The notes: generated from the letters alone by a model not told the origin. A DNA stretch of 64,000 bases from Macrostomum lignano (GCA_002269645.1 NIVC01000087.1:806001-870000); one strand, 5' to 3'. Positions 1 to 64,000 are shown, numbered from the stretch's first letter. Made by a program: numbers and translations.

Positions 1-490
1 GTTAGACTGTGGGATCTGGGGCTCTTCTGCTGTTAGACTGTGGGATCTGGGGCTCTTCTGCTGTTAGACTGTGGGATCTGGGACTGTTCTGCTGTGGGAC
101 TGTAGGATCTGGGACTATTCTACTCTCGGACTGTAGGATCTGGGACTCTTCTACTCTCGGACTGTGGGATCTGGGACTCTTCTACTCTCGGACTGTGGGA
201 TCTGGGACTCTTCTGCTGTCGGACTGTAGGATCTGGGACTCTTCTGCTGTCGGACTGTAGGATCTGGGACTCTTCTGCTGTTAGACTGCGGGATCTGGGA
301 CTGTTCTGCTGTGGGACTGTAGGATCTGGGACTCCACTGCTGTCGGACTGTAGGATCTGGGACTCTCTGCTGTCGTGCTGCAGGATCTGGGACTCTTCTA
401 CTCTCGGACTGTGGGATCTGGGACTCCACTGCTGTCGGACTGTAGGATCTGGGACTCTCTGCTGTCGTGCTGCAGGATCTGGAACTGTGG
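1..490. repeat. 31-bp tandem array, left arm of an inverted pair (may extend beyond the window)
   Basis: Unit ~GGGATCTGGGACTCTTCTGCTGTCGGACTGT; the period of 31 is visible from position 1. Confidence 0.95.
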
Positions 491-1049
491 AACTCTGATA
501 TTCCTATAGACTGCAACACTTAGTTTAAACTTTGCTTCAAGTTACAAAGAGGATTGAAATTTGCCGACTAGATTCTCGATCTGAACTGAAACGCGCAGTT
601 TGTCCCGCAGGTGCTAAAGCTATCCTGCAAAAGGTTGAATGGTGCACGATGGGGAACCGAATACAGATTATATACTAGTAATTGCGACCGCCACCACGCA
701 TCGCTCGCAAGTTTTCATTTTCATAAGAGTCGTGGACAAGGCTGCAGGAACGACCCCAAGGTGGAAGGCAGCACTTGCAGCAGCTTCTGCGCGGGCGGCC
801 GCGCCGCAGGGGACCTGCGCGTTATATAGTTACTATAGGAGAGGCAGGCACAATTAAAGAGAGAATGCTGGGGGACGGTTGGCCATGGATTGCCAGACTG
901 AGCTGCGAGTATCTGGCGTGGAAGCTAACTGGAAAACAACCAACTGGAAAGCCTTTATTGATTTTCTAAGAATCACAACAGTAGGTTTTTTTGCAATTGC
1001 ATCCGAAATCGAAACAGTCTTATACGATAGAATTGTTGCTTATTTGAGG

Positions 1050-1710
1050 GTCCGACAGCAGTGGAGTCCTAGATCCTACAGTCCGACAGCAGTGGAGTCC
1101 CAGATCCCACAGTCCGACAGCAGTGGAGTCCCAGATTCTACAGTCCGACAGCAATGGAGTCCCTGATCCCACAGTCCGACAGCAGTGGAGTCCCTGATCC
1201 CACAGTCCGAGAGCAGAAGAGTCCCAGATCCCACAGTCCGAGAGTAGAAGAGTCCCAGATCCTACAGTCCGAGAGTATAAGAGTCCCAGATCCCACAGTC
1301 CGATAGCAGAAGAGTCAGAGATCCTACACTCGGAGAGTAGAAGAGTCCCAGATTCTACAGTCCGAGAGCAGAAGAGTCCCAGATCCTACAGTCCGAGAGT
1401 GTCCCAGATCCCACAGTCCGACAGCAGAAGAGTCCCAGATCCCACAGTCTAACAGCAGAAGAGTCCCAGATCCCACAGTCTAACAGCAGAAGAGTCATAG
1501 ATCCCACAGTCCGACAGCAGAAGAGTCATAGATCCCACAGTCCGACAGCAGAAGAGTCATAGATCCCACAGTCCGACAGCAGAAGAGTCCCAGATCCCAC
1601 AGTCCGACAGCAGAAGAGTCATAGATCCCACAGTCGAACAGCAGAAGAGTCCCAGATCCCACAGTTTAACAGCAGAAGAGTCCCACAGTCCGAGGGTAGA
1701 AGTGTCCCAG
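1050..1710. repeat. 31-bp tandem array, reverse complement of 1-490 (right arm)
   Basis: Unit ~ACAGTCCGACAGCAGAAGAGTCCCAGATCCC is the reverse complement of the left-arm unit. Confidence 0.95.
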
Positions 1711-2585
1711 AACTCACATGAGTTCACGCGGTTGCGTTAATAAGCCTGGGGATCGTCGTGCAATTAACTCCCACAAGGCCTAACGCACAAGACTCAGAGA
1801 GTACATGCCTTACGTAGAGTAGATGAGCTGCCTTGATCTGCAGTCGATCAGTCTTTCGACCATAAGACAGCAGATGCCAGCAGCGAGTGAACAGCTTCGC
1901 AAAGATGTTGAGCTTGGCCAGTTTCACCTATCCAGACACTCTCCTTGGAACTCTTTGGACTGGCCGGCCACCTTGTCAGCTGGTTTCAGCAGCAGCAGCA
2001 GCAACAACAACGAGGGTGGGCCGGGAAAGAGGGGGCGAACTGGAGCCATGGGGGGGGGGAGCCGGTGGGTTGGCTTGGGGCAGCTGCTGTCACTCAGACC
2101 TGTCCGTCATTGAGGGGGAGACACGCATACACAAACTTCTCACACAGTCGGACTGGGTCAGGGCAATATGTATATTGAAAAGCAGTTGCAGACAGACAGG
2201 CACGCAGGCAGACAGACAGATAGTCGGGCAAATCCAGACTGCAGGCAACTTTGGTGGCCGGTTTGTCGCAAGGAATATTGCAATCATTTTCTTGTCCGTT
2301 TCCCTTCCACTGCCTGATTGACAATCATTTATGGTGCAAGGAAATTTGTCACTGTGTATCGAGACTTTTTAAGAAATGGATGCTTTTAGTTGGATTGTAC
2401 ATGTATTCAAAGCATATAGAGGAAAAGAAAGGTAACTTACTTATTCAAATACAGAGATCGTAGCTAACGAGAGATTGCTTGTATGCTGCTGCCTGTGTCA
2501 AGGACTATCTTATTGCACTGTATGCTTGGCTAGACGAGTAAGTAGTGTTAATCATTTGCTTGGCGTGATGCATTCGTTCTGAGAG

Positions 2586-3779
2586 TGTGTTTGGGTTGAG
2601 GTTCCTGTTGTGGGTGGGGTGTGATCGGGCTGAGGTTCCTGTTGTGGATGGGGTGTGATCGGGCTGAGGTTCCTGTTGTGGATGGGGTGTGATCGGGTTG
2701 AGGTTCCTGTTGTGGATGGGGTGTGATCGGGTTGAGGTTCCTGTTGTGGATGGGGTGTGTTCGAGTTGAGGTTCCTGTTGTGGGTGGGGTGTGTTCGGGT
2801 TGAGGTTCCTGTTGTGAATGGGGTGTGTTCGGGTTGAGGTTCCTGTTGTGGGTGGGGTGTGTTTGGGTTGAGGTTCCTGTTGTGGATGGGGTGTGTTCGG
2901 GTTGAGGTTCCTGTTGTGTGTGGGGTGTGATCGGGTTGAGGTTCCTGTTGTGGGTGGGGTGTGTTTGGGTTGAGGTTCCTGTTGTGAATGGGGTGTGTTC
3001 GGGTTGAGGTTCCTGTTGTGGGTGGGGTGTGTTTGGGTTGAGGTTCCTGTTGTGGATGGGGTGTGTTCGGGTTGAGGTTCCTGTTGTGTGTGGGGTGTGA
3101 TCGGGTTGAGGTTCCTGTTGTGGGTGGGGTGTGATCGGGTTGAGGTTCCTGTTGTGGGTGGGGTGTGATCGGGTTGAGGTTCCTGTTGTGGGTGGGGTGT
3201 GATCGGGTTGAGGTTCCTGTTGTGGGTGGGGTGTGTTCGGGTTGAGGTTCCTGTTGTGGGTGGGGTGTGTTCGGGTTGAGGTTCCTGTTGTGGGTGGGGT
3301 GTGTTCGGGTTGAGGTTCCTGTTGTGGGTGGGGTGTGTTCGGGTTGAGGTTCCTGTTGTGGGTGGGGTGTGTTCGGGTTGAGGTTCCTGTTGTGGGTGGG
3401 GTGTGTTTGGGTTGAGGTTCCTGTTGTGGGTGGGGTGTGTTCGGGTTGAGGTTCCTGTTGTGTGTGGGGTGTGATCGGGTTGAGGTTCCTGTTGTGGGTG
3501 GGGTGTGATCGGGTTGAGGTTCCTGTTGTGGGTGGGGTGTGATCGGGTTGAGGTTCCTGTTGTGGGTGGGGTGTGATCGGGTTGAGGTTCCTGTTGTGGG
3601 TGGGGTGTGATCGGGTTGAGGTTCCTGTTGTGGGTGGGGTGTGATCGGGTTGAGGTTCCTGTTGTGGGTGGGGTGTGATCGGGTTGAGGTTCCTGTTGTG
3701 GGTGGGGTGTGTTCGGGTTGAGGTTCCTGTTGTGGGTGGGGTGTGTTCGGGTTGAGGTTCCTGTTGTGGGTGGGGTGTG
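2586..3779. repeat. 34-bp G/T-rich minisatellite (~35 copies)
   Basis: Unit GGGTTGAGGTTCCTGTTGTGGGTGGGGTGTG(A/T)TC. Confidence 0.97.
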
Positions 3780-6008
3780 CTTGTGTGTGATTCCGAGGTA
3801 TGGAGTAATTAAGGCCCCTCTCGTTGGTTGGTTTCTCTCAAAGCAAAAAATATAGTAATGAAGTCATTCCGCATGAAAAATCACATATATCATTGTTACA
3901 TAGGAACCATCACTATTTGATCTATATACCCTTGTATAATTGCAAGCATCATTTAAATACCGTGCACAAGACGCGTGTTCAAGTGGAGTCCGAATCAAAA
4001 ATAGGATTCTACTGTAGCAGCTGTATACAGTAGGTGAAACTGCAGCTGCGCCGGATCGATATGCAAATGCAGGCCCAATTAAAGCCTGCGCGCTCACAGC
4101 GGGGGCTCTTGACCGTGTTTTTTCTCCACAGCCGCGTTGGGAGTTTTCCTGGGCGTTAATTGCGACGGATCCCAATTATTACAGTCCCGCGGGGTGAACT
4201 GCATTGGCCAGCTAGGTGTCTATCAGAAATGGGCCAGCATTTTCACTACTATCAGATGTATTTCATACGCGTGCATAATTTACAGTATCCTGCATTCGCA
4301 CGGCCGGGATCTTTCTTTACAGAAAAAGCCATTTTGAAGATTTATCTTGCAAGTTTCCATAATCATGGTTTGACGATTCACGACTGTCACCGCGTACATG
4401 TACATGTAAATACAAACATTTAGACTTGAATGCCTTTTTGATCAGCTGTCTAAAGCAATCGAATAGAATAAACATGTACATGTACGTGTAGTTCAAGCGT
4501 ACAAGATTTACATGTCTTAATGTGTACACCTTTTATGGGATCAAGACGGCCGTCCATTTAAAAGTTTGTAGCTGAAAATTTTCTATTATATCATCAAAAT
4601 GACTGATGGCTTTGAAAAGAAAAATCTCATCTGTGGTTGGAACTGGGACTCGACGTTGGGGAAAAATGTTTCACGGGCGCCTGATTCATATCTGATTCAT
4701 TTCATTCATTCATATGATTTAATTTCATTCATATCCTGATTCATTTCATATTTGCACTGTACAATATGACATATTGTCCTGTATGGATCGATGTTTGCGG
4801 CTGGCTCTAGCTCGCCCCCAATGAAATCTTAGCTACGCGCACTGCGCACTTGTATAATCGTACATCATCTACTTAATAACGCTGCAATATAAATCTTTGG
4901 TTGGATTCCCCACCCCGACAATGTTTGGGTGTGTTTGGCCAAACGGAAGAAAAAATTGATGATACTAGAGGTAATGTATTTGCAATACATAGGCTTACAA
5001 CAACGGGAGGGAGAGATCAGTACGATGAGCCGCTAACTAGTACATAGTACATCGGTCTCACATGTAAACAAAAGTCAAGTAGCTACCAGCTGGTGAAGTC
5101 ATTTTGCACCCAGCGAAACAATATCATGTCAGACTCCTGTAGCACGAAATTAGTGCAGCACGCAGTTTAGACAGACCCGTATCATGAATCGATGCAGCCG
5201 TGTCTGGTGCAGACGTTTTTGGGCTCACTTCTGCCAGAAAGGCGATTATACAAGAAAAATTCGATAAAAAATTAACTTTGTTGGAACTTAAAAGGGTCAA
5301 CCGATAGCCTACAGGCTAGATGAGACGGAAAAAGTTTAAAACGCCCATCTAGGTAGCTTTTACGCTCCATCTGAACATTCTAGACATGATAAAGCGTGCT
5401 TCATATCGATGACCCGATGGTTCACGGAAGCATTCATGTTAAACCGTTAAATCAAATATAATGATAGTTCTATTTCTGCCAATTAGACTATTAAGAGAAT
5501 CAGAAGAAATTAAGCGTTTAAATAGCTTTTATTTATTATTTCTTAGCTTAGAAAGTTTTCGTAATTAGGGGCTTTTAAATCAACTCCTTTTCGAAGAAAC
5601 CCTTGAAAAAAGTTAAATAAGGTCGAACGAAAGTAATTGAGGAAGAAAGAAAGATTTAGATAGAAGTTAGGATTAGGACAGGAAAAAAACAAACAAATCA
5701 TAGAAATTCAGTATGGGATAGGCCTACCGCCTAGGTCTGAGGACGATGTGTATTTGGAAAAGTAAATGTAGTCAAGACAGAATTTGACAGAATTTCGGCA
5801 AAAAAGGCTCAATAGGCTTTGCTTTACTTACAAAAGTTGTGCTTATCTTAGTTAGACCTAAATATTCAAAGACAATCAAATTATACTCAAATTAAATTGG
5901 TACCAAAACTCAAAAAGTATATTTTATTTACTTTCATTTTGTAGTAGGCCTAATAGGCTATATTGTTTATCATTACATTATCATTATCATTACATATATA
6001 CATCTATA

Positions 6009-6011
<3 letters not shown>

Positions 6012-6042
<31 letters not shown>
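6012..6042. repeat. (TA)n microsatellite
   Basis: Direct reading. Confidence 0.9.
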
Positions 6043-6044
<2 letters not shown>

Positions 6045-7318
6045 TACATTATAATATATATTATAAATTATATATATACATATACATATCTAATATACGA
6101 GTATATAGTCATGTCTGTAGTCTGTTATATTCCTTATAGGCCTAGCTAAAGTACAAACATAAAACATACAAATTTATATGCTATGCCCTATGGCATGCTG
6201 GCCCTACCCTATGCAATAATCTCATTATTACCTATTTCCCACTATAAAGAAGGTGTCCAGTGTATGCCAAAATTTTTGGGCAACATTTTAGGTATACACT
6301 AAGTATGCCAAAAATTGAAAATGTGACTTTATCATATATGTCAAATTTCAAAATTAGGCCCCTATGCAAACTTACTTTTTTGCTACAACAATAATGGACA
6401 AACAACAAGCAACAAGCAATAAGCAACAGCTCCCTTAAACTGACACCCCCTTAAACTCTGTTCGCTCAAACTTTTGGCCATAGACACATTGCCAATCGAC
6501 GTCATTTGACTTGGTGGTACGAATTCAAATGTTAAAATAATTTACTGAACAGAAGTGTATGATTGTCAACTTTTCTTCCATTGTTACATTTAGTATTTAT
6601 ATGTACATTGTAATAAAAAAGTGTTGTCTATTATTCTTTTGCAAAAACTTATTTAAAGTTTCTAATGCTTATATTTTAAAAAAATATTACTATATCAATT
6701 AATATACTCATTTTTTGTTTACACTCCTATCCCTATTGGAAAAAATATAGAAAACCTGTAGATATACAACATAGGGTCTAAAATTATAGCTTAAAAATGT
6801 TTATGACACAATATAAATATATTAACTTTTGTACTAATGTCTAAATATAGGCATAGTACTAATTAGATAATGATGCATATGCATTTAGCCTTAATAAAAT
6901 AGTCATACCACACTCTGGATCATGTAATATATGCCCAAGAAGTTAGGCATGAATTGGCCTTATATGTCAAAAGTTGTTACTAGCTAACTATAGAAAATAA
7001 TATGCATATATACCTAGTGGGCACTTCATATAATCATGTGGAATAGTTAGTGTTAACTTGTAAGTGGAAAAAAGAAAAATTAAAAAAGTAAATTTTAAGT
7101 TGCTAATTTTAAGCTTTCCAGTTTTTTAGCTTATAGCATAGCATTTAAACAAAATTTTGCATATATTAATTTTCTAGCAAAGATAGTATATGCAAGAAAG
7201 ATAAAAAGGCAACTAAATTATCTGCCAAAAAGGATTCTTTATGGGAAAAAAGGTAATTTACTATTATTTACTATTGCAACATAAAAAAGTCATTTATTGT
7301 TGCAACATTAGCATATGA

Positions 7319-7970
7319 TGAGGGCTGAGCAATAAGTTTCTGGATGTGCATAGTTGAGAGATGGCTGACAAAATCTGACACCATAGGTGTCAAGTACATT
7401 ATATAAGTACAATGTTTGTAAAGTTTCAGATACGCTGGTCATATATAGCCAGTGCAGCACCCAAACCAAGCTAGCATACCCACCCTATCTATCAAATTCA
7501 CAATGGAGCTCAATAGGAGTCATTTTAGAGCAATGATTTATTACGATTTTAAAAGTGGTTTGCAGCAGCAAGAAAGTCTTGAGTGATTGCAATGAGCTTT
7601 TGGGGATGAAGCATCTAGATCCACTGTTTTTGACTGGTTTGCCAAATTTTGACGCAGCAGAGTCTGGATGATGAGTGTAGTAGCTAGCCTGTCTCTGCAA
7701 TGACCAAGGATAATGTTGCTGCTGTCTGGGCCATGGTTGAGTTGAGGATGATGCCCAAGTGACTGTGGCCCAGATAAGGCAAAGGTAGGCATCTTATCAG
7801 GATCCATTAAGACAATCTTGCATTCACAGCTCAACCTAAGCAAGATTTCTGCACACTGGGTGCCTCATCAGCTGACTCTGGAGCAGAAGGAGGCTTGGGT
7901 GACCTGGTGCTGCACCATGCTTAACAGATTCAATGGAGGCAGTTCAAACTTGGTCTGGGATATATTTAGA
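7319..7970 (+). mobile_element. Degenerate, 3'-truncated mariner transposon (5' end plus N-terminal transposase pseudogene)
   Basis: From ATG 7503: MELNRSHFRAMIYYDFKSGLQQQESLE*LQ*AFGDEASRSTVFDWFAKF*RSR (mariner HTH). After frameshifts: AHWVPHQLTLEQKEAWVTWCCTMLNRFNGGSSNLVWDI, containing the WVPHEL-type motif. A mariner-like 5' terminus (tgagggctgagcaataagtttc) lies at ~7319. Confidence 0.9.
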
Positions 7971-9737
7971 TAGATATATCTAGATATGAAGATATCAAAA
8001 AATATAAAAAAAGGTTAAAAAAGATATATCTAGCATTGGAGTGTCTTTGACCTTATAAAATGTTTTTAAATTTGAAGCAAATTAATATTCTTATAGCCTA
8101 TCTTAGCTAATAGGCCTAGTCTATCTATATTAAAGGGCATAACTAATTAGAAATATCAAACTAAGTATTAAAGAGGGCCCAGTCCTTAGCTTACTTAGTA
8201 TATATAAATCTGTATATAATATACATTCATTAAAGATTGAAACATTAAAATGAAATGACTTAGTCTCTCCCACTATTTCTTTAAAAATAAAATCATTACT
8301 TTATTAAATAAAATAAAACCTATATTAGACTTAATAGGTCTATATGTTCTAAAAACTTTATAGGCCTAGGCCTAATAGTTTTTGATATAGGCCACTATCA
8401 AGAAAGTGTCCAATGTACACTAGAATTTTTTGTTTATATGTATGCTAAGCAGGGTTTATTTTGGGCCATACAGGGTTTTTTTGACCCCTTGAAAATCTCA
8501 TTGGCAACTGGATTTTTGGCATCAGAGGCCAATCTGGCAACTTTATTTTCCCTGTGCCAGTTGCTAATTTAGAAAAATGATTTTGTAAGTGTAATAAAAG
8601 TGCCATATGAATCATATGATCATATGATAGAATTGATAGCTTGTTATTATTTGCAGCATAGATAGCAATCTTAGAGTTAAGAGAACAAATTTCTGCTTTC
8701 AAATGTAACCTTGGAAATATCCATCCTCAAGAATTTGGCTGGATGCCAATGGGCAACCAAAAATAGCCATTGGCAACTGGATTTTGAGCCCCAAGGGCCA
8801 GCTGGCAACTGGATTTCCAACCTTAGAAAAAACCCAAATGCTAAGTACACCAAAAAATTGAAATGTGACTTGTGTATACCAAAATTTCAAAATTACTTAC
8901 TTTTCCACTGCAACAATAATGGACCTTTTTCTATTGTTACATTTAATATTTATATGTATATTATAACAAAATAAGTGCAGTGTCTATTATTCCTTTACAA
9001 AAACTTGCAATTACTTACAGTTTTTGATACTTAAATTCTTTAAAAGTATACTATCACATTCAATTAATATTTTTATTATTTGTTTGCACTTCTATTACCT
9101 TTTAACCATTTACCTTTTTCTTTGAAACTTTCTACCTTTCATTGCAAAAAAATATAAGATAGGCCTACTTGCATCTATTTTCAAATTGCTTTTTATACCA
9201 CTTTTTGTATGCCAAATACCAAATACAACTTTTTTAAGATTTAAGCATGCCAATGAGTTATAAAGGGCTAATGCATGCTAGAAAACTCTGGCATATAGGA
9301 CACTTTCCTAACTATGTCCTATTTCTATAAATGCACATGCAATACAGATCTCATTTATTTTTAAGTATTAAAAGTGTTTAAGAAATTGAAAAATTTAAAG
9401 AAATCAAAAAAGTTTAAAATGTTAAAAAGAAACAATGGCAAATGAAGTTAGGTGTAATATAAATTAATATGAATATACAAGTGCACTAAATACCTTTAAT
9501 AATTCTAGGTTATAACTAGAACCAATAAGTCTTGAATGTCTATTAAATTCTTTTAGAAAGTTTTAGAAAGGAATAATTATAGAATGAATATATAAATCAA
9601 AATAATAATAAAAAAATAATTAAAATAAATATTTCTAGCTAGTATTACTACTAATTGTGACAATATCCTATTATATAAATTTTTTTTAATAGACTTTTAA
9701 ATACTTTAAATAGTTCCACATTCCATTGGAACAACTT

Positions 9738-9800
9738 GTATCCTTGAGCAAGACATTTCCCTTTGCATTGCTTTAGTTCACCTAGCTATTAAATGGGCAT
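9738..9800 (+). mobile_element. Possible degenerate SINE central-domain fragment
   Basis: tccttgagcaagacatttccc...cattgct...tagttcacctagctattaaatggg resembles the conserved central segment of tRNA-derived SINEs. Recognised from memory only. Confidence 0.4.
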
Positions 9801-10448
9801 TAGCATTAGCTAAGATAATTGAAGATGTATGTAGCATCCCCTTAAGTCCTTAGACTAAATGGCTATGTGTAGCCTTCATATATGCCATGCAATAGTTGTA
9901 GCTAAGCTATCAGTTGCATATCTATCCACTAGGGCAGATATAATCAATTATTATTCTTTAAGTATTGTTTTTTGTCTTTTGTTTTTTCATTGTCAATTTC
10001 TTATTCACCCTTTATTTGCCATTATTTATACAAGAGGCATCCCAAAAGGGTAATGTCACATTTGTTTGCATTACCTATAAAAAATATTTAAACATATCAT
10101 TGAACAATCATTGAATAGTGGCTTTATCTGGCAATAAAATGTTTCTAAAACTTTTGAAATCCGAAAATGTAAAAAAAAGTTATAAAGGATTTAGCATTAT
10201 TCTAAGGACATAGTTTTATATACAGTGAGGTACAATAATTACTCATCCATGTCTATGGGCATTGTCCTCTTCTCAGTTTAGTCACCATGTAGCTAAACAT
10301 GTGAGTCTAATAGCTAGATACTATTAGACCATTCTACTAAATTTTTTTGGCACCATAGATATAGATCAGGTTCTCATGAATCTCTGGGCACTTTTGACAG
10401 ACTCTAAAGGGGGAATATAGCACACTTGTCATTGCCCTTCTACAAAGT

Positions 10449-11237
10449 GAATATTCCTTTTTACGTTCTATTTGATAAAAACTGCAACCAATTTGGCCAC
10501 GGCTCAGCCTGACGCAGCCGCAGCAATTTTCCATAGACAGCCATTGCTAGCGGCAACCAATTTGGTAAAAACTGCGAGCTTTTTTGCCAGCTTGAAGATA
10601 GCAGCTCAATAGCATAACAATAACAATAAAGAATGTTAACAATACATGCACAAAGTCAGAACATTATGTCCTCAGCCAGGTATGTCGCTAGGTACCTGGC
10701 GCAGTAACTTCAGGGTGATGAGGCGACCATCCAGAGCACGACTGATAGTGGTCAGACTCACGTTGGCAACGTCATTGTGTTGGTGCAGCAGGTGCTCTCT
10801 CATTTGTTGCAGCATCGCAGTAGGTTGACCTTCGATGAATTGAACAATGGTGTCCACCATAGCCTCTGTCAGCGCCATCCTCTTCACTCCTCCTTTTGGC
10901 AGAGTGCCAACTCTACCAGTTTGTTCATACGTGGTCACGATGTTCCTTACTGTCGGTTTCTTCATCCCCATCATTCTGCCAAGCTCTCCCCAGTCGTCGC
11001 CATTCCTGTACGCTCTCACGATTCGATCTCGATCCAGCTGACTTATCTTTTGGTACAGCCCACGATTCACCATCAGAGCAGCTGCTATCTTCAAGCTGGC
11101 AAAATAGCTTGCAGTTTTTACCAAATTGGTTGCCGCTAGCAGTGGCTGTCTATGGAAAATTGCTGCGGCTGCGTCAGGCTGAGCCGTGGCCAAATTGGTT
11201 GCAGTTTTTATCAAATAGAACGTAAAAAGGTATATTT
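10449..11237 (-). mobile_element. Internally deleted Tc1/IS630-like element with ~157-bp inverted repeats and an N-terminal transposase fragment
   Basis: 10449-10606 is a near-perfect reverse complement of 11080-11237. The minus-strand frame MVNRGLYQKISQLDRDRIVRAYRNG...TVRNIVTTYEQTGRVGTLPKGG...VSLTTISRALDGRLITLK is typical of Tc1/IS630 paired-like HTH domains. No DDE domain is present. Confidence 0.85.
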
Positions 11238-14200
11238 GTGTCCATGACATTAATTAATCTCAGTCATCTGTGTTTTGCAAGTCTGCGCTGCCCTAGCTCC
11301 ATTGATGTCTAATGCTTGCTTCTACCTAAATCAGAGTCGACTGTACATTTGTGTAAATCTATGCCCAAGAGTGCTCAAATCATAACTCATTGTACTAATT
11401 GAAAAGCACCTAAAATCCCTACTGGAATAAGTGTAAAAAAACCTGTGGATGTGCAACACGGGGTCTAAAATTGTAGCTCAAAAGTGCAACATGACACAGA
11501 GTATGTTAACTTTTGTAACAAATATAGGCATAGTACTAATTAGATAATGAGGCATTTAGCCTTAATAAGACAGTCCTAGTTACTTTTGCTATTTACCTAA
11601 AAACTGCACCATCTCATGACACCACCTGTCATGAGATGGTGAGACAGAATGTCATGAGACAGAATTGAAAAACACCAGCTGCAGGATGACACTAGAATTT
11701 TTTTTAGGAAATTGAACACTAGAAAAGTTCCAATGGATAGTCAGATGCCTTTTGTTTACTTATTCCAATGGGGCCTGAAATGATAGGACTTTTAATCCTA
11801 TAAAGCTAAGATAAGTTGATTTGCAAGCAAAGGCAGTTTATTTTTAGCATTGCATCAGAATCATGATGGCAAGCAAAAGTGACACTACTTTTAGGGCATG
11901 CCTTGTATATTGCTAGACTGGATTAACCAGGTTGGTTGGCAGTTATGCATTTGCTATTATTCACTATTTATGATTTAGTATATAAAGGAAGCCCTAACAG
12001 AGCTATATTTGATGTGATGCAAAAGTCAGAAATTGATTATTGTTAATAATGTGTAAATTCTTGCAATATATTTGTAGAATAGCCAAAGTCACTTAATGAG
12101 TTTGATAGCAATAACTTACATATTATAAATATTGAATTTCACTGATGCACTGGCTAAGTAAGTAGAAAGAGTATGAAATTATAGAGACTTACAGGGTGAA
12201 GCAAGTCTAGCACAATGATGCACATTGAATTGCATTGCATAGAGTATGCATTGATTTACTAAGTACATGCTGATTTCAAGATGCAAACAAAGTGATTAAG
12301 CTAAGTTAAGCAAACAAAGTTAAACAAACAACCTCACACAGTTACCTAGATCACAAACCAATGAACTGTCACTTCAATATTTATGTAGCCTCTTCTTGTT
12401 TGTTAATTAAATGAACTGTTCTAATTTCCTAAGCTCTATTATAGGCTTGAATTGAATATCTTTGAAATTTTTCCTAACCTTACCAAGCTCAGTATGCTAT
12501 AGACCTTGCCTTGTTTTCTATTATAATCAATGTTGAAATAGGCTATAAATACAATCTTCTACTTTGAACTTAAATAAAATAATAACATATATATGCATTT
12601 ACAAAGTAAAAAAGGGCTTCTCAAAAAACTTTAAATATAAAATTGCCTGCCAATATAATGTGCACATTTTGTAACTAACTTTGTAATTTACCAAGAGTAA
12701 ACTAATAATTAGATAGAAAGCATAACTAATGTATTGCCTATATTTTCAGTCACATTAATAGTTTACCTTTTTGATTTCTTATAATTCCTACCTACTAAGT
12801 AGTATGTGATGTAAAGAACTAGATTCTTAGTTAGTATTAATGTTTAATCTTTAGAATGGTTATTACTTATATTCAATAGGTTATTCAAACCATTTGAATC
12901 AATTTCATAATTACTTTTTTGTTTTATGTTACGGGATTGTTATCCTCTGCAGTCCAGCTATTATAATCCTTTTGTCATATATTTCAATGAGTTTTGGCAG
13001 TGAATTTGATTGCTTAAGTATTTAGATGAGTCAAGCTTGATTGGCTGATAATTCGGGGTTCTTATAAAAGATTTTATGCATTTAGTAAAGCATTTGGGCC
13101 AACAAATCTGGCTTAAATATGTTCCAGATTCTCTGTTGTCCTTTCCTTTTAGACTGGCAAGTGTATTCATAGCAGCAAATGAGGCAAGCAAAAGCAAATT
13201 TAGACAGTAAAAATACTAGCTTGGACCCAGTGCAGTTCCTCAATAATAAACAGGGTAAATTCAGGGAGGGGGGGACATTCGAATGGCTGAATGGTCTATC
13301 CCCAATCTCCCTATCTTTCTATGCCAGCATCCTGTCCATGTTCGTTCACCATTGCCTCTGTTAATAAATTCTCCTAGCCAGTGCAGTGGGGTGTCCGATC
13401 CTTAACTTCTCTGGTCTCTAGTCGCTCTGCATGAAATTCTGAACTGCACTGCCTGTCTATCTGTCTGTCTCTCCTGTGTATTTTGCTTGTCTAATCTGAC
13501 TAAGGCTAACTCTGAACTTGGACCCTTCCGCTTATAATAAACCTTCCTCGCCCCCCTCCCCCCCCCTATGCAATCAAAATGTCATGTCTTGTCTTGTATT
13601 TACCCTCAGCGTCCAATTATTATTGCCCAGAAAAAAATAAAAGGAAAGTGAGATAGTGCTTATTAAATAAAGGCGCTAGCGCGTATCAGATTGTCAACGA
13701 AGCTTATTTTTATTCGTTATTTTTTATATTTTCCTAAACATTTTAGGCTTGATTATTGAATAAGACTGTCTATAGCTCTTCTATACTACTTACTAACTAC
13801 TTATGAGATGAAACATGGAATATGACAACTGGAATTTCTATTTTTGCTATGGGTCTCTTATTTAAAGCTACTCTCTCTCTGCCCCTCCTCCACAGTTCAC
13901 CCACTGCCCCCTTTTTACCGCCGCCGCCCCCCCTCTCAGCCCAAGTCCGTTAAATGATTGACGCGGCCTCGTGGCCGTCCCAGACTAAATGGCCATTGGC
14001 TGATAGCCGACGCTCCAACCCGGTGCCCGCCTCAGTGGTGCCGTAATGGCGCCCCGAGCTGATCTGCCCGCCCTGATAACCCAAGTCGGTGCTGAGAGAG
14101 AGGGAGCCGGCTCCACCAGTTGGAGATAGAATTGAAAAAACACGCCAGAGAGATAGATATAGAGAAATATTGTAGAGGAGGCGCCAAACACACGCCAGCG

Positions 14201-14451
14201 CCGCCGCAGCCTCCTCCGTCTCGTGGGCTCCAAGGCCTCTCCTGCCGCTGCTTCTCCTTCGGCCTCGGGTTTTCCTCTTCATATCTAGCCTTAAACTTCC
14301 TGATAGGCATCGCCAAGCCAGGGGGTTCTTCCTGGCTCCGCTATTCTCCCTCAACCAACCCTCTGCTGAAGCCTCGCTCGCGTCTCCCATCCTCCCGCGC
14401 TAGCGCTCCCTCAACCTCCGCCGAAAAGCCCCTCGAATCAGTGAGAGAGGT

Positions 14452-14454
<3 letters not shown>

Positions 14455-14507
<53 letters not shown>
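14455..14507. repeat. (GA)n microsatellite upstream of the Smad promoter
   Basis: Direct reading. Confidence 0.95.
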
Positions 14508-14509
<2 letters not shown>

Positions 14510-14594
14510 GCCACAGAGCAAAGAAAAGAGAAACACTAACACACCCCCACCGCCCAGCCAGTTTGGATAAAGACAAAGGAAGCGGCGAGTGGCT

Positions 14595-14625
14595 GGGCGG
14601 GCCTGATATATATAAATATAAATAG
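14595..14625 (+). promoter_or_regulatory. Candidate core promoter of the I-Smad gene (GC box + TATA)
   Basis: GGGCGG at 14595-14600, then TATATAAA at 14609-14616, ~145 bp before the ATG, inside a CpG-rich region. Confidence 0.55.
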
Positions 14626-14759
14626 TCAGCACAGAGCATTGAATATATTACAGTTGATTATATAATTCCGCAGTCATCGCTAGTCAGTGAACGCTGTCAG
14701 AGCTGGCAGACAGCAGCAGCAGCAGCAGACCGCATTATCAGCACCACTCGCCTTTGCCT

Positions 14760-15282
14760 ATGTTCTCCTGTCTCGCCGGATCGCCAAAAAAGAAATCGTC
14801 ATCGCCGTCATCATCTAGCAAGAAGCTGCTGCAGTCTCCATCTGTTGGCGGCAGCGGCAAAATTTCAACAAGAAAATTGCTTGCCCGCATTCTGCCGCAG
14901 CCGCCGTCGGTAGATGCGGATGACTCTGAGGACGAAGGCGGCGGCATCAGCGGCGGCAGAGATTTGCACGGCCAGCTGCACGCCCTGATGAAGCATCTGC
15001 AGCGCAGCGATCGGTTGGCTAAACTTTCTCAAGCCATCGAGATTGGCACCGGCGGGCAGTCCGACTGTGTCCGGCTGGAACCGAGCAGCGACGCCGGCGG
15101 CACCAATCTGCAACTCGGCCGGCACCGGGTCAACGCTCGCCAGCTCTGCCTTCGTGCCTGGCGCTATCCGGACCTGACCGCAACCGAGACGCTGACGCCA
15201 ATGACTGAGGCCTGCTGCAGTAAAGTGTCCGGCCAGTGCATTAATCCGTTTCATTTCTATCGGACTCTCACTGTTGCACCTG
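14760..15282 (+). CDS. SMAD6/7: Inhibitory Smad exon 1 (N-terminus, divergent MH1)
   Basis: Begins MFSCL; contains MH1-type LCLRAWRYPDL and CINPFHFYR; ends at donor CCTG|GTGAGT (phase 1). Confidence 0.9.
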
Positions 15283-15326
15283 GTGAGTTCGGCTTGGTGT
15301 ATTATATTATCTGTGCTTCTCGTCTA

Positions 15327-15750
15327 AAGTCTCACCTGTGGCGCTTAAGTCTCACCTGTGGAGCTTAAGTCTCACCTGTGGCGCTTAAGTCTCACCTGTG
15401 GAGCTTAAGTCTTACCTGTGGCGCTTAAGTCTCACCTGTGGTAATAAAGTCTCACCTGTGGTAATAAAGTCTCACCTGTGGTACTAAAGTCTCACCTGTG
15501 GCACTAAAGTCTCACCTGTGGCACTAAAGTCTCACCTGTGGTAATAAAGTCTCACCTGTGGTAATAAAGTCTCACCTGTGGTACTAAAGTCTCACCTGTG
15601 GCACTAAAGTCTCACCTGTGGCACTAAAGTCTCACCTGTGGTGCTTATGTCTTACTTGTGGCGCTAAAGTCCCGTCTAAAATCTCACTTGTGGCGCTAAA
15701 GTCTTACCTGTGGCGCTTAAGTCCCGTTTAAAATCTCACCTGTGGCGCTA
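15327..15750. repeat. 20-bp minisatellite at the 5' end of Smad intron 1
   Basis: Unit AAGTCTCACCTGTGG(CGCTT/TAATA/CACTA), ~20 copies. Confidence 0.95.
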
Positions 15751-16349
15751 AACTATTACCATCAATGAGGCTTTATCTAACAAAAAACATTGTTCCATAG
15801 TGCCTAGTAGTTTAGAAAAGCCAATTTTTTCTTATTTCTCCCTGTCTTATTAGGCACAGGCTGTATATAATAATGTATAATCCGTAGGTAATGTAAGAAT
15901 AATTTGGCATATGAATGAGTAGACAGTGGCACAAGAAATGAATTACTACACTTATATGGGATTGGGGTACACGATATTCTGTACTGGCGAGACTGGATTG
16001 TAAATAGCTGACCAGATCTTGCCGTTGCCCGTAATTCTCCCTCAAATTCCCCTGCTATCTCGTTGACCGATCCTCAGCCAGCCTGATTGAGGAGGCCAAG
16101 GCCTTGCATGTGGCGCTAGGTCTTGGGTTTTCTTTTTTAGTCCTTATCGCCTGTCTGGGAGCCGGTCTGGAGCCTGATTATGATGCTAAGGTTAATTAAA
16201 TCCACAAGCGCATTAGGCTTCTATGTGTATCCGTGTTACCTCCGATTCTTTAAGTCAAAGTAATCAAGACGCAACTGGTAGGATGTCGTAAAACCAGTCA
16301 AGAGCTTTCAGACGGGGGGGAGTTTTACCGACCGCCGTTGTTGTTAAAA

Positions 16350-16677
16350 ACCGGGAACACTGTTGCTGCGGGCCAGGTGAGAAATAAATGGAGAATAGAT
16401 CAGAGAGAAGAGGAGAGAGGAGATAAGAAAGATGAGAGGAGACCGGAGAGGAGAGAAAAGAGAGAAGTGGAGAGGAGAGAAAAGAGAGAAGAGATGAGAG
16501 ATGAGAGGCGAGAGAAGATAAGAGATGAGAAGAGATGAGAGAGACGAGGAGGAAGATGAGAGAGGAGAGAAAAGATAGAAGAGGAGAGGAGAGAAGAGAC
16601 AAACCATGAGCGAGCGGTTTTAAAGGACCCGAGGGCCGGATAGAGAGGCTTCAGGGTCGCAGTCTCCCGACTCCTGC
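16350..16677. mobile_element. hAT-type MITE with GA-rich core, same family as 55737-56102 (left end degenerate)
   Basis: Shares gcgggcc...gag + purine-rich core + aaaggacccg..ggccggatagagaggctt with the 55.7-kb copy; ends in a hAT-like ...gcagtctcccgactcctg. Confidence 0.65.
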
Positions 16678-19600
16678 TTTATGCAGATACAGTTCGTATA
16701 CGGCCTTCTCAATACTAGATGAGCAATGTGTTTTTTTTATTTTCATAGCCGCCTTTGTCTCCGGTGTGAGGCGCCAGGTTTTATTTTTAAGCCTGTCTAG
16801 ACTGTCTTATAGAACTCCATTGATTGGCCTCTCCAATCTCAAATACCATGAAGCAGCTGCCCGCTGACTGTATATTGAACTATTGGATGTCATAATCCTC
16901 AACACAGCTTGAGCCGTTTCTTTGCCTAAGGAAAATATTCCTGATAGCGTGCGCGCATTGAGGGGGAGAGAAAGAGATTTCAATGCAAATGTTGGGTCTC
17001 ATACACAACTAGCAACTCTGCGCTGTCTGTCATACAGGCTTGCTGCTTATCTGCCTTGTCTGCCTGCCTGCGGCCTTTTGCTGCTTTCACCGTAGTCCGC
17101 CGCCGCCGCACCACCTCCCTCCCTCCCCCTTTAAGGCGCCAACAACTCGCGAGCTGGCGCCTCTCTCAATTCTCTTTTTAATGTGCCGCATTTATAATCT
17201 GTCGTCTTATTATTATCTAATTGTAATTTTAATGTAGGCTAAGACTTTTTTACAGTATAAAAGACTCAAGTCTTTAGTCTCATATACATTATTAGAGTTA
17301 TAAAAAAGTGAGTATTAAGCAAATAATAACTTTAATAGGGCTTATAGATAGCCGTAATGAATTGAATTGATCTTATTTCAAGCTCTGATTTGTGCATAAA
17401 TTCAGTTTCTTTTTACAAACACGTATGTTAGTTCTACAATAAGGACATTTCCATTGAGACTAATCGTTTGTATGCACATTATTAACTAGCAAAAGAGGAA
17501 AAGAGCAGCAAACAAAACTAGAAAGAGAGATTCAAGCTGCAAGCAAAGGTTAAAAGTGAAGAAAAGAAGAAGAAAGAAAGACACCAATGCAAGCTAATGT
17601 TCCTTTCTAAAAGCCTCAGAGCAAACTTGAGCAGCAGGTGTACGAGTGAAAGAGTAATGGAACTAAGAACAAGAGCAGAAAAACAGCAAAGTTTTCTTTC
17701 TGGTGGGCAGCACCGCAGCCGCGGCTTCACCGAAGCGCAACCGAAAAGTGGCCAACAGGCAGCCGATGGGTTCGAATAGATAGGAAGACAGGCCTTACCG
17801 AAGATGCCTAGAAGCGCGAGTGTGTATGAGAGAGGTTAGGGGAGAGGACTGGCACAGAGGCAGGGTTTTTAGTTAGTTTAGCAATCGCTGGCGCCCCCTT
17901 AATGACGGGGCCAGACGGGAAGATCCGGCCAAGGAAGGGCAAATGAGTGGAAAAATGTCGAGTCGCGGGGCTTCCTTGACCTCCTTGCCTATTGCAGGTT
18001 GGGAAGCGAGAGGCCAAGGTTCTGTTCGTTTTGTTAGGCCAACTAATTGGCTTGGTTAAAGCACTTAAAGCTTATAGGCCCTGGGATGGGACCAAGGGTT
18101 CGGGCTGGGTGGTCGGTGGATTGCGGCTGAAAAAATTCTCCCATCGCTTGTTGCTCGCCAACTCTCTGTCTGGCCTGTCTGTCTGTGTCTGTCTGCCTGT
18201 CTGCCTCCTCCACTTTCACTTAGTCTCCGAAAAAGAGGAAAAATTGCCGTCGCCATTAACTCGCGCCGTCGCTTCGCTCTCTAGAGCCGCGGAGAGAGAG
18301 AGGAGTTTAGTTGTTGTTCAACTGTCGCGACAAAGAGTCGCCGACCTCTTCTAATCCCCCCCCACAGCCTCTCCGTCGCGTCTCTTCATCTCGGCCTGAT
18401 CAGTCTGCCACTTTCCATTCCTTCCTTGTTTCGTGTTCCCCCCTCTCCCATGATCCTCTGAGAAAAGCCGCCGCCACGCTCGTTTCAAATTTTCCTACAT
18501 CCTCTTGTTTTGCGCTCGATTCCAAAAATAAAAAAACATATATTGGCGCTTGGTCTCGGTCGGTCCGATTGCTCATTTCCCTGTTGACTGTTAGCTAACT
18601 AAATACACAGCTAAAATCAGAAATAATGTTTGGCGGCGGCAGAGGCGGATAGAGCGCTTTCTAAATTCTTTTTCAAAGCGTATGATGATGGTTGTGCGTC
18701 GGAAAGGGAGGAATGGAGCAGAGCGAATCGTCGGGAATCCGAGCGGTCGGGGAGGTAGGCGAACAAAATTGCGGGTGTCACTGTCTGGTAGAGAAGCAGT
18801 CTAATGAAACATGACAGGTTTGCTTTTTTGCGATTTTTTGCTGGGGGGGGGTTGGGCGCGCCGCCTTCTTTGCCTAATGACTCTGCCAACCTCAGTCTCC
18901 CTCCATTTTCCTGCTTTTTTGTTGCCCACATAGCCAAGTGAAAGTCGGCTTGAAACAAAAATAACTGGCGCCGACTGGCTTGGCTGGCGGTCGGGCCGGG
19001 CGGCGGTGGGATCGATGTCGGAATGCTTGAATGATGCCGGCATCAGCTATCGAAATTATGAAAGCGAATAGCTGGAGGTGTAGTAAGACAGATCCCTTTA
19101 GTTTATGGGAGGCCTATCGGGAATACAAATAGCGGGCACACAGATTTAGCCAAACTGGAGCCTAGGAGGACAACAGTTCGAATTTTGCAGCTCGGTTGCC
19201 ACCAGAATGGCCTTACGACTGGCGACAGTTTGGCTGCTGGGCGGGGCTTGAGGGCTCTTGAAAAGCCGATAATAACTGGTACAGATCTAACTGCCATTGC
19301 TGTCATTTGCGGTTGGAAAATTAAGTGGCGGCTTAGTTATGGGGGGTTGGGGAGTGGGGGGGGGAGCTGACGGCCGCTTAAAATGGCTTCTTTTTTATGC
19401 GGCACCGTTCGCTCTCGACAGGTCCGGCGGCGGGGCCTGTCAGGGTGGCCCCACTCACTCAGCCAGCAACCTCATTCTTGTTAGTTAGTCTTCTCTCTAT
19501 TCTGTCTGCATGAAATTTATTTTATTCTTTCAATTTTCTTGCTTGAATCTGTCTGCGGCTGCTGCTGACCATTGCAGTCTCTTGTGTGTGTCCCCTAGTT

Positions 19601-19868
19601 TTGCCTCTTGTCAGGCCAGAGCGGTCGGTGGGGGGAGGGGGAAGGGGAGGGGGAGACAGCAGAAAGAAAAGTCGCAATTCGTGTCTCCGTGTGTCTAATA
19701 AAGCCTCTGGCCTGTCCCACCGTTCTGTCTGGTCTCTCCTTCTGTTTAGTTGGGTAGGGGGGGGGCCTCTCAGATAGAGAAAGAAATAGAGAGAGAGAGA
19801 GACAGAGAAAGAACCCCGACAGACAGGCACCTTGGCGTGAGGGGGAAGAGAGTGGGTGCTGCTGCAGC

Positions 19869-19921
<53 letters not shown>

Positions 19922-20784
19922 CTGGCGGCTGGCTGTCGGGGGCCAGCCGGCCTCGGACCGTAGAGGGTGGGGGGGGGGAAGAGTCGCCACGGGCCTGCGC
20001 GTGCGGGCATTTTTACTTACTAGACTGGGCTTAGCTTAACTCTGCTGCCACTGAGGCCTCTCTGTCTGCCGCTGAGGCCCCTCCTCCACAGCTCTCCCAA
20101 ACCCTCGGCGCACTTGATTTACACACTCACACACACTGGACCGAAGAATGAGTCTCTGTGACCCTCTCCCCTCCGCTTCCCCCCTCACTGGTTAGACGCG
20201 CCCATTAGCTCAGTTAATAGCCCCCCCTTGACTAAGTGACCCCGATAGAGGGGGTGTCAGGCTAGTGAGCTGCCTCTTTCCTCCCTTTATCCCCCCCCCC
20301 CCAGATAGTTAATCCTGCCTCCGTACCTGCCCTTGCTCTCTTTTCAACTTACCCCCCTCTCTTTACTCTATCCCTCTAACAGTCTAGGCCGGCCCTTCCA
20401 TCGTGACCCTTCGTGTCTCTTCCCAAGCTCCCTAGCCCATTTATACTGCCGCCAGTCTGTCGGTGGCGGGAGGGGGGCCCTGGTTCAGAACGGGTCGCAG
20501 CACGTGTGTAGTGCAGTAGTTAGATTATTGTGTGCTTTGCGGATAAGAAAAACTGCCCCGAGGTCTGGTGGCGGTGTAGTGAATAGGTAGGGGTTGGATT
20601 ATTTCGGTGCGGAAGCAATATTCACTGTGTAGGTAGATGCATGTTGAAGAAGTTAAAGAGGCTTGAAGCAAGATATTGTAAATGTCGTCTTTTAATCTGG
20701 TTGCCGCCTGGGCATGAGCATGAGCAATCCTATTAAGTCTGTAATGCTGAAAATATGTTTAGACATGCTAATGCTTTAAATTGG

Positions 20785-20966
<182 letters not shown>

Positions 20967-21726
20967 CGCTTCATTCAATAAGGGTCTTTTGGTGTTTGCT
21001 TTTTTTCTACTTCATCATAGACAGCAATGAGATAGATGGGTTGGAGTGAGTGAAAGAGACAGTTGGAGTGCGGTATCCGACTGAGCTCAAGAGGAGGCGT
21101 GTGTCCCGGGGCACATCAGCCTTTCTCCAGTTTCCACTTTGTTGGCTTCGGTCTGCTGGACTCTTTGTGTAGAGGCTCCAAGCTGTTCCCCATGGTATTA
21201 ATCCCTTTTATTGTCTTTCCCTGCAGTGCCCCGGATGCTTTGTCACAAGCTCTGCAGTCTCGCGTGTTCCAGACACCTCCGCCATCTCCGCTGAGGCAAT
21301 ATTTGGCGCCTTGAATTGTGAGCTCAAGTGTGACAGGCGGCCCGGCTGTCGCTTATTAGTTAGTAGAGCTACGACGTCAAATCCCAGACGGAGGGACCAT
21401 CTGATGAATAAATAATAACAATACCTGATGAGAGGGCAGGTTAGTCTTGAGGGTGTGAATTGCAATTAGCGGCGCAATGGCGGCATCAATATTAATAGTG
21501 TAGTGAGGCTTTCGCTTTCTCTCTCTCCTCTCTACTGGCGTGCCGTTCGTCTACACGACACATTGGAATGGATTAGCTTTTTACCTTTGTTTCTTAGATT
21601 GTTTTATTACTGCTCATCGTAACTGGCGTGTTTCTATAGTCATCATTTGTTTTAGAGCAGGCTTGACTGGGTTTTATTAGCATTCGAACGCACTTTGCAC
21701 ACGATTGCTTTGTCGCAAGACAATTT

Positions 21727-21845
21727 GCGCGCTTCTGATAGTTTGCGCTCCTGACAGTGCGCGCTTCTAACGGCTTGCGCGCTTCTGATAGTTTGCGCTT
21801 CTGACCGTGCGCGCTTCTAACGGCTTGCGCGCTTCTGATAGTTTG
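21727..21845. repeat. Degenerate short tandem repeat
   Basis: Recurring gcgcgcttctgatagtttgc / gcgcgcttctaacggcttgc. Confidence 0.75.
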
Positions 21846-22594
21846 TGCTTAGCAAGCCCACACACTGCTTACGAGCGTACTCTTATGTGGTTATGTTGAG
21901 CAATACTAATAGTAATAACAGACCTAGCATTCCTTCCCTCCGAAGGTGTGATAATCCCTCTCGCCCTCTCACACGCGCCTCTGAACGCATTCCATTTATT
22001 TCATTGCGGATCTCTGTGCCTGTTCCATTGCCGGGGAGGGGGGGAATTAGAGGCTAAGGGAGTGTCTTTCGCGCCTCTCACTTTTCCTATTGGCATTTAC
22101 CCCATTCTATTAATTCCCGTTTTCTTTTTTCTTTTTTTTCTGTTTGAACGCAGCAAAGCGCAGCTGTTGGCACGCGCGGAGTAGCGGGGCTAATCTTATA
22201 GAGCTTTGGCCTCTAAGCCCCGCGCTCCAGACCCCCCAGAGCTGCTCCCCTTCCTGGTCTGCGCTTCCCCGGTCACAGCCCTGCCACCAACACTCAGCAG
22301 TGCTGCATACTCACACAAGTCACCGTGTGTTAACAGCTGGAGGCCATTCCATTTCTAAATGCTTGAAATTCTGCAATCCTAATAGATGTACACCTATAAA
22401 ATGTCTTCCGAGGTTATACATTTATATACAGATATTTTCATAGTCCCCCTCTCTCTATTCCTCCGTCACCTTTTTGACAAACAAACAAAAATATGTGAGG
22501 GACGCAATGCGTTTGCTTTGGGCGAAGAATGTATTGGCCCGAAATGTAAGGATGGCGCTTGAACAATAGCATACGCGTCAATTGGTGTTCACGG

Positions 22595-22830
22595 CTTCTA
22601 AACCATGTTTATCGGCTCCTAACTCATGTTTATCGGCTCCTAAATCATGTTTATTGGCTCCTAAATCATGTTTATCCGCTCCTAAATGATGCTTAACGAC
22701 TTCTGAAGGATGTTTATCGGATCCTAAATCATGTTTATCTGCTCCTAAATGATGCTTAACGGCTTCTAAAGGATGTTTATATCGGACCCTAAATCATGTT
22801 TAACCCATCCTTGATGCTTAGCGGCTCCTA
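22595..22830. repeat. Degenerate ~21-bp tandem repeat
   Basis: Recurring ctcctaaatcatgtttatcgg. Confidence 0.75.
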
Positions 22831-25169
22831 GAATAATGTTAACCGGCGATAAAATCGGTATTAACAGGTCTTCGATAGTTCAATGTCACAATACTCGTAA
22901 TTAATATCAGTCATACCTAGTTGTCTGAAATTGTGGGCACACGGTCTAAAATCTGTCTCAAATATAGACAAACTCAATGACATAAATGTGGAAGCATTGC
23001 GTTATTAAATTAAGCTATAGACCTAATCAAATAACCGATTGGCTTGATTGCATTTTCTGATATTTGAATGCAAGAAATATCTTCTATATTTTATAAGCTA
23101 ATCTCTTCTAGTAGTCCACCAGATTAAGTGGCTATGTAGCCGGGTGGCTGGGGTAGGACAGAATAGATAGCAAGCCTAGGCCTGTCAATATGCCGCTATC
23201 GTGTAGTTACGTGTATATTTTTCGGCTGGCTTGTAAACCTTTGCACGCAATGTTATTAATACCCATGCCATAGTTCTACTGGGCGCGCTTTCAGTAAAAG
23301 CCATGGGATGACAGACTTCCCCCTGAAATTTAGACTATATCTTTCTCCCTATATATGTGTGTATATTTTGTCCTTTCTATCATATAGCTCTCGTTCTTCC
23401 CTACCGCTATCTGTTCCCCTAAATGCAATGCCTATCTATCTGCACAATCTTTCACATATCCGAATTCTGATGCCTATTTTGAATTTCGCTTTCGGATTGT
23501 AATTCTGCTGTCTGTTTGTAGGGCTAAGGATAGTTGAGAAGTAGAAAAAAGCAGCAATAAAAAGTCCCCTAGGAAAGAGAAGCAGGCGGTCTAGACTACC
23601 TAGCTCAGTATTCTTACTCTCTAAATCCCTAATTCTATTAGATTTATTGTTTCTGTGACTGCTGCAGCTGTTCTCCCTTTAACTGTTTATTTGTTGCCAG
23701 GCAAGACGCCACACAGGCAGTCTATATAGAGAATACAGTATATGAGAGAAGACGGGGCGGCGGTGGCGGCTCCGACCGGGGGGGGGGTTATCTCGGCGCC
23801 ATCGCATCAGGGCGTCAGTCGGGCTAACCGGCGGGCGGCGACTGCGGGCTGCTCTAAGCTTAGCTGTTTAGCCGGCTCAAATTTGCATTTATTCGCATTC
23901 ACTTGCCCCGCTGGTGCCTATATATAACTGTCTGTGTCTGTCTCAGTTCAAGTAACTCTTCAAGCATTAAGCTGTCTCAACTGACTGACTGTTCAGTCTC
24001 TGCTATCTATGATCTGATCAGGCGCCGTTAGTCCGCATCTGTCTGGCTATTTCGATTCCTTGCTATCTCCACATTTTGTAGCGACTCCCGTGTTTTTCTC
24101 GTTCGTTGGTTGATTGCTTTGATTTTCGCTGGCGCCGGCGCAGGAGCCGTCGCCTTCCTTTTGATCTCTGCCTGCCTGCCTGCCTGCCTTTTTTGTCAAG
24201 CAATTATTCAATGCTTGCGTATTTCATTTCGATTAGTTTTAAAGCGGCTACGAGGTACCAGCATTTATGCAGCTATCCAAATTCAATTGTGCGGCAGCTA
24301 TCATCATTGCCTTCTTTCCGTTCTCATCGTCATTAACTCTAGAAGCGGCTGCTTAAATTAACCCCCTCCTCCTCCTGCCTGGCGCCTTCTCCATCATCCC
24401 GCGGCACTCAATTTCTCTAATTCATCATCATCCAGCCTCTCTCTGGCCCATCATCCACTGCCGCCCTTCCCTATGCAATGTTATAGAGAGAATGATCGCA
24501 CTATGGGTCCAAGGCCCCAGGTGTGTGTGTGCGTGTTTTTGTTTATCGATAATCCTTCATGTCCTTCATGTCGCTTTACATGCATGCTCGATTATGACAG
24601 CGTCTGTTTGCCCTGTCCAGACTCCGCCTCTCTTCTTTGGCTTTGTTGATCGAAAACTCTTGATCGAATGATTGAATATGGACCTTTTAACAGTGAGGTT
24701 CCGGTCGCTTAGCCAATATAGCCAGAAGCGTTTATTGGCTTTAATTCAATCAATCGATCAATCAATCAATTCGAGCATTTTCAATTCTGAGATGAAAGTC
24801 CCAGCTCTGTTTGCTTTGATATTGGCAACGCTTATATAACTATATGGCCCATGGGTCTTTCTGTTTGTTTGACCGAAGCTAAAATATTTGTAATATTCTA
24901 ATATGTACGGTAGTTTCAGTACCTTGGCTTGGCTATTCCCATTTATAGCCCTACCTGTCCATATAAACTAAGGCAGCGTTGTGCACAGTGGTATAAATAA
25001 ACAGAACTAGCTGCTTCCCGGTGGGTCCATCCTCTGCTTTTATCTGCGCTTTACAGCCGTGTTAAATGGTCAAATAGGCCGGGCAGGTCGGAAACTGTTA
25101 TAGCAATATGTTTTGTTTTATTTCATTTTACTGTTACTTACTATTACTACTGTTTTCTCTAATTTACAG

Positions 25170-25268
25170 ATCTGCACAGCCTGATTGACAGACTGAGTGA
25201 GCTGGAGCTGAAGCAGCCTCTGATTGCCCTGTCAGACAATGAAGTGTCCTCGTCTGGCTGCAGTAGCG
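25170..25268 (+). CDS. SMAD6/7: Inhibitory Smad exon 2 (99 nt, linker)
   Basis: Acceptor ttttctctaatttacag|AT and donor AGCG|GTAAGG; phase 1 to 1, open frame DLHSLIDRLSELELKQPLIALSDNEVSSSGCSS. Supported by splice signals, not homology. Confidence 0.7.
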
Positions 25269-25344
25269 GTAAGGCTTTTTTTATGCGATAACCTGCTGTA
25301 GCCGGCTGCATGAATCACAGATTGGGCCATTCACAAAATTCAGG

Positions 25345-25690
25345 CTATTATCCCTTCAGGCTGTTATCCCCTTCAGGCTGTTATCCCTTCAGGCTGTTAT
25401 CCCTTCAGGCTGTTATCCCCTTCAGACTGAGTGTTATCCCCTTCAGGCTGTTATCCCCTTCAGACTGAGTGTTATCCCTTTCAGGCTGTTATCCCTTCAG
25501 GCTGTCATCCCCCTCAGGCTGTTATCCCTTCAGGCTGTCATCCCCCTCAGGCTGTTATCTCTTCAGGCTGTTATCCCCTTCAGACTGAGTGTTATCCCTT
25601 TCAGGCTGTTATCCCCTTCAGACTGAGTGTTATCCCTTTCAGGCTGTTATCCCCCTTCAGGCTGTTATCCACTTTCAAGCCCTGTTATCC
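25345..25690. repeat. 16-17-bp minisatellite in Smad intron 2
   Basis: Unit ~TCAGGCTGTTATCCCT. Confidence 0.9.
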
Positions 25691-25715
25691 AGCTTGACCT
25701 CTGTTGAAACCGCAG

Positions 25716-26710
25716 ACTCGCTACTGTCGGCCAGCCGCAAAAGTTGGCTCACCACAACTAGCAGCGCCGCCAAGCAGCATCAGCAGCAGCATCGGGACAC
25801 TTGCAGCGGCGGCAGCAGCAGCGGCGGCGGAGGCTGCGGCAGTTGCAGCTGCTGCTCTTGCTGCTGCTGCTACTCCGCTTCGGTGTCCGATGCGCACTCG
25901 TCCACTGCCGCAGCGGCTTCCATGGCGGATGCCGAAACCGCAGGCAACGTTAATGCAGCCCTGTCAGAGCAGCGGCATCAGGCCTACTGGTGCGCAGTGG
26001 CCTACTGGGAAGGCCGCAGCCGCATCGGTCAGTTAGCCCGGGTTCGAGACCCCGTGTTCCGCGTCTGCCAGCGCGGTCCAGTAGCCGGAACCGGAAGCGA
26101 CAGTGTGATGTCGCTGGAGTCCCTGTCGGCCGCCGCTGCAACCGCCGCCGCTGCCGATCCCGCCGTCGTAGCCGTCGATCCCGATGGCGAATTGGCCAGA
26201 CAGGCCGCCAAGACTCGCGCCAAAATTGGCGCCGGGGTGGCGCTGGTACGGCGCCGACGTCGACGCCGACGACAGCACCGTCAGAAGCGATGCCAGTTCG
26301 AATTCGAAGACGACAGCGACGGGGACGTCAATAACGACGACGTTGGCGACGACGCGGCGACGGACGCCACGGAGCTGATGATCTTCAATCAATCCGACCA
26401 CGCCGTGTTTGTCCACTCGCCGACGTTGCAGCCTCTGTCGTTGTCATCCGCGGCGGCATCTAGCGCCGGGCCCTATCAGGCCGTGAAGCTGCCGCCTGGC
26501 TACTGCTTGAAGGCTTTCGACTCTTCAGCTGCCGGACTGCTGTGCCGGGCCCGCCGCCTCGGCCAGCTGAACCACCTGTGCTCCCCGGCCGCCGCCGACC
26601 CGTTCACTGTCCGCCTGAGCTTTGTGAAAGGCTTCGGAGCGGCCTATCAGAGACAGGACATCATCTATTGTCCCTGCTGGCTGGAGGTTATGCTCAGCTT
26701 CAATGCCTAG
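25716..26710 (+). CDS. SMAD6/7: Inhibitory Smad exon 3 (linker + MH2), stop TAG 26708-26710
   Basis: Acceptor aaaccgcag|AC (phase 1). MH2 motifs WCAVAYWE, KTRAKIGAGVAL, IFNQSDHAVFVHSPTL, PPGYCLKAFD, FTVRLSFVKGFG...YQRQDIIYCPCWLEV. No C-terminal SSxS, so I-Smad. The joined CDS is 1617 nt (538 aa). Confidence 0.95.
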
Positions 26711-26929
26711 TCTGTATCGCCTCTTGTATAGTCTCTGTCTAACTGTTGTACACTGACTTGTTTCGCTCCCGTTGAAAACGTTGAAGACTCGCTAAAAAGG
26801 TCGTTGCAAACAACTCGCTAGTGATTCGCGTAGTTAGAGGCGATTGTTGCGTCACAAGTGAGTTGTGCAATCGTATAAAAGAGGCGCGAAAGAGTCATCC
26901 AAGAGTCGTTTTGTAGGCGCTTAACTTTC

Positions 26930-27765
26930 ACTATGGGTCAGGTCATCGAAATGGGTCAGGTCATGGAAATGGGTCAGGTCATGGGAAATAGGTCAGGTCA
27001 TGGGAAATTGGTCAGGTCATGGAAATGGGTCAGTTCATGGAAATTGGTCAGGTCATGGAAATTGGTCAGGTCATGGAAATGGGTCAGGTCATCGAAATGG
27101 GTCAAGTCATGGAAATGGGTCAGTTCATGGAAATTGGTCAGGTCATCGAAATGGGTCAGGTCATCGAAATGGGTCAGGTCATCGAAATGGGTCAGGTCAT
27201 CGAAATGGGTCAGGTCATGGAAATTGGTCAGGTCATCGAAATGGGTCAAGTCATCGAAATGAGTCAGGTCATGGAAATTGGTCAGGTCATCGAAATGGGT
27301 CAGGTCATCGAAATGGGTCAGGTCATGGAAATTGGTCAGGTCATCGAAATGGGTCAAGTCATCGAAATGAGTCAGGTCATAGATTAATGTTGATTAATCC
27401 TGTTTAAATTGGTTAAGTCATCGAATGGGTCAGGTCATGGGAAATAGGTCAGGTCATGGAAATGGATCAGGTCATTGAAATGGGTCGGGTCATCGAAATA
27501 GGTCAGGTCATGGGAAATAGGTCAGGTCACGGAAAATGGGTCAGGTCATTGAAATGGGTCAAGTCATGGAAATTGGTCAGGTCATGGAAATGGGTCAAGT
27601 CATGGAAATGGGTCAAGTCATGGAAATGTGTCAGATCATGGAAAATGGGTCAGGTCATCGAAATGGAAATCGAAATGGGTCAGGTCATCGAAATGGGTCA
27701 GGTCATCGAAATGGGTCAGGTCATGGAAAATGGGTCAGGTCATCGAAATAGGTCAGGTCATGGGA
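26930..27765. repeat. 18-bp minisatellite downstream of the Smad stop
   Basis: Unit ~ATGGGTCAGGTCATCGAA. Confidence 0.95.
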
Positions 27766-28606
27766 AATTGACTAGTGGAAAAATGTGCACTCTTTGACGA
27801 CTTTTGGGCGACTTGTACCGTGACATCTCGTCGTTTCGGAATCGTCTGTGGAGTCACTTCTTTCGTGCAAGTGACTCTGGACGCTTCTTGGCCTGGGTAG
27901 CGTTTTCATCGGGGCTTGCGTGTAAATGCCGTGTTTGTCACCCTCTGTTACCTCAGTGTCTGTCTTAACGGCGCGCTAAAGTGCATGTACACAGGCACAT
28001 AGAATCACAGACGTTTTGCGTTTTTTGAGTCCTATTTTTATCATTGTATTTATGCTTGAACTCAAATTAATTGTCAGTTGTGTCCATCTTCATAATCTAT
28101 ACTCATGATGCACGCTTATATTAATTAGTATTTAAGCCTTTAGTTCACCTGGGTGGCCTTCAATTGTTATATGTTTTATTTTAACCTATCCGCTTGTCTG
28201 CCTAGCTGTATTTTATATTCCGAATAACTAATAACAGATCAACATTAAGTAAGGGCTTGTCGAAGCAGAAGCCAAATGATAATTATTAACAAAACTGATA
28301 GAACTGCAAGAAAATCAAAGGTTAATAACTGGTACGCTTAATGCATACATATCATATGCTTTTATTCTATTTTATTTGCGCAATCGATTATATACTTTGT
28401 AAAATGATTTTTATTTGGCCGCTATTGATGTATCACAAAATTAATAATAATATATCATTAAGTTTTTGATGTTCTACTTTTCTGGTCTCGTGTGTCACGC
28501 TCTTAGTTCATTGGTATATTTGACTTTTTCAATTCGTCATAAGAGTTTGACGAGCGAGTCAGTTTTTTAGATAAATTTGGGATTGGAATACCTGGAACTC
28601 GGGTTC

Positions 28607-29172
28607 ACCAGCTGATGGATGCTAGGGTAGCCCAGGTGAAGGTTCACCAGCTGATGGATGCTAGGGTAGCCCAGGTGAAGGTTTACCAGCTGATGGTTGC
28701 TAGGGTAGTAGTCAGGTTTACCAGCTGATGGTTGCTAGGGTAGTAGCAAGGTTTACCAGCTGATGGTTGCTAGGGTAGTAGCCAGGTTTACCAGCTGATG
28801 GTTGCTAGGGTAGTAGCCAGATTCACCAGCTGATGGTTGCTAGGGTAGCCCAGGTGAAGGTTTACCAGCTGATGGTTGCTAGGGTAGTAGTCAGGTTTAC
28901 CAGCTGATGGTTGCTAGGGTAGTAGTCAGGTTTACCAGCTGATGGTTGCTAGGGTAGCCCAGGTGAAGGTTTACCAGCTGATGGTTGCTAGGGTAGTAGT
29001 CAGGTTTACCAGCTGATGGTTGCTAGGGTAGTAGCCAGATTTACCAGCTGATGGTTGCTAGGGTAGTAGCCAGATTTACCAGCTGATGGTTGCTAGGGTA
29101 GTAGCCAGGTTTACCAGCTGATGGTTGCTAGGGTAGTAGCCAGGTTTACTAGCTGATAGTTGCTAGGGTAGC
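28607..29172. repeat. ~35-bp minisatellite
   Basis: Unit CCAGCTGATGGTTGCTAGGGTAGTAGCCAGGTTTA. Confidence 0.95.
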
Positions 29173-30159
29173 CAGGAAGGAGGTTCAAATGTCCGATTCT
29201 AGCTCGAGGATTACGACTTCAGTGTTGAAAATGCGAAATTTCAATGTTAACATGACTTATCAGTCGGATTTAGTAGTTTTATATAATATTTATCATCTAT
29301 TTATTACTAAATGTAGCTCGTATTATAGCATTTATCAGCGCACTTGTTACCTCTCTTAACTGCTGCTTCACCTATTTATTTTAATTGTGTCATCTTTGCT
29401 ACTGTTAGTAGCTTATCTATACTCTCTCTCACCTTGTACAGTTTTATTACTGCTGAATGATCGCACAGATGGAGCACAGCAACATGACCTTTGTGGAGCT
29501 ATTTATTCTATCACAGGTGTCAATCACCTCATTTGTACTATACTAAACTAACCCGGTCTTTTCTATACTCGAGCACGCGCCTTATGAACTTGTTGCTATG
29601 GAAACAGAATCATAAATATATGCAGTTCAGTATTTCCGCTAAATTGTGTTTTATAGCTTGCTAGGTTTATTATTACAATTTTTTAGGCCTGAGGGCTACT
29701 ACGACGTATTGCCCTAAGTGAATGGTGATGATTTATGATGCTCACTGACTCGCATAGTTGATGCCATTGATTTCCCTCATCATCATCCGTCATGCAGCTC
29801 AGTCATCGCGATTAAAACTTTATCTGTGCACTGTTCTTTATCAATGCATCTCGGGCCATGGTCTGCTTGACTTGGCCTTCTATTCTCAAGCGCTATTTAC
29901 CTGTATTTGTACACTTGTTATTATTTAGCTATATAAATATACTTTGATGTTATAACGTCTGTTTAAACTCGCTATATTGAATCGATTTTTTAAACCTTTT
30001 TTTTAATTATTCGTCTTTAATTGGACACTTAGTCTACTTATTAGAGTGAAAAAATCTACCATTAGCATCAGGATTGAAATTATACTCTTTCTTTTTTAAT
30101 AAGTAATTCTCTTATTTTGAGTGGGTAATTCCCTTCTTTATGTGAGAAATTCCTGCCTT

Positions 30160-30880
30160 CCTCCCTTTGGATGGAAACTTCATTTCTTTGAGTGAGAAAT
30201 TCCTTTCTTTGATTGAAAAATTCCCTTCTTTGAGTGAAAAATTCCCTTCTTTGAGTGAAAAATTCCCTTCTTTGAGTGAAAAATTCCCTTCTTTGAGTGA
30301 AAAATTCCCTTCTTTGAGTGAAAAACTCCCTTCTTTGAGTGAAAAACTCCCTTCTTTGAGTGAAAAGTTCCTTTATTTGAGTGAAAAATTCCCTTCTTTG
30401 AGTGAAAAATTCCCTTCTTTGAGTGAAAAATTCCCTTCTTTGAGTGAAAAATTCCCTTCTTTGAGTGAAAAACTCCCTTCTTTGAGTGAAAAACTCCCTT
30501 CTTTGAGTGAAAAGTTCCTTTATTTGAGTGAAAAATTCCCTTCTTTGAGTGAAAAATTCCCTTCTTTGAGTGAAAAACTCCCTTCTTTGAGTGAAAAACT
30601 CCCTTCTTTGAGTGAAAAGTTCCTTTATTTGAGTGAAAAATTCCCTTCTTTGAGTGAAAAATTCCCTTCTTTGAGTGAAAAATTCCCTTCTTTGAGTGAA
30701 AAACTCCCTTCTTTGAGTGAAAAACTCCCTTCTTTGAGTGAAAAACTCCCTTCTTTGAGTGAAAAATTCCCTTTGAGTGGGAAATTCCCTGTTTTTAGGT
30801 TGAATATTTCCTTCTTTGAGTAAGAAATTCCATTCTTTAAGTTAGAATTCCCTTCTTTGGATGGGAACTTCATTTCTTTG
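30160..30880. repeat. 21-bp minisatellite upstream of MFAP1
   Basis: Unit TTCCCTTCTTTGAGTGAAAAA. Confidence 0.95.
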
Positions 30881-31171
30881 AATAAGAAATTCCATTTTCG
30901 AAGAAAAAATTCTCTTGTCTGAGTAGGAAATTCCCTATATCACTTAGAGTGGGAAATTCTTCCCTCAACTAACGCTAATCCCAAATAGACAAGCCCGTCT
31001 TGCTATGGGGCTCAAAATTTCATCATTCACTGCACTAATCTACCATGAATTCTGATGCCATTTCACTGCCATTTCGTATTTCTGCTGAAGAAAATTTTGA
31101 ATCTCGCTAGAAAATCTAGACAGAGACAGCAGACAATCAACACATATTAATTGAAGCTACTAGGAGCAGCA

Positions 31172-32281
31172 ATGAGCTTCCGCAGAAATCTGGCCAATTG
31201 GCGCTCCCGAGTCCCGGTGCTCAGCACGGCCGGCGCGGTGCCAGTGCGCACAGAGAAGGGCGAGATGTACTTAGAAAAAGTGAAAGTGAAGCGCTACGTA
31301 GCCGGCAAGCGGCCGGACTTCGGCGACGGCGGCGCTGGCGGCGGCGGCGAGGACGACTCCGACTATGACGACGAGCAGCAGGGCGAGCAGCTGGACAGGC
31401 GCCCGCGAGCGTCCGCCGCCTCAGCCGACGACCCGTTCGTTCGTCCAAGGAGAGAACCGGTGGCGGCCGGACACCCGTCAGCCAGGCCGGCCGTGTCCGA
31501 GTTGACGGCCGATCCGCGCGATCGTCGGCTTCAACGCCTGATGGCGGCGGCCGGTTCGCGCGCCGGCCGACGCCGCCGCCGAGGAGCTGCAGCCGACGAA
31601 GACGACGACGAAGACGACTCGGAGGCCGGCGACGACGACGGGTCGGGCTACTCGGACGACTCCGACGAGGAGGAGCTGGACCGGCTCGAGCGGCACCGGC
31701 GCTACCGCGGCGAGGCCGTCGCCGACGTTGGCGGCTACGATCACCATCACCAGCAGCAGCAGCAACAGCAGAGAGGCTCCGCCGCTGCCGGCGGTGGCGC
31801 CAACGAAGACGACGAAGAGCAGCTGGACGAGGCCGAGCTGGAGCACCGGCGCGCGATGCTGCGGATGCGCGCCAAGCAGCGCGAAGTCGAAGAGGAACTG
31901 ATGGCCCGCCAGGAAGAGGGCGGCGCGGCCGGCAGCGGCAGCAGCGGCGCTGGCAGCGACGGAGACGAGGAATTAACTGAGGAGGAGTACACCAGCGACG
32001 AGGACGAGGCCCAGCCGCGGCTCAAGCCGGTGTTTGTCCGCCGGCGCGACCGGGTCACAGTCGGCCAGCAGGGCCCGGCCGTGCCCGCTAGCGCCAGCGA
32101 AGCTCCCACCGGCGGCGCGTCGGCCGTGGCATCAACGGAAACGCCGTCGTACGTGGCCGAGGAGCGGCGTTCGACCACGCTGCAACTCGTGCGGGCGGAG
32201 GCGCGCCAAGAGGCCGAGGAGGCGAAGGCCCTGGCTGCAGCGTTCGACAACGTCGATTCGGCCGACGAAGAGGACGACGAG
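31172..32281 (+). CDS. MFAP1: Microfibrillar-associated protein 1 (spliceosomal B-complex protein), exon 1
   Basis: STAGAVPVRTEKGEMYLEKVKVKRYVAGKRPDF and EEEYTSDEDEAQPRLKPVFVRRRDRVT are MFAP1 signatures; ends GAG|GTCTGA (phase 0). Confidence 0.93.
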
Positions 32282-32844
32282 GTCTGAGCGGCAGCTCATG
32301 CATTCAGTTCCATCTGTTGTTTTCTCTTCTCCTAGTAGATCTGGGAAGCTAGATTCTTCTCTTCTAGCAGATTGGAAAATTTTCTCTTCTAAAAGATCTT
32401 GGAAGAAATCTTTTTTCTTAGAATCGAATATCTGTGAAGAATAACCTCCGTGAGATCTAGGGAGATATACTAGACGAAAATATAGAAAAAAGTCCCTATC
32501 CTAAAAGATGTAGAGAGAGAGACGAAGTTCATCTTCAAAAATATCTTAAAAGACTTTTCTTACGTACAAGATCTGGAAACAATCCATATGCTAAAAATGG
32601 TCTTCTCTTCTCCTAAAAGAGGTGACAAGAATCTTTTCTAGTACAAGATCTGGAAACAATGTCTTCTAGAAGATGGGACAATGATTTTTTCTAATACAAG
32701 CTTTGGAAACAATCTCTTCTCCTAGAAGATGGGGCAAGAATCTTCTCTAGTACAGGATCTGGAAACAATCTCTTCTTTTGTGTGATGTCATACAAGATGC
32801 TCTTCTACAATGGTTTGCTATTTCAAACATTTCCCGCACCTCAG

Positions 32845-33342
32845 GTGGCCTACGAGGCGTGGAAGCTGCGCGAGCTGAAGCGGCTGAAGCGCGACAGAGA
32901 GGAACGCGAGGCCCGCCAGCGGGAGCAGGAGGAGCTGCAGCGGCTGCGCAACATGACGGAAGAGGAGCGGCTGGCCGAGCAGCGCAGACGGCCGAAGGTA
33001 ATCGACAACAAGGCGGACAAAGGCAAGTACAAGTATCTGCAGAAGTACTACCACCGCGGCGCTTTCTTCTTGGACGGCGACAACGACTTGTTGCGCCGCG
33101 ACGTCACCAAGCCAACGCTGGAGGACCACTTTGACAAAAGCGTGTTGCCCAAGGTTATGCAGGTGAAGAACTTTGGCCGGGCTGGCCGGACAAAGTACAC
33201 GCATCTGGTTGATCAGGATACAACCGGGACGGACAATCCTTGGGCGGTGGACAGCGCCCAGGCGCAGCGGTTTCATTCTGTCAAAGGCGGCGGCATGCGA
33301 GCGGTGCTGCAGCGGCCTAGCGCCAAGCGATCTGGCGTTTGA
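32845..33342 (+). CDS. MFAP1: MFAP1 exon 2, stop TGA 33340-33342
   Basis: Acceptor ttcccgcacctcag|GTG; YEAWKLRELKRLKRDREERE, KGKYKYLQKYYHRGAFF, DHFDKSVLPKVMQVKNFGRAGRTKYTHLVDQDTT. The joined product is 535 aa. Confidence 0.96.
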   Translation: MAYEAWKLRELKRLKRDREEREARQREQEELQRLRNMTEEERLAEQRRRPKVIDNKADKGKYKYLQKYYHRGAFFLDGDNDLLRRDVTKPTLEDHFDKSVLPKVMQVKNFGRAGRTKYTHLVDQDTTGTDNPWAVDSAQAQRFHSVKGGGMRAVLQRPSAKRSGV

Positions 33343-33434
33343 TTTGTTCTGCCATTCATTGCTAATCTGCTTCTGCTGGAGTGAGGATGGACTGCAGATT
33401 CTTGGGGCAGCAAATCAACTTTTGTAGTTCTATT

Positions 33435-34430
33435 ATGTCTCTTGTGTCCGTCTGGTTCCCTCTGAACTTGTCTCTTGTGTCCGTCTGGTTCCCTCTGAAC
33501 TCCTGTCTCTTGTGTCCGTCTGGTTCCCTCTGAACTCCTGTCTCTTGTGTCCGTCTGGTTCCCTCTGAACTCCTGTCTCTTGTGTCCGTCTGGTTCCCTC
33601 TGAACTCCTGTCACTTGTGTCCGTCTGGTTCCCTCTGAACTCCTGTCTCATGTGTCCGTCTGGTTCCCTCTGAATTCCTGTCTCTTGTGTCTGTCTGGTT
33701 CCCTCTGAACTCCTGTCTCTTGTGTCCGTCTGGTTCCCTCTGAACTCCTGTCACTTGTGTCCGTCTGGTTCCCTCTGAACTCCTGTCTCATGTGTCCGTC
33801 TGGTTCCCTCTGAATTCCTGTCTCTTGTGTCTGTCTGGTTCCCTCTGAACTCCTGTCTCTTGTGTCCGTCTGGTTCCCTCTGAATTCCTGTCTCTTGTGT
33901 CTGTCTGGTTCCCTCTGAACTCCTGTCTCTTGTGTCCGTCTGGTTCCCTCTGAATTCCTGTCTCTTGTGTCTGTCTGGTTCCCTCTGAACTCCTGTCTCT
34001 TGTGTCCGTCTGGTTCCCTCTGAACTCCTGTCTCTTGTGTCCGTCTGGTTCCCTCTGAATTCCTGTCTCTTGTGTCTGTCTGGTTCCCTCTGAACTCCTG
34101 TCTCTTGTGTCCGTCTGGTTCCCTCTGAACTCCTGTCTCTTGTGTCCGTCTGGTTCCCTCTGAACTCCTGTCTCTTGTGTCCGTCTGGTTTCCTCTGAAT
34201 TCCTGTCTCTTGTGTCTGTCTGGTTCCCTCTGAACTTGTCTCTTGTGTCCGTCTGGTTCCCTCTGAACCTGTCTCTTGTGTCTGTCTGGTCCTCTCTGAA
34301 TTCCTGTCTCTTGTGTCTGTCTGGTCCTCTCTGAACTCCTGTCTCTTGTGTCTGTCTGGTCCTCTCTGAACTCCTGTCTCTTGTGTCTGTCTGGTCCTCT
34401 CTGAACTCCTGTCTCTTGTGTCTGCCTGCT
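33435..34430. repeat. 35-bp pyrimidine-rich minisatellite 3' of MFAP1
   Basis: Unit TCCTGTCTCTTGTGTCCGTCTGGTTCCCTCTGAAC. Confidence 0.97.
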
Positions 34431-34869
34431 CCTGCCATGCCTCTTACAGAACATTTCTTAGAAATTTCCCCATGTCGGCAATCTCTTCTTCACCTCCTTA
34501 AAAAATAATTTTCTATTGTAATAAGCTTATTGCCTACTATTGCGACCTGTCTTGGTATATCTAGATGTGTACCTGCTGCTTCCTGCGGCCTCTGACACGG
34601 TTGGATCTTGATGTATAATAAAATATTTATGTACAGTCATGTACCGTCAAATACATTATAATGTCAACTACGTAAATTTCATATTTTGTCGTGTTTGTCA
34701 ACTTTCGCGCAATGTATGATGAAAACATGATGCATTATGCTATGCCAGTGTAACACTGTGGCACTGACAAATATTGTCGTTTATTAATCTTGTTTTATTC
34801 AACTCATCTTTTCTCTTGCAGTGCAGGTTAGTTGCAGAGTCTCGAGATTAGAAAGCAGGCTGCTGAAGA

Positions 34870-35455
34870 AACTATAGACAGATGCAGGCTGTTGCAGCAA
34901 CTCTATAGACAGGTGCAGGCTGTTGCAGCAACTCTATAGACAGGTGCAGGCTGTTGCAGCAACTCTATAGACAGGTGCAGGCTGTTGCAGCAACTCTATA
35001 GACAGGTGCAGGCTGTTGCAGCAACTCTATAGACAGGTGCAGGCTGTTGCAGCAACTCTATAGACAGGTGCAGGCTGTTGCAGCAACTCTATAGACAGGT
35101 GCAGGCTGTTGCAGCAACTCTATAGACAGGTGCAGGCTGTTGCACCAACTCTATAGACAGGTGCAGGCTGTTGCAGCAACTCTATAGACAGATGCAGGCT
35201 GTTGCAGCAACTCTATAGACAGGTGCAGGCTGTTGCAGCAACTCTATAGACAGGTGCAGGCAGTTGCAGCAACTCTATAGACAGGTGCAGGCTGTTGCAG
35301 CAACTCTATAGACAGGTGCAGGCTGTTGCAGCAACTCTATAGACAGGTGCAGGCAGTTGCACCAACTCTATAGACAGGTGCAGGCAGTTGCACCAACTCT
35401 ATAGACAGGTGCAGGCTGTTGCACCAACTCTATAGACAGGTGCAGGCTGTTGCAA
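34870..35455. repeat. 31-bp minisatellite immediately upstream of the RMT2-like ATG
   Basis: Unit CTCTATAGACAGGTGCAGGCTGTTGCAGCAA. Confidence 0.97.
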
Positions 35456-35492
35456 AGTGTCCCAAATTTCGCTTCGCTGCCCGCGCACCCGC

Positions 35493-36009
35493 ATGGAAGC
35501 CGAGACGTCAACAGTGGAGTCGCGCAAACGCAAGGCAGCCTCGCCGTCCCGGCAGCCTCCGGACGGCAGCAACGGTGACTGTCCAGTTGAGGAGGAATCT
35601 GCCACCTGCTGGGAGCCGTCTCCGGACGATGTCCAGCTGGTGCTGGCTGCTAGCAAAGGTGACGTGAAGACGGTTCGCCGCCTACTAGCGGAGACGGGCG
35701 CCGATCCGTGCTACCAGGACCACCGCACCGGCATGTCCGTGCTGATGGCAGCCGCAGCCTCTGGCAGCGCCGACACAGTCCGCTGCCTGCTGGACAATGG
35801 CGCTCCCTGGAACGCTGTTGATCGCCAGTACCATTGTGCCGGCGAGTACGCCACTTGGAATGGGCACCAGGCCGTTGTGGACCTGCTGCTGAATCACGCG
35901 GCTGCTTCCGAGCTGCTCCTTGGCGCACTGCTGAGCGGGGAGCGCGCTCTGGGCGTCACCGAGCTGCAGCGCGAGTACATGCGCCAGCGGCTCACCTATT
36001 GTGGCGGCG
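35493..36009 (+). CDS. RMT2: RMT2-type protein arginine methyltransferase exon 1 (ankyrin repeats)
   Basis: LVLAASKGDVKTVRRLL, SVLMAAAASGSADTVRCLLDNGAPWNAVD, AGEYATWNGHQAVVDLLL, SELLLGAL; donor GGCG|GTGAGA (phase 1). Confidence 0.88.
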
Positions 36010-36039
36010 GTGAGAGCTTGGTTGGCTTATAACTGAAGT

Positions 36040-36506
36040 GCGGAATGGCTTGGCTGACAGGGGCGGAATGGCTTGGCTGACAGGGGCGGAATGGCTTGGC
36101 TGACAGGGGCGGAATGGCTTGGCTGACAGGGGCGGAATGGCTTGGCTGACAGGGGCGGAATGGCTTGGCTGACAGGGGCGGAATGGCTTGGCTGACAAGG
36201 GCGGAATGGCTTGGCTGACAGGGGCGGAATGGCTTGGCTGACAGTGGCGGAATGGCTTGGCTGACAGAAGCGGAATGGCTTGGCTGACAGGGGCGGAATG
36301 GCTTGGCTGACAAGGGCGGAATGGCTTGGCTGACAGGGGCGGAATGGCTTGGCTGACAGGGGCGGAATGGCTTGGCTGACAGTGGCGGAATGGCTTGGCT
36401 GACAGAAGCGGAATGGCTTGGCTGACAGGGGCGGAATGGCTTGGCTGACAGAAGCGGAATGGCTTGGCTGATAGGGGCGGAATGGCTTGGCTGATAGGGG
36501 CGGAAT
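36040..36506. repeat. 23-bp intronic satellite, left part
   Basis: Unit GGCGGAATGGCTTGGCTGACAGG. Confidence 0.97.
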
Positions 36507-37801
36507 CACAGACAATATAGAATATAGACCAGTAAAGTGAAGAAAAAAGTGGGCCATTTTCCCCCATAAGAAACTGGTCCCTCTCACCCACCCCAGCTCG
36601 ATCGATATGTGGTACAGGGCGGGCCTCTTTTCCATTGTGCTCCTATTGGACACATGCAATTGAGATACATTTTTTTCTTCTTTTTTTTACATAAAACGCC
36701 ATGAAAACCAAATACATAAAAGTAATGAAATTAAATTAAATTACCCCGAAATGTCCTTCGAAGTCCCAGCTTTCAGATTAAGAAAAATTGCTGTGCGCAG
36801 CAGCTTTCTGTCTCCTTCCTGCCTTTCTTAATAAGTGCGACATGTCTTTCGCAATTTTCTTCATGCGAATTCTGATGTAAAAAATGCTCATAACTTTCTT
36901 GACTCAATACCTGTGCTAACAGCTGCAGCTTGTGTGACTCAATACCTGTGCTAACAGCTGCTGAATGCGAATCTAATTCAGAGAATAGCGGTTGAAATTC
37001 AAAGTGAAATTCAAATTCAAAGTCTCTCGAACAGCGATTTAGCTTGAAAAGCAGCTATCAAAGCTGGAGCGGCGAATAATCGTTTCGGTGTTCAGCAGAA
37101 TACGTATAGTTCGTGGAGTGCTTGGACGCAGAATCCTGGAAGGCATCGTACACACTTGAGATCCATTTCCGTAGAGAAGGTGGATGCATGGAAGCTGGAA
37201 AACTTTCTCACGTATTCGTATGCCTTAGGACTGTAATAGTGCAACGTGGAAGCAAATCGCCGAACTTCAGGAGGAAATTTTTTATCCTCTTGTTTTTAGT
37301 TGGCACTAGTGCTTCATCCACAATATTCTTTGCCTACAGCACTTTCACAATTTCTGTCAGTGACTTTGACCGCGCCCTTAGTCGCTGGTGCTTCTTGTTC
37401 AGCTCCCTGAGCACAGCAATAGTTGCCACATTTTCTGGCGCTTTTCTCCTTTTTGATACACTATGAAAGCTGGCTGAGGCTGCATGGATAAGAATGCTTT
37501 AATTGGTTTTTTGCTGGATATTTTTGCAAGGAACTTGTAATTCAAATCAAATTCAATTTCAATTTCAATTCAATCAATTCAATTCAAATCTAATTTACAT
37601 TTATTTTGCCTCCCTGGGGTTTTAAACTCTTTATAATTAGTAAATTTCAAGCTTGAAAACTTGCACTTGCCCATTTTTTGTCCCACATATCGATCGAAGT
37701 TGGGGCTTTGTGGAAGGACCATTTTTTGTGTTGCTTTTTTGTCCCACAACGCGCCTGGGCAGGCCCCCGAGATTCGCAGTCTATATTCTATATGGTCTGT
37801 G
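36507..37801 (-). mobile_element. Internally deleted P-element-superfamily (THAP9-like) transposon, 1295 bp
   Basis: 23-bp TIRs CACAGACAATATAGAATATAGAC / GTCTATATTCTATATGGTCTGTG (1 mismatch); 8-bp TSD GGCGGAAT; 19-bp subterminal inverted repeat at 36598-36616 and 37679-37697. Minus-strand remnant KKFPPEVRRFASTLHYYSPKAYEYVRKF...LRKWISSV...LPGF, plus a C-terminal-like FYIRIRMKKIAK. Confidence 0.9.
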
Positions 37802-39055
37802 GGCGGAATGGCTTGGCTGACAAGGGCGGAATGGCTAGGCTGACAGGGGCGGAATGGCTTGGCTGACAGGGGCGGAATTGCTTGGCTGACAGGGGTGGAA
37901 TGGCTTGGCTGACAGGGGCGGAATTGCTTGGCTGACAGGGGTGGAATGGCTTGGCTGACAGGGGCGGAATGGCTTGGCTGACAGGGGCGGAATGGCTTGG
38001 CTGACAGGGGTGGAATGGCTTGGCTGACAAGGGTGGAATCGCTTGGCTGACAAGGGTGGAATGGCTTGGCTGACAGGGGCGGAATGGCTAGGCTGACAGG
38101 GGCGGAATGGCTAGGCTGACAGGGGCGGAATTGCTTGGCTGACAGGGGTGGAATGGCTTGGCTGACAGGGGCGGAATTGCTTGGCTGACAGGGGTGGAAT
38201 GGCTTGGCTGACAGGGGCGGAATGGCTTGGCTGACAGGGGCGGAATGGCTTGGCTGACAGGGGTGGAATGGCTTGGCTGACAAGGGTGGAATCGCTTGGC
38301 TGACAAGGGTGGAATGGCTTGGCTGACAGGGGCGGAATGGCTTGGCTGACAGGGGCGGAATTGCTTGGCTGACAGGGGTGGAATGGCTTGGCTGACAGGG
38401 GCGGAATGGCTTGGCTGACAAGGGTGGAATGGCTTGGCTGACAGGGGCGGAATGGCTTGGCTGACAGGGGCGGAATTGCTTGGCTGACAGGGGCGGAATG
38501 GCTTGGCTGATAGGGGCGGAATGGCTTGGCTGATAGGGGCGGAATGGCTTGGCTGACAGGGGCGGAATGGCTTGGCTGACAGGGGCGGAATGGCTTGGCT
38601 GACAGGGGCGGAGTTGCTTGGCTGACAGGGGCGGAATGGCTTGGCTGATAGGGGCGGAATGGCTTGGCTGATAGGGGCGGAATGGCTTGGCTGACAGGGG
38701 CGGAATGGCTTGGCTGACAGGGGCGGAATGGCTTGGCTGACAGAAGCGGAATGGCTTGGCTGACAAGGGCGGAATGGCTTGGCTGACAGAAGCGGAATGG
38801 CTTGGCTGACAAGGGCGGAATGGCTTGGCTGACAGGGGCGGAATGGCTTGGCTGACAGGGGCGGAATGGCTTGGCTGACAGCAGCCGAATGGCTTGGCTG
38901 ACAGGGGCGGAATGGCTTGGCTGACAGAAGCGGAATGGCTTGGCTGACAGGGGCGGAATGGCTTGGCTGACAGAAGCGGAATGGCTTGGCTGACAGGGGC
39001 GGAATGGCTTGGCTGACAGGGGCGGAATGGCTTGGCTGACAGGGGCGGAATGGCT
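37802..39055. repeat. 23-bp intronic satellite, right part
   Basis: Same unit and orientation as 36040-36506. Confidence 0.97.
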
Positions 39056-39139
39056 CATACCGCTTCAACCTGGCAGAGCCAGACTATCAGTTGGCGTAGA
39101 CTATCAGACTTACCCTCACACCTCCGTGCTCCCCCGCAG

Positions 39140-39789
39140 GCGACCTGCTACTCGACGGCGAAGGCTACGCCGTCATGATGGCCTGGGAGCAGCCGCTCAT
39201 GGAGCGACACGCCAGCTACATCTGCCCGCGGCCCGGCCTGCGCGTCCTGAACGTCGGCTTCGGCATGGGCATCGTAGACACCGAGCTGCAGAAACTCGGC
39301 CCGGCCAGCCACACCATTGTTGAAGCGCATCCGGACGTTCTGGCCAGAATGCGCGACCAAGGCTGGCCGGACAAGCCCGGCGTCCGGATCGTGTCCGGCC
39401 GCTGGCAGGACGTCGTCGCCGACCTTGGCCCGTTCGACGGCGTCTTCTTCGACACGTACGCCGAGGACGACCTTGACTTGCACTCGTTTCACGCCCACCT
39501 GCCCCGGCTGCTGGCGCCCGGCGGCCGCTACGCCTTCTACAATGGCATGTGCCCGGACAATGTCTTCTTCCACGCAGTCGCCTGCGAAGTTGTCCGACTG
39601 CGGCTGCTCCGGCTCGGCCTGCGGTGCACCTTCCGGCCGCTTCCGGTCAAAGTGGACGACGCCAAGTTGTGGCAGGGAGTGCGCGATCGCTACTGGCACT
39701 TCGACACCTACTACCTGCCCGAGGTGTGCCGGCCCGAGGAGGAGGACAGCCAGTCAGCCGCGGCGCCGATGGATGCCAGTTCCGAGTGA
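39140..39789 (+). CDS. RMT2: RMT2-type methyltransferase exon 2 (class I SAM domain), stop TGA 39787-39789
   Basis: Acceptor ctcccccgcag|GC (phase 1); AVMMAWEQPLM, VLNVGFGMGIVD (motif I), HTIVEAHPDV, GRWQD, FDGVFFDTY, LPRLLAPGG, YWHFDTYYLP. The joined product is 388 aa. Confidence 0.92.
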
Positions 39790-39894
39790 TTGACAGTTAC
39801 ACTAGAGAGATACGCTTGCAGTGCGCACGATTCCCATTCAATTCGTGTTGCAAATTAATGCTTTTCAAATTTGTTTCTCGCTTCCATTTCCTCT

Positions 39895-40336
39895 TCCCTG
39901 GCGCCGATCCCCATCCCCTGGCGCCGGTCCCCATCCCCTGGCGCCGATCCCCATCCCCTGGCGCCCATCCCCCTTCCCCTGGCGCCGATCCCCCTCCCCT
40001 GGCGCCGATCCCCATCCCCTGGCGCCGATCCCCCTCCCCCCTCCCCTGGCGCCGATCCCCATCCCCTGGCGCCGGTCCCCCTCCCCTGGCACCGATCCCC
40101 ATCCCCTGGCGCCGATCCCCATCCCCTGGCGCCGATCCCCATCCCCTGGCGCCGATCCCCATCCCCTGGCGCCGATCCCCATCCCCTGGCGCCGATCCCC
40201 TCCCCTGGCGCCGATCCCCATCCCCTGGCGCCGATCCCCATCCCCTGGCGCCGATCCCCATCCCCTGGCGCCGATCCCCCTCCCCTGGCGCCGATCCCCA
40301 TCCACTGGCGCCGATCCCCCTCCCCTGGCGCCGATC
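39895..40336. repeat. 20-bp C-rich minisatellite
   Basis: Unit CCCTGGCGCCGATCCCCATC. Confidence 0.95.
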
Positions 40337-40825
40337 CCTTAGCGGTAGTTTCCTTCCCCTAGCGCCACTTGGTTGCAAACGATAATTAACAGCTAGTCCC
40401 CATTTAGTCTTGATACATTGGTTCCGAAAAACAGCAGCGTATCTGTCTACTGTTTATCCTTCGGTTTTTTCGGGTAGATAGTAGATAGCGAATATTATGG
40501 CAGATACTACCATTATGAGTGCTCCGTTTCTTTTGCAGTTAGAGGCCAATTTCTGTTCTGTTCTATTCAGAATAGACGCCTTTGTGTTCTCTTCAGACTG
40601 GAGCGAATGCTATTGAGCTTTGCCTGCTACCTATGCAGTCCATTGCGCTGTTCTCTTGACGCAAACCGTTCTAATTTTAGCTGAATTATGCATTTTAAAC
40701 AGTTCCTCCCTGCCCGATAATAAAATGGGTCCGTTTTCAGCTCAACTGCGGCCTGCAGGCTGAGTGCTGGTGTGTTTTTGGATTGAAAAATGGAATTGAA
40801 TTGCATTAGATTGATAAATTGATTT

Positions 40826-40826
40826 A

Positions 40827-40885
<59 letters not shown>

Positions 40886-40895
40886 GATCTATGCG

Positions 40896-40978
<83 letters not shown>

Positions 40979-41016
40979 GTCTATCTATCCATCTATCTAT
41001 CTATCCGTCTATCTAT

Positions 41017-41056
<40 letters not shown>

Positions 41057-41075
41057 TTATCTATCTATCTGTCTG

Positions 41076-41128
<53 letters not shown>

Positions 41129-41147
41129 TTATCTATCTATCTGTCTG

Positions 41148-41234
<87 letters not shown>

Positions 41235-41327
41235 GTCTATCTATCTATCTATCTATCTATCTGTCTATCTATCTATCTATCTATCTATCTGTCTGTCTAT
41301 CTATCTATCTAACTATCTATCTATCTG

Positions 41328-41363
<36 letters not shown>

Positions 41364-41364
41364 A

Positions 41365-41425
<61 letters not shown>

Positions 41426-41427
41426 CG

Positions 41428-41512
<85 letters not shown>

Positions 41513-41535
41513 TTATCTATCTATCTATCTGTCTG

Positions 41536-41603
<68 letters not shown>

Positions 41604-41604
41604 A

Positions 41605-41677
<73 letters not shown>

Positions 41678-41679
41678 CG

Positions 41680-41749
<70 letters not shown>

Positions 41750-41777
41750 CGTCTATCTATCTATCTATCTATCCATC

Positions 41778-41856
<79 letters not shown>
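40826..41856. repeat. ~1-kb (TCTA)n microsatellite
   Basis: Direct reading, with occasional TCTG/TCCG/TTTA variants. Confidence 0.98.
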
Positions 41857-42344
41857 ACAGTTGAAATAAACTGCGTCACCACTGTAATAAATATTCGCTT
41901 GCTTTTAACCATGCCAATAAATCGGTGCAAAAAACTCTTCAAGGTCAGGGTATTGTGTGGCAAGGGCCTATTTGGCAGTCAAAGGCGATCTAACTGACTC
42001 AAATAACACTGGCTCCCTGCAAACGCCATGGCTTGGGGCTGAGGACGACTCTTGCAATTGAAAATGAAATTCTCAATAGTCAGAGACAGCAGTTCAAGTG
42101 CTCTATGCTGTGTGCGTGCCCAATTATTCTCCGAGCTTAAAATGTATCGGCCAACGCAGATTCTAAAAATTGATTAAATAGTACACACGAAAGGGGTCTA
42201 GATTTTGTATCGTTCATTCGATAGATAATTTAGTCCACTGCATTTGTCTGTTGCAGCCACGCTGGAGAATGAAACCGTTGTAGCAGCTGTGTGGAAGGGA
42301 GGGAGACAATGATGTGGGGGACAAGTGCTTTCAAGAGTTGGCCC

Positions 42345-45300
42345 GTCAGGATTTGAGCTTCAATCCGCTTCTCATTCAGGATTTGAGATTCAATCCGCTT
42401 CTCCTTCAGGATTTGAGCTTCAATCCGCTTCTCCTTCAGGATTTGAGATTCAATCCGCTTCTCCTTCAGGATTTGAGCTTCAATCCGCTTCTCATTCAGG
42501 ATTTGAGATTCAATCCGCTTCTCCTTCAGGATTTGAGCTTCAATCCGCTTCTCCTTCAGGATTTGAGATTCAATCCGCTCCTCCTTCAGGATTTGAGATT
42601 CAATCCGCTTCTCCTTCAGGATTTGAGATTCAATCCGCTTCTCATTCAGGATTTGAGCTTCAATCCGCTCCTCCTTCAGGATTTGAGCTTCAATCGCTCC
42701 TCCTTCAGGATTTGAGCTTCAATCCGCCTCTCCTTCAGGATTTGAGCTTCTATCCGCTTCTCCTTCAGGATTTGAGATTCAATCCGCTCCTCCTTCAGGA
42801 TTTGAGATTCAATCCGCTTCTCATTCAGGATTTGAGCTTTAATCCGCTCCTCCTTCAGGATTTGAGCTTCTATCCGCTCCTCCTCCAGGATTTGAGATTC
42901 AATCCGCTTCTCATTCAGGATTTGAGCTTTAATCCGCTCCTCCTTCAGGATTTGAGCTTCAATCCGCTTCTCCTTCAGGATTTGAGATTCAATCCGCTCC
43001 TCCTTCAGGATTTGAGCTTCAATCGCTCCTCCTTCAGGATTTGAGCTTCAATCCGCCTCTCCTTCAGGATTTGAGCTTCTATCCGCTTCTCCTTCAGGAA
43101 TTTGAGCTTCTATCCGCTCCTCCTTCAGGATTTGAGCTTCAATCGCTCCTCCTTCAGGATTTGAGCTTCTATCCGCTCCTCCTTCAGGATTTGAGCTTCT
43201 ATCCGCTCCTCCTTCAGGATTTGAGCTTCAATCCGCTCCTCCTTCAGGATTTGAGATTCAATCCGCTTCTCATTCAGGATTTGAGCTTCAATCCGCTCCT
43301 CATTCAGGATTTGAGATTCAATCCGCTTCTAATTCAGGATTTGAGCTTCTATCCGCTCCTCCTTCAGGATTTGAGCTTCTATCCGCTCCTCCTTCAGGAT
43401 TTGAGCTTCTATCCGCTCCTCCTTCAGGATTTGAGCTTCAATCCGCTCCTCCTTCAGGATTTGAGCTTCAATCCGCTCCTCCTTCAGGATTTGAGCTTCT
43501 ATCCGCTCCTCCTTCAGGATTTGAGCTTCTATCCGCTCCTCCTTCAGGATTTGAGCTTCAATCCGCTTCTCCTTCAGGATTTGAGATTCAATCCGCTCCT
43601 CCTTCAGGATTTGAGCTTCAATCGCTCCTCCTTCAGGATTTGAGCTTCAATCCGCCTCTCCTTCAGGATTTGAGCTTCTATCCGCTTCTCCTTCAGGATT
43701 TGAGCTTCAATCGCTCCTCCTTCAGGATTTGAGCTTTAATCCGCTCCTCCTTCAGGATTTGAGCTTCTATCCGCTCCTCCTTCAGGATTTGAGCTTCAAT
43801 CCGCTCCTCCTTCAGGATTTGAGATTCAATCCGCTTCTCATTCAGGATTTGAGATTCAATCCGCTTCTCATTCAGGATTTGAGATTCAATCCGCTTCTCC
43901 TTCAGGATTTGAGCTTCAATCCGCTCCTCATTCAGGATTTGAGATTCAATCCGCTCCTCCTTCAGGATTTGAGATTCAATCCGCTTCTCATTCAGGATTT
44001 GAGATTCAATCCGCTCCTCCTTCAGGATTTGAGATTCAATCCGCTTCTCATTCAGGATTTGAGATTCAATCCGCTTCTCATTCAGGATTTGAGATTCAAT
44101 CCGCTCCTCCTTCAGGATTTGAGCTTCAATCGCTCCTCCTTCAGGATTTGAGCTTCTATCCGCTTATCCTTCAGGATTTGAGCTTCAATCCGCTCCTCCT
44201 TCAGGATTTGAGATTCAATCCGCTCCTCCTTCAGGATTTGAGATTCAATCCGCTTCTCATTCAGGATTTGAGCTTTAATCCGCTCCTCCTTCAGGATTTG
44301 AGCTTCTATCCGCTCCTCCTCCAGGATTTGAGATTCAATCCGCTTCTCATTCAGGATTTGAGCTTTAATCCGCTCCTCCTTCAGGATTTGAGATTCAATC
44401 CGCTTCTCATTCAGGATTTGAGATTCAATCCGCTTCTCATTCAGGATTTGAGATTCAATCCGCTCCTCCTTCAGGATTTGAGCTTCAATCGCTCCTCCTT
44501 CAGGATTTGAGATTCAATCCGCTTCTCCTTCAGGATTTGAGCTTCAATCGCTCCTCCTTCAGGATTTGAGATTCAATCCGCTCCTCCTTCAGGATTTGAG
44601 CTTCAATCGCTCCTCCTTCAGGATTTGAGATTCAATCCGCTCCTCCTTCAGGATTTGAGCTTCAATCGCTCCTCCTTCAGGATTTGAGATTCAATCCGCT
44701 TCTCCTTCAGGATTTGAGCTTCAATCCGCTCCTCCTTCAGGATTTGAGCTTCTATCCGCTTCTCCTTCAGGAATTTGAGCTTCTATCCGCTCCTCCTTCA
44801 GGATTTGAGCTTCAATCGCTCCTCCTTCAGGATTTGAGATTCAATCCGCTCCTCCTTCAGGATTTGAGCTTCTATCCGCTCCTCCTTCAGGATTTGAGCT
44901 TCAATCCGCTCCTCCTTCAGGATTTGAGATTCAATCCGCTTCTCATTCAGGATTTGAGATTAAATCCGCTTCTCATTCAGGATTTGAGATTCAATCCGCT
45001 TCTCCTTCAGGATTTGAGCTTCAATCCGCTCCTCATTCAGGATTTGAGATTCAATCCGCTCCTCCTTCAGGATTTGAGATTCAATCCGCTTCTCATTCAG
45101 GATTTGAGATTCAATCCGCTCCTCCTTCAGGATTTGAGATTCAATCCGCTTCTCATTCAGGATTTGAGCTTCAATCCGCTCCTCATTCAGGATTTGAGAT
45201 TCAATCCGCCTCTCCTTCAGGATTTGAGATTCAATCCGCTTCTCATTCAGGATTTGAGATTCAATCCGCTTCTCCTTCAGGATTTGAGATTCAATCCGCT

Positions 45301-47146
45301 TCTCATTCAGGATTTGAGCTTCAATCCGCTCCTCCTTCAGGATTTGAGCTTCAATCGCTCCTCCTTCAGGATTTGAGCTTCAATCCGCCTCTCCTTCAGG
45401 ATTTGAGCTTCAATCCGCTCCTCCTTCAGGATTTGAGCTTCAATCGCTCCTCCTTCAGGATTTGAGCTTCAATCCGCCTCTCCTTCAGGATTTGAGCTTC
45501 TATCCGCTTCTCCTTCAGGATTTGAGCTTCTATCCGCTCCTCCTTCAGGATTTGAGCTTCAATCGCTCCTCCTTCAGGATTTGAGCTTCTATCCGCTCCT
45601 CCTTCAGGATTTGAGCTTCTATCCGCTCCTCCTTCAGGATTTGAGCTTCTATCCGCTCCTCCTTCAGGATTTGAGCTTCAATCCGCTTCTCATTCAGGAT
45701 TTGAGCTTCAATCCGCTCCTCCTTCAGGATTTGAGCTTCAATCCGCTCTCCTTCAGGATTTGAGCTTCAATCCGCTCCTCCTTCAGGATTTGAGCTTCAA
45801 TCCGCTCCTCCTTCAGGATTTGAGCTTCAATCCGCTCTCCTTCAGGATTTGAGCTTCTATCCGCTCTCCTTCAGGATTTGAGCTTCTATCCGCTCCTCCT
45901 TCAGGATTTGAGCTTCAATCGCTCCTCCTTCAGGATTTGAGCTTCAATCCGCTCCTCCTTCAGGATTTGAGCTTCTATCCGCTCCTCCTTCAGGATTTGA
46001 GCTTCTATCCGCTCCTCCTTCAGGATTTGAGCTTCAATCCGCTCCTCCTTCAGGATTTGAGCTTCAATCCGCTCCTCCTTCAGGATTTGAGCTTCAATCC
46101 GCTCCTCCTTCAGGATTTGAGCTTCTATCCGCTCCTCCTTCAGGATTTGAGCTTCAATCCGCTCCTCCTTCAGGATTTGAGATTCAATCCGCTCCTCCTT
46201 CAGGATTTGAGCTTCAATCCGCTTCTCCTTCAGGATTTGAGATTCAATCCGCTCCTCCTTCAGGATTTGAGATTCAATCCGCCTCTCCTTCAGGATTTGA
46301 GATTCAATCCGCTTCTCCTTCAGGATTTGAGATTCAATCCGCTCCTCCTTCAGGATTTGAGCTTCTATCCGCTTCTCCTTCAGGATTTGAGCTTCTATCC
46401 GCTCCTCCTCCCGGATTTGAGCTTCAATCCGCTCCTCCTTCAGGATTTGAGCTTCAATCCGCTTCTCCTTCAGGATTTGAGATTCAATCCGCTCCTCCTT
46501 CAGGATTTGAGATTCAATCCGCTTCTCCTTCAGGATTTGAGATTCAATCCGCTTCTCCTTCAGGATTTGAGATTCAATCCGCTTCTCCTTCAGGATTTGA
46601 GCTTCAATCCGCTTCTCCTTCAGGATTTGAGATTCAATCCGCTCCTCCTTCAGGATTTGAGCTTCAATCCGCTTCTCCTTCAGGATTTGAGCTTCAATCC
46701 GCTCCTCCTTCAGGATTTGAGATTCAATCCGCTCCTCCTTCAGGATTTGAGCTTCAATCCGCTTCTCCTTCAGGATTTGAGATTCAATCCGCTCCTCCTT
46801 CAGGATTTGAGATTCAATCCGCTTCTCCTTCAGGATTTGAGATTCAATCCGCTTCTCCTTCAGGATTTGAGATTCAATCCGCTCCTCCTTCAGGATTTGA
46901 GATTCAATCCGCTCCTCCTTCAGGATTTGAGCTTCAATCCGCTTCTCCTTCAGGATTTGAGCTTTAATCCGCTCCTCCTTCAGGATTTGAGATTCAATCC
47001 GCTCTCCTTCAGGATTTGAGATTCAATCCGCTCCTCCTTCAGGATTTGAGATTCAATCCGCTCCTCCTTCAGGATTTGAGCTTCAATCCGCTCAGGATCC
47101 GCTTCTCCTTCAGGATTTGAGATTCAATCCGCTCCTCCTTCAGGAA
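42345..47146. repeat. ~4.8-kb 30-bp minisatellite (~160 units)
   Basis: Unit CAGGATTTGAG(C/A)TTC(A/T)ATCCGCT(C/T)CTC(C/A)TT, interspersed with 29-bp deletion variants. Confidence 0.98.
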
Positions 47147-47746
47147 GCTTCTGAATGTGAACGACAAGACTTTTGACGATGTCGAGTCTCGAGCTTGTGA
47201 AGTTCGAGCTTGTGAAGTTCGAGCTTGTGAAGTTCGAGCTTGTGAAGTTCGAGCTTGTGAAAGCGACCCGCGCCAATGATCGTGACCTAATTAGAAATCA
47301 AGTATAATATAGTTGATAAACAATCAAACAGCAATATATTCGACGCTAATCATTAATTCATAGGCTTTTATTTCCATACTCTCAAATAAAATCCTGCAGC
47401 CTCAATTGCTGAGCAAGGTACTGTAATTGTTAATGTAATTGCATTGTAATTTACCTTTTACGAGCTAAAGAAATTTATAGTTACTTCTCATGACTACCTA
47501 CATATAGATTTCTATTTTCGATCATGGACTACTAACAGCTGTGTTTAAATTTACGAGTATAGCTGGCTTCGCTTTCTTACTGGTTGTATGACGAGGCATT
47601 TAGCTATAAGAATGAAGTTATAGTTACTCCCGCCGACTACCTAAAAGCAACGATTGATAAAGGACGTTACTCATTAATATATTTTTATTGTCATGCTCTC
47701 AGTTACAATCCTGCAGCCGCATGGCTGAGCCTAGGTAATTGCAGTG

Positions 47747-47968
47747 TCAGGCGCACACAATGGCCGCATCGGTGGGTCTCGTGAGCAGCAGGCTGGACGG
47801 GTTGTCCTTGGCCAGCGCCAGGACTTTCGAGCTGTGATAGCACAACTCGTTCGATTGGCGGTAGCCGCATTCGTACTGGCTGGAGCAGCTGAACTTGAAC
47901 AGGTTTTTAGCGCTATAGTCAGGCCGGCCAAAGTAGGGGAATTCGCGCGGACTGCCCAAGTGCTCCAT
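47747..47968 (-). CDS. Secreted Cys-rich protein A, exon 2 (terminal)
   Basis: Minus-strand acceptor cacctgcacag|ATG (phase 0); MEHLGSPREFPYFG...FSCSSQYECGYRQSNELC...IVCA*; AATAAA at 47689-47684. Confidence 0.7.
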   Translation of the reverse strand: MEHLGSPREFPYFGRPDYSAKNLFKFSCSSQYECGYRQSNELCYHSSKVLALAKDNPSSLLLTRPTDAAIVCA

Positions 47969-48321
47969 CTGTGCAGGTGTTTGGATGACAGAGGTATCGA
48001 AATGAGGTTATTAGTCCTCCTGCTGACTGCCTAAAAAGCAAAGACTAACGAATCGCACTCTGGCGCAGAGGTGAAAAATAAGTCCTAATTTAATTAGGGA
48101 CCACCGACTGCTGGAATAGAAAAGTTTTTGGTAGTCCTTGATTCGATTTGTTATTGTCATTTGCTCCTGCACTAACTGTGAGGAGGTTATTTATCGTTTA
48201 CGAGCTAGATAAAGCTAAAGTTTCTTCCTATGACTATATCCTTGATGGTTTGTACGAAAACTAAGTGTATGACGAGGTATTTATCAATTAAATTAAAAGT
48301 ATAGTTACTCCCGCCGACTAC

Positions 48322-48579
48322 CTTGCAAGAGATTTCCTCCTGCGGCACGTCCGGCCTAAGCAGCCGACAGTCCAGCTTGGGCGGGCAATTCCTGACCGAG
48401 CTGAGCAGGTCAGCGCTGTCGTGAATATAGTAGCCAACCCGACAGTGCGCGTCCTTCTCGTCGGAGGCGTCGCTGGTGTACACGGCTACGGCGGAGCCGC
48501 CGGCCGGGCAAAGCGCCAGGACTAGCGCCGAGACTAGCGCTAGAGCTAGCGCCACCTCTGCAGGCTGTAGGAGACTCAT
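48322..48579 (-). CDS. Secreted Cys-rich protein A, exon 1 (signal peptide)
   Basis: MSLLQPAEVALALALVSALVLALCPAGGSA hydrophobic leader; ends ISCK at donor AAG|GTAGTC (phase 0); TATTTAAA ~65 bp upstream (48649-48642). The joined product is 159 aa. Confidence 0.72.
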
Positions 48580-49169
48580 TCTAAAGCAATCGGTTGGGGC
48601 GATCGGCTGGCGGCAGGTCTCGCGGTAGTGGGCCCAGTCAGTTTAAATAGACCAGTTGCTAGGCAGGCGGGACCGGAAGCTGGCTTCTCAAGAAAACTTC
48701 AAAATTCAATATTCTTCGAAACTTTTTATTAGAGGCCCCAATGAGATTTGCGCCTGGTGGATTCCATTTTTATCGCTTTGCAGATTTAAATAGAGCTTCT
48801 TCTTCTGAGAAGCAGGCCAAGCGTACCATGCTTATCTCTTAAGCGGCTTTTCTCTTAAGAGATTAAAAGATGGCTAAGACCTAAACGCGATCCGACTCTG
48901 CCAACGCCCACGCATTGTTTGATCTCAGGGCCCACCTGCCGTTGTAATTCCCCCGGGCCGCCTACTTATAGTTTCCTTATCTGAGTGAGCAGCTGGAGTT
49001 CTCGAATTCCGCCAATTTTCATTACTGACGTCATCAGCCCTAATTTTGCTATTGCTGTTGCTTTTCATTTCCTGGATTGCTTGATAGAAATTATTGTTTA
49101 TAGAAATTTAGTCTATTGAGTTGTTTTATTAAAGTTATGTTTTATCGGGTTTGGTTTGTCGAAGCTATC

Positions 49170-49645
49170 TCAAAATACCTTTAAAATTCACTCTCAAGTA
49201 CCTTTAAAATTGCACTTAAATATCTAAAATGGCACTCAACTACCTCAAAATAGCACTCAAATATCTCAAAGTGGCACTTAAATATCTCAAAAAGGCACTC
49301 AAATATCTCAAAGTGGCACTTAAATATCTCAAAAAGGCACTCAAATATCTCAAAGTGGCACTCAAATATCTCAAAGTGGCACTTAAATATCTCAAAAAGG
49401 CACTCAAATATCTCAAAGTGGCACCTAAATATCTCAAAAAGGCACTCAGATATCTCAAAGTGGCACTTAAATATCTCAAAAAGGCACTCAAATATCTCAA
49501 AGTGGCACTCAAATATCTTAAAATTGCACTCAAATATCTCAAAGTGGCACTTAAATATCTCAAAAAGGCACTCAAATATCTCAAAGTGGCACTCAAATAT
49601 CTTAAAATTGCACTCAAATATCTCAAAATGGCACTCAAATACCGG
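49170..49645. repeat. 21-bp minisatellite
   Basis: Unit AAATATCTCAAAGTGGCACTC. Confidence 0.95.
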
Positions 49646-50147
49646 TATTTCAAAATGCCATTCGACGTCAGAAAAGCGAATCGAATGAATGAGATACTCG
49701 TATGTATGACAGCATAAAGCTAGATTCCCAATGACTTGCTCTCTTCCAGCCACGTGATCTGACCAGCCACGTGTATAAAAAGGTCATTAAATACACGTAC
49801 AGAAAAGCAGTTATTATCATCAGTTATGAGGCAGTGATCTCAGGGATAATTAATATGAAATATTAGGCCATCTAGAATGATATCAGCGGCAGTGAGTGTG
49901 CGGGGGTGGCAGCTGCCAGTTATAAAAAATCTCCGAGCAAACGGAAGTTAATTGACTCTGATTTACGCTATAGTGCTCTGCACTCATGTAGAATCTGTCT
50001 GTCTATCTACTTTGCAAGAGTTATTTTTCTGAAAATGTCTGGATTGATATTCATAAAAAATAATAGATTCTATTCTATGAAATACAATTCAAATGCTTAG
50101 GTAAAACAGAAGCACCAACTTGAAGGCTAAGGAACTGAATTTGTACT

Positions 50148-51094
50148 TTAGTGCGTCCTCTATATCTCTACATCTGTTCTATTGGTCTTGATAAAACATT
50201 ACACATATATGGGCTTATAAATGTAGTGAATTCAGTGCTAAAGTTTCAGCTTAATCGGGCTGACAGAGCAAAAACAATCGATCATTTACTGAGGAACCTA
50301 CGAAATTAGCAATACGATTTTAAACTCAACAAAATGTAAAAGTTATCGAGCAAACAGTTTAGACTGGGAAGTTCCAGAACTTCATAAAACAGATCACCAA
50401 TCGTGAAAATCTTCAAAGTAATCGCCATTAAGTCGAATGCACTTGTCATATCGTAGCGGCTTGCAACTCCTCAATCCACGCCGATCACATGTCCCTAGGT
50501 GTCGCTCTGATCAGCCCCTCAGCAGCCGCAGCAGCTCGGGGAAGCTGACGAACTGCTGGTCTCATGAATATGCTCTTGAACTCGTCTACCAGAACTGAAA
50601 TTGCCGCCCTTTGTTGTAAGCAGACTTCGTATCGGCGATTCTTTTGCTCAAGATTGCGCTAGCCATTCTTGAACCCCCTGAAGTTGGTTCCGCGTCTCAG
50701 CATCTGTAGCTGACGTTGGTTCTGCACACTCTGTCTTATGCTGCTTACTGCTTTGTTATTTTTGCTCTTTAATCTATAAGGCTAAAACTTTCACACAGCT
50801 TGCAAGCAATGATTAATCAATCAATACTCAGCCAAAGCAGCGATGTGTTTTCGGATTCATTTTTCTAAAAATCAGCTGCGATTTCCCTACTGGGGTCCAG
50901 ATTCGATGCTCTTCAAAAATCGTATTGATAATTTTGTGGGTTCCTCAGTAGCTCGTAAGTGATCGATTGATTTTGCTTTGTTAACCCAATTAAGCCGAAA
51001 CGTTAGCACTAAATTCACTACATATAGGCCCATATATGTGTAATTTTTTATCAAAACTACTCAAAACAGATGCCCAGATATGAAGGGTGTCTAA
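50148..51094 (-). mobile_element. Mariner-derived non-autonomous element with ~170-bp imperfect inverted ends
   Basis: ~50152-50321 is an imperfect reverse complement of ~50897-51090. Internal minus-strand remnant RYDKCIRLNGDYFE (50411-50455) matches the mariner transposase C-terminal motif. Confidence 0.75.
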
Positions 51095-51610
51095 GAACTT
51101 TTTTTACGCAATAAGGTAGCTAAATTTGAAATTTTTTTTGAATACTGTATGATCTTTTGAAATTAAATAAAATCAGCAAAGCTGAAGTCCTTCGGTTAAG
51201 CATGCAGTGGCGAATCGATATCGTCGTGGGTTCATCATTTTATTTGCTTTTTTCTGTTTTAGAATCAATTCTAAGCCGCTAAAATCCTGTGTTCATTCGT
51301 TCTTTAAAATATCTCTTCTTTAACAGATTACAGAACAGATTTTTACTGAATTGTAAATTTGTAAGCCGTTGGGGCATCTCTTTGAAAAGTTTTTGCGCTT
51401 GCGTAACCATTTTGAAGGTCTCTGCTATTCTTATCTACCCCCGAAGGGCACCCACCCCACTCCTCCCCATTAGCTTCTGATTGGTTGCAGGTTTTTGTCC
51501 AATCAGGCGGTGTCTTTTTCGTAGCCTAAAACTAGTAGGTTTAATTAAACCGTTAAATGGGTCGAGAGTTTGTTAGAAACCCGGAGAGCATTTTCAGGCT
51601 GACTCAGAGT

Positions 51611-51817
51611 TCAGAGATCCACCAGGCGGCGGATGCAGGCCAGGTCGTGCGGCTGGCAGCAGCCGATCATCGTCCGAGCGCGGATCAGGGCGCCGTCCTC
51701 GGGCGAATAGCCGGGGCTCTGGCGCAGGCCGTGGCACTGCGCGGCCGTGACGCACTGGCTGCGGATGTACTGCACCACGCTGCCGTAGCCTGCCTGAATG
51801 ATCAGCTGCTTGGAGAT
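51611..51817 (-). CDS. Secreted Cys-rich protein B, exon 3 (terminal)
   Basis: Acceptor ttgccggactcag|ATC (phase 0); ISKQLIIQAGYGSVVQYIRSQCVTAAQCHGLRQSPGYSPEDGALIRARTMIGCCQPHDLACIRRLVDL*; GC-rich, coding-like codon usage. Confidence 0.78.
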   Translation of the reverse strand: MSKQLIIQAGYGSVVQYIRSQCVTAAQCHGLRQSPGYSPEDGALIRARTMIGCCQPHDLACIRRLVDL

Positions 51818-51871
51818 CTGAGTCCGGCAAATCGGGGTTGGAGCACAGGGCTTTTTAGTTTAGTTAAGTAG

Positions 51872-52500
51872 ACAGTCGACCAAGGACTATTCAAGTAGAA
51901 AGACGCGAAACTACGTTTCTACGGTTTCTTGGAAAACTTTAGAAGGCTGGTTTTACTGAAAAATACACTACGGAGATTGGAATTTTTCATTTTTCAGCAC
52001 AAAATTTGTAATAGCTTTTGATAGAAGGCAGACCCAATGTTCATATTTTGATATGACTTGCCTCTTATAGCTCTATTGATAGTCGTTATCAGAAAATCAT
52101 TAGAAAATCCTTCTTAGCTTAATGACTGTGTAACAAAACGTGCAACAGAATGATAAAATAGATTCATAAAGCCAATGAGTGGAGTTGCGCCATTTTGGAT
52201 GATTTTAAGGCACAGGTCATGTACGTTGGTTATAAAATTAACATAGAATTCTAATTTTCTAAATGAAAAGCTTTGTTAATATCAAGTGAGCTATAAAGAT
52301 GGCAAGTCATATCAAAAGATGAACATTGGGTCTGCCTCCTATGAAAAGCAATTAAAATTTTTGTACTGAAAAAATGAAGACTTTCTATCTCTGTTGTGTA
52401 TTTCTTCGGTAGTCTAAAACTGCCTACTAAAGTTTTCCAAGAAACGTAGTTTCCTATCTTCTTTTCTTGAGTAGTTCTTGCAGTCGACCCGCAGTCAGTG
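51872..52500. mobile_element. MITE-like hairpin (~230-bp imperfect inverted repeats, ~145-bp spacer) in intron 2 of protein B
   Basis: 51872-52110 matches the reverse complement of 52253-52500 (e.g. ggcagacccaatgttcat.ttttgatatgacttgcc). Confidence 0.75.
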
Positions 52501-52939
52501 GGGAGGCAATTGCAGGATGAGGCCATGATTCTAACAGGTCTTTAAACATGCTGTCGAAAATGAAAAATGAAAAAAAGTATGGGCTTTATAGTGATTTTTC
52601 CACACTCTTAGTACACGACAACACTAATATTCGAATAGATGTAACTAATAGACAGACGTATGACAGACACTCTAGACTAGTTATGACAGAACCAGACTGC
52701 GGATCAAATAACTAAGCTGCAAGATGAAGCACTCTGACAGAACCCGCCCAGCTGTTTTTCCTATAGCACAATTCCAAAGTTCAATATTCTGCAGTCTTTC
52801 ATTAACTTTTTCCTGCTAGGATTCACTGTCGCTTATATCAATGTCGAGCAGACATCGAGTGCATGTAGCCATGCATCACTGCGAGTTAGCTATAGACTGA
52901 TACGAATATTTTTGGCAAATTTGCAGACTTGTGACTCAC

Positions 52940-53076
52940 CTGACACCTAATGTCAGCCTCGGGCAGATGCTTCAGGTGCTTGCACTCGGCGAACATCGAC
53001 AGTCGTGGATGCGAGTCGTAATTATGATCGAAGATTTCCACACCCTGGGGACAGGAGATGATGGCAGCGCCGACAT
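52940..53076 (-). CDS. Secreted Cys-rich protein B, exon 2
   Basis: Acceptor caactcccgcag|AT (phase 1), donor TCAG|GTGAGT (phase 0); DVGAAIISCPQGVEIFDHNYDSHPRLSMFAECKHLKHLPEADIRCQ. Confidence 0.8.
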
Positions 53077-53129
53077 CTGCGGGAGTTGGGTCATTCAGGG
53101 TGATCGGATCACTTGATCGGGACGGCCCA

Positions 53130-53720
53130 AACTCTCAGTGATTAGACCTTCGTTCACCTGTCAAAACTCTCCGTGATTAGACCTCCGTTCAACTGTCAGA
53201 GCTCTCCGTGATTAGACCTCCGTTCACCTGTCCAAACTCTCAATGATTAGACCTCCGTTCACCTGTCAAAACTCTCCGTGATTAGACCTCCGTTCACCTG
53301 TCCAAACTCTCAATGATTAGACCTCCGTTCACCTGTCCAAACTCTCCGTGATTAGACCTCCGTTCACCTGTCCAAACTCTCCGTGATTAGACCTCCGTTC
53401 AACTGCCCAAACTCTCCGTGATTAGACCTCCGTTCACCTGTCCAAACTCTCCGTGATTAGACCTCCGTTCACCTGTCCAAACTCTCCGTGATTAGACCTC
53501 CGTTCAACTGTCCAAACTCTCAGTGATTAGACCTCCGTTCAACTGTCCAAACTCTCAGTGATTAAACCTCCGTTCACCTGTCCAAACTCTCAGTGATTAA
53601 ACCTCCGTTCACCTGTCCAAACTCTCAGTGATTAGACCTCCGTTCAACTGTCCAAACTCTCAGTGATTAGACCTCCGTTCAACTGTCCAAACTCTCAGTG
53701 ATTAAACCTCCGTTCAACTG
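53130..53720. repeat. 35-bp minisatellite in intron 1 of protein B
   Basis: Unit CTCCGTGATTAGACCTCCGTTCACCTGTCCAAACT. Confidence 0.95.
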
Positions 53721-53780
53721 CCCCCCATCAAAATCCCAGCGACCATTGACGATACAACAAGTCTCTTAACGTGTACTCAC

Positions 53781-53847
53781 CTGAGCACACGGCCAAGCAG
53801 ACAGCAAACAGTAGAGTGGAGACAGTGTTAGCAATCTTCAGTGCCAT
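53781..53847 (-). CDS. Secreted Cys-rich protein B, exon 1 (signal peptide)
   Basis: aaaATGG start; MALKIANTVSTLLFAVCLAVCS; donor TCAG|GTGAGT (phase 1); TATAAAAG at 53990-53983. The three exons total 411 nt (136 aa + stop). Confidence 0.8.
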
Positions 53848-54249
53848 TTTAAACGGTGGCCCACAAGAATCAGGTAGGATAAGCTTATTGTCTAGCAAGA
53901 ATATTCAATGACGCTTTGAAGGACTGCACCGAATGCAGGGAAATTACAAAGTAGAAAAATATCAGACGCCAAAAAGCTTTTGCTTTTATACGCACCAGGG
54001 GAGATGGCAAGCAAAGACACAGCTGGGGGGAGGGGGGGCGTATCAATAATGCGAAAGATGCAGAAATTAGCATCTAATAGTCATTCGGCCTCCGAACCAA
54101 TTGTAGAAGAGAGCGCTGATCCACATGTATTTGGACTGTTTATAATGCATGTCGCGTCATGTCTGTCGGCTCCATTGTTTTTCGGCTTTTGGTGAGCCTC
54201 TGAATGCTGTGAATACTGTGAATGATTCATGTGACGTGATGGTAGACCA

Positions 54250-54915
54250 AGACGTGCTGCTGCAGATGATGGTTCAGATTTACTGTAGGACCATGTGATG
54301 CTGCTGCAGATTATGATTCAGATTTACTGTAGGACCATGTGATGCTGCTGCAGATTATGATTCAGATTTACTGTAGGACCATGTGATGCTGCTGCAGATG
54401 ATGATTCAGATTTACTGTAGGACCATGTGATGCTGCTGCAGATGATGATTCAGATTTACTGTAGGACCATGTGATGCTGCTGCAGATGATGGTTCAGATT
54501 TACTGTAGGACCATGTGATGCTGCTGCAGATGATGGTTCAGATTTACTGTAGGACCATGTGATGCTGCTGCAGATTATGATTCAGATTTACTGTAGGACC
54601 ATGTGATGCTGCTGCAGATGATGGTTCAGATTTACTGTAGGACCATGTGATGCTGCTGCAGATGATGGTTCAGATTTACTGTAGGACCATGTGATGCTGC
54701 TGCAGATGATGGTTCAGATTTACTGTAGGACCATGTGATGCTGCTGCAGATGATGGTTCAGATTTACTGTAGGACCATGTGATGCTGCTGCAGATGATGA
54801 TTCAGATTTACTGTAGGACCATGTGATGCTGCTGCAGATGATGATTCAGATTTACTGTAGGACCATGTGATGCTGCTGCAGATGATGATTCAGATTTACT
54901 GTAGGACCATGTGAT
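54250..54915. repeat. 44-bp minisatellite
   Basis: Unit GATGCTGCTGCAGATGATGGTTCAGATTTACTGTAGGACCATGT. Confidence 0.96.
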
Positions 54916-55736
54916 GTCGGTGTGGCTTGTTTTCAACAATCAAACTTGCATGCACCTTTGATACACGTGATTCTCGGGTTCCCAAATTGAATGCAATGAT
55001 TTCCCCAGGGAGAACTGCTCGCCTTAGCTTAAAAAGAAATTCATCTTTGATTGTCCCATATTGGATAGTTGATTAGCGTGTCAGCTTTCTGGCTTCAACA
55101 ATGAGACAATCAGTGCTTGCAATTGTTTAGACAAGACAGCTTTTGCATCTTTTTTCTTGAACCTTCAAAACTAATTTGTCTGGGACAGAAGTATCAACAT
55201 AACCGATGAAACCTCTAATTTTTAAGTGGATCGAAGCTGTAACACCTATGCAGAGTTTGAGTTTTTTGGACACGATTCTTCATGGGAAAATTAAATCAAA
55301 CGATCGGATGACGGATCATTCGGACGCGCAGCTGAAAGAATAAACCTACGCACTAGAATTCAAGGCGAGAGGTCTGCTGGTCAACATGTACCTGCATTCA
55401 TGTAGGGTTCAAGCTAAATTCTAATATTTCGTTTTCTCACTTTCGTACCAGTTCAGTAGTAAGTACGACTCGTAAATCTCCCCCGTCGGGACAACGCTCT
55501 GTAACCCATGCTAAACACACACTATTGAGAGCAGTAGCATGCAGAGCAAATTTGTCTCGTTGCCCGATCTGGAAGTGGAGACAACAGGCGAGCACGATAG
55601 AGGTACGTGGCTGGAGACAGCACAACTGCCTCCCGAAGCCAGAACTACTGCAGCTAGAGAACTACTCTCAGATCAGAGTACCCCGCGTCCCGCGTACGCT
55701 CGTAGCCATGGTTCTCCATGGCCCAGCGCCCTACTA

Positions 55737-56102
55737 CAGGGGTCGGCAAACTTCTTTTTACCTCAAGGGCCAGATAGAGAACCTTGAGCATGACTGCGGG
55801 CCCGATGAGGGGGGAGAGAGGAGAGGGAATGGAGAAGAAAGAAGGAAGATAGGAGAAAGGAGTGGCGAGAAAATAAAGGAGAAGCGATGAGACAAGATGG
55901 AACGAGTGATGAATAGGAGAGGAGAAGATCGGAGAAAAAAGAGGAGAATAGAGGAGAGGGGGAGAGAGGAAGAGAGATTAGAGAGTAGAGCGCTGAGAAG
56001 AGATATAGACGTTGAGCAGGCCGGATTGCTGTTGTGAAGTTTCAAAGGACCCGCGTAGGCCGGATAGAGAGGCTTTGCCGGTGGGGAGTTTGCCTGCCCC
56101 TG
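55737..56102. mobile_element. hAT-type MITE (366 bp) with perfect 8-bp TSD
   Basis: Ends CAGGGGTCGGCAAACT / AGTTTGCCTGCCCCTG; TSD CCCTACTA at 55729-55736 and 56103-56110; GA-rich core. Confidence 0.9.
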
Positions 56103-56384
56103 CCCTACTATACAAGTATAAGATAGGTTGCAGGCGATCCGAGCAAAAAAAGGACGGGAATGAAAGAAAGAGAAACGACAGCTTCTTGACCGCGCAAAGG
56201 CCAGCGGCTTGATCAGCCTCACAGTCTGCTGGCACAGTCTATGCCACAGTGGTTTACCGGTCATTAGACTTACTACATGTACGTGTCGTACTGTGCGTTG
56301 TATAAAAAAGGTCATTAATTAGAGTGATAAGAACTCTAAAAATCGGACAGATATAAGAGTTAGCTATCAGTCAGTTGTCTCCTG

Positions 56385-56570
56385 CACAGTTAGCTGTCGC
56401 TGCAGGCAGTTGTCACTGCAGGCAGTTGTCACTGCAGGCAGTTGTCACTGCAGGCAGTTGTCACTGCAGGCAGTTGTCACTGCAGGCAGTTGTGGCGCAG
56501 GAAGTTTTGCAGGCAGTTGTGGCGCAGGCAGTGGTCATGCAGGCAGTTGTCGTGCAGGCAGTTGTGCGCA
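56385..56570. repeat. 16-bp minisatellite
   Basis: Unit GCAGGCAGTTGTCACT. Confidence 0.9.
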
Positions 56571-56720
56571 ATTGTCGTGCTACCAGATAAACCCTCGCCC
56601 GGATGTCGCACGGACTTGATGCTAAAAATAGGAAAAATTGAGAAAAAGGAAGAGATGGAAAAAGAATGAAGGGTTGTAAAAAGCTTGGAAAATTGCGGAA
56701 AGGAAAAAAATCTAGTGGCG

Positions 56721-56750
56721 TTAGGGTTAGGGTTAGGGTTAGGGTTAGGG
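56721..56750 (+). repeat. Interstitial (TTAGGG)5
   Basis: Five perfect units; a degenerate similar run occurs at ~61312-61342. Confidence 0.9.
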
Positions 56751-58170
56751 TGGCGAATGGCGTTTCCGTGTATCACTTTTGGATAGTGAGTGCAGAAGAA
56801 AATTTAGGGACGATGGACGATGCTAGGACCTTAATCGTCTGAGTAAAGAAATTGATAGTACTATTTCTCGAGAAATCTTCATACGAGAAGCTATTTAAAA
56901 ATTTCCGAAATCTAACCCGCAGTGATGAACTAATTACACAAGGGCCAACTTTTGCAGTTTTTATCATCACTAATCTTGGGTTAAACATCGCTGGTTAACT
57001 GATTCCTTTAGAAAAATATTATTTTCACTTTTAGTATTCCAACTTTTGAGAACGACCCAGTCGACGAAATAAGAGCGTATTTTTACAACAAAACTTTACA
57101 CGGGACAAAGAGGTCATGCCTCTTGACTCTAAAAAGTTAAGGTGGCGTACTTTTTGTTATATATTATGTCTTTGTCAATATACACAAATTTGAAAACAAT
57201 GTGCTTATGTATTTAATTTTCGCTAGCTAGAAACTTGTTCCTATTTTTGGAAGCAGGTTTTTTGAGATATGCAATGCAAGTTCAGTGTCGTGACATAAAA
57301 GTATTTTAGTTTTTTTGTATTGTCATTTTAGTTAACAGTGAATTTTCCGTTCAAATAACAGTGATTAGCCTTGTCCTTAAAATTAAATACAAATAACAAT
57401 GACTATCAAGTGATAAACCTAACTCTAGGCCTAGTAATTATCGTCTGTCCATACAAAATGTATAATCTCTATCTAGCCTCTGCCCTCTGGGACCATAAAT
57501 TTAATATACGTATGATATAATGTAGGTTAGAGTTTGAGTCCTTAAGACTGTGCATATTGTATGTTTTATATATAATAGGCCTGTATTATCTAGTCTAATT
57601 ATATCTAAATTTTCATGTTTAAACACTAAGCCCAGGGGTCTAGCTCAAAAGAAAAATGTTAGGGGCCTAGACTACTCTTGGTCTATATTTGAACTATCCC
57701 CTAGCCTTATTTTTGGAATAAATTAATATAAATCTTTAAAAGGCATTCTATCTACTTACTAATTTTTCACTTTTTTGTTATTTTTAAATAGTGAAATATT
57801 AAGATTTTTTGTAATATTGTAAGTTGGCACATAGAACATTTTGGAAAATTTGATTTTTAATGCTATATAATTATTATATGGCAATTTTTATTATGGTATT
57901 GGTAGGGCCTAATGGTTCTTAGCTATAGCATTAATTGATTAAATAAACTAGTTAATGAAGACAAAGTCTTTTCGCCCCAGTGAGCTTTGGGGTTGGAATT
58001 TTATAATACCTAGTGTTGTATCGATTATTTAAAGACTTTCTTTCAAGGCATTATTAACGCTGATGCTCCTAATATTTTGCGTCGTGTCATACATAAAGTT
58101 AGCCTAATAGATAAAGTAGGGCGAGAGTTGTAAAATGTCTCTAACGTCAAATGATTTATAGGAAGGGAAT

Positions 58171-58952
58171 TAGGGATGTCGATTCCCCAGGGAATTATCT
58201 TATCGGGGACCCCGGTGAAAAGAAAAAATAAGTAAAAACGGCGGATCACTTAAATTGTAAGTGGAATTTTTTAAACTTTGATTTAAGCTTTGTACTACAT
58301 GTTCAAGGCGCAGGGGTAAAAATTTTAAACAATGTTTTTTTAAACTGTATTTGACAATGTGGCATCACGAAATCGTGCGCGCACCTTTATCGGAAAAGTG
58401 CATTTGTTGGAATGCATGCTAAACAGCTACGCTCGTGAGAGGATAATTAATGAATGAGACTGTTTTTTAATCGGAATTTTATTTCTTGCATATATATGTA
58501 AATCACCATTTTGTCCTTGTCTAATAGGGAGTATATGTATGACACCCCCCTATGCGTCAGTGCCTGACGCATGACGCAGCGCTGCGCCTGCGTCAAGCCG
58601 TCAACGCAGACCAGCACAGCAGTCACTAGTCAGTAAGGCTTCTTTTTCCTGACGGGTTTCTTTTCTACGTGCAATTTGCTTGATTGAATGACTTATTAGT
58701 GAAAAAACAATCAAACGTGTGTTGTGTTTCAAATTATACATGTAATGCATTGAAATAAGCAATTATGCGGTAAAAGAGCATAGACAGAGTTTCAATCAGC
58801 TTTCTGTGAATCAGTTTCTTATTTTAATGGCAAAAATTAAGTTACAAATGCATTTTTTCATATTTTTTCTCCCCAGGGTCCCCGGTTAAATTCCCCAGAG
58901 AGTATTCCCCGACAAGCTCCCCGGGGAGCACTCCCGGGGTCAACATCCCTAG
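58171..58952. mobile_element. hAT-like non-autonomous element (~780 bp)
   Basis: Ends TAGGGATGTCGATTCCCC / GGGGTCAACATCCCTA with subterminal ggggaccc/gggtcccc. Flanked by GAAGGGAA on both sides (one extra T on the left). Confidence 0.75.
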
Positions 58953-61900
58953 AAGGGAAACTACGAGCATAAGTTCTGCAACACATATACAAGTAGCTAA
59001 GCATTAATAGACGCACTGCACCGATAAAATGTAATGGAATTGCTCGAATCACCGACACCAAGACCCATAAAACTGGAGAAACTGGCAGGATATAGTAGAT
59101 ACATGTAGGTCAGAATCAGAAGTGATCATGGGTGGGTGGGTCAAGTGATCATGGGTTCGACCTCGATTGTATTATTCCTTCTTAATCTTATGCAATTAAT
59201 TGTAAATTAGGTATGAAGTAACAGTAATTATCCTTGACCATGCTAGAGTAAAGACAAGTCAAAGTCAAGTTAATAAAAATAGACACACAGTGTAACAATA
59301 ACAATGGTTTTTAGAGCCATTTTTCTTGTCTGTGTTTGTCTTTGTACATACATGTACATTTGGGAAGACTTATCTGGACCCAATCCCTTCTTATTCTACA
59401 TGTACGCTGTTTTGGGTATGGGGGTTAGAGTTGGGCCGTCTGACACCCCCCTCCCCCCCCTACCATAGTGGACTGGAGAGAAAGAAGCACATGCTATCGC
59501 TATTGGCTAGCCTGTCGTTCTCTTTTCTTTACCTTCTGTCTTGTGTAGCGTACACTATCCAATGCACAAGGCCCAACTTTCCACTAAAGGAAGGTTCATA
59601 TAGTCCGCCCATGGGCTTCCTCTTGCTTTCGCGTACACTCAAGGCCACTCACTCTCAACACCAGCCACTAGAGGCTTGTTTTAAATAATCGATCGATAAT
59701 ATTAAATGTACACTTGAAAGCTTGCTTTGGATCCTAGCAGAAGGGGGAGAAAGTGGCCAAGGCCACCACACCCCACAAGGCAGGCAGGCCGGCCCGAGTG
59801 CGATAACGAATGACAAAAAAATAGAAAAGTACAATTTACACATCAACTTTCAATACAATAAATACAATAATAGGTACGGTATTAATGACAGTGTATTTTC
59901 GCACAAAGTAGCTACGTTCAAACCACCAGCACGTAAACAGCTAAAATTTCACTGTTTATGAAATTTTATAAAATTTAACACATCATTTTAGATATTGAAA
60001 ACTTTTAAAGGAGGGTATTACTGTTGCATGTGACTATAAAATCGTGGTAGGTATAGCTGATGATGAAACTGGTGATTGGTATCTAGCTTTTTTGATAACT
60101 TAGCCGGTTAGACCCCGAAATAGCTATTGTAATTTGTAACGCTGGAGCCAAATACAAATACAATGGAGCAATTAGTTTCTCTCAAATCTGTCTCTGCCAG
60201 TGCCAGTTTAGTCCATAGTAAGTAACCAAAGTAAAATACCCATTAGTGGTCCCGTTTCTAATGTTTATAAATATTAAGCTTCAGTTTACTTTTGGCACAG
60301 TATGCAATTTTGAAAATTCACCCTAATAACGGTTTGCACCAGCAGGAAAGCAACTATTTTGTTGTTGGAAATCGGATTAAGCAGTCAAAAGAGTGTATTT
60401 CTATGAAAAAAGGTACTTTTTTTCCATTTTTTCAAATATTTAAACAGGTTTCGCTCTTTCAATAAAAAAATCATCGCAGTACCTTAAAGTACAGTTAGTT
60501 TGGAATTAGATGACGGCGTTGAATTGTTTCTTCCATATTCCAAAAATTATAATGAGCACTTTTCCTCAAATCAGTTTGAGATCATGATTTTTAGTCTTTC
60601 GTCGATAACTTTCTGATTTCAAATGTTTAAGAATTGAAAACTTCCACACTTGTGTATCTTTGAATTGCGCATCAATTGGTGCATAGTATGTATGCTTAAC
60701 TATTAGCAGTATAGAAAAAAATGCAAAAAACTGTAAAAGTACATTTTCAATTTTTGCATTTTTTGCAACCAAAGTGCCAACTTTTTGATACAATTGAAAA
60801 AAACAACCCAATAATGTTATGCATCTTAGTAAGGCGCACCTATAACCCTCGAACATTTTTAGCTCGAGTTTTAATGTGCATGAGGAAATGCACTTTTGTA
60901 AAGACATAATCTTAAGACAAACATTTCAACTGAAGCCTGTTCCTTTTCTCCGCAGTGAATCCATACAAAACTATACTCGTTAAATAGATCAGATTCTTCT
61001 CTTTAAAATGACACCTCACTTGTGAAATTCGCACTTGTAGTTTTGAAGTTACAGCAGTTTTTGTGAGATTTTTCTTGTCATTTTTTCGATGCACACGTCT
61101 CATATTATTATATTCGTCACAAGCCAGACCACCCAATGCGCTTCGCGCATTGGCTGGCTGTTTGTTCCTCATGCTCGGCACTTTGTGCCTCGCGCGTTCG
61201 CTCCGCTCACCCACAAACCCAAGGACACGCGCTTCGCGCGTGTCCTTGGGTTTGTGGGTTTCGCGGAGCTCACTGGGAACTAGGTATTATTTAGCTAGTA
61301 GTCCTACTAACTTAGGGTTAGGGCTAAGGGTAAGGTTAGGAGGTTGATAGAGTTTTTAAGATTTCAAAGCTTATTAGAGTCATCATTGAAATATTAGAGA
61401 GGGGAGTTCATATGTTAAGGCTTATAGAGGGAATTGCTAAGATATCAAGGCTTAATCACAATATACTAAATCTCTAAGGTCTGTCTGACTGGTATTTCAG
61501 TCCACAGCCTAAATGCCTAAACCAATTTTTTTCAAACTTGCTTTATTCAATTGCAAATTCTTGTGAGATTGTGTGGATGTAATTGCATTGAAAAATTCAA
61601 ATTAAAAGTTGGTTAAATATTCAAAAAACAAGTTTTTTTAATGCTTTCAATGGGAGGCTAGAAAAGGTCAAAATCTCACTAACTGAATTTCAATTCCAAT
61701 TAAGATTGCGCCACAACTTTTTTCTGTTCACTGTGTATGCCTCAATACTGGCTGCAATAAGGGAGAGGAAAATAATGCTTAGTGGCTGCGTGTGTACATT
61801 CTGACCCTGGCTGACTGGCAGACTGCATAGACAATTGCTATTAATAGATTTCACTCAACTGTGCATTGGCTCTGCCTGCATACAACCTGTGCACACTGAG

Positions 61901-62274
61901 CAGCCTTTCACTGCTACGTATTTGGCTGTAGTGCCGAAGCATATATGGTTGATTTTTGCACCCTCCGATTAGTAGGCGGAATAGCTGCAGTGTCAGGCAC
62001 TAGGACTAGGTTTAAGCTAGGCAATAAGGTCCAAAGTTCGAGTTTGTCTCCCCAGTAGCTAATTAAAAATAAATAAATTCATTAGTAGCTTCTGCCTCGA
62101 CTATTTTGAACAGTTTTGATTAATTATAATTAAAATTTGTTATTAATTACAATAATTTATTTTTGCTATTCACACAAGCCACTAAGCAAATTTGATTTGA
62201 TTTGTAAAATCCTAAGATCCCATTAATTGTTATTATCTAGGTCTATAGAAGTAGATATTACTAAACTGCAAGGG

Positions 62275-62550
62275 ATTAAATTACTAAACTGCAGATGATG
62301 CTGCTAAACTGCTGAGGTATTGCTAAATGCTGAGTGGTGCAAAAGATTGCCGATATGTATCAAAAATCGATTAGTGAGCCATAAAATGCTGAGCTAATTT
62401 CTACATTGTTGAAAGGATCATTGCAGTAGACGATGCTACTAAACTGCTGAGGTATTGCTAAATGCTGAGTTGCGCAAGACTGCCAATATGTATCGAAAAT
62501 TGATTAGTGCGCCGTTGTAAATGCTGAGCAAATTTTGAAATCATTGAAAA
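62275..62550. repeat. Diverged tandem duplication of ~135-140 bp
   Basis: ctaaactgctgaggtattgctaaatgctgagt...gtatc.aaaat.gattagtg occurs twice. Confidence 0.75.
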
Positions 62551-62567
62551 GATTGATCTTGAGTGCT

Positions 62568-62845
62568 AATCTGGGCTGAGTGCTAATCTAGGCTGAGTGC
62601 TAATCTGGGCTGAGTACTAATCTGGGCTGAGTGCTAATCTAGGCTGAGTGCTAATCTGGGCTGAGTGCTAATCTGGGCTGAGTGCTAATCTAGGCTGAGT
62701 GCTAATCTGGGCGTAGTGCTAATCTGGGTGTAGTGCTAATCTGGGGGAAGTGGGGCTAATCTGGGGGTGTGCGGCTAATATGGGGGGAGTAGTGCTAATC
62801 TGGGGGAAGTGGGGCTAATCTGGGGGTGTAGGGCTAATATGGGAG
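62568..62845. repeat. 17-bp minisatellite
   Basis: Unit CTGAGTGCTAATCTGGG, degenerating rightwards. Confidence 0.9.
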
Positions 62846-63357
62846 AATAGTGGTAATCTGGTGAGGATTTGAAAATAACAAATAATCATAAAAGAACTAT
62901 AAATGAATTGACATTGCAAAGTTTCAAACATTCAGAAATGTAACTTTTTAGAACTTTTTAGTCTCAGTAAAATTGGTGTACAACTGCTTAGAGATTTGCT
63001 ACTGCAGAACTGCTCGGAGATTAGTGAGATTTGCTCAGCGACTGCAAAACTGCTTATAGACAAGCACTAAACTGCTAAGAAGCCACCCGGAGGGGGGCTA
63101 AATGGCTAGTATAGGATTGCTAAGATCACTACAATAAGACAATATATGTAGTTTATTAGTTAGAAAAACTTGTACTACATTTTTTGGCTTCCTAATAGGA
63201 AATGCTAATTGCTAATATAGTATACAAAGGCATAAATCTTGCATGTATGGATCATACTTAGGACTATAGCCTATAGGCTATAGGTTATAACATTTGTATA
63301 TATTTTGCAATATATTATATATAGTATACACTATATATTATATATATAAATTATAAT

Positions 63358-63600
63358 ATACTGGGTTTTTTGGATATATTTTTTGGAATGGGTGCGAATA
63401 GCATCCTGGTCTTAAAAATTGCACCCTGAAATTTGACTCAGGGTGCAAAAAGTGCACCAGAATTTTTTGTAAGGATATGATACGGATTTCAAAATTTAGT
63501 GTTATGGACATGCAGCGCATCCTAGTCTTGAAAATTGCACCCTGAAATCTAGCACAGGGTGCGAAATTGCACCCAAGTTATAGACAAAAAACCCAGATTA
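63358..63600. mobile_element. Small MITE-like element with internal duplicated hairpin
   Basis: Ends ctgggttttttg / caaaaaacccag; two internal copies of aattgcaccctgaaat...cagggtgc. Confidence 0.55.
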
Positions 63601-64000
63601 TATATAATATATATTTTATATTTGTATAGATAGGCCTAGTTTTAGCTTTTGGTTATAGTTTACCTAGAAGTATAGTATATTTCAAAAATGACAAATATGT
63701 TTTATTGCTTTTCAAAACATATCAATAGATACTATATACATGTATATATGTATATATATAGAGCAAATTTTCAATAAATCTTAGCAAATGATATACATGT
63801 ATATATATATAAATATAAATATCATATATAAATATCAATTGCCAGGATTTATTGAAAATTTATAACAAATAAATCATGCATTATATAACAAAATAGATTT
63901 TAAAAGTAAAAAAGTATAATAGATAAAGAATATAAGAATTTAGACAAAAAATTTAATAGTTATAAAATATTAACAACAACAATAACAACAAAATATATCT

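What the first reader, a model, noticed from the sequence alone, without database searches (positions are those of the whole stretch)
35493..39789. Intact fungal/plant-type RMT2 (ankyrin + delta-N-arginine methyltransferase) gene in an animal genome
Seen: a 388-aa two-exon gene with ankyrin repeats fused to a GAMT-like SAM domain. It carries RMT2-type motifs (GAPWNA, SELLLG, VMMAWEQPLM, LNVGFGMG, DTYYLP) rather than the ankyrin-less GAMT architecture. It lies between metazoan-context genes (Smad is animal-specific) and has a GT-AG intron full of host-type satellite, so contamination is unlikely. Established: yeast Rmt2 makes delta-N-monomethylarginine on ribosomal protein L12, and the family is described from fungi and plants; I recall no characterised animal orthologue. 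Inference: either horizontal acquisition or patchy ancestral retention, implying that type IV arginine methylation may exist in this animal lineage.
Basis: partly seen in the sequence, partly recalled or inferred. Interest (0 to 1): 0.75.

Follow-up and report, generated by a model that had tools for sequence, protein, structure and literature searches.

The report
Flatworm RMT2-type arginine methyltransferase gene
The gene is real and intact: it is the already-annotated Macrostomum lignano copy of an ankyrin + RMT2-type methyltransferase. All sampled parasitic flatworm classes and choanoflagellates also carry it, so it looks like an old inherited gene that most animals lost, not a recent foreign import.

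Summary
Exons 35493-36009 and 39140-39789 join through a GT-AG phase-1 intron into a 388-aa protein with ankyrin repeats and a GAMT/RMT2-type SAM methyltransferase domain.

The window is Macrostomum lignano assembly GCA_002269645.1, contig NIVC01000087.1. The protein is identical to UniProt A0A1I8GUV0 ("RMT2 domain-containing protein") and to PAA91451.1. A second genomic copy has the same MFAP1-RMT2 arrangement.

Orthologues at 45-56% identity occur in about 25 named flatworm species (Monogenea, Cestoda, Trematoda). Several are already named "arginine N-methyltransferase 2". They form one clade (99.5% NJ bootstrap) that mirrors the species tree, lie among ordinary animal genes on chromosome-scale scaffolds, and share introns.

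The family is pan-eukaryotic, not "fungal/plant". It includes three choanoflagellates and an unidentified marine, probably animal, lineage.

The flatworm clade is not nested in any donor group, and codon composition is host-like. Ancient vertical retention with loss in most animals is therefore favoured over HGT, but deep nodes are unresolved.

No animal member has been characterised, and reviews still say type IV PRMTs are restricted to fungi/plants. This is a member of a known family, of modest interest.

The parts
35493..36009 (+). Exon 1: start codon, low-complexity N-terminus (aa 1-45), ankyrin repeats (aa 49-136, nt 35637-35900), linker helix; ends in phase 1 of codon 173
   Evidence: the AlphaFold model has pLDDT >90 from aa ~45 onward
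36010..39139 (+). Intron (3130 nt, GT..AG, phase 1)
   Evidence: The splice is identical to the public models A0A1I8GUV0 and PAA91451.1. In the second genomic copy the whole gene spans only 1568 bp for a 392-aa product, so its intron is about 390 bp
36040..36506 (.). 23-bp satellite, about 20 copies, inside the intron
36507..37801 (.). About 1.3-kb insertion with 23-bp terminal inverted repeats (36507-36529 / 37779-37801); a non-autonomous DNA-transposon-like element splitting the satellite
   Evidence: not aligned to the second copy L001
37801..39055 (.). 23-bp satellite, about 55 copies, inside the intron
39140..39789 (+). Exon 2: GAMT/RMT2-type SAM methyltransferase domain and stop codon. 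Contains W188-E189 (39184-39189), motif I LNVGFGMG (39247-39270) and D277-T278-Y279 (39451-39459)
31151..33342 (+). Upstream neighbour MFAP1 (two large exons)
   Evidence: Pfam MFAP1 E=5e-58; the same neighbour is found at the second copy
14754..26710 (+). Further upstream neighbour, a Smad gene (MH1 exon 14754-15368, MH2 exon 25589-26710)
   Evidence: annotated as a 538-aa MH1+MH2 protein in the public record
34872..35454 (.). 31-bp satellite ending 39 nt upstream of the start codon
39896..40338 (.). 20-bp satellite starting about 100 nt after the stop codon

Best explanation
This is the Macrostomum lignano orthologue (locus BOX15_Mlig014211g1) of the eukaryote-wide RMT2 family: an N-terminal ankyrin-repeat module fused to a GAMT-like class-I SAM methyltransferase.

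Shown here: the gene is intact and host-embedded, has a second near-identical copy, and belongs to a flatworm-wide orthologue group. That group has been inherited vertically at least since the common ancestor of Macrostomorpha and Neodermata.

Inferred (history): the flatworm gene descends from the copy present in the choanoflagellate-animal ancestor and was lost in most other animal lineages. It was not acquired horizontally.

Inferred (function, from family membership and conserved active-site residues): the enzyme binds SAM through motif I (LNVGFGMG) and the HTIxEAHP acidic loop. It holds a guanidino group between E189 and D277 and transfers one methyl group to a guanidino nitrogen of a protein arginine. 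By analogy with yeast Rmt2, the product would be delta-N-monomethylarginine on ribosomal protein uL11/RPL12, with the ankyrin module serving as the protein-substrate docking surface.
For: Identity and provenance. The window is identical to GCA_002269645.1 NIVC01000087.1 over the 24.3 kb compared. The protein is identical to A0A1I8GUV0 / PAA91451.1. A second copy on NIVC01001025.1 is collinear at 95-98% with MFAP1 upstream.

Family. Full-length hits at 41-56% identity go to proteins named arginine N-methyltransferase 2 / type IV PRMT in flatworms, algae, plants and fungi. A basidiomycete 'protein-arginine N5-methyltransferase' is among them. GAMT matches at only 26-28% over the catalytic core. 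The AlphaFold model has pLDDT 89.9 and pTM 0.85. Its best PDB folds are GAMT (TM 0.77-0.79), five orders of magnitude in E-value ahead of the next hit.

Active site. W188, E189, N210, G212, G214, G216, D219, H230, E234, H236, D277 and T278 are invariant in 60 diverse members. E189 and D277 align with rat GAMT E45 and D134.

Vertical descent. NJ bootstrap gives flatworms 99.5%, Neodermata 100% and Cestoda 100%, with Macrostomum as sister. The Taenia and Schistosoma orthologues lie on 10-83 Mb scaffolds among kinesin, CENP-S, GOSR1 and SPC25 genes and share 3 intron positions. GC3 is 0.81, against 0.78-0.81 for the neighbouring MFAP1.

Holozoan ancestry. Ank+RMT2 genes occur in Monosiga brevicollis (on a 1.05-Mb scaffold, 7 introns), Hartaetosiga balthica and Barroeca monosierra. 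The nearest non-flatworm clade sits on marine contigs whose DDX18 neighbour best-matches only animals, and which also carry an MTBP_C domain.
Against: Deep nodes of the NJ tree are unresolved. Flatworms + the marine clade get 28% bootstrap, and flatworms do not group with choanoflagellates. No maximum-likelihood tree and no GAMT outgroup could be run.

No non-flatworm animal appears by name in the two top-120 hit lists. Vertical descent therefore requires many independent losses.

No intron position is shared between Macrostomum, Neodermata, the marine clade and Monosiga.

The animal identity of the marine clade is inferred only from neighbouring genes.

The biochemical activity and the RPL12 substrate are extrapolated from yeast. 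S. cerevisiae Rmt2 itself was not in the retrieved sets, and no RMT2 outside yeast and Candida has been assayed according to the papers read.
Confidence: 0.7

Rival explanations
1. Ancient horizontal transfer: a stem-lineage flatworm (or stem lineage of flatworms plus the marine clade) acquired the ankyrin-RMT2 gene from an alga or protist. It was afterwards inherited vertically and gained host introns and codon usage.
For: No other named animal phylum appears among the best hits. The best non-flatworm scores of the Macrostomum protein are to green algae and streptophytes (Mesostigma 52%, Auxenochlorella 54%). In the NJ tree the flatworm clade sits nearer stramenopile and unnamed marine sequences than choanoflagellates, without support. 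Intron positions are not shared with Monosiga.
Against: The flatworm clade is not nested in any sampled donor clade. Plants/streptophytes, chlorophytes and fungi form their own groups. High scores to green algae are what slow-evolving sequences would give anyway, since between-group p-distances are all 0.52-0.63. Choanoflagellates possess the gene. The closest relative of the flatworm clade is probably itself an animal. Composition is host-like.
Confidence: 0.22
2. The protein is a small-molecule guanidino methyltransferase (GAMT-like, for example phosphagen precursor synthesis) rather than a protein arginine methyltransferase.
For: The only solved structural relatives are GAMTs, and the guanidino-binding E and D are conserved. 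No RMT2 outside fungi has been assayed.
Against: Identity to GAMT is only 26-28% and limited to the core, against 41-56% full-length identity to RMT2-named proteins. The family-wide fusion to a protein-binding ankyrin module, modelled as one compact unit (pTM 0.85), argues for a protein substrate. GAMT has no ankyrin domain.
Confidence: 0.05
3. Contaminant or assembly artefact: the gene is not part of the flatworm genome.
For: Exons are much more GC-rich (66%) than the window average (45%).
Against: Neighbouring flatworm exons have the same GC and GC3. The gene is physically linked to MFAP1 and Smad on a 950-kb contig and again on a second contig. Its intron is filled with the same kinds of satellites as the surroundings. 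Orthologues lie on chromosome-scale scaffolds of other flatworms.
Confidence: 0.01

Closest known systems
Saccharomyces cerevisiae Rmt2 (type IV protein arginine methyltransferase, EC 2.1.1.322), which forms delta-N-monomethylarginine on ribosomal protein Rpl12 (Niewmierzycka & Clarke 1999 and Chern et al. 2002, as cited in PMC9017121, and PMC3787734 table)
   Same: Same protein family by database naming of the hits (RMT2 domain, Pfam PF27704 GuanidinoAc_N-MeTrfase). It has a GAMT-like SAM domain with the conserved WE and DTY guanidino-binding residues. A fungal 'protein-arginine N5-methyltransferase' (Mrakia) is recovered by the window protein at E=6e-46.
   Different: Fungal members are the most divergent group from the flatworm proteins (mean p-distance 0.63). 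The yeast protein itself was not retrieved, so no direct alignment was made. Activity, substrate and biological role in any animal are untested.
Flatworm 'arginine N-methyltransferase 2' / 'RMT2 domain-containing' proteins (Fasciola hepatica, Clonorchis sinensis, Schistosoma japonicum, Taenia crassiceps, Paragonimus westermani, Cichlidogyrus casuarinus and others)
   Same: True orthologues: 45-56% identity, the same ankyrin + methyltransferase architecture, one clade with 99.5% bootstrap that follows the species tree.
   Different: Neodermatan genes have 3-4 introns at positions not used in Macrostomum, which has a single intron elsewhere. They also carry insertions in the linker and in the methyltransferase loop. 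None has been studied experimentally.
Guanidinoacetate N-methyltransferase (GAMT; PDB 3orh, 1xcj, 1khh)
   Same: Same fold (TM 0.77-0.79), the same SAM motif I, and the same Glu/Asp pair around the guanidino group.
   Different: GAMT is a roughly 236-aa single-domain small-molecule enzyme without ankyrin repeats. Identity is only 26-28%. The window protein belongs to the RMT2 branch.
Choanoflagellate ankyrin-RMT2 proteins (Monosiga brevicollis MONBRDRAFT_33022, Hartaetosiga balthica, Barroeca monosierra)
   Same: Same architecture and conserved motifs. They are the closest unicellular relatives of animals.
   Different: About 42% identity. They do not group with flatworms in the NJ tree, and their intron positions differ.

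Membership tests
RMT2 / type IV protein arginine methyltransferase family | C-terminal class-I SAM methyltransferase domain of the GAMT/RMT2 type (Pfam PF27704 / PROSITE RMT2 domain) | tested here: met
   PF27704 is precomputed on the identical public protein. UniProt labels the identical sequence 'RMT2 domain-containing protein'. By sequence, PDB holds only GAMT as a relative, and the fold match to GAMT is TM 0.77-0.79. The local Pfam copy lacks PF27704 and gives only generic Methyltransf_25/11 hits.
RMT2 / type IV protein arginine methyltransferase family | N-terminal ankyrin repeats fused to the methyltransferase domain | tested here: met
   Ank_2 E=2e-12 at aa 49-136. The same architecture is found in nearly all 120+ homologues. 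The model shows one compact two-domain unit, pTM 0.85.
RMT2 / type IV protein arginine methyltransferase family | Closer to RMT2-named proteins than to GAMT | tested here: met
   Identity is 41-56% over 72-97% of the query (54-55% over 41-43% for two Volvocales hits) to RMT2-named proteins, at 267-400 bits. GAMT gives about 60 bits and 26-28% over about 130-230 residues. No rooted tree with GAMT as outgroup was made.
RMT2 / type IV protein arginine methyltransferase family | Conserved SAM-binding motif I and guanidino-binding acidic residues | tested here: met
   N210, G212, G214, G216, D219, E234, W188, E189, D277 and T278 are invariant in 60 members. E189 and D277 align with rat GAMT E45 and D134. 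The catalytic role of those GAMT residues is from my memory of Komoto et al. 2004, not from a tool.
RMT2 / type IV protein arginine methyltransferase family | Direct homology to the characterised S. cerevisiae Rmt2 sequence | not tested
   The yeast protein was not among the retrieved sequences. The nearest named Dikarya members are Mrakia frigida 'protein-arginine N5-methyltransferase' and Agyrium rufum 'Arginine N-methyltransferase 2'.
RMT2 / type IV protein arginine methyltransferase family | Forms delta-N-monomethylarginine on a protein substrate (Rpl12 R67 in yeast) | not testable with these tools
   Needs enzymology or mass spectrometry.
Guanidinoacetate N-methyltransferase (GAMT) | Single-domain protein of about 230-240 aa, without ankyrin repeats, closely similar to vertebrate GAMT | tested here: not met
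   The protein is 388 aa with ankyrin repeats and only 26-28% identical to GAMT.
Horizontally acquired gene in an animal | Recipient sequences nested, with support, inside a donor clade | tested here: not met
   The flatworm clade (99.5%) is outside the plant/streptophyte, chlorophyte and fungal groups. Deep nodes have under 50% support. This is NJ only, so a weak test.
Horizontally acquired gene in an animal | Restricted to one species or shallow clade; foreign composition; lacks host-type introns | tested here: not met
   The gene is present in Macrostomum, Monogenea, Cestoda and Trematoda with species-tree topology. GC3 is 0.81, like the neighbouring genes. It has spliceosomal introns in all four flatworm and marine genes examined.

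The most novel reading that the evidence does not exclude
Type IV (delta-N) arginine methylation, which reviews describe as confined to fungi and perhaps plants, is an active animal modification in Platyhelminthes and in at least one other, still unidentified, marine animal lineage. It would have been retained from the choanozoan ancestor and lost in vertebrates and the other well-annotated animal phyla. The enzyme would then be a conserved, host-absent activity in all major parasitic flatworm groups.
Probability: 0.5. Interest if true: 0.5.

Novelty: new member of a known kind. Interest (0 to 1): 0.33.

Why it matters
The PRMT literature, including a 2023 Schistosoma paper and a 2026 review, still states that type IV arginine methyltransferases exist only in yeast/fungi and perhaps plants. 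The sequence data show a well-conserved RMT2 orthologue with an intact active site throughout flatworms and in choanoflagellates.

If the enzyme is active, delta-N-methylarginine is an animal modification after all. Macrostomum lignano, where RNAi and transgenesis work, would be a convenient system to find its substrate and role.

The gene was not seen by name in any vertebrate among the best 120 hits of either search, and a published table lists no human orthologue (PMC3787734). It is conserved in flukes, tapeworms and monogeneans, so it is also a candidate parasite-selective enzyme.

None of this changes the classification. It is an ordinary member of a known family whose sequence is already deposited and automatically annotated.

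Tried and rejected
(1) Contamination or mis-assembly. Rejected by linkage to MFAP1/Smad on two contigs, host-like GC3 and satellite-filled intron.

(2) GAMT identity. Rejected on architecture and similarity.

(3) Intron-position comparison as a test of deep vertical descent. Taenia and Schistosoma share three positions, but nothing is shared among Macrostomum, Neodermata, the marine clade and Monosiga. The Macrostomum intron (codon 173, phase 1) and a marine-clade intron (phase 1) lie 5 codons apart, so they are not the same site. Uninformative.

(4) Crude count of exclusively shared residues. Flatworms share 5 states with the marine clade and 0-1 with any other group. Small groups give similar counts by chance (marine + rhizaria 5), so this is only a weak hint.

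(5) Looking up the window's spliced protein in read-derived assemblies to get direct RNA evidence. I relied instead on the identical public gene models and on the uninterrupted 79%-identical contig.

(6) Trying to name the marine lineage. Its DDX18 neighbour gives only animal hits at 66-74% and nothing closer with a name. The closest cDNA is from a Tara metatranscriptome run, not a single-species library. The phylum is left open.

(7) No ML tree program was available, so only NJ with Kimura distances and 200 bootstraps was run. Deep relationships should not be over-read.

(8) Literature searches for RMT2 or type IV PRMT together with flatworm terms found no paper that discusses the flatworm gene.
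Full report
WHAT IS THERE

Reading the region and joining 35493-36009 to 39140-39789 gives a 1167-nt open frame, 388 aa plus stop. The donor is GCG|GTGAGA, the acceptor is CCCCGCAG|GCG, and the intron is phase 1 in codon 173. Pfam finds ankyrin repeats at residues 49-136 (Ank_2 E=2e-12; Ank E=5e-12) and generic class-I methyltransferase matches at 208-305. Against all PDB sequences, the C-terminal half matches only guanidinoacetate methyltransferases (human 3orh E=1e-15, rat 1xcj/1khh). The 3130-nt intron consists of a 23-bp satellite (about 20 + 55 copies). The satellite is interrupted by a roughly 1.3-kb element with 23-bp terminal inverted repeats. The gene is not flanked on both sides by Smad and MFAP1. 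Both lie upstream on the same strand: Smad MH1 at 14754-15368, MH2 at 25589-26710, and MFAP1 at 31151-33342. Downstream there are about 7 kb of satellites and then an annotated ORF without domain hits.

WHERE IT COMES FROM AND WHETHER IT IS ALREADY KNOWN

The best database hit (99% identity) is Macrostomum lignano BOX15_Mlig033725g2. Cluster look-up shows that the window's spliced protein is identical to UniProt A0A1I8GUV0, "RMT2 domain-containing protein". Apart from four extra N-terminal residues it is also identical to GenBank PAA91451.1, BOX15_Mlig014211g1. The 24.3 kb fetched around that gene from GCA_002269645.1 contig NIVC01000087.1 is base-for-base identical to window 25481-49789.

A second copy (allele or homeologue; 4 amino-acid differences) lies on contig NIVC01001025.1. 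It is collinear with window 26.9-45 kb at 95-98% identity, again with MFAP1 upstream. Its gene spans only 1568 bp, so its intron is about 390 bp, and it lacks the TIR element. Several other UniProt entries from an older assembly are frameshifted versions of the same gene. A 79%-identical protein is encoded as an uninterrupted ORF on a 1271-bp short-read contig ending in Illumina adapter. It reads straight across the splice junction, which is what a transcript of a related Macrostomum would look like.

FAMILY

Full-length homologues at 41-56% identity are abundant (216 at E<=1e-5 in the word-indexed search; 412 cluster representatives at E<=1e-30 in the exhaustive search). Where named, they are "arginine N-methyltransferase 2", "protein arginine N-methyltransferase 2", "type IV protein arginine methyltransferase" or "RMT2 domain-containing protein". 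Nearly all carry ankyrin repeats plus Pfam PF27704 (GuanidinoAc_N-MeTrfase).

An alignment of 60 diverse members has invariant W188, E189, N210, G212, G214, G216, D219, H230, I232, E234, H236, W261, Q262, F275, D277 and T278. In the HMMER alignment to GAMT, E189 and D277 fall on rat GAMT E45 and D134. From memory of the GAMT structural work, those residues hold and deprotonate the guanidino group.

An AlphaFold model built on that alignment is confident (mean pLDDT 89.9, pTM 0.85). Only residues 1-40 and the last about 15 are disordered. Its best PDB fold matches are GAMT (TM 0.77-0.79 on the target, 26-28% identity, E about 1e-12 to 1e-13). The next hit is at 1e-7. No RMT2 structure exists in the PDB copy. 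The protein is therefore an RMT2-branch member of the GAMT/RMT2 superfamily, not a GAMT.

DISTRIBUTION

Named animal hits are all flatworms:
- Monogenea: Cichlidogyrus, Protopolystoma.
- Cestoda: Spirometra, Mesocestoides, Rodentolepis, Hymenolepis, Taenia, Hydatigera, Echinococcus.
- Trematoda: Fasciola, Echinostoma, Paragonimus, Dicrocoelium, Calicophoron, Clonorchis, Opisthorchis, Trichobilharzia, Heterobilharzia, several Schistosoma.

Non-animal hits cover streptophyte and chlorophyte algae, land plants, stramenopiles, rhizarians, a euglenid, dinoflagellates, amoebozoans, chytrid, blastocladian, mucoromycete and dikaryan fungi. They also include three choanoflagellates: Monosiga brevicollis, Hartaetosiga balthica and Barroeca monosierra. 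The label "fungal/plant-type" is therefore too narrow. This is an ancestral eukaryotic gene that the sister group of animals still has.

PHYLOGENY

NJ trees were built on 115, 202 and 73 sequences. All recover one flatworm clade whose internal topology is the species tree, with Macrostomum sister to Neodermata and Cestoda and Trematoda each monophyletic. In the 73-sequence, 326-column analysis with 200 bootstraps, support is 99.5% for flatworms, 100% for Neodermata, 100% for Cestoda and 72% for Trematoda. The clade is not inside the plant/streptophyte, chlorophyte or fungal groups. All deeper nodes have under 50% support.

The Taenia crassiceps and Schistosoma guineensis genes lie on 10.5-Mb and 83-Mb scaffolds. 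Their neighbours are ordinary animal genes (kinesin, CENP-S, GOSR1 and SPC25). They have 4 and 3 introns, three of them at identical positions and phases. The Macrostomum gene has GC3 of 0.81. The two MFAP1 exons have 0.78-0.81 and the Smad exons 0.63-0.72. The gene has thus been a resident flatworm gene at least since the Macrostomorpha-Neodermata ancestor. A recent transfer into M. lignano is excluded.

THE NEAREST NON-FLATWORM RELATIVES

The closest outgroup is a set of four marine metatranscriptome clusters (P0030, P0277-P0279). Their best named hits are, reciprocally, the Macrostomum proteins (48-50%). Exon fragments of the same gene lie on three independent Tara/ENA metagenome contigs. 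All three have the same gene order: UQ_con, DDX18-type helicase, ankyrin-RMT2, mitochondrial carrier. These contigs are 37% GC and very gene-dense. Their introns are 44-75 nt, 47-53 nt in four of the five mapped DDX18 introns (the fifth is 177 nt), and one in the RMT2 gene is GA-AG. They encode a fragment matching the MTBP_C domain above Pfam's threshold. In the search with the DDX18 neighbour, every named protein among the best 120 is from an animal: vertebrates at 72-74%, two ascidians at 71-72%, one insect at 66%.

I conclude, with perhaps 75% confidence, that this is an unannotated marine animal and hence a second animal lineage with RMT2. Its phylum is open. The tiny introns, a GA-AG intron and ascidian hits recall appendicularian genomes, but that is a recollection, not a test. 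Flatworms share five exclusive residue states with this clade against 0-1 with any other group, and have their lowest mean distance to it (0.52). The grouping gets only 28% bootstrap.

HISTORY: RETENTION VERSUS TRANSFER

For retention:
- Choanoflagellates have the gene.
- A probable second animal lineage has it and is the flatworms' nearest relative.
- No donor clade can be named.
- Composition and intron content are host-like.

For an ancient transfer into the flatworm stem:
- No other named animal phylum turns up in either top-120 list.
- Flatworms do not group with choanoflagellates.
- No intron position is shared with Monosiga or the marine clade.

I put retention at roughly two-thirds and ancient HGT at roughly one-fifth. 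The tools at hand cannot settle it: NJ only, no outgroup, and hit lists capped at 120.

LIKELY MECHANISM

Shown: an intact two-domain protein with all family-invariant SAM-binding and guanidino-binding residues.

Inferred: SAM is bound by motif I (LNVGFGMG, 209-216) and the acidic HTIVEAHP loop (230-237). An arginine guanidino group is positioned between E189 and D277 and receives one methyl group. By analogy with yeast Rmt2 the product is delta-N-monomethylarginine on ribosomal protein uL11/RPL12 (PMC9017121; PMC3787734). The target arginine lies in a QNRQ motif that I recall as conserved in animal RPL12; this was not tested here. The ankyrin module, modelled as packed against the catalytic domain, would be the docking surface for the protein substrate. 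No RMT2 outside yeast and Candida has been assayed according to the papers read, so substrate and product remain extrapolations.

COMPARISON WITH THE LITERATURE, AND NOVELTY

A 2023 paper on Schistosoma mansoni CARM1 states that the type IV enzyme "is reported only for yeast". A 2021 methods paper says the same. [quoted passage not shown] A yeast-human comparison lists no human orthologue of Rmt2. Four full-text searches found no paper discussing the flatworm genes.

But the sequence is deposited, automatically annotated with an RMT2 domain, and has named orthologues across parasitic flatworms. It is an ordinary, uncharacterised member of a known family in a lineage where the family has not been studied. 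It is not a new kind of system and not a demonstrable HGT. Interest is modest. It would rise if delta-N-methylarginine were shown in flatworm RPL12, or if the second animal lineage were identified.

Noticed in passing
L004:4685-6089, L005:9513-10857, L006:7913-9266 (Tara/ENA metagenome contigs): An unidentified marine eukaryote carries an ankyrin-RMT2 gene next to a DDX18-type helicase. Its genome is very compact (about 7 genes per 12 kb, 37% GC), with introns of 44-75 nt, one of them GA-AG. It has an MTBP_C domain, and the best named hits of its DDX18 are all animal. It is probably a second animal lineage with RMT2; the phylum is not determined.
   Followed up: partly
window 36507-37801: A roughly 1.3-kb insertion with 23-bp terminal inverted repeats (22/23 complementary) and no long ORF splits the intronic 23-bp satellite. 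It is absent from the second genomic copy of the gene. It looks like a non-autonomous DNA transposon.
   Followed up: partly
window 33436-47093: The gene is embedded in an unusually dense series of unrelated satellites. They are 35-bp (33436-34422), 31-bp (34872-35454, ending 39 nt before the ATG), 23-bp (in the intron) and 20-bp (39896-40338). An ATCT microsatellite (40827-41856) and a 30-bp array of about 159 copies (42346-47093) follow. Array lengths differ between the two genomic copies.
   Followed up: partly
L001 (GCA_002269645.1 NIVC01001025.1) versus window 26933-45000: A second, collinear copy of the Smad-distal/MFAP1/RMT2 region at 90-98% identity. Its RMT2 protein has four amino-acid differences and its intron is about 390 bp. 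This fits an allele or a homeologue of the partly duplicated M. lignano genome.
   Followed up: partly
window 10672-11250 (-): An ORF with Sleeping-Beauty/Tc1-type transposase helix-turn-helix and paired-box-like matches: a transposase remnant in the AT-rich region upstream of the Smad gene.
   Followed up: no
window 25481-35480, as annotated in L011: In the gene list returned for this contig, no gene is called between the Smad gene and the RMT2 gene. Yet clear MFAP1 exons lie at 31151-33342, and the other copy has a 535-aa MFAP1 model. One old UniProt model (P0004) fuses MFAP1 to RMT2.
   Followed up: no
L007 (Taenia crassiceps) and L008 (Schistosoma guineensis): The cestode and trematode orthologues share three intron positions and phases, none of which is used in Macrostomum. 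The single Macrostomum intron lies elsewhere, which implies intron turnover within flatworms.
   Followed up: yes
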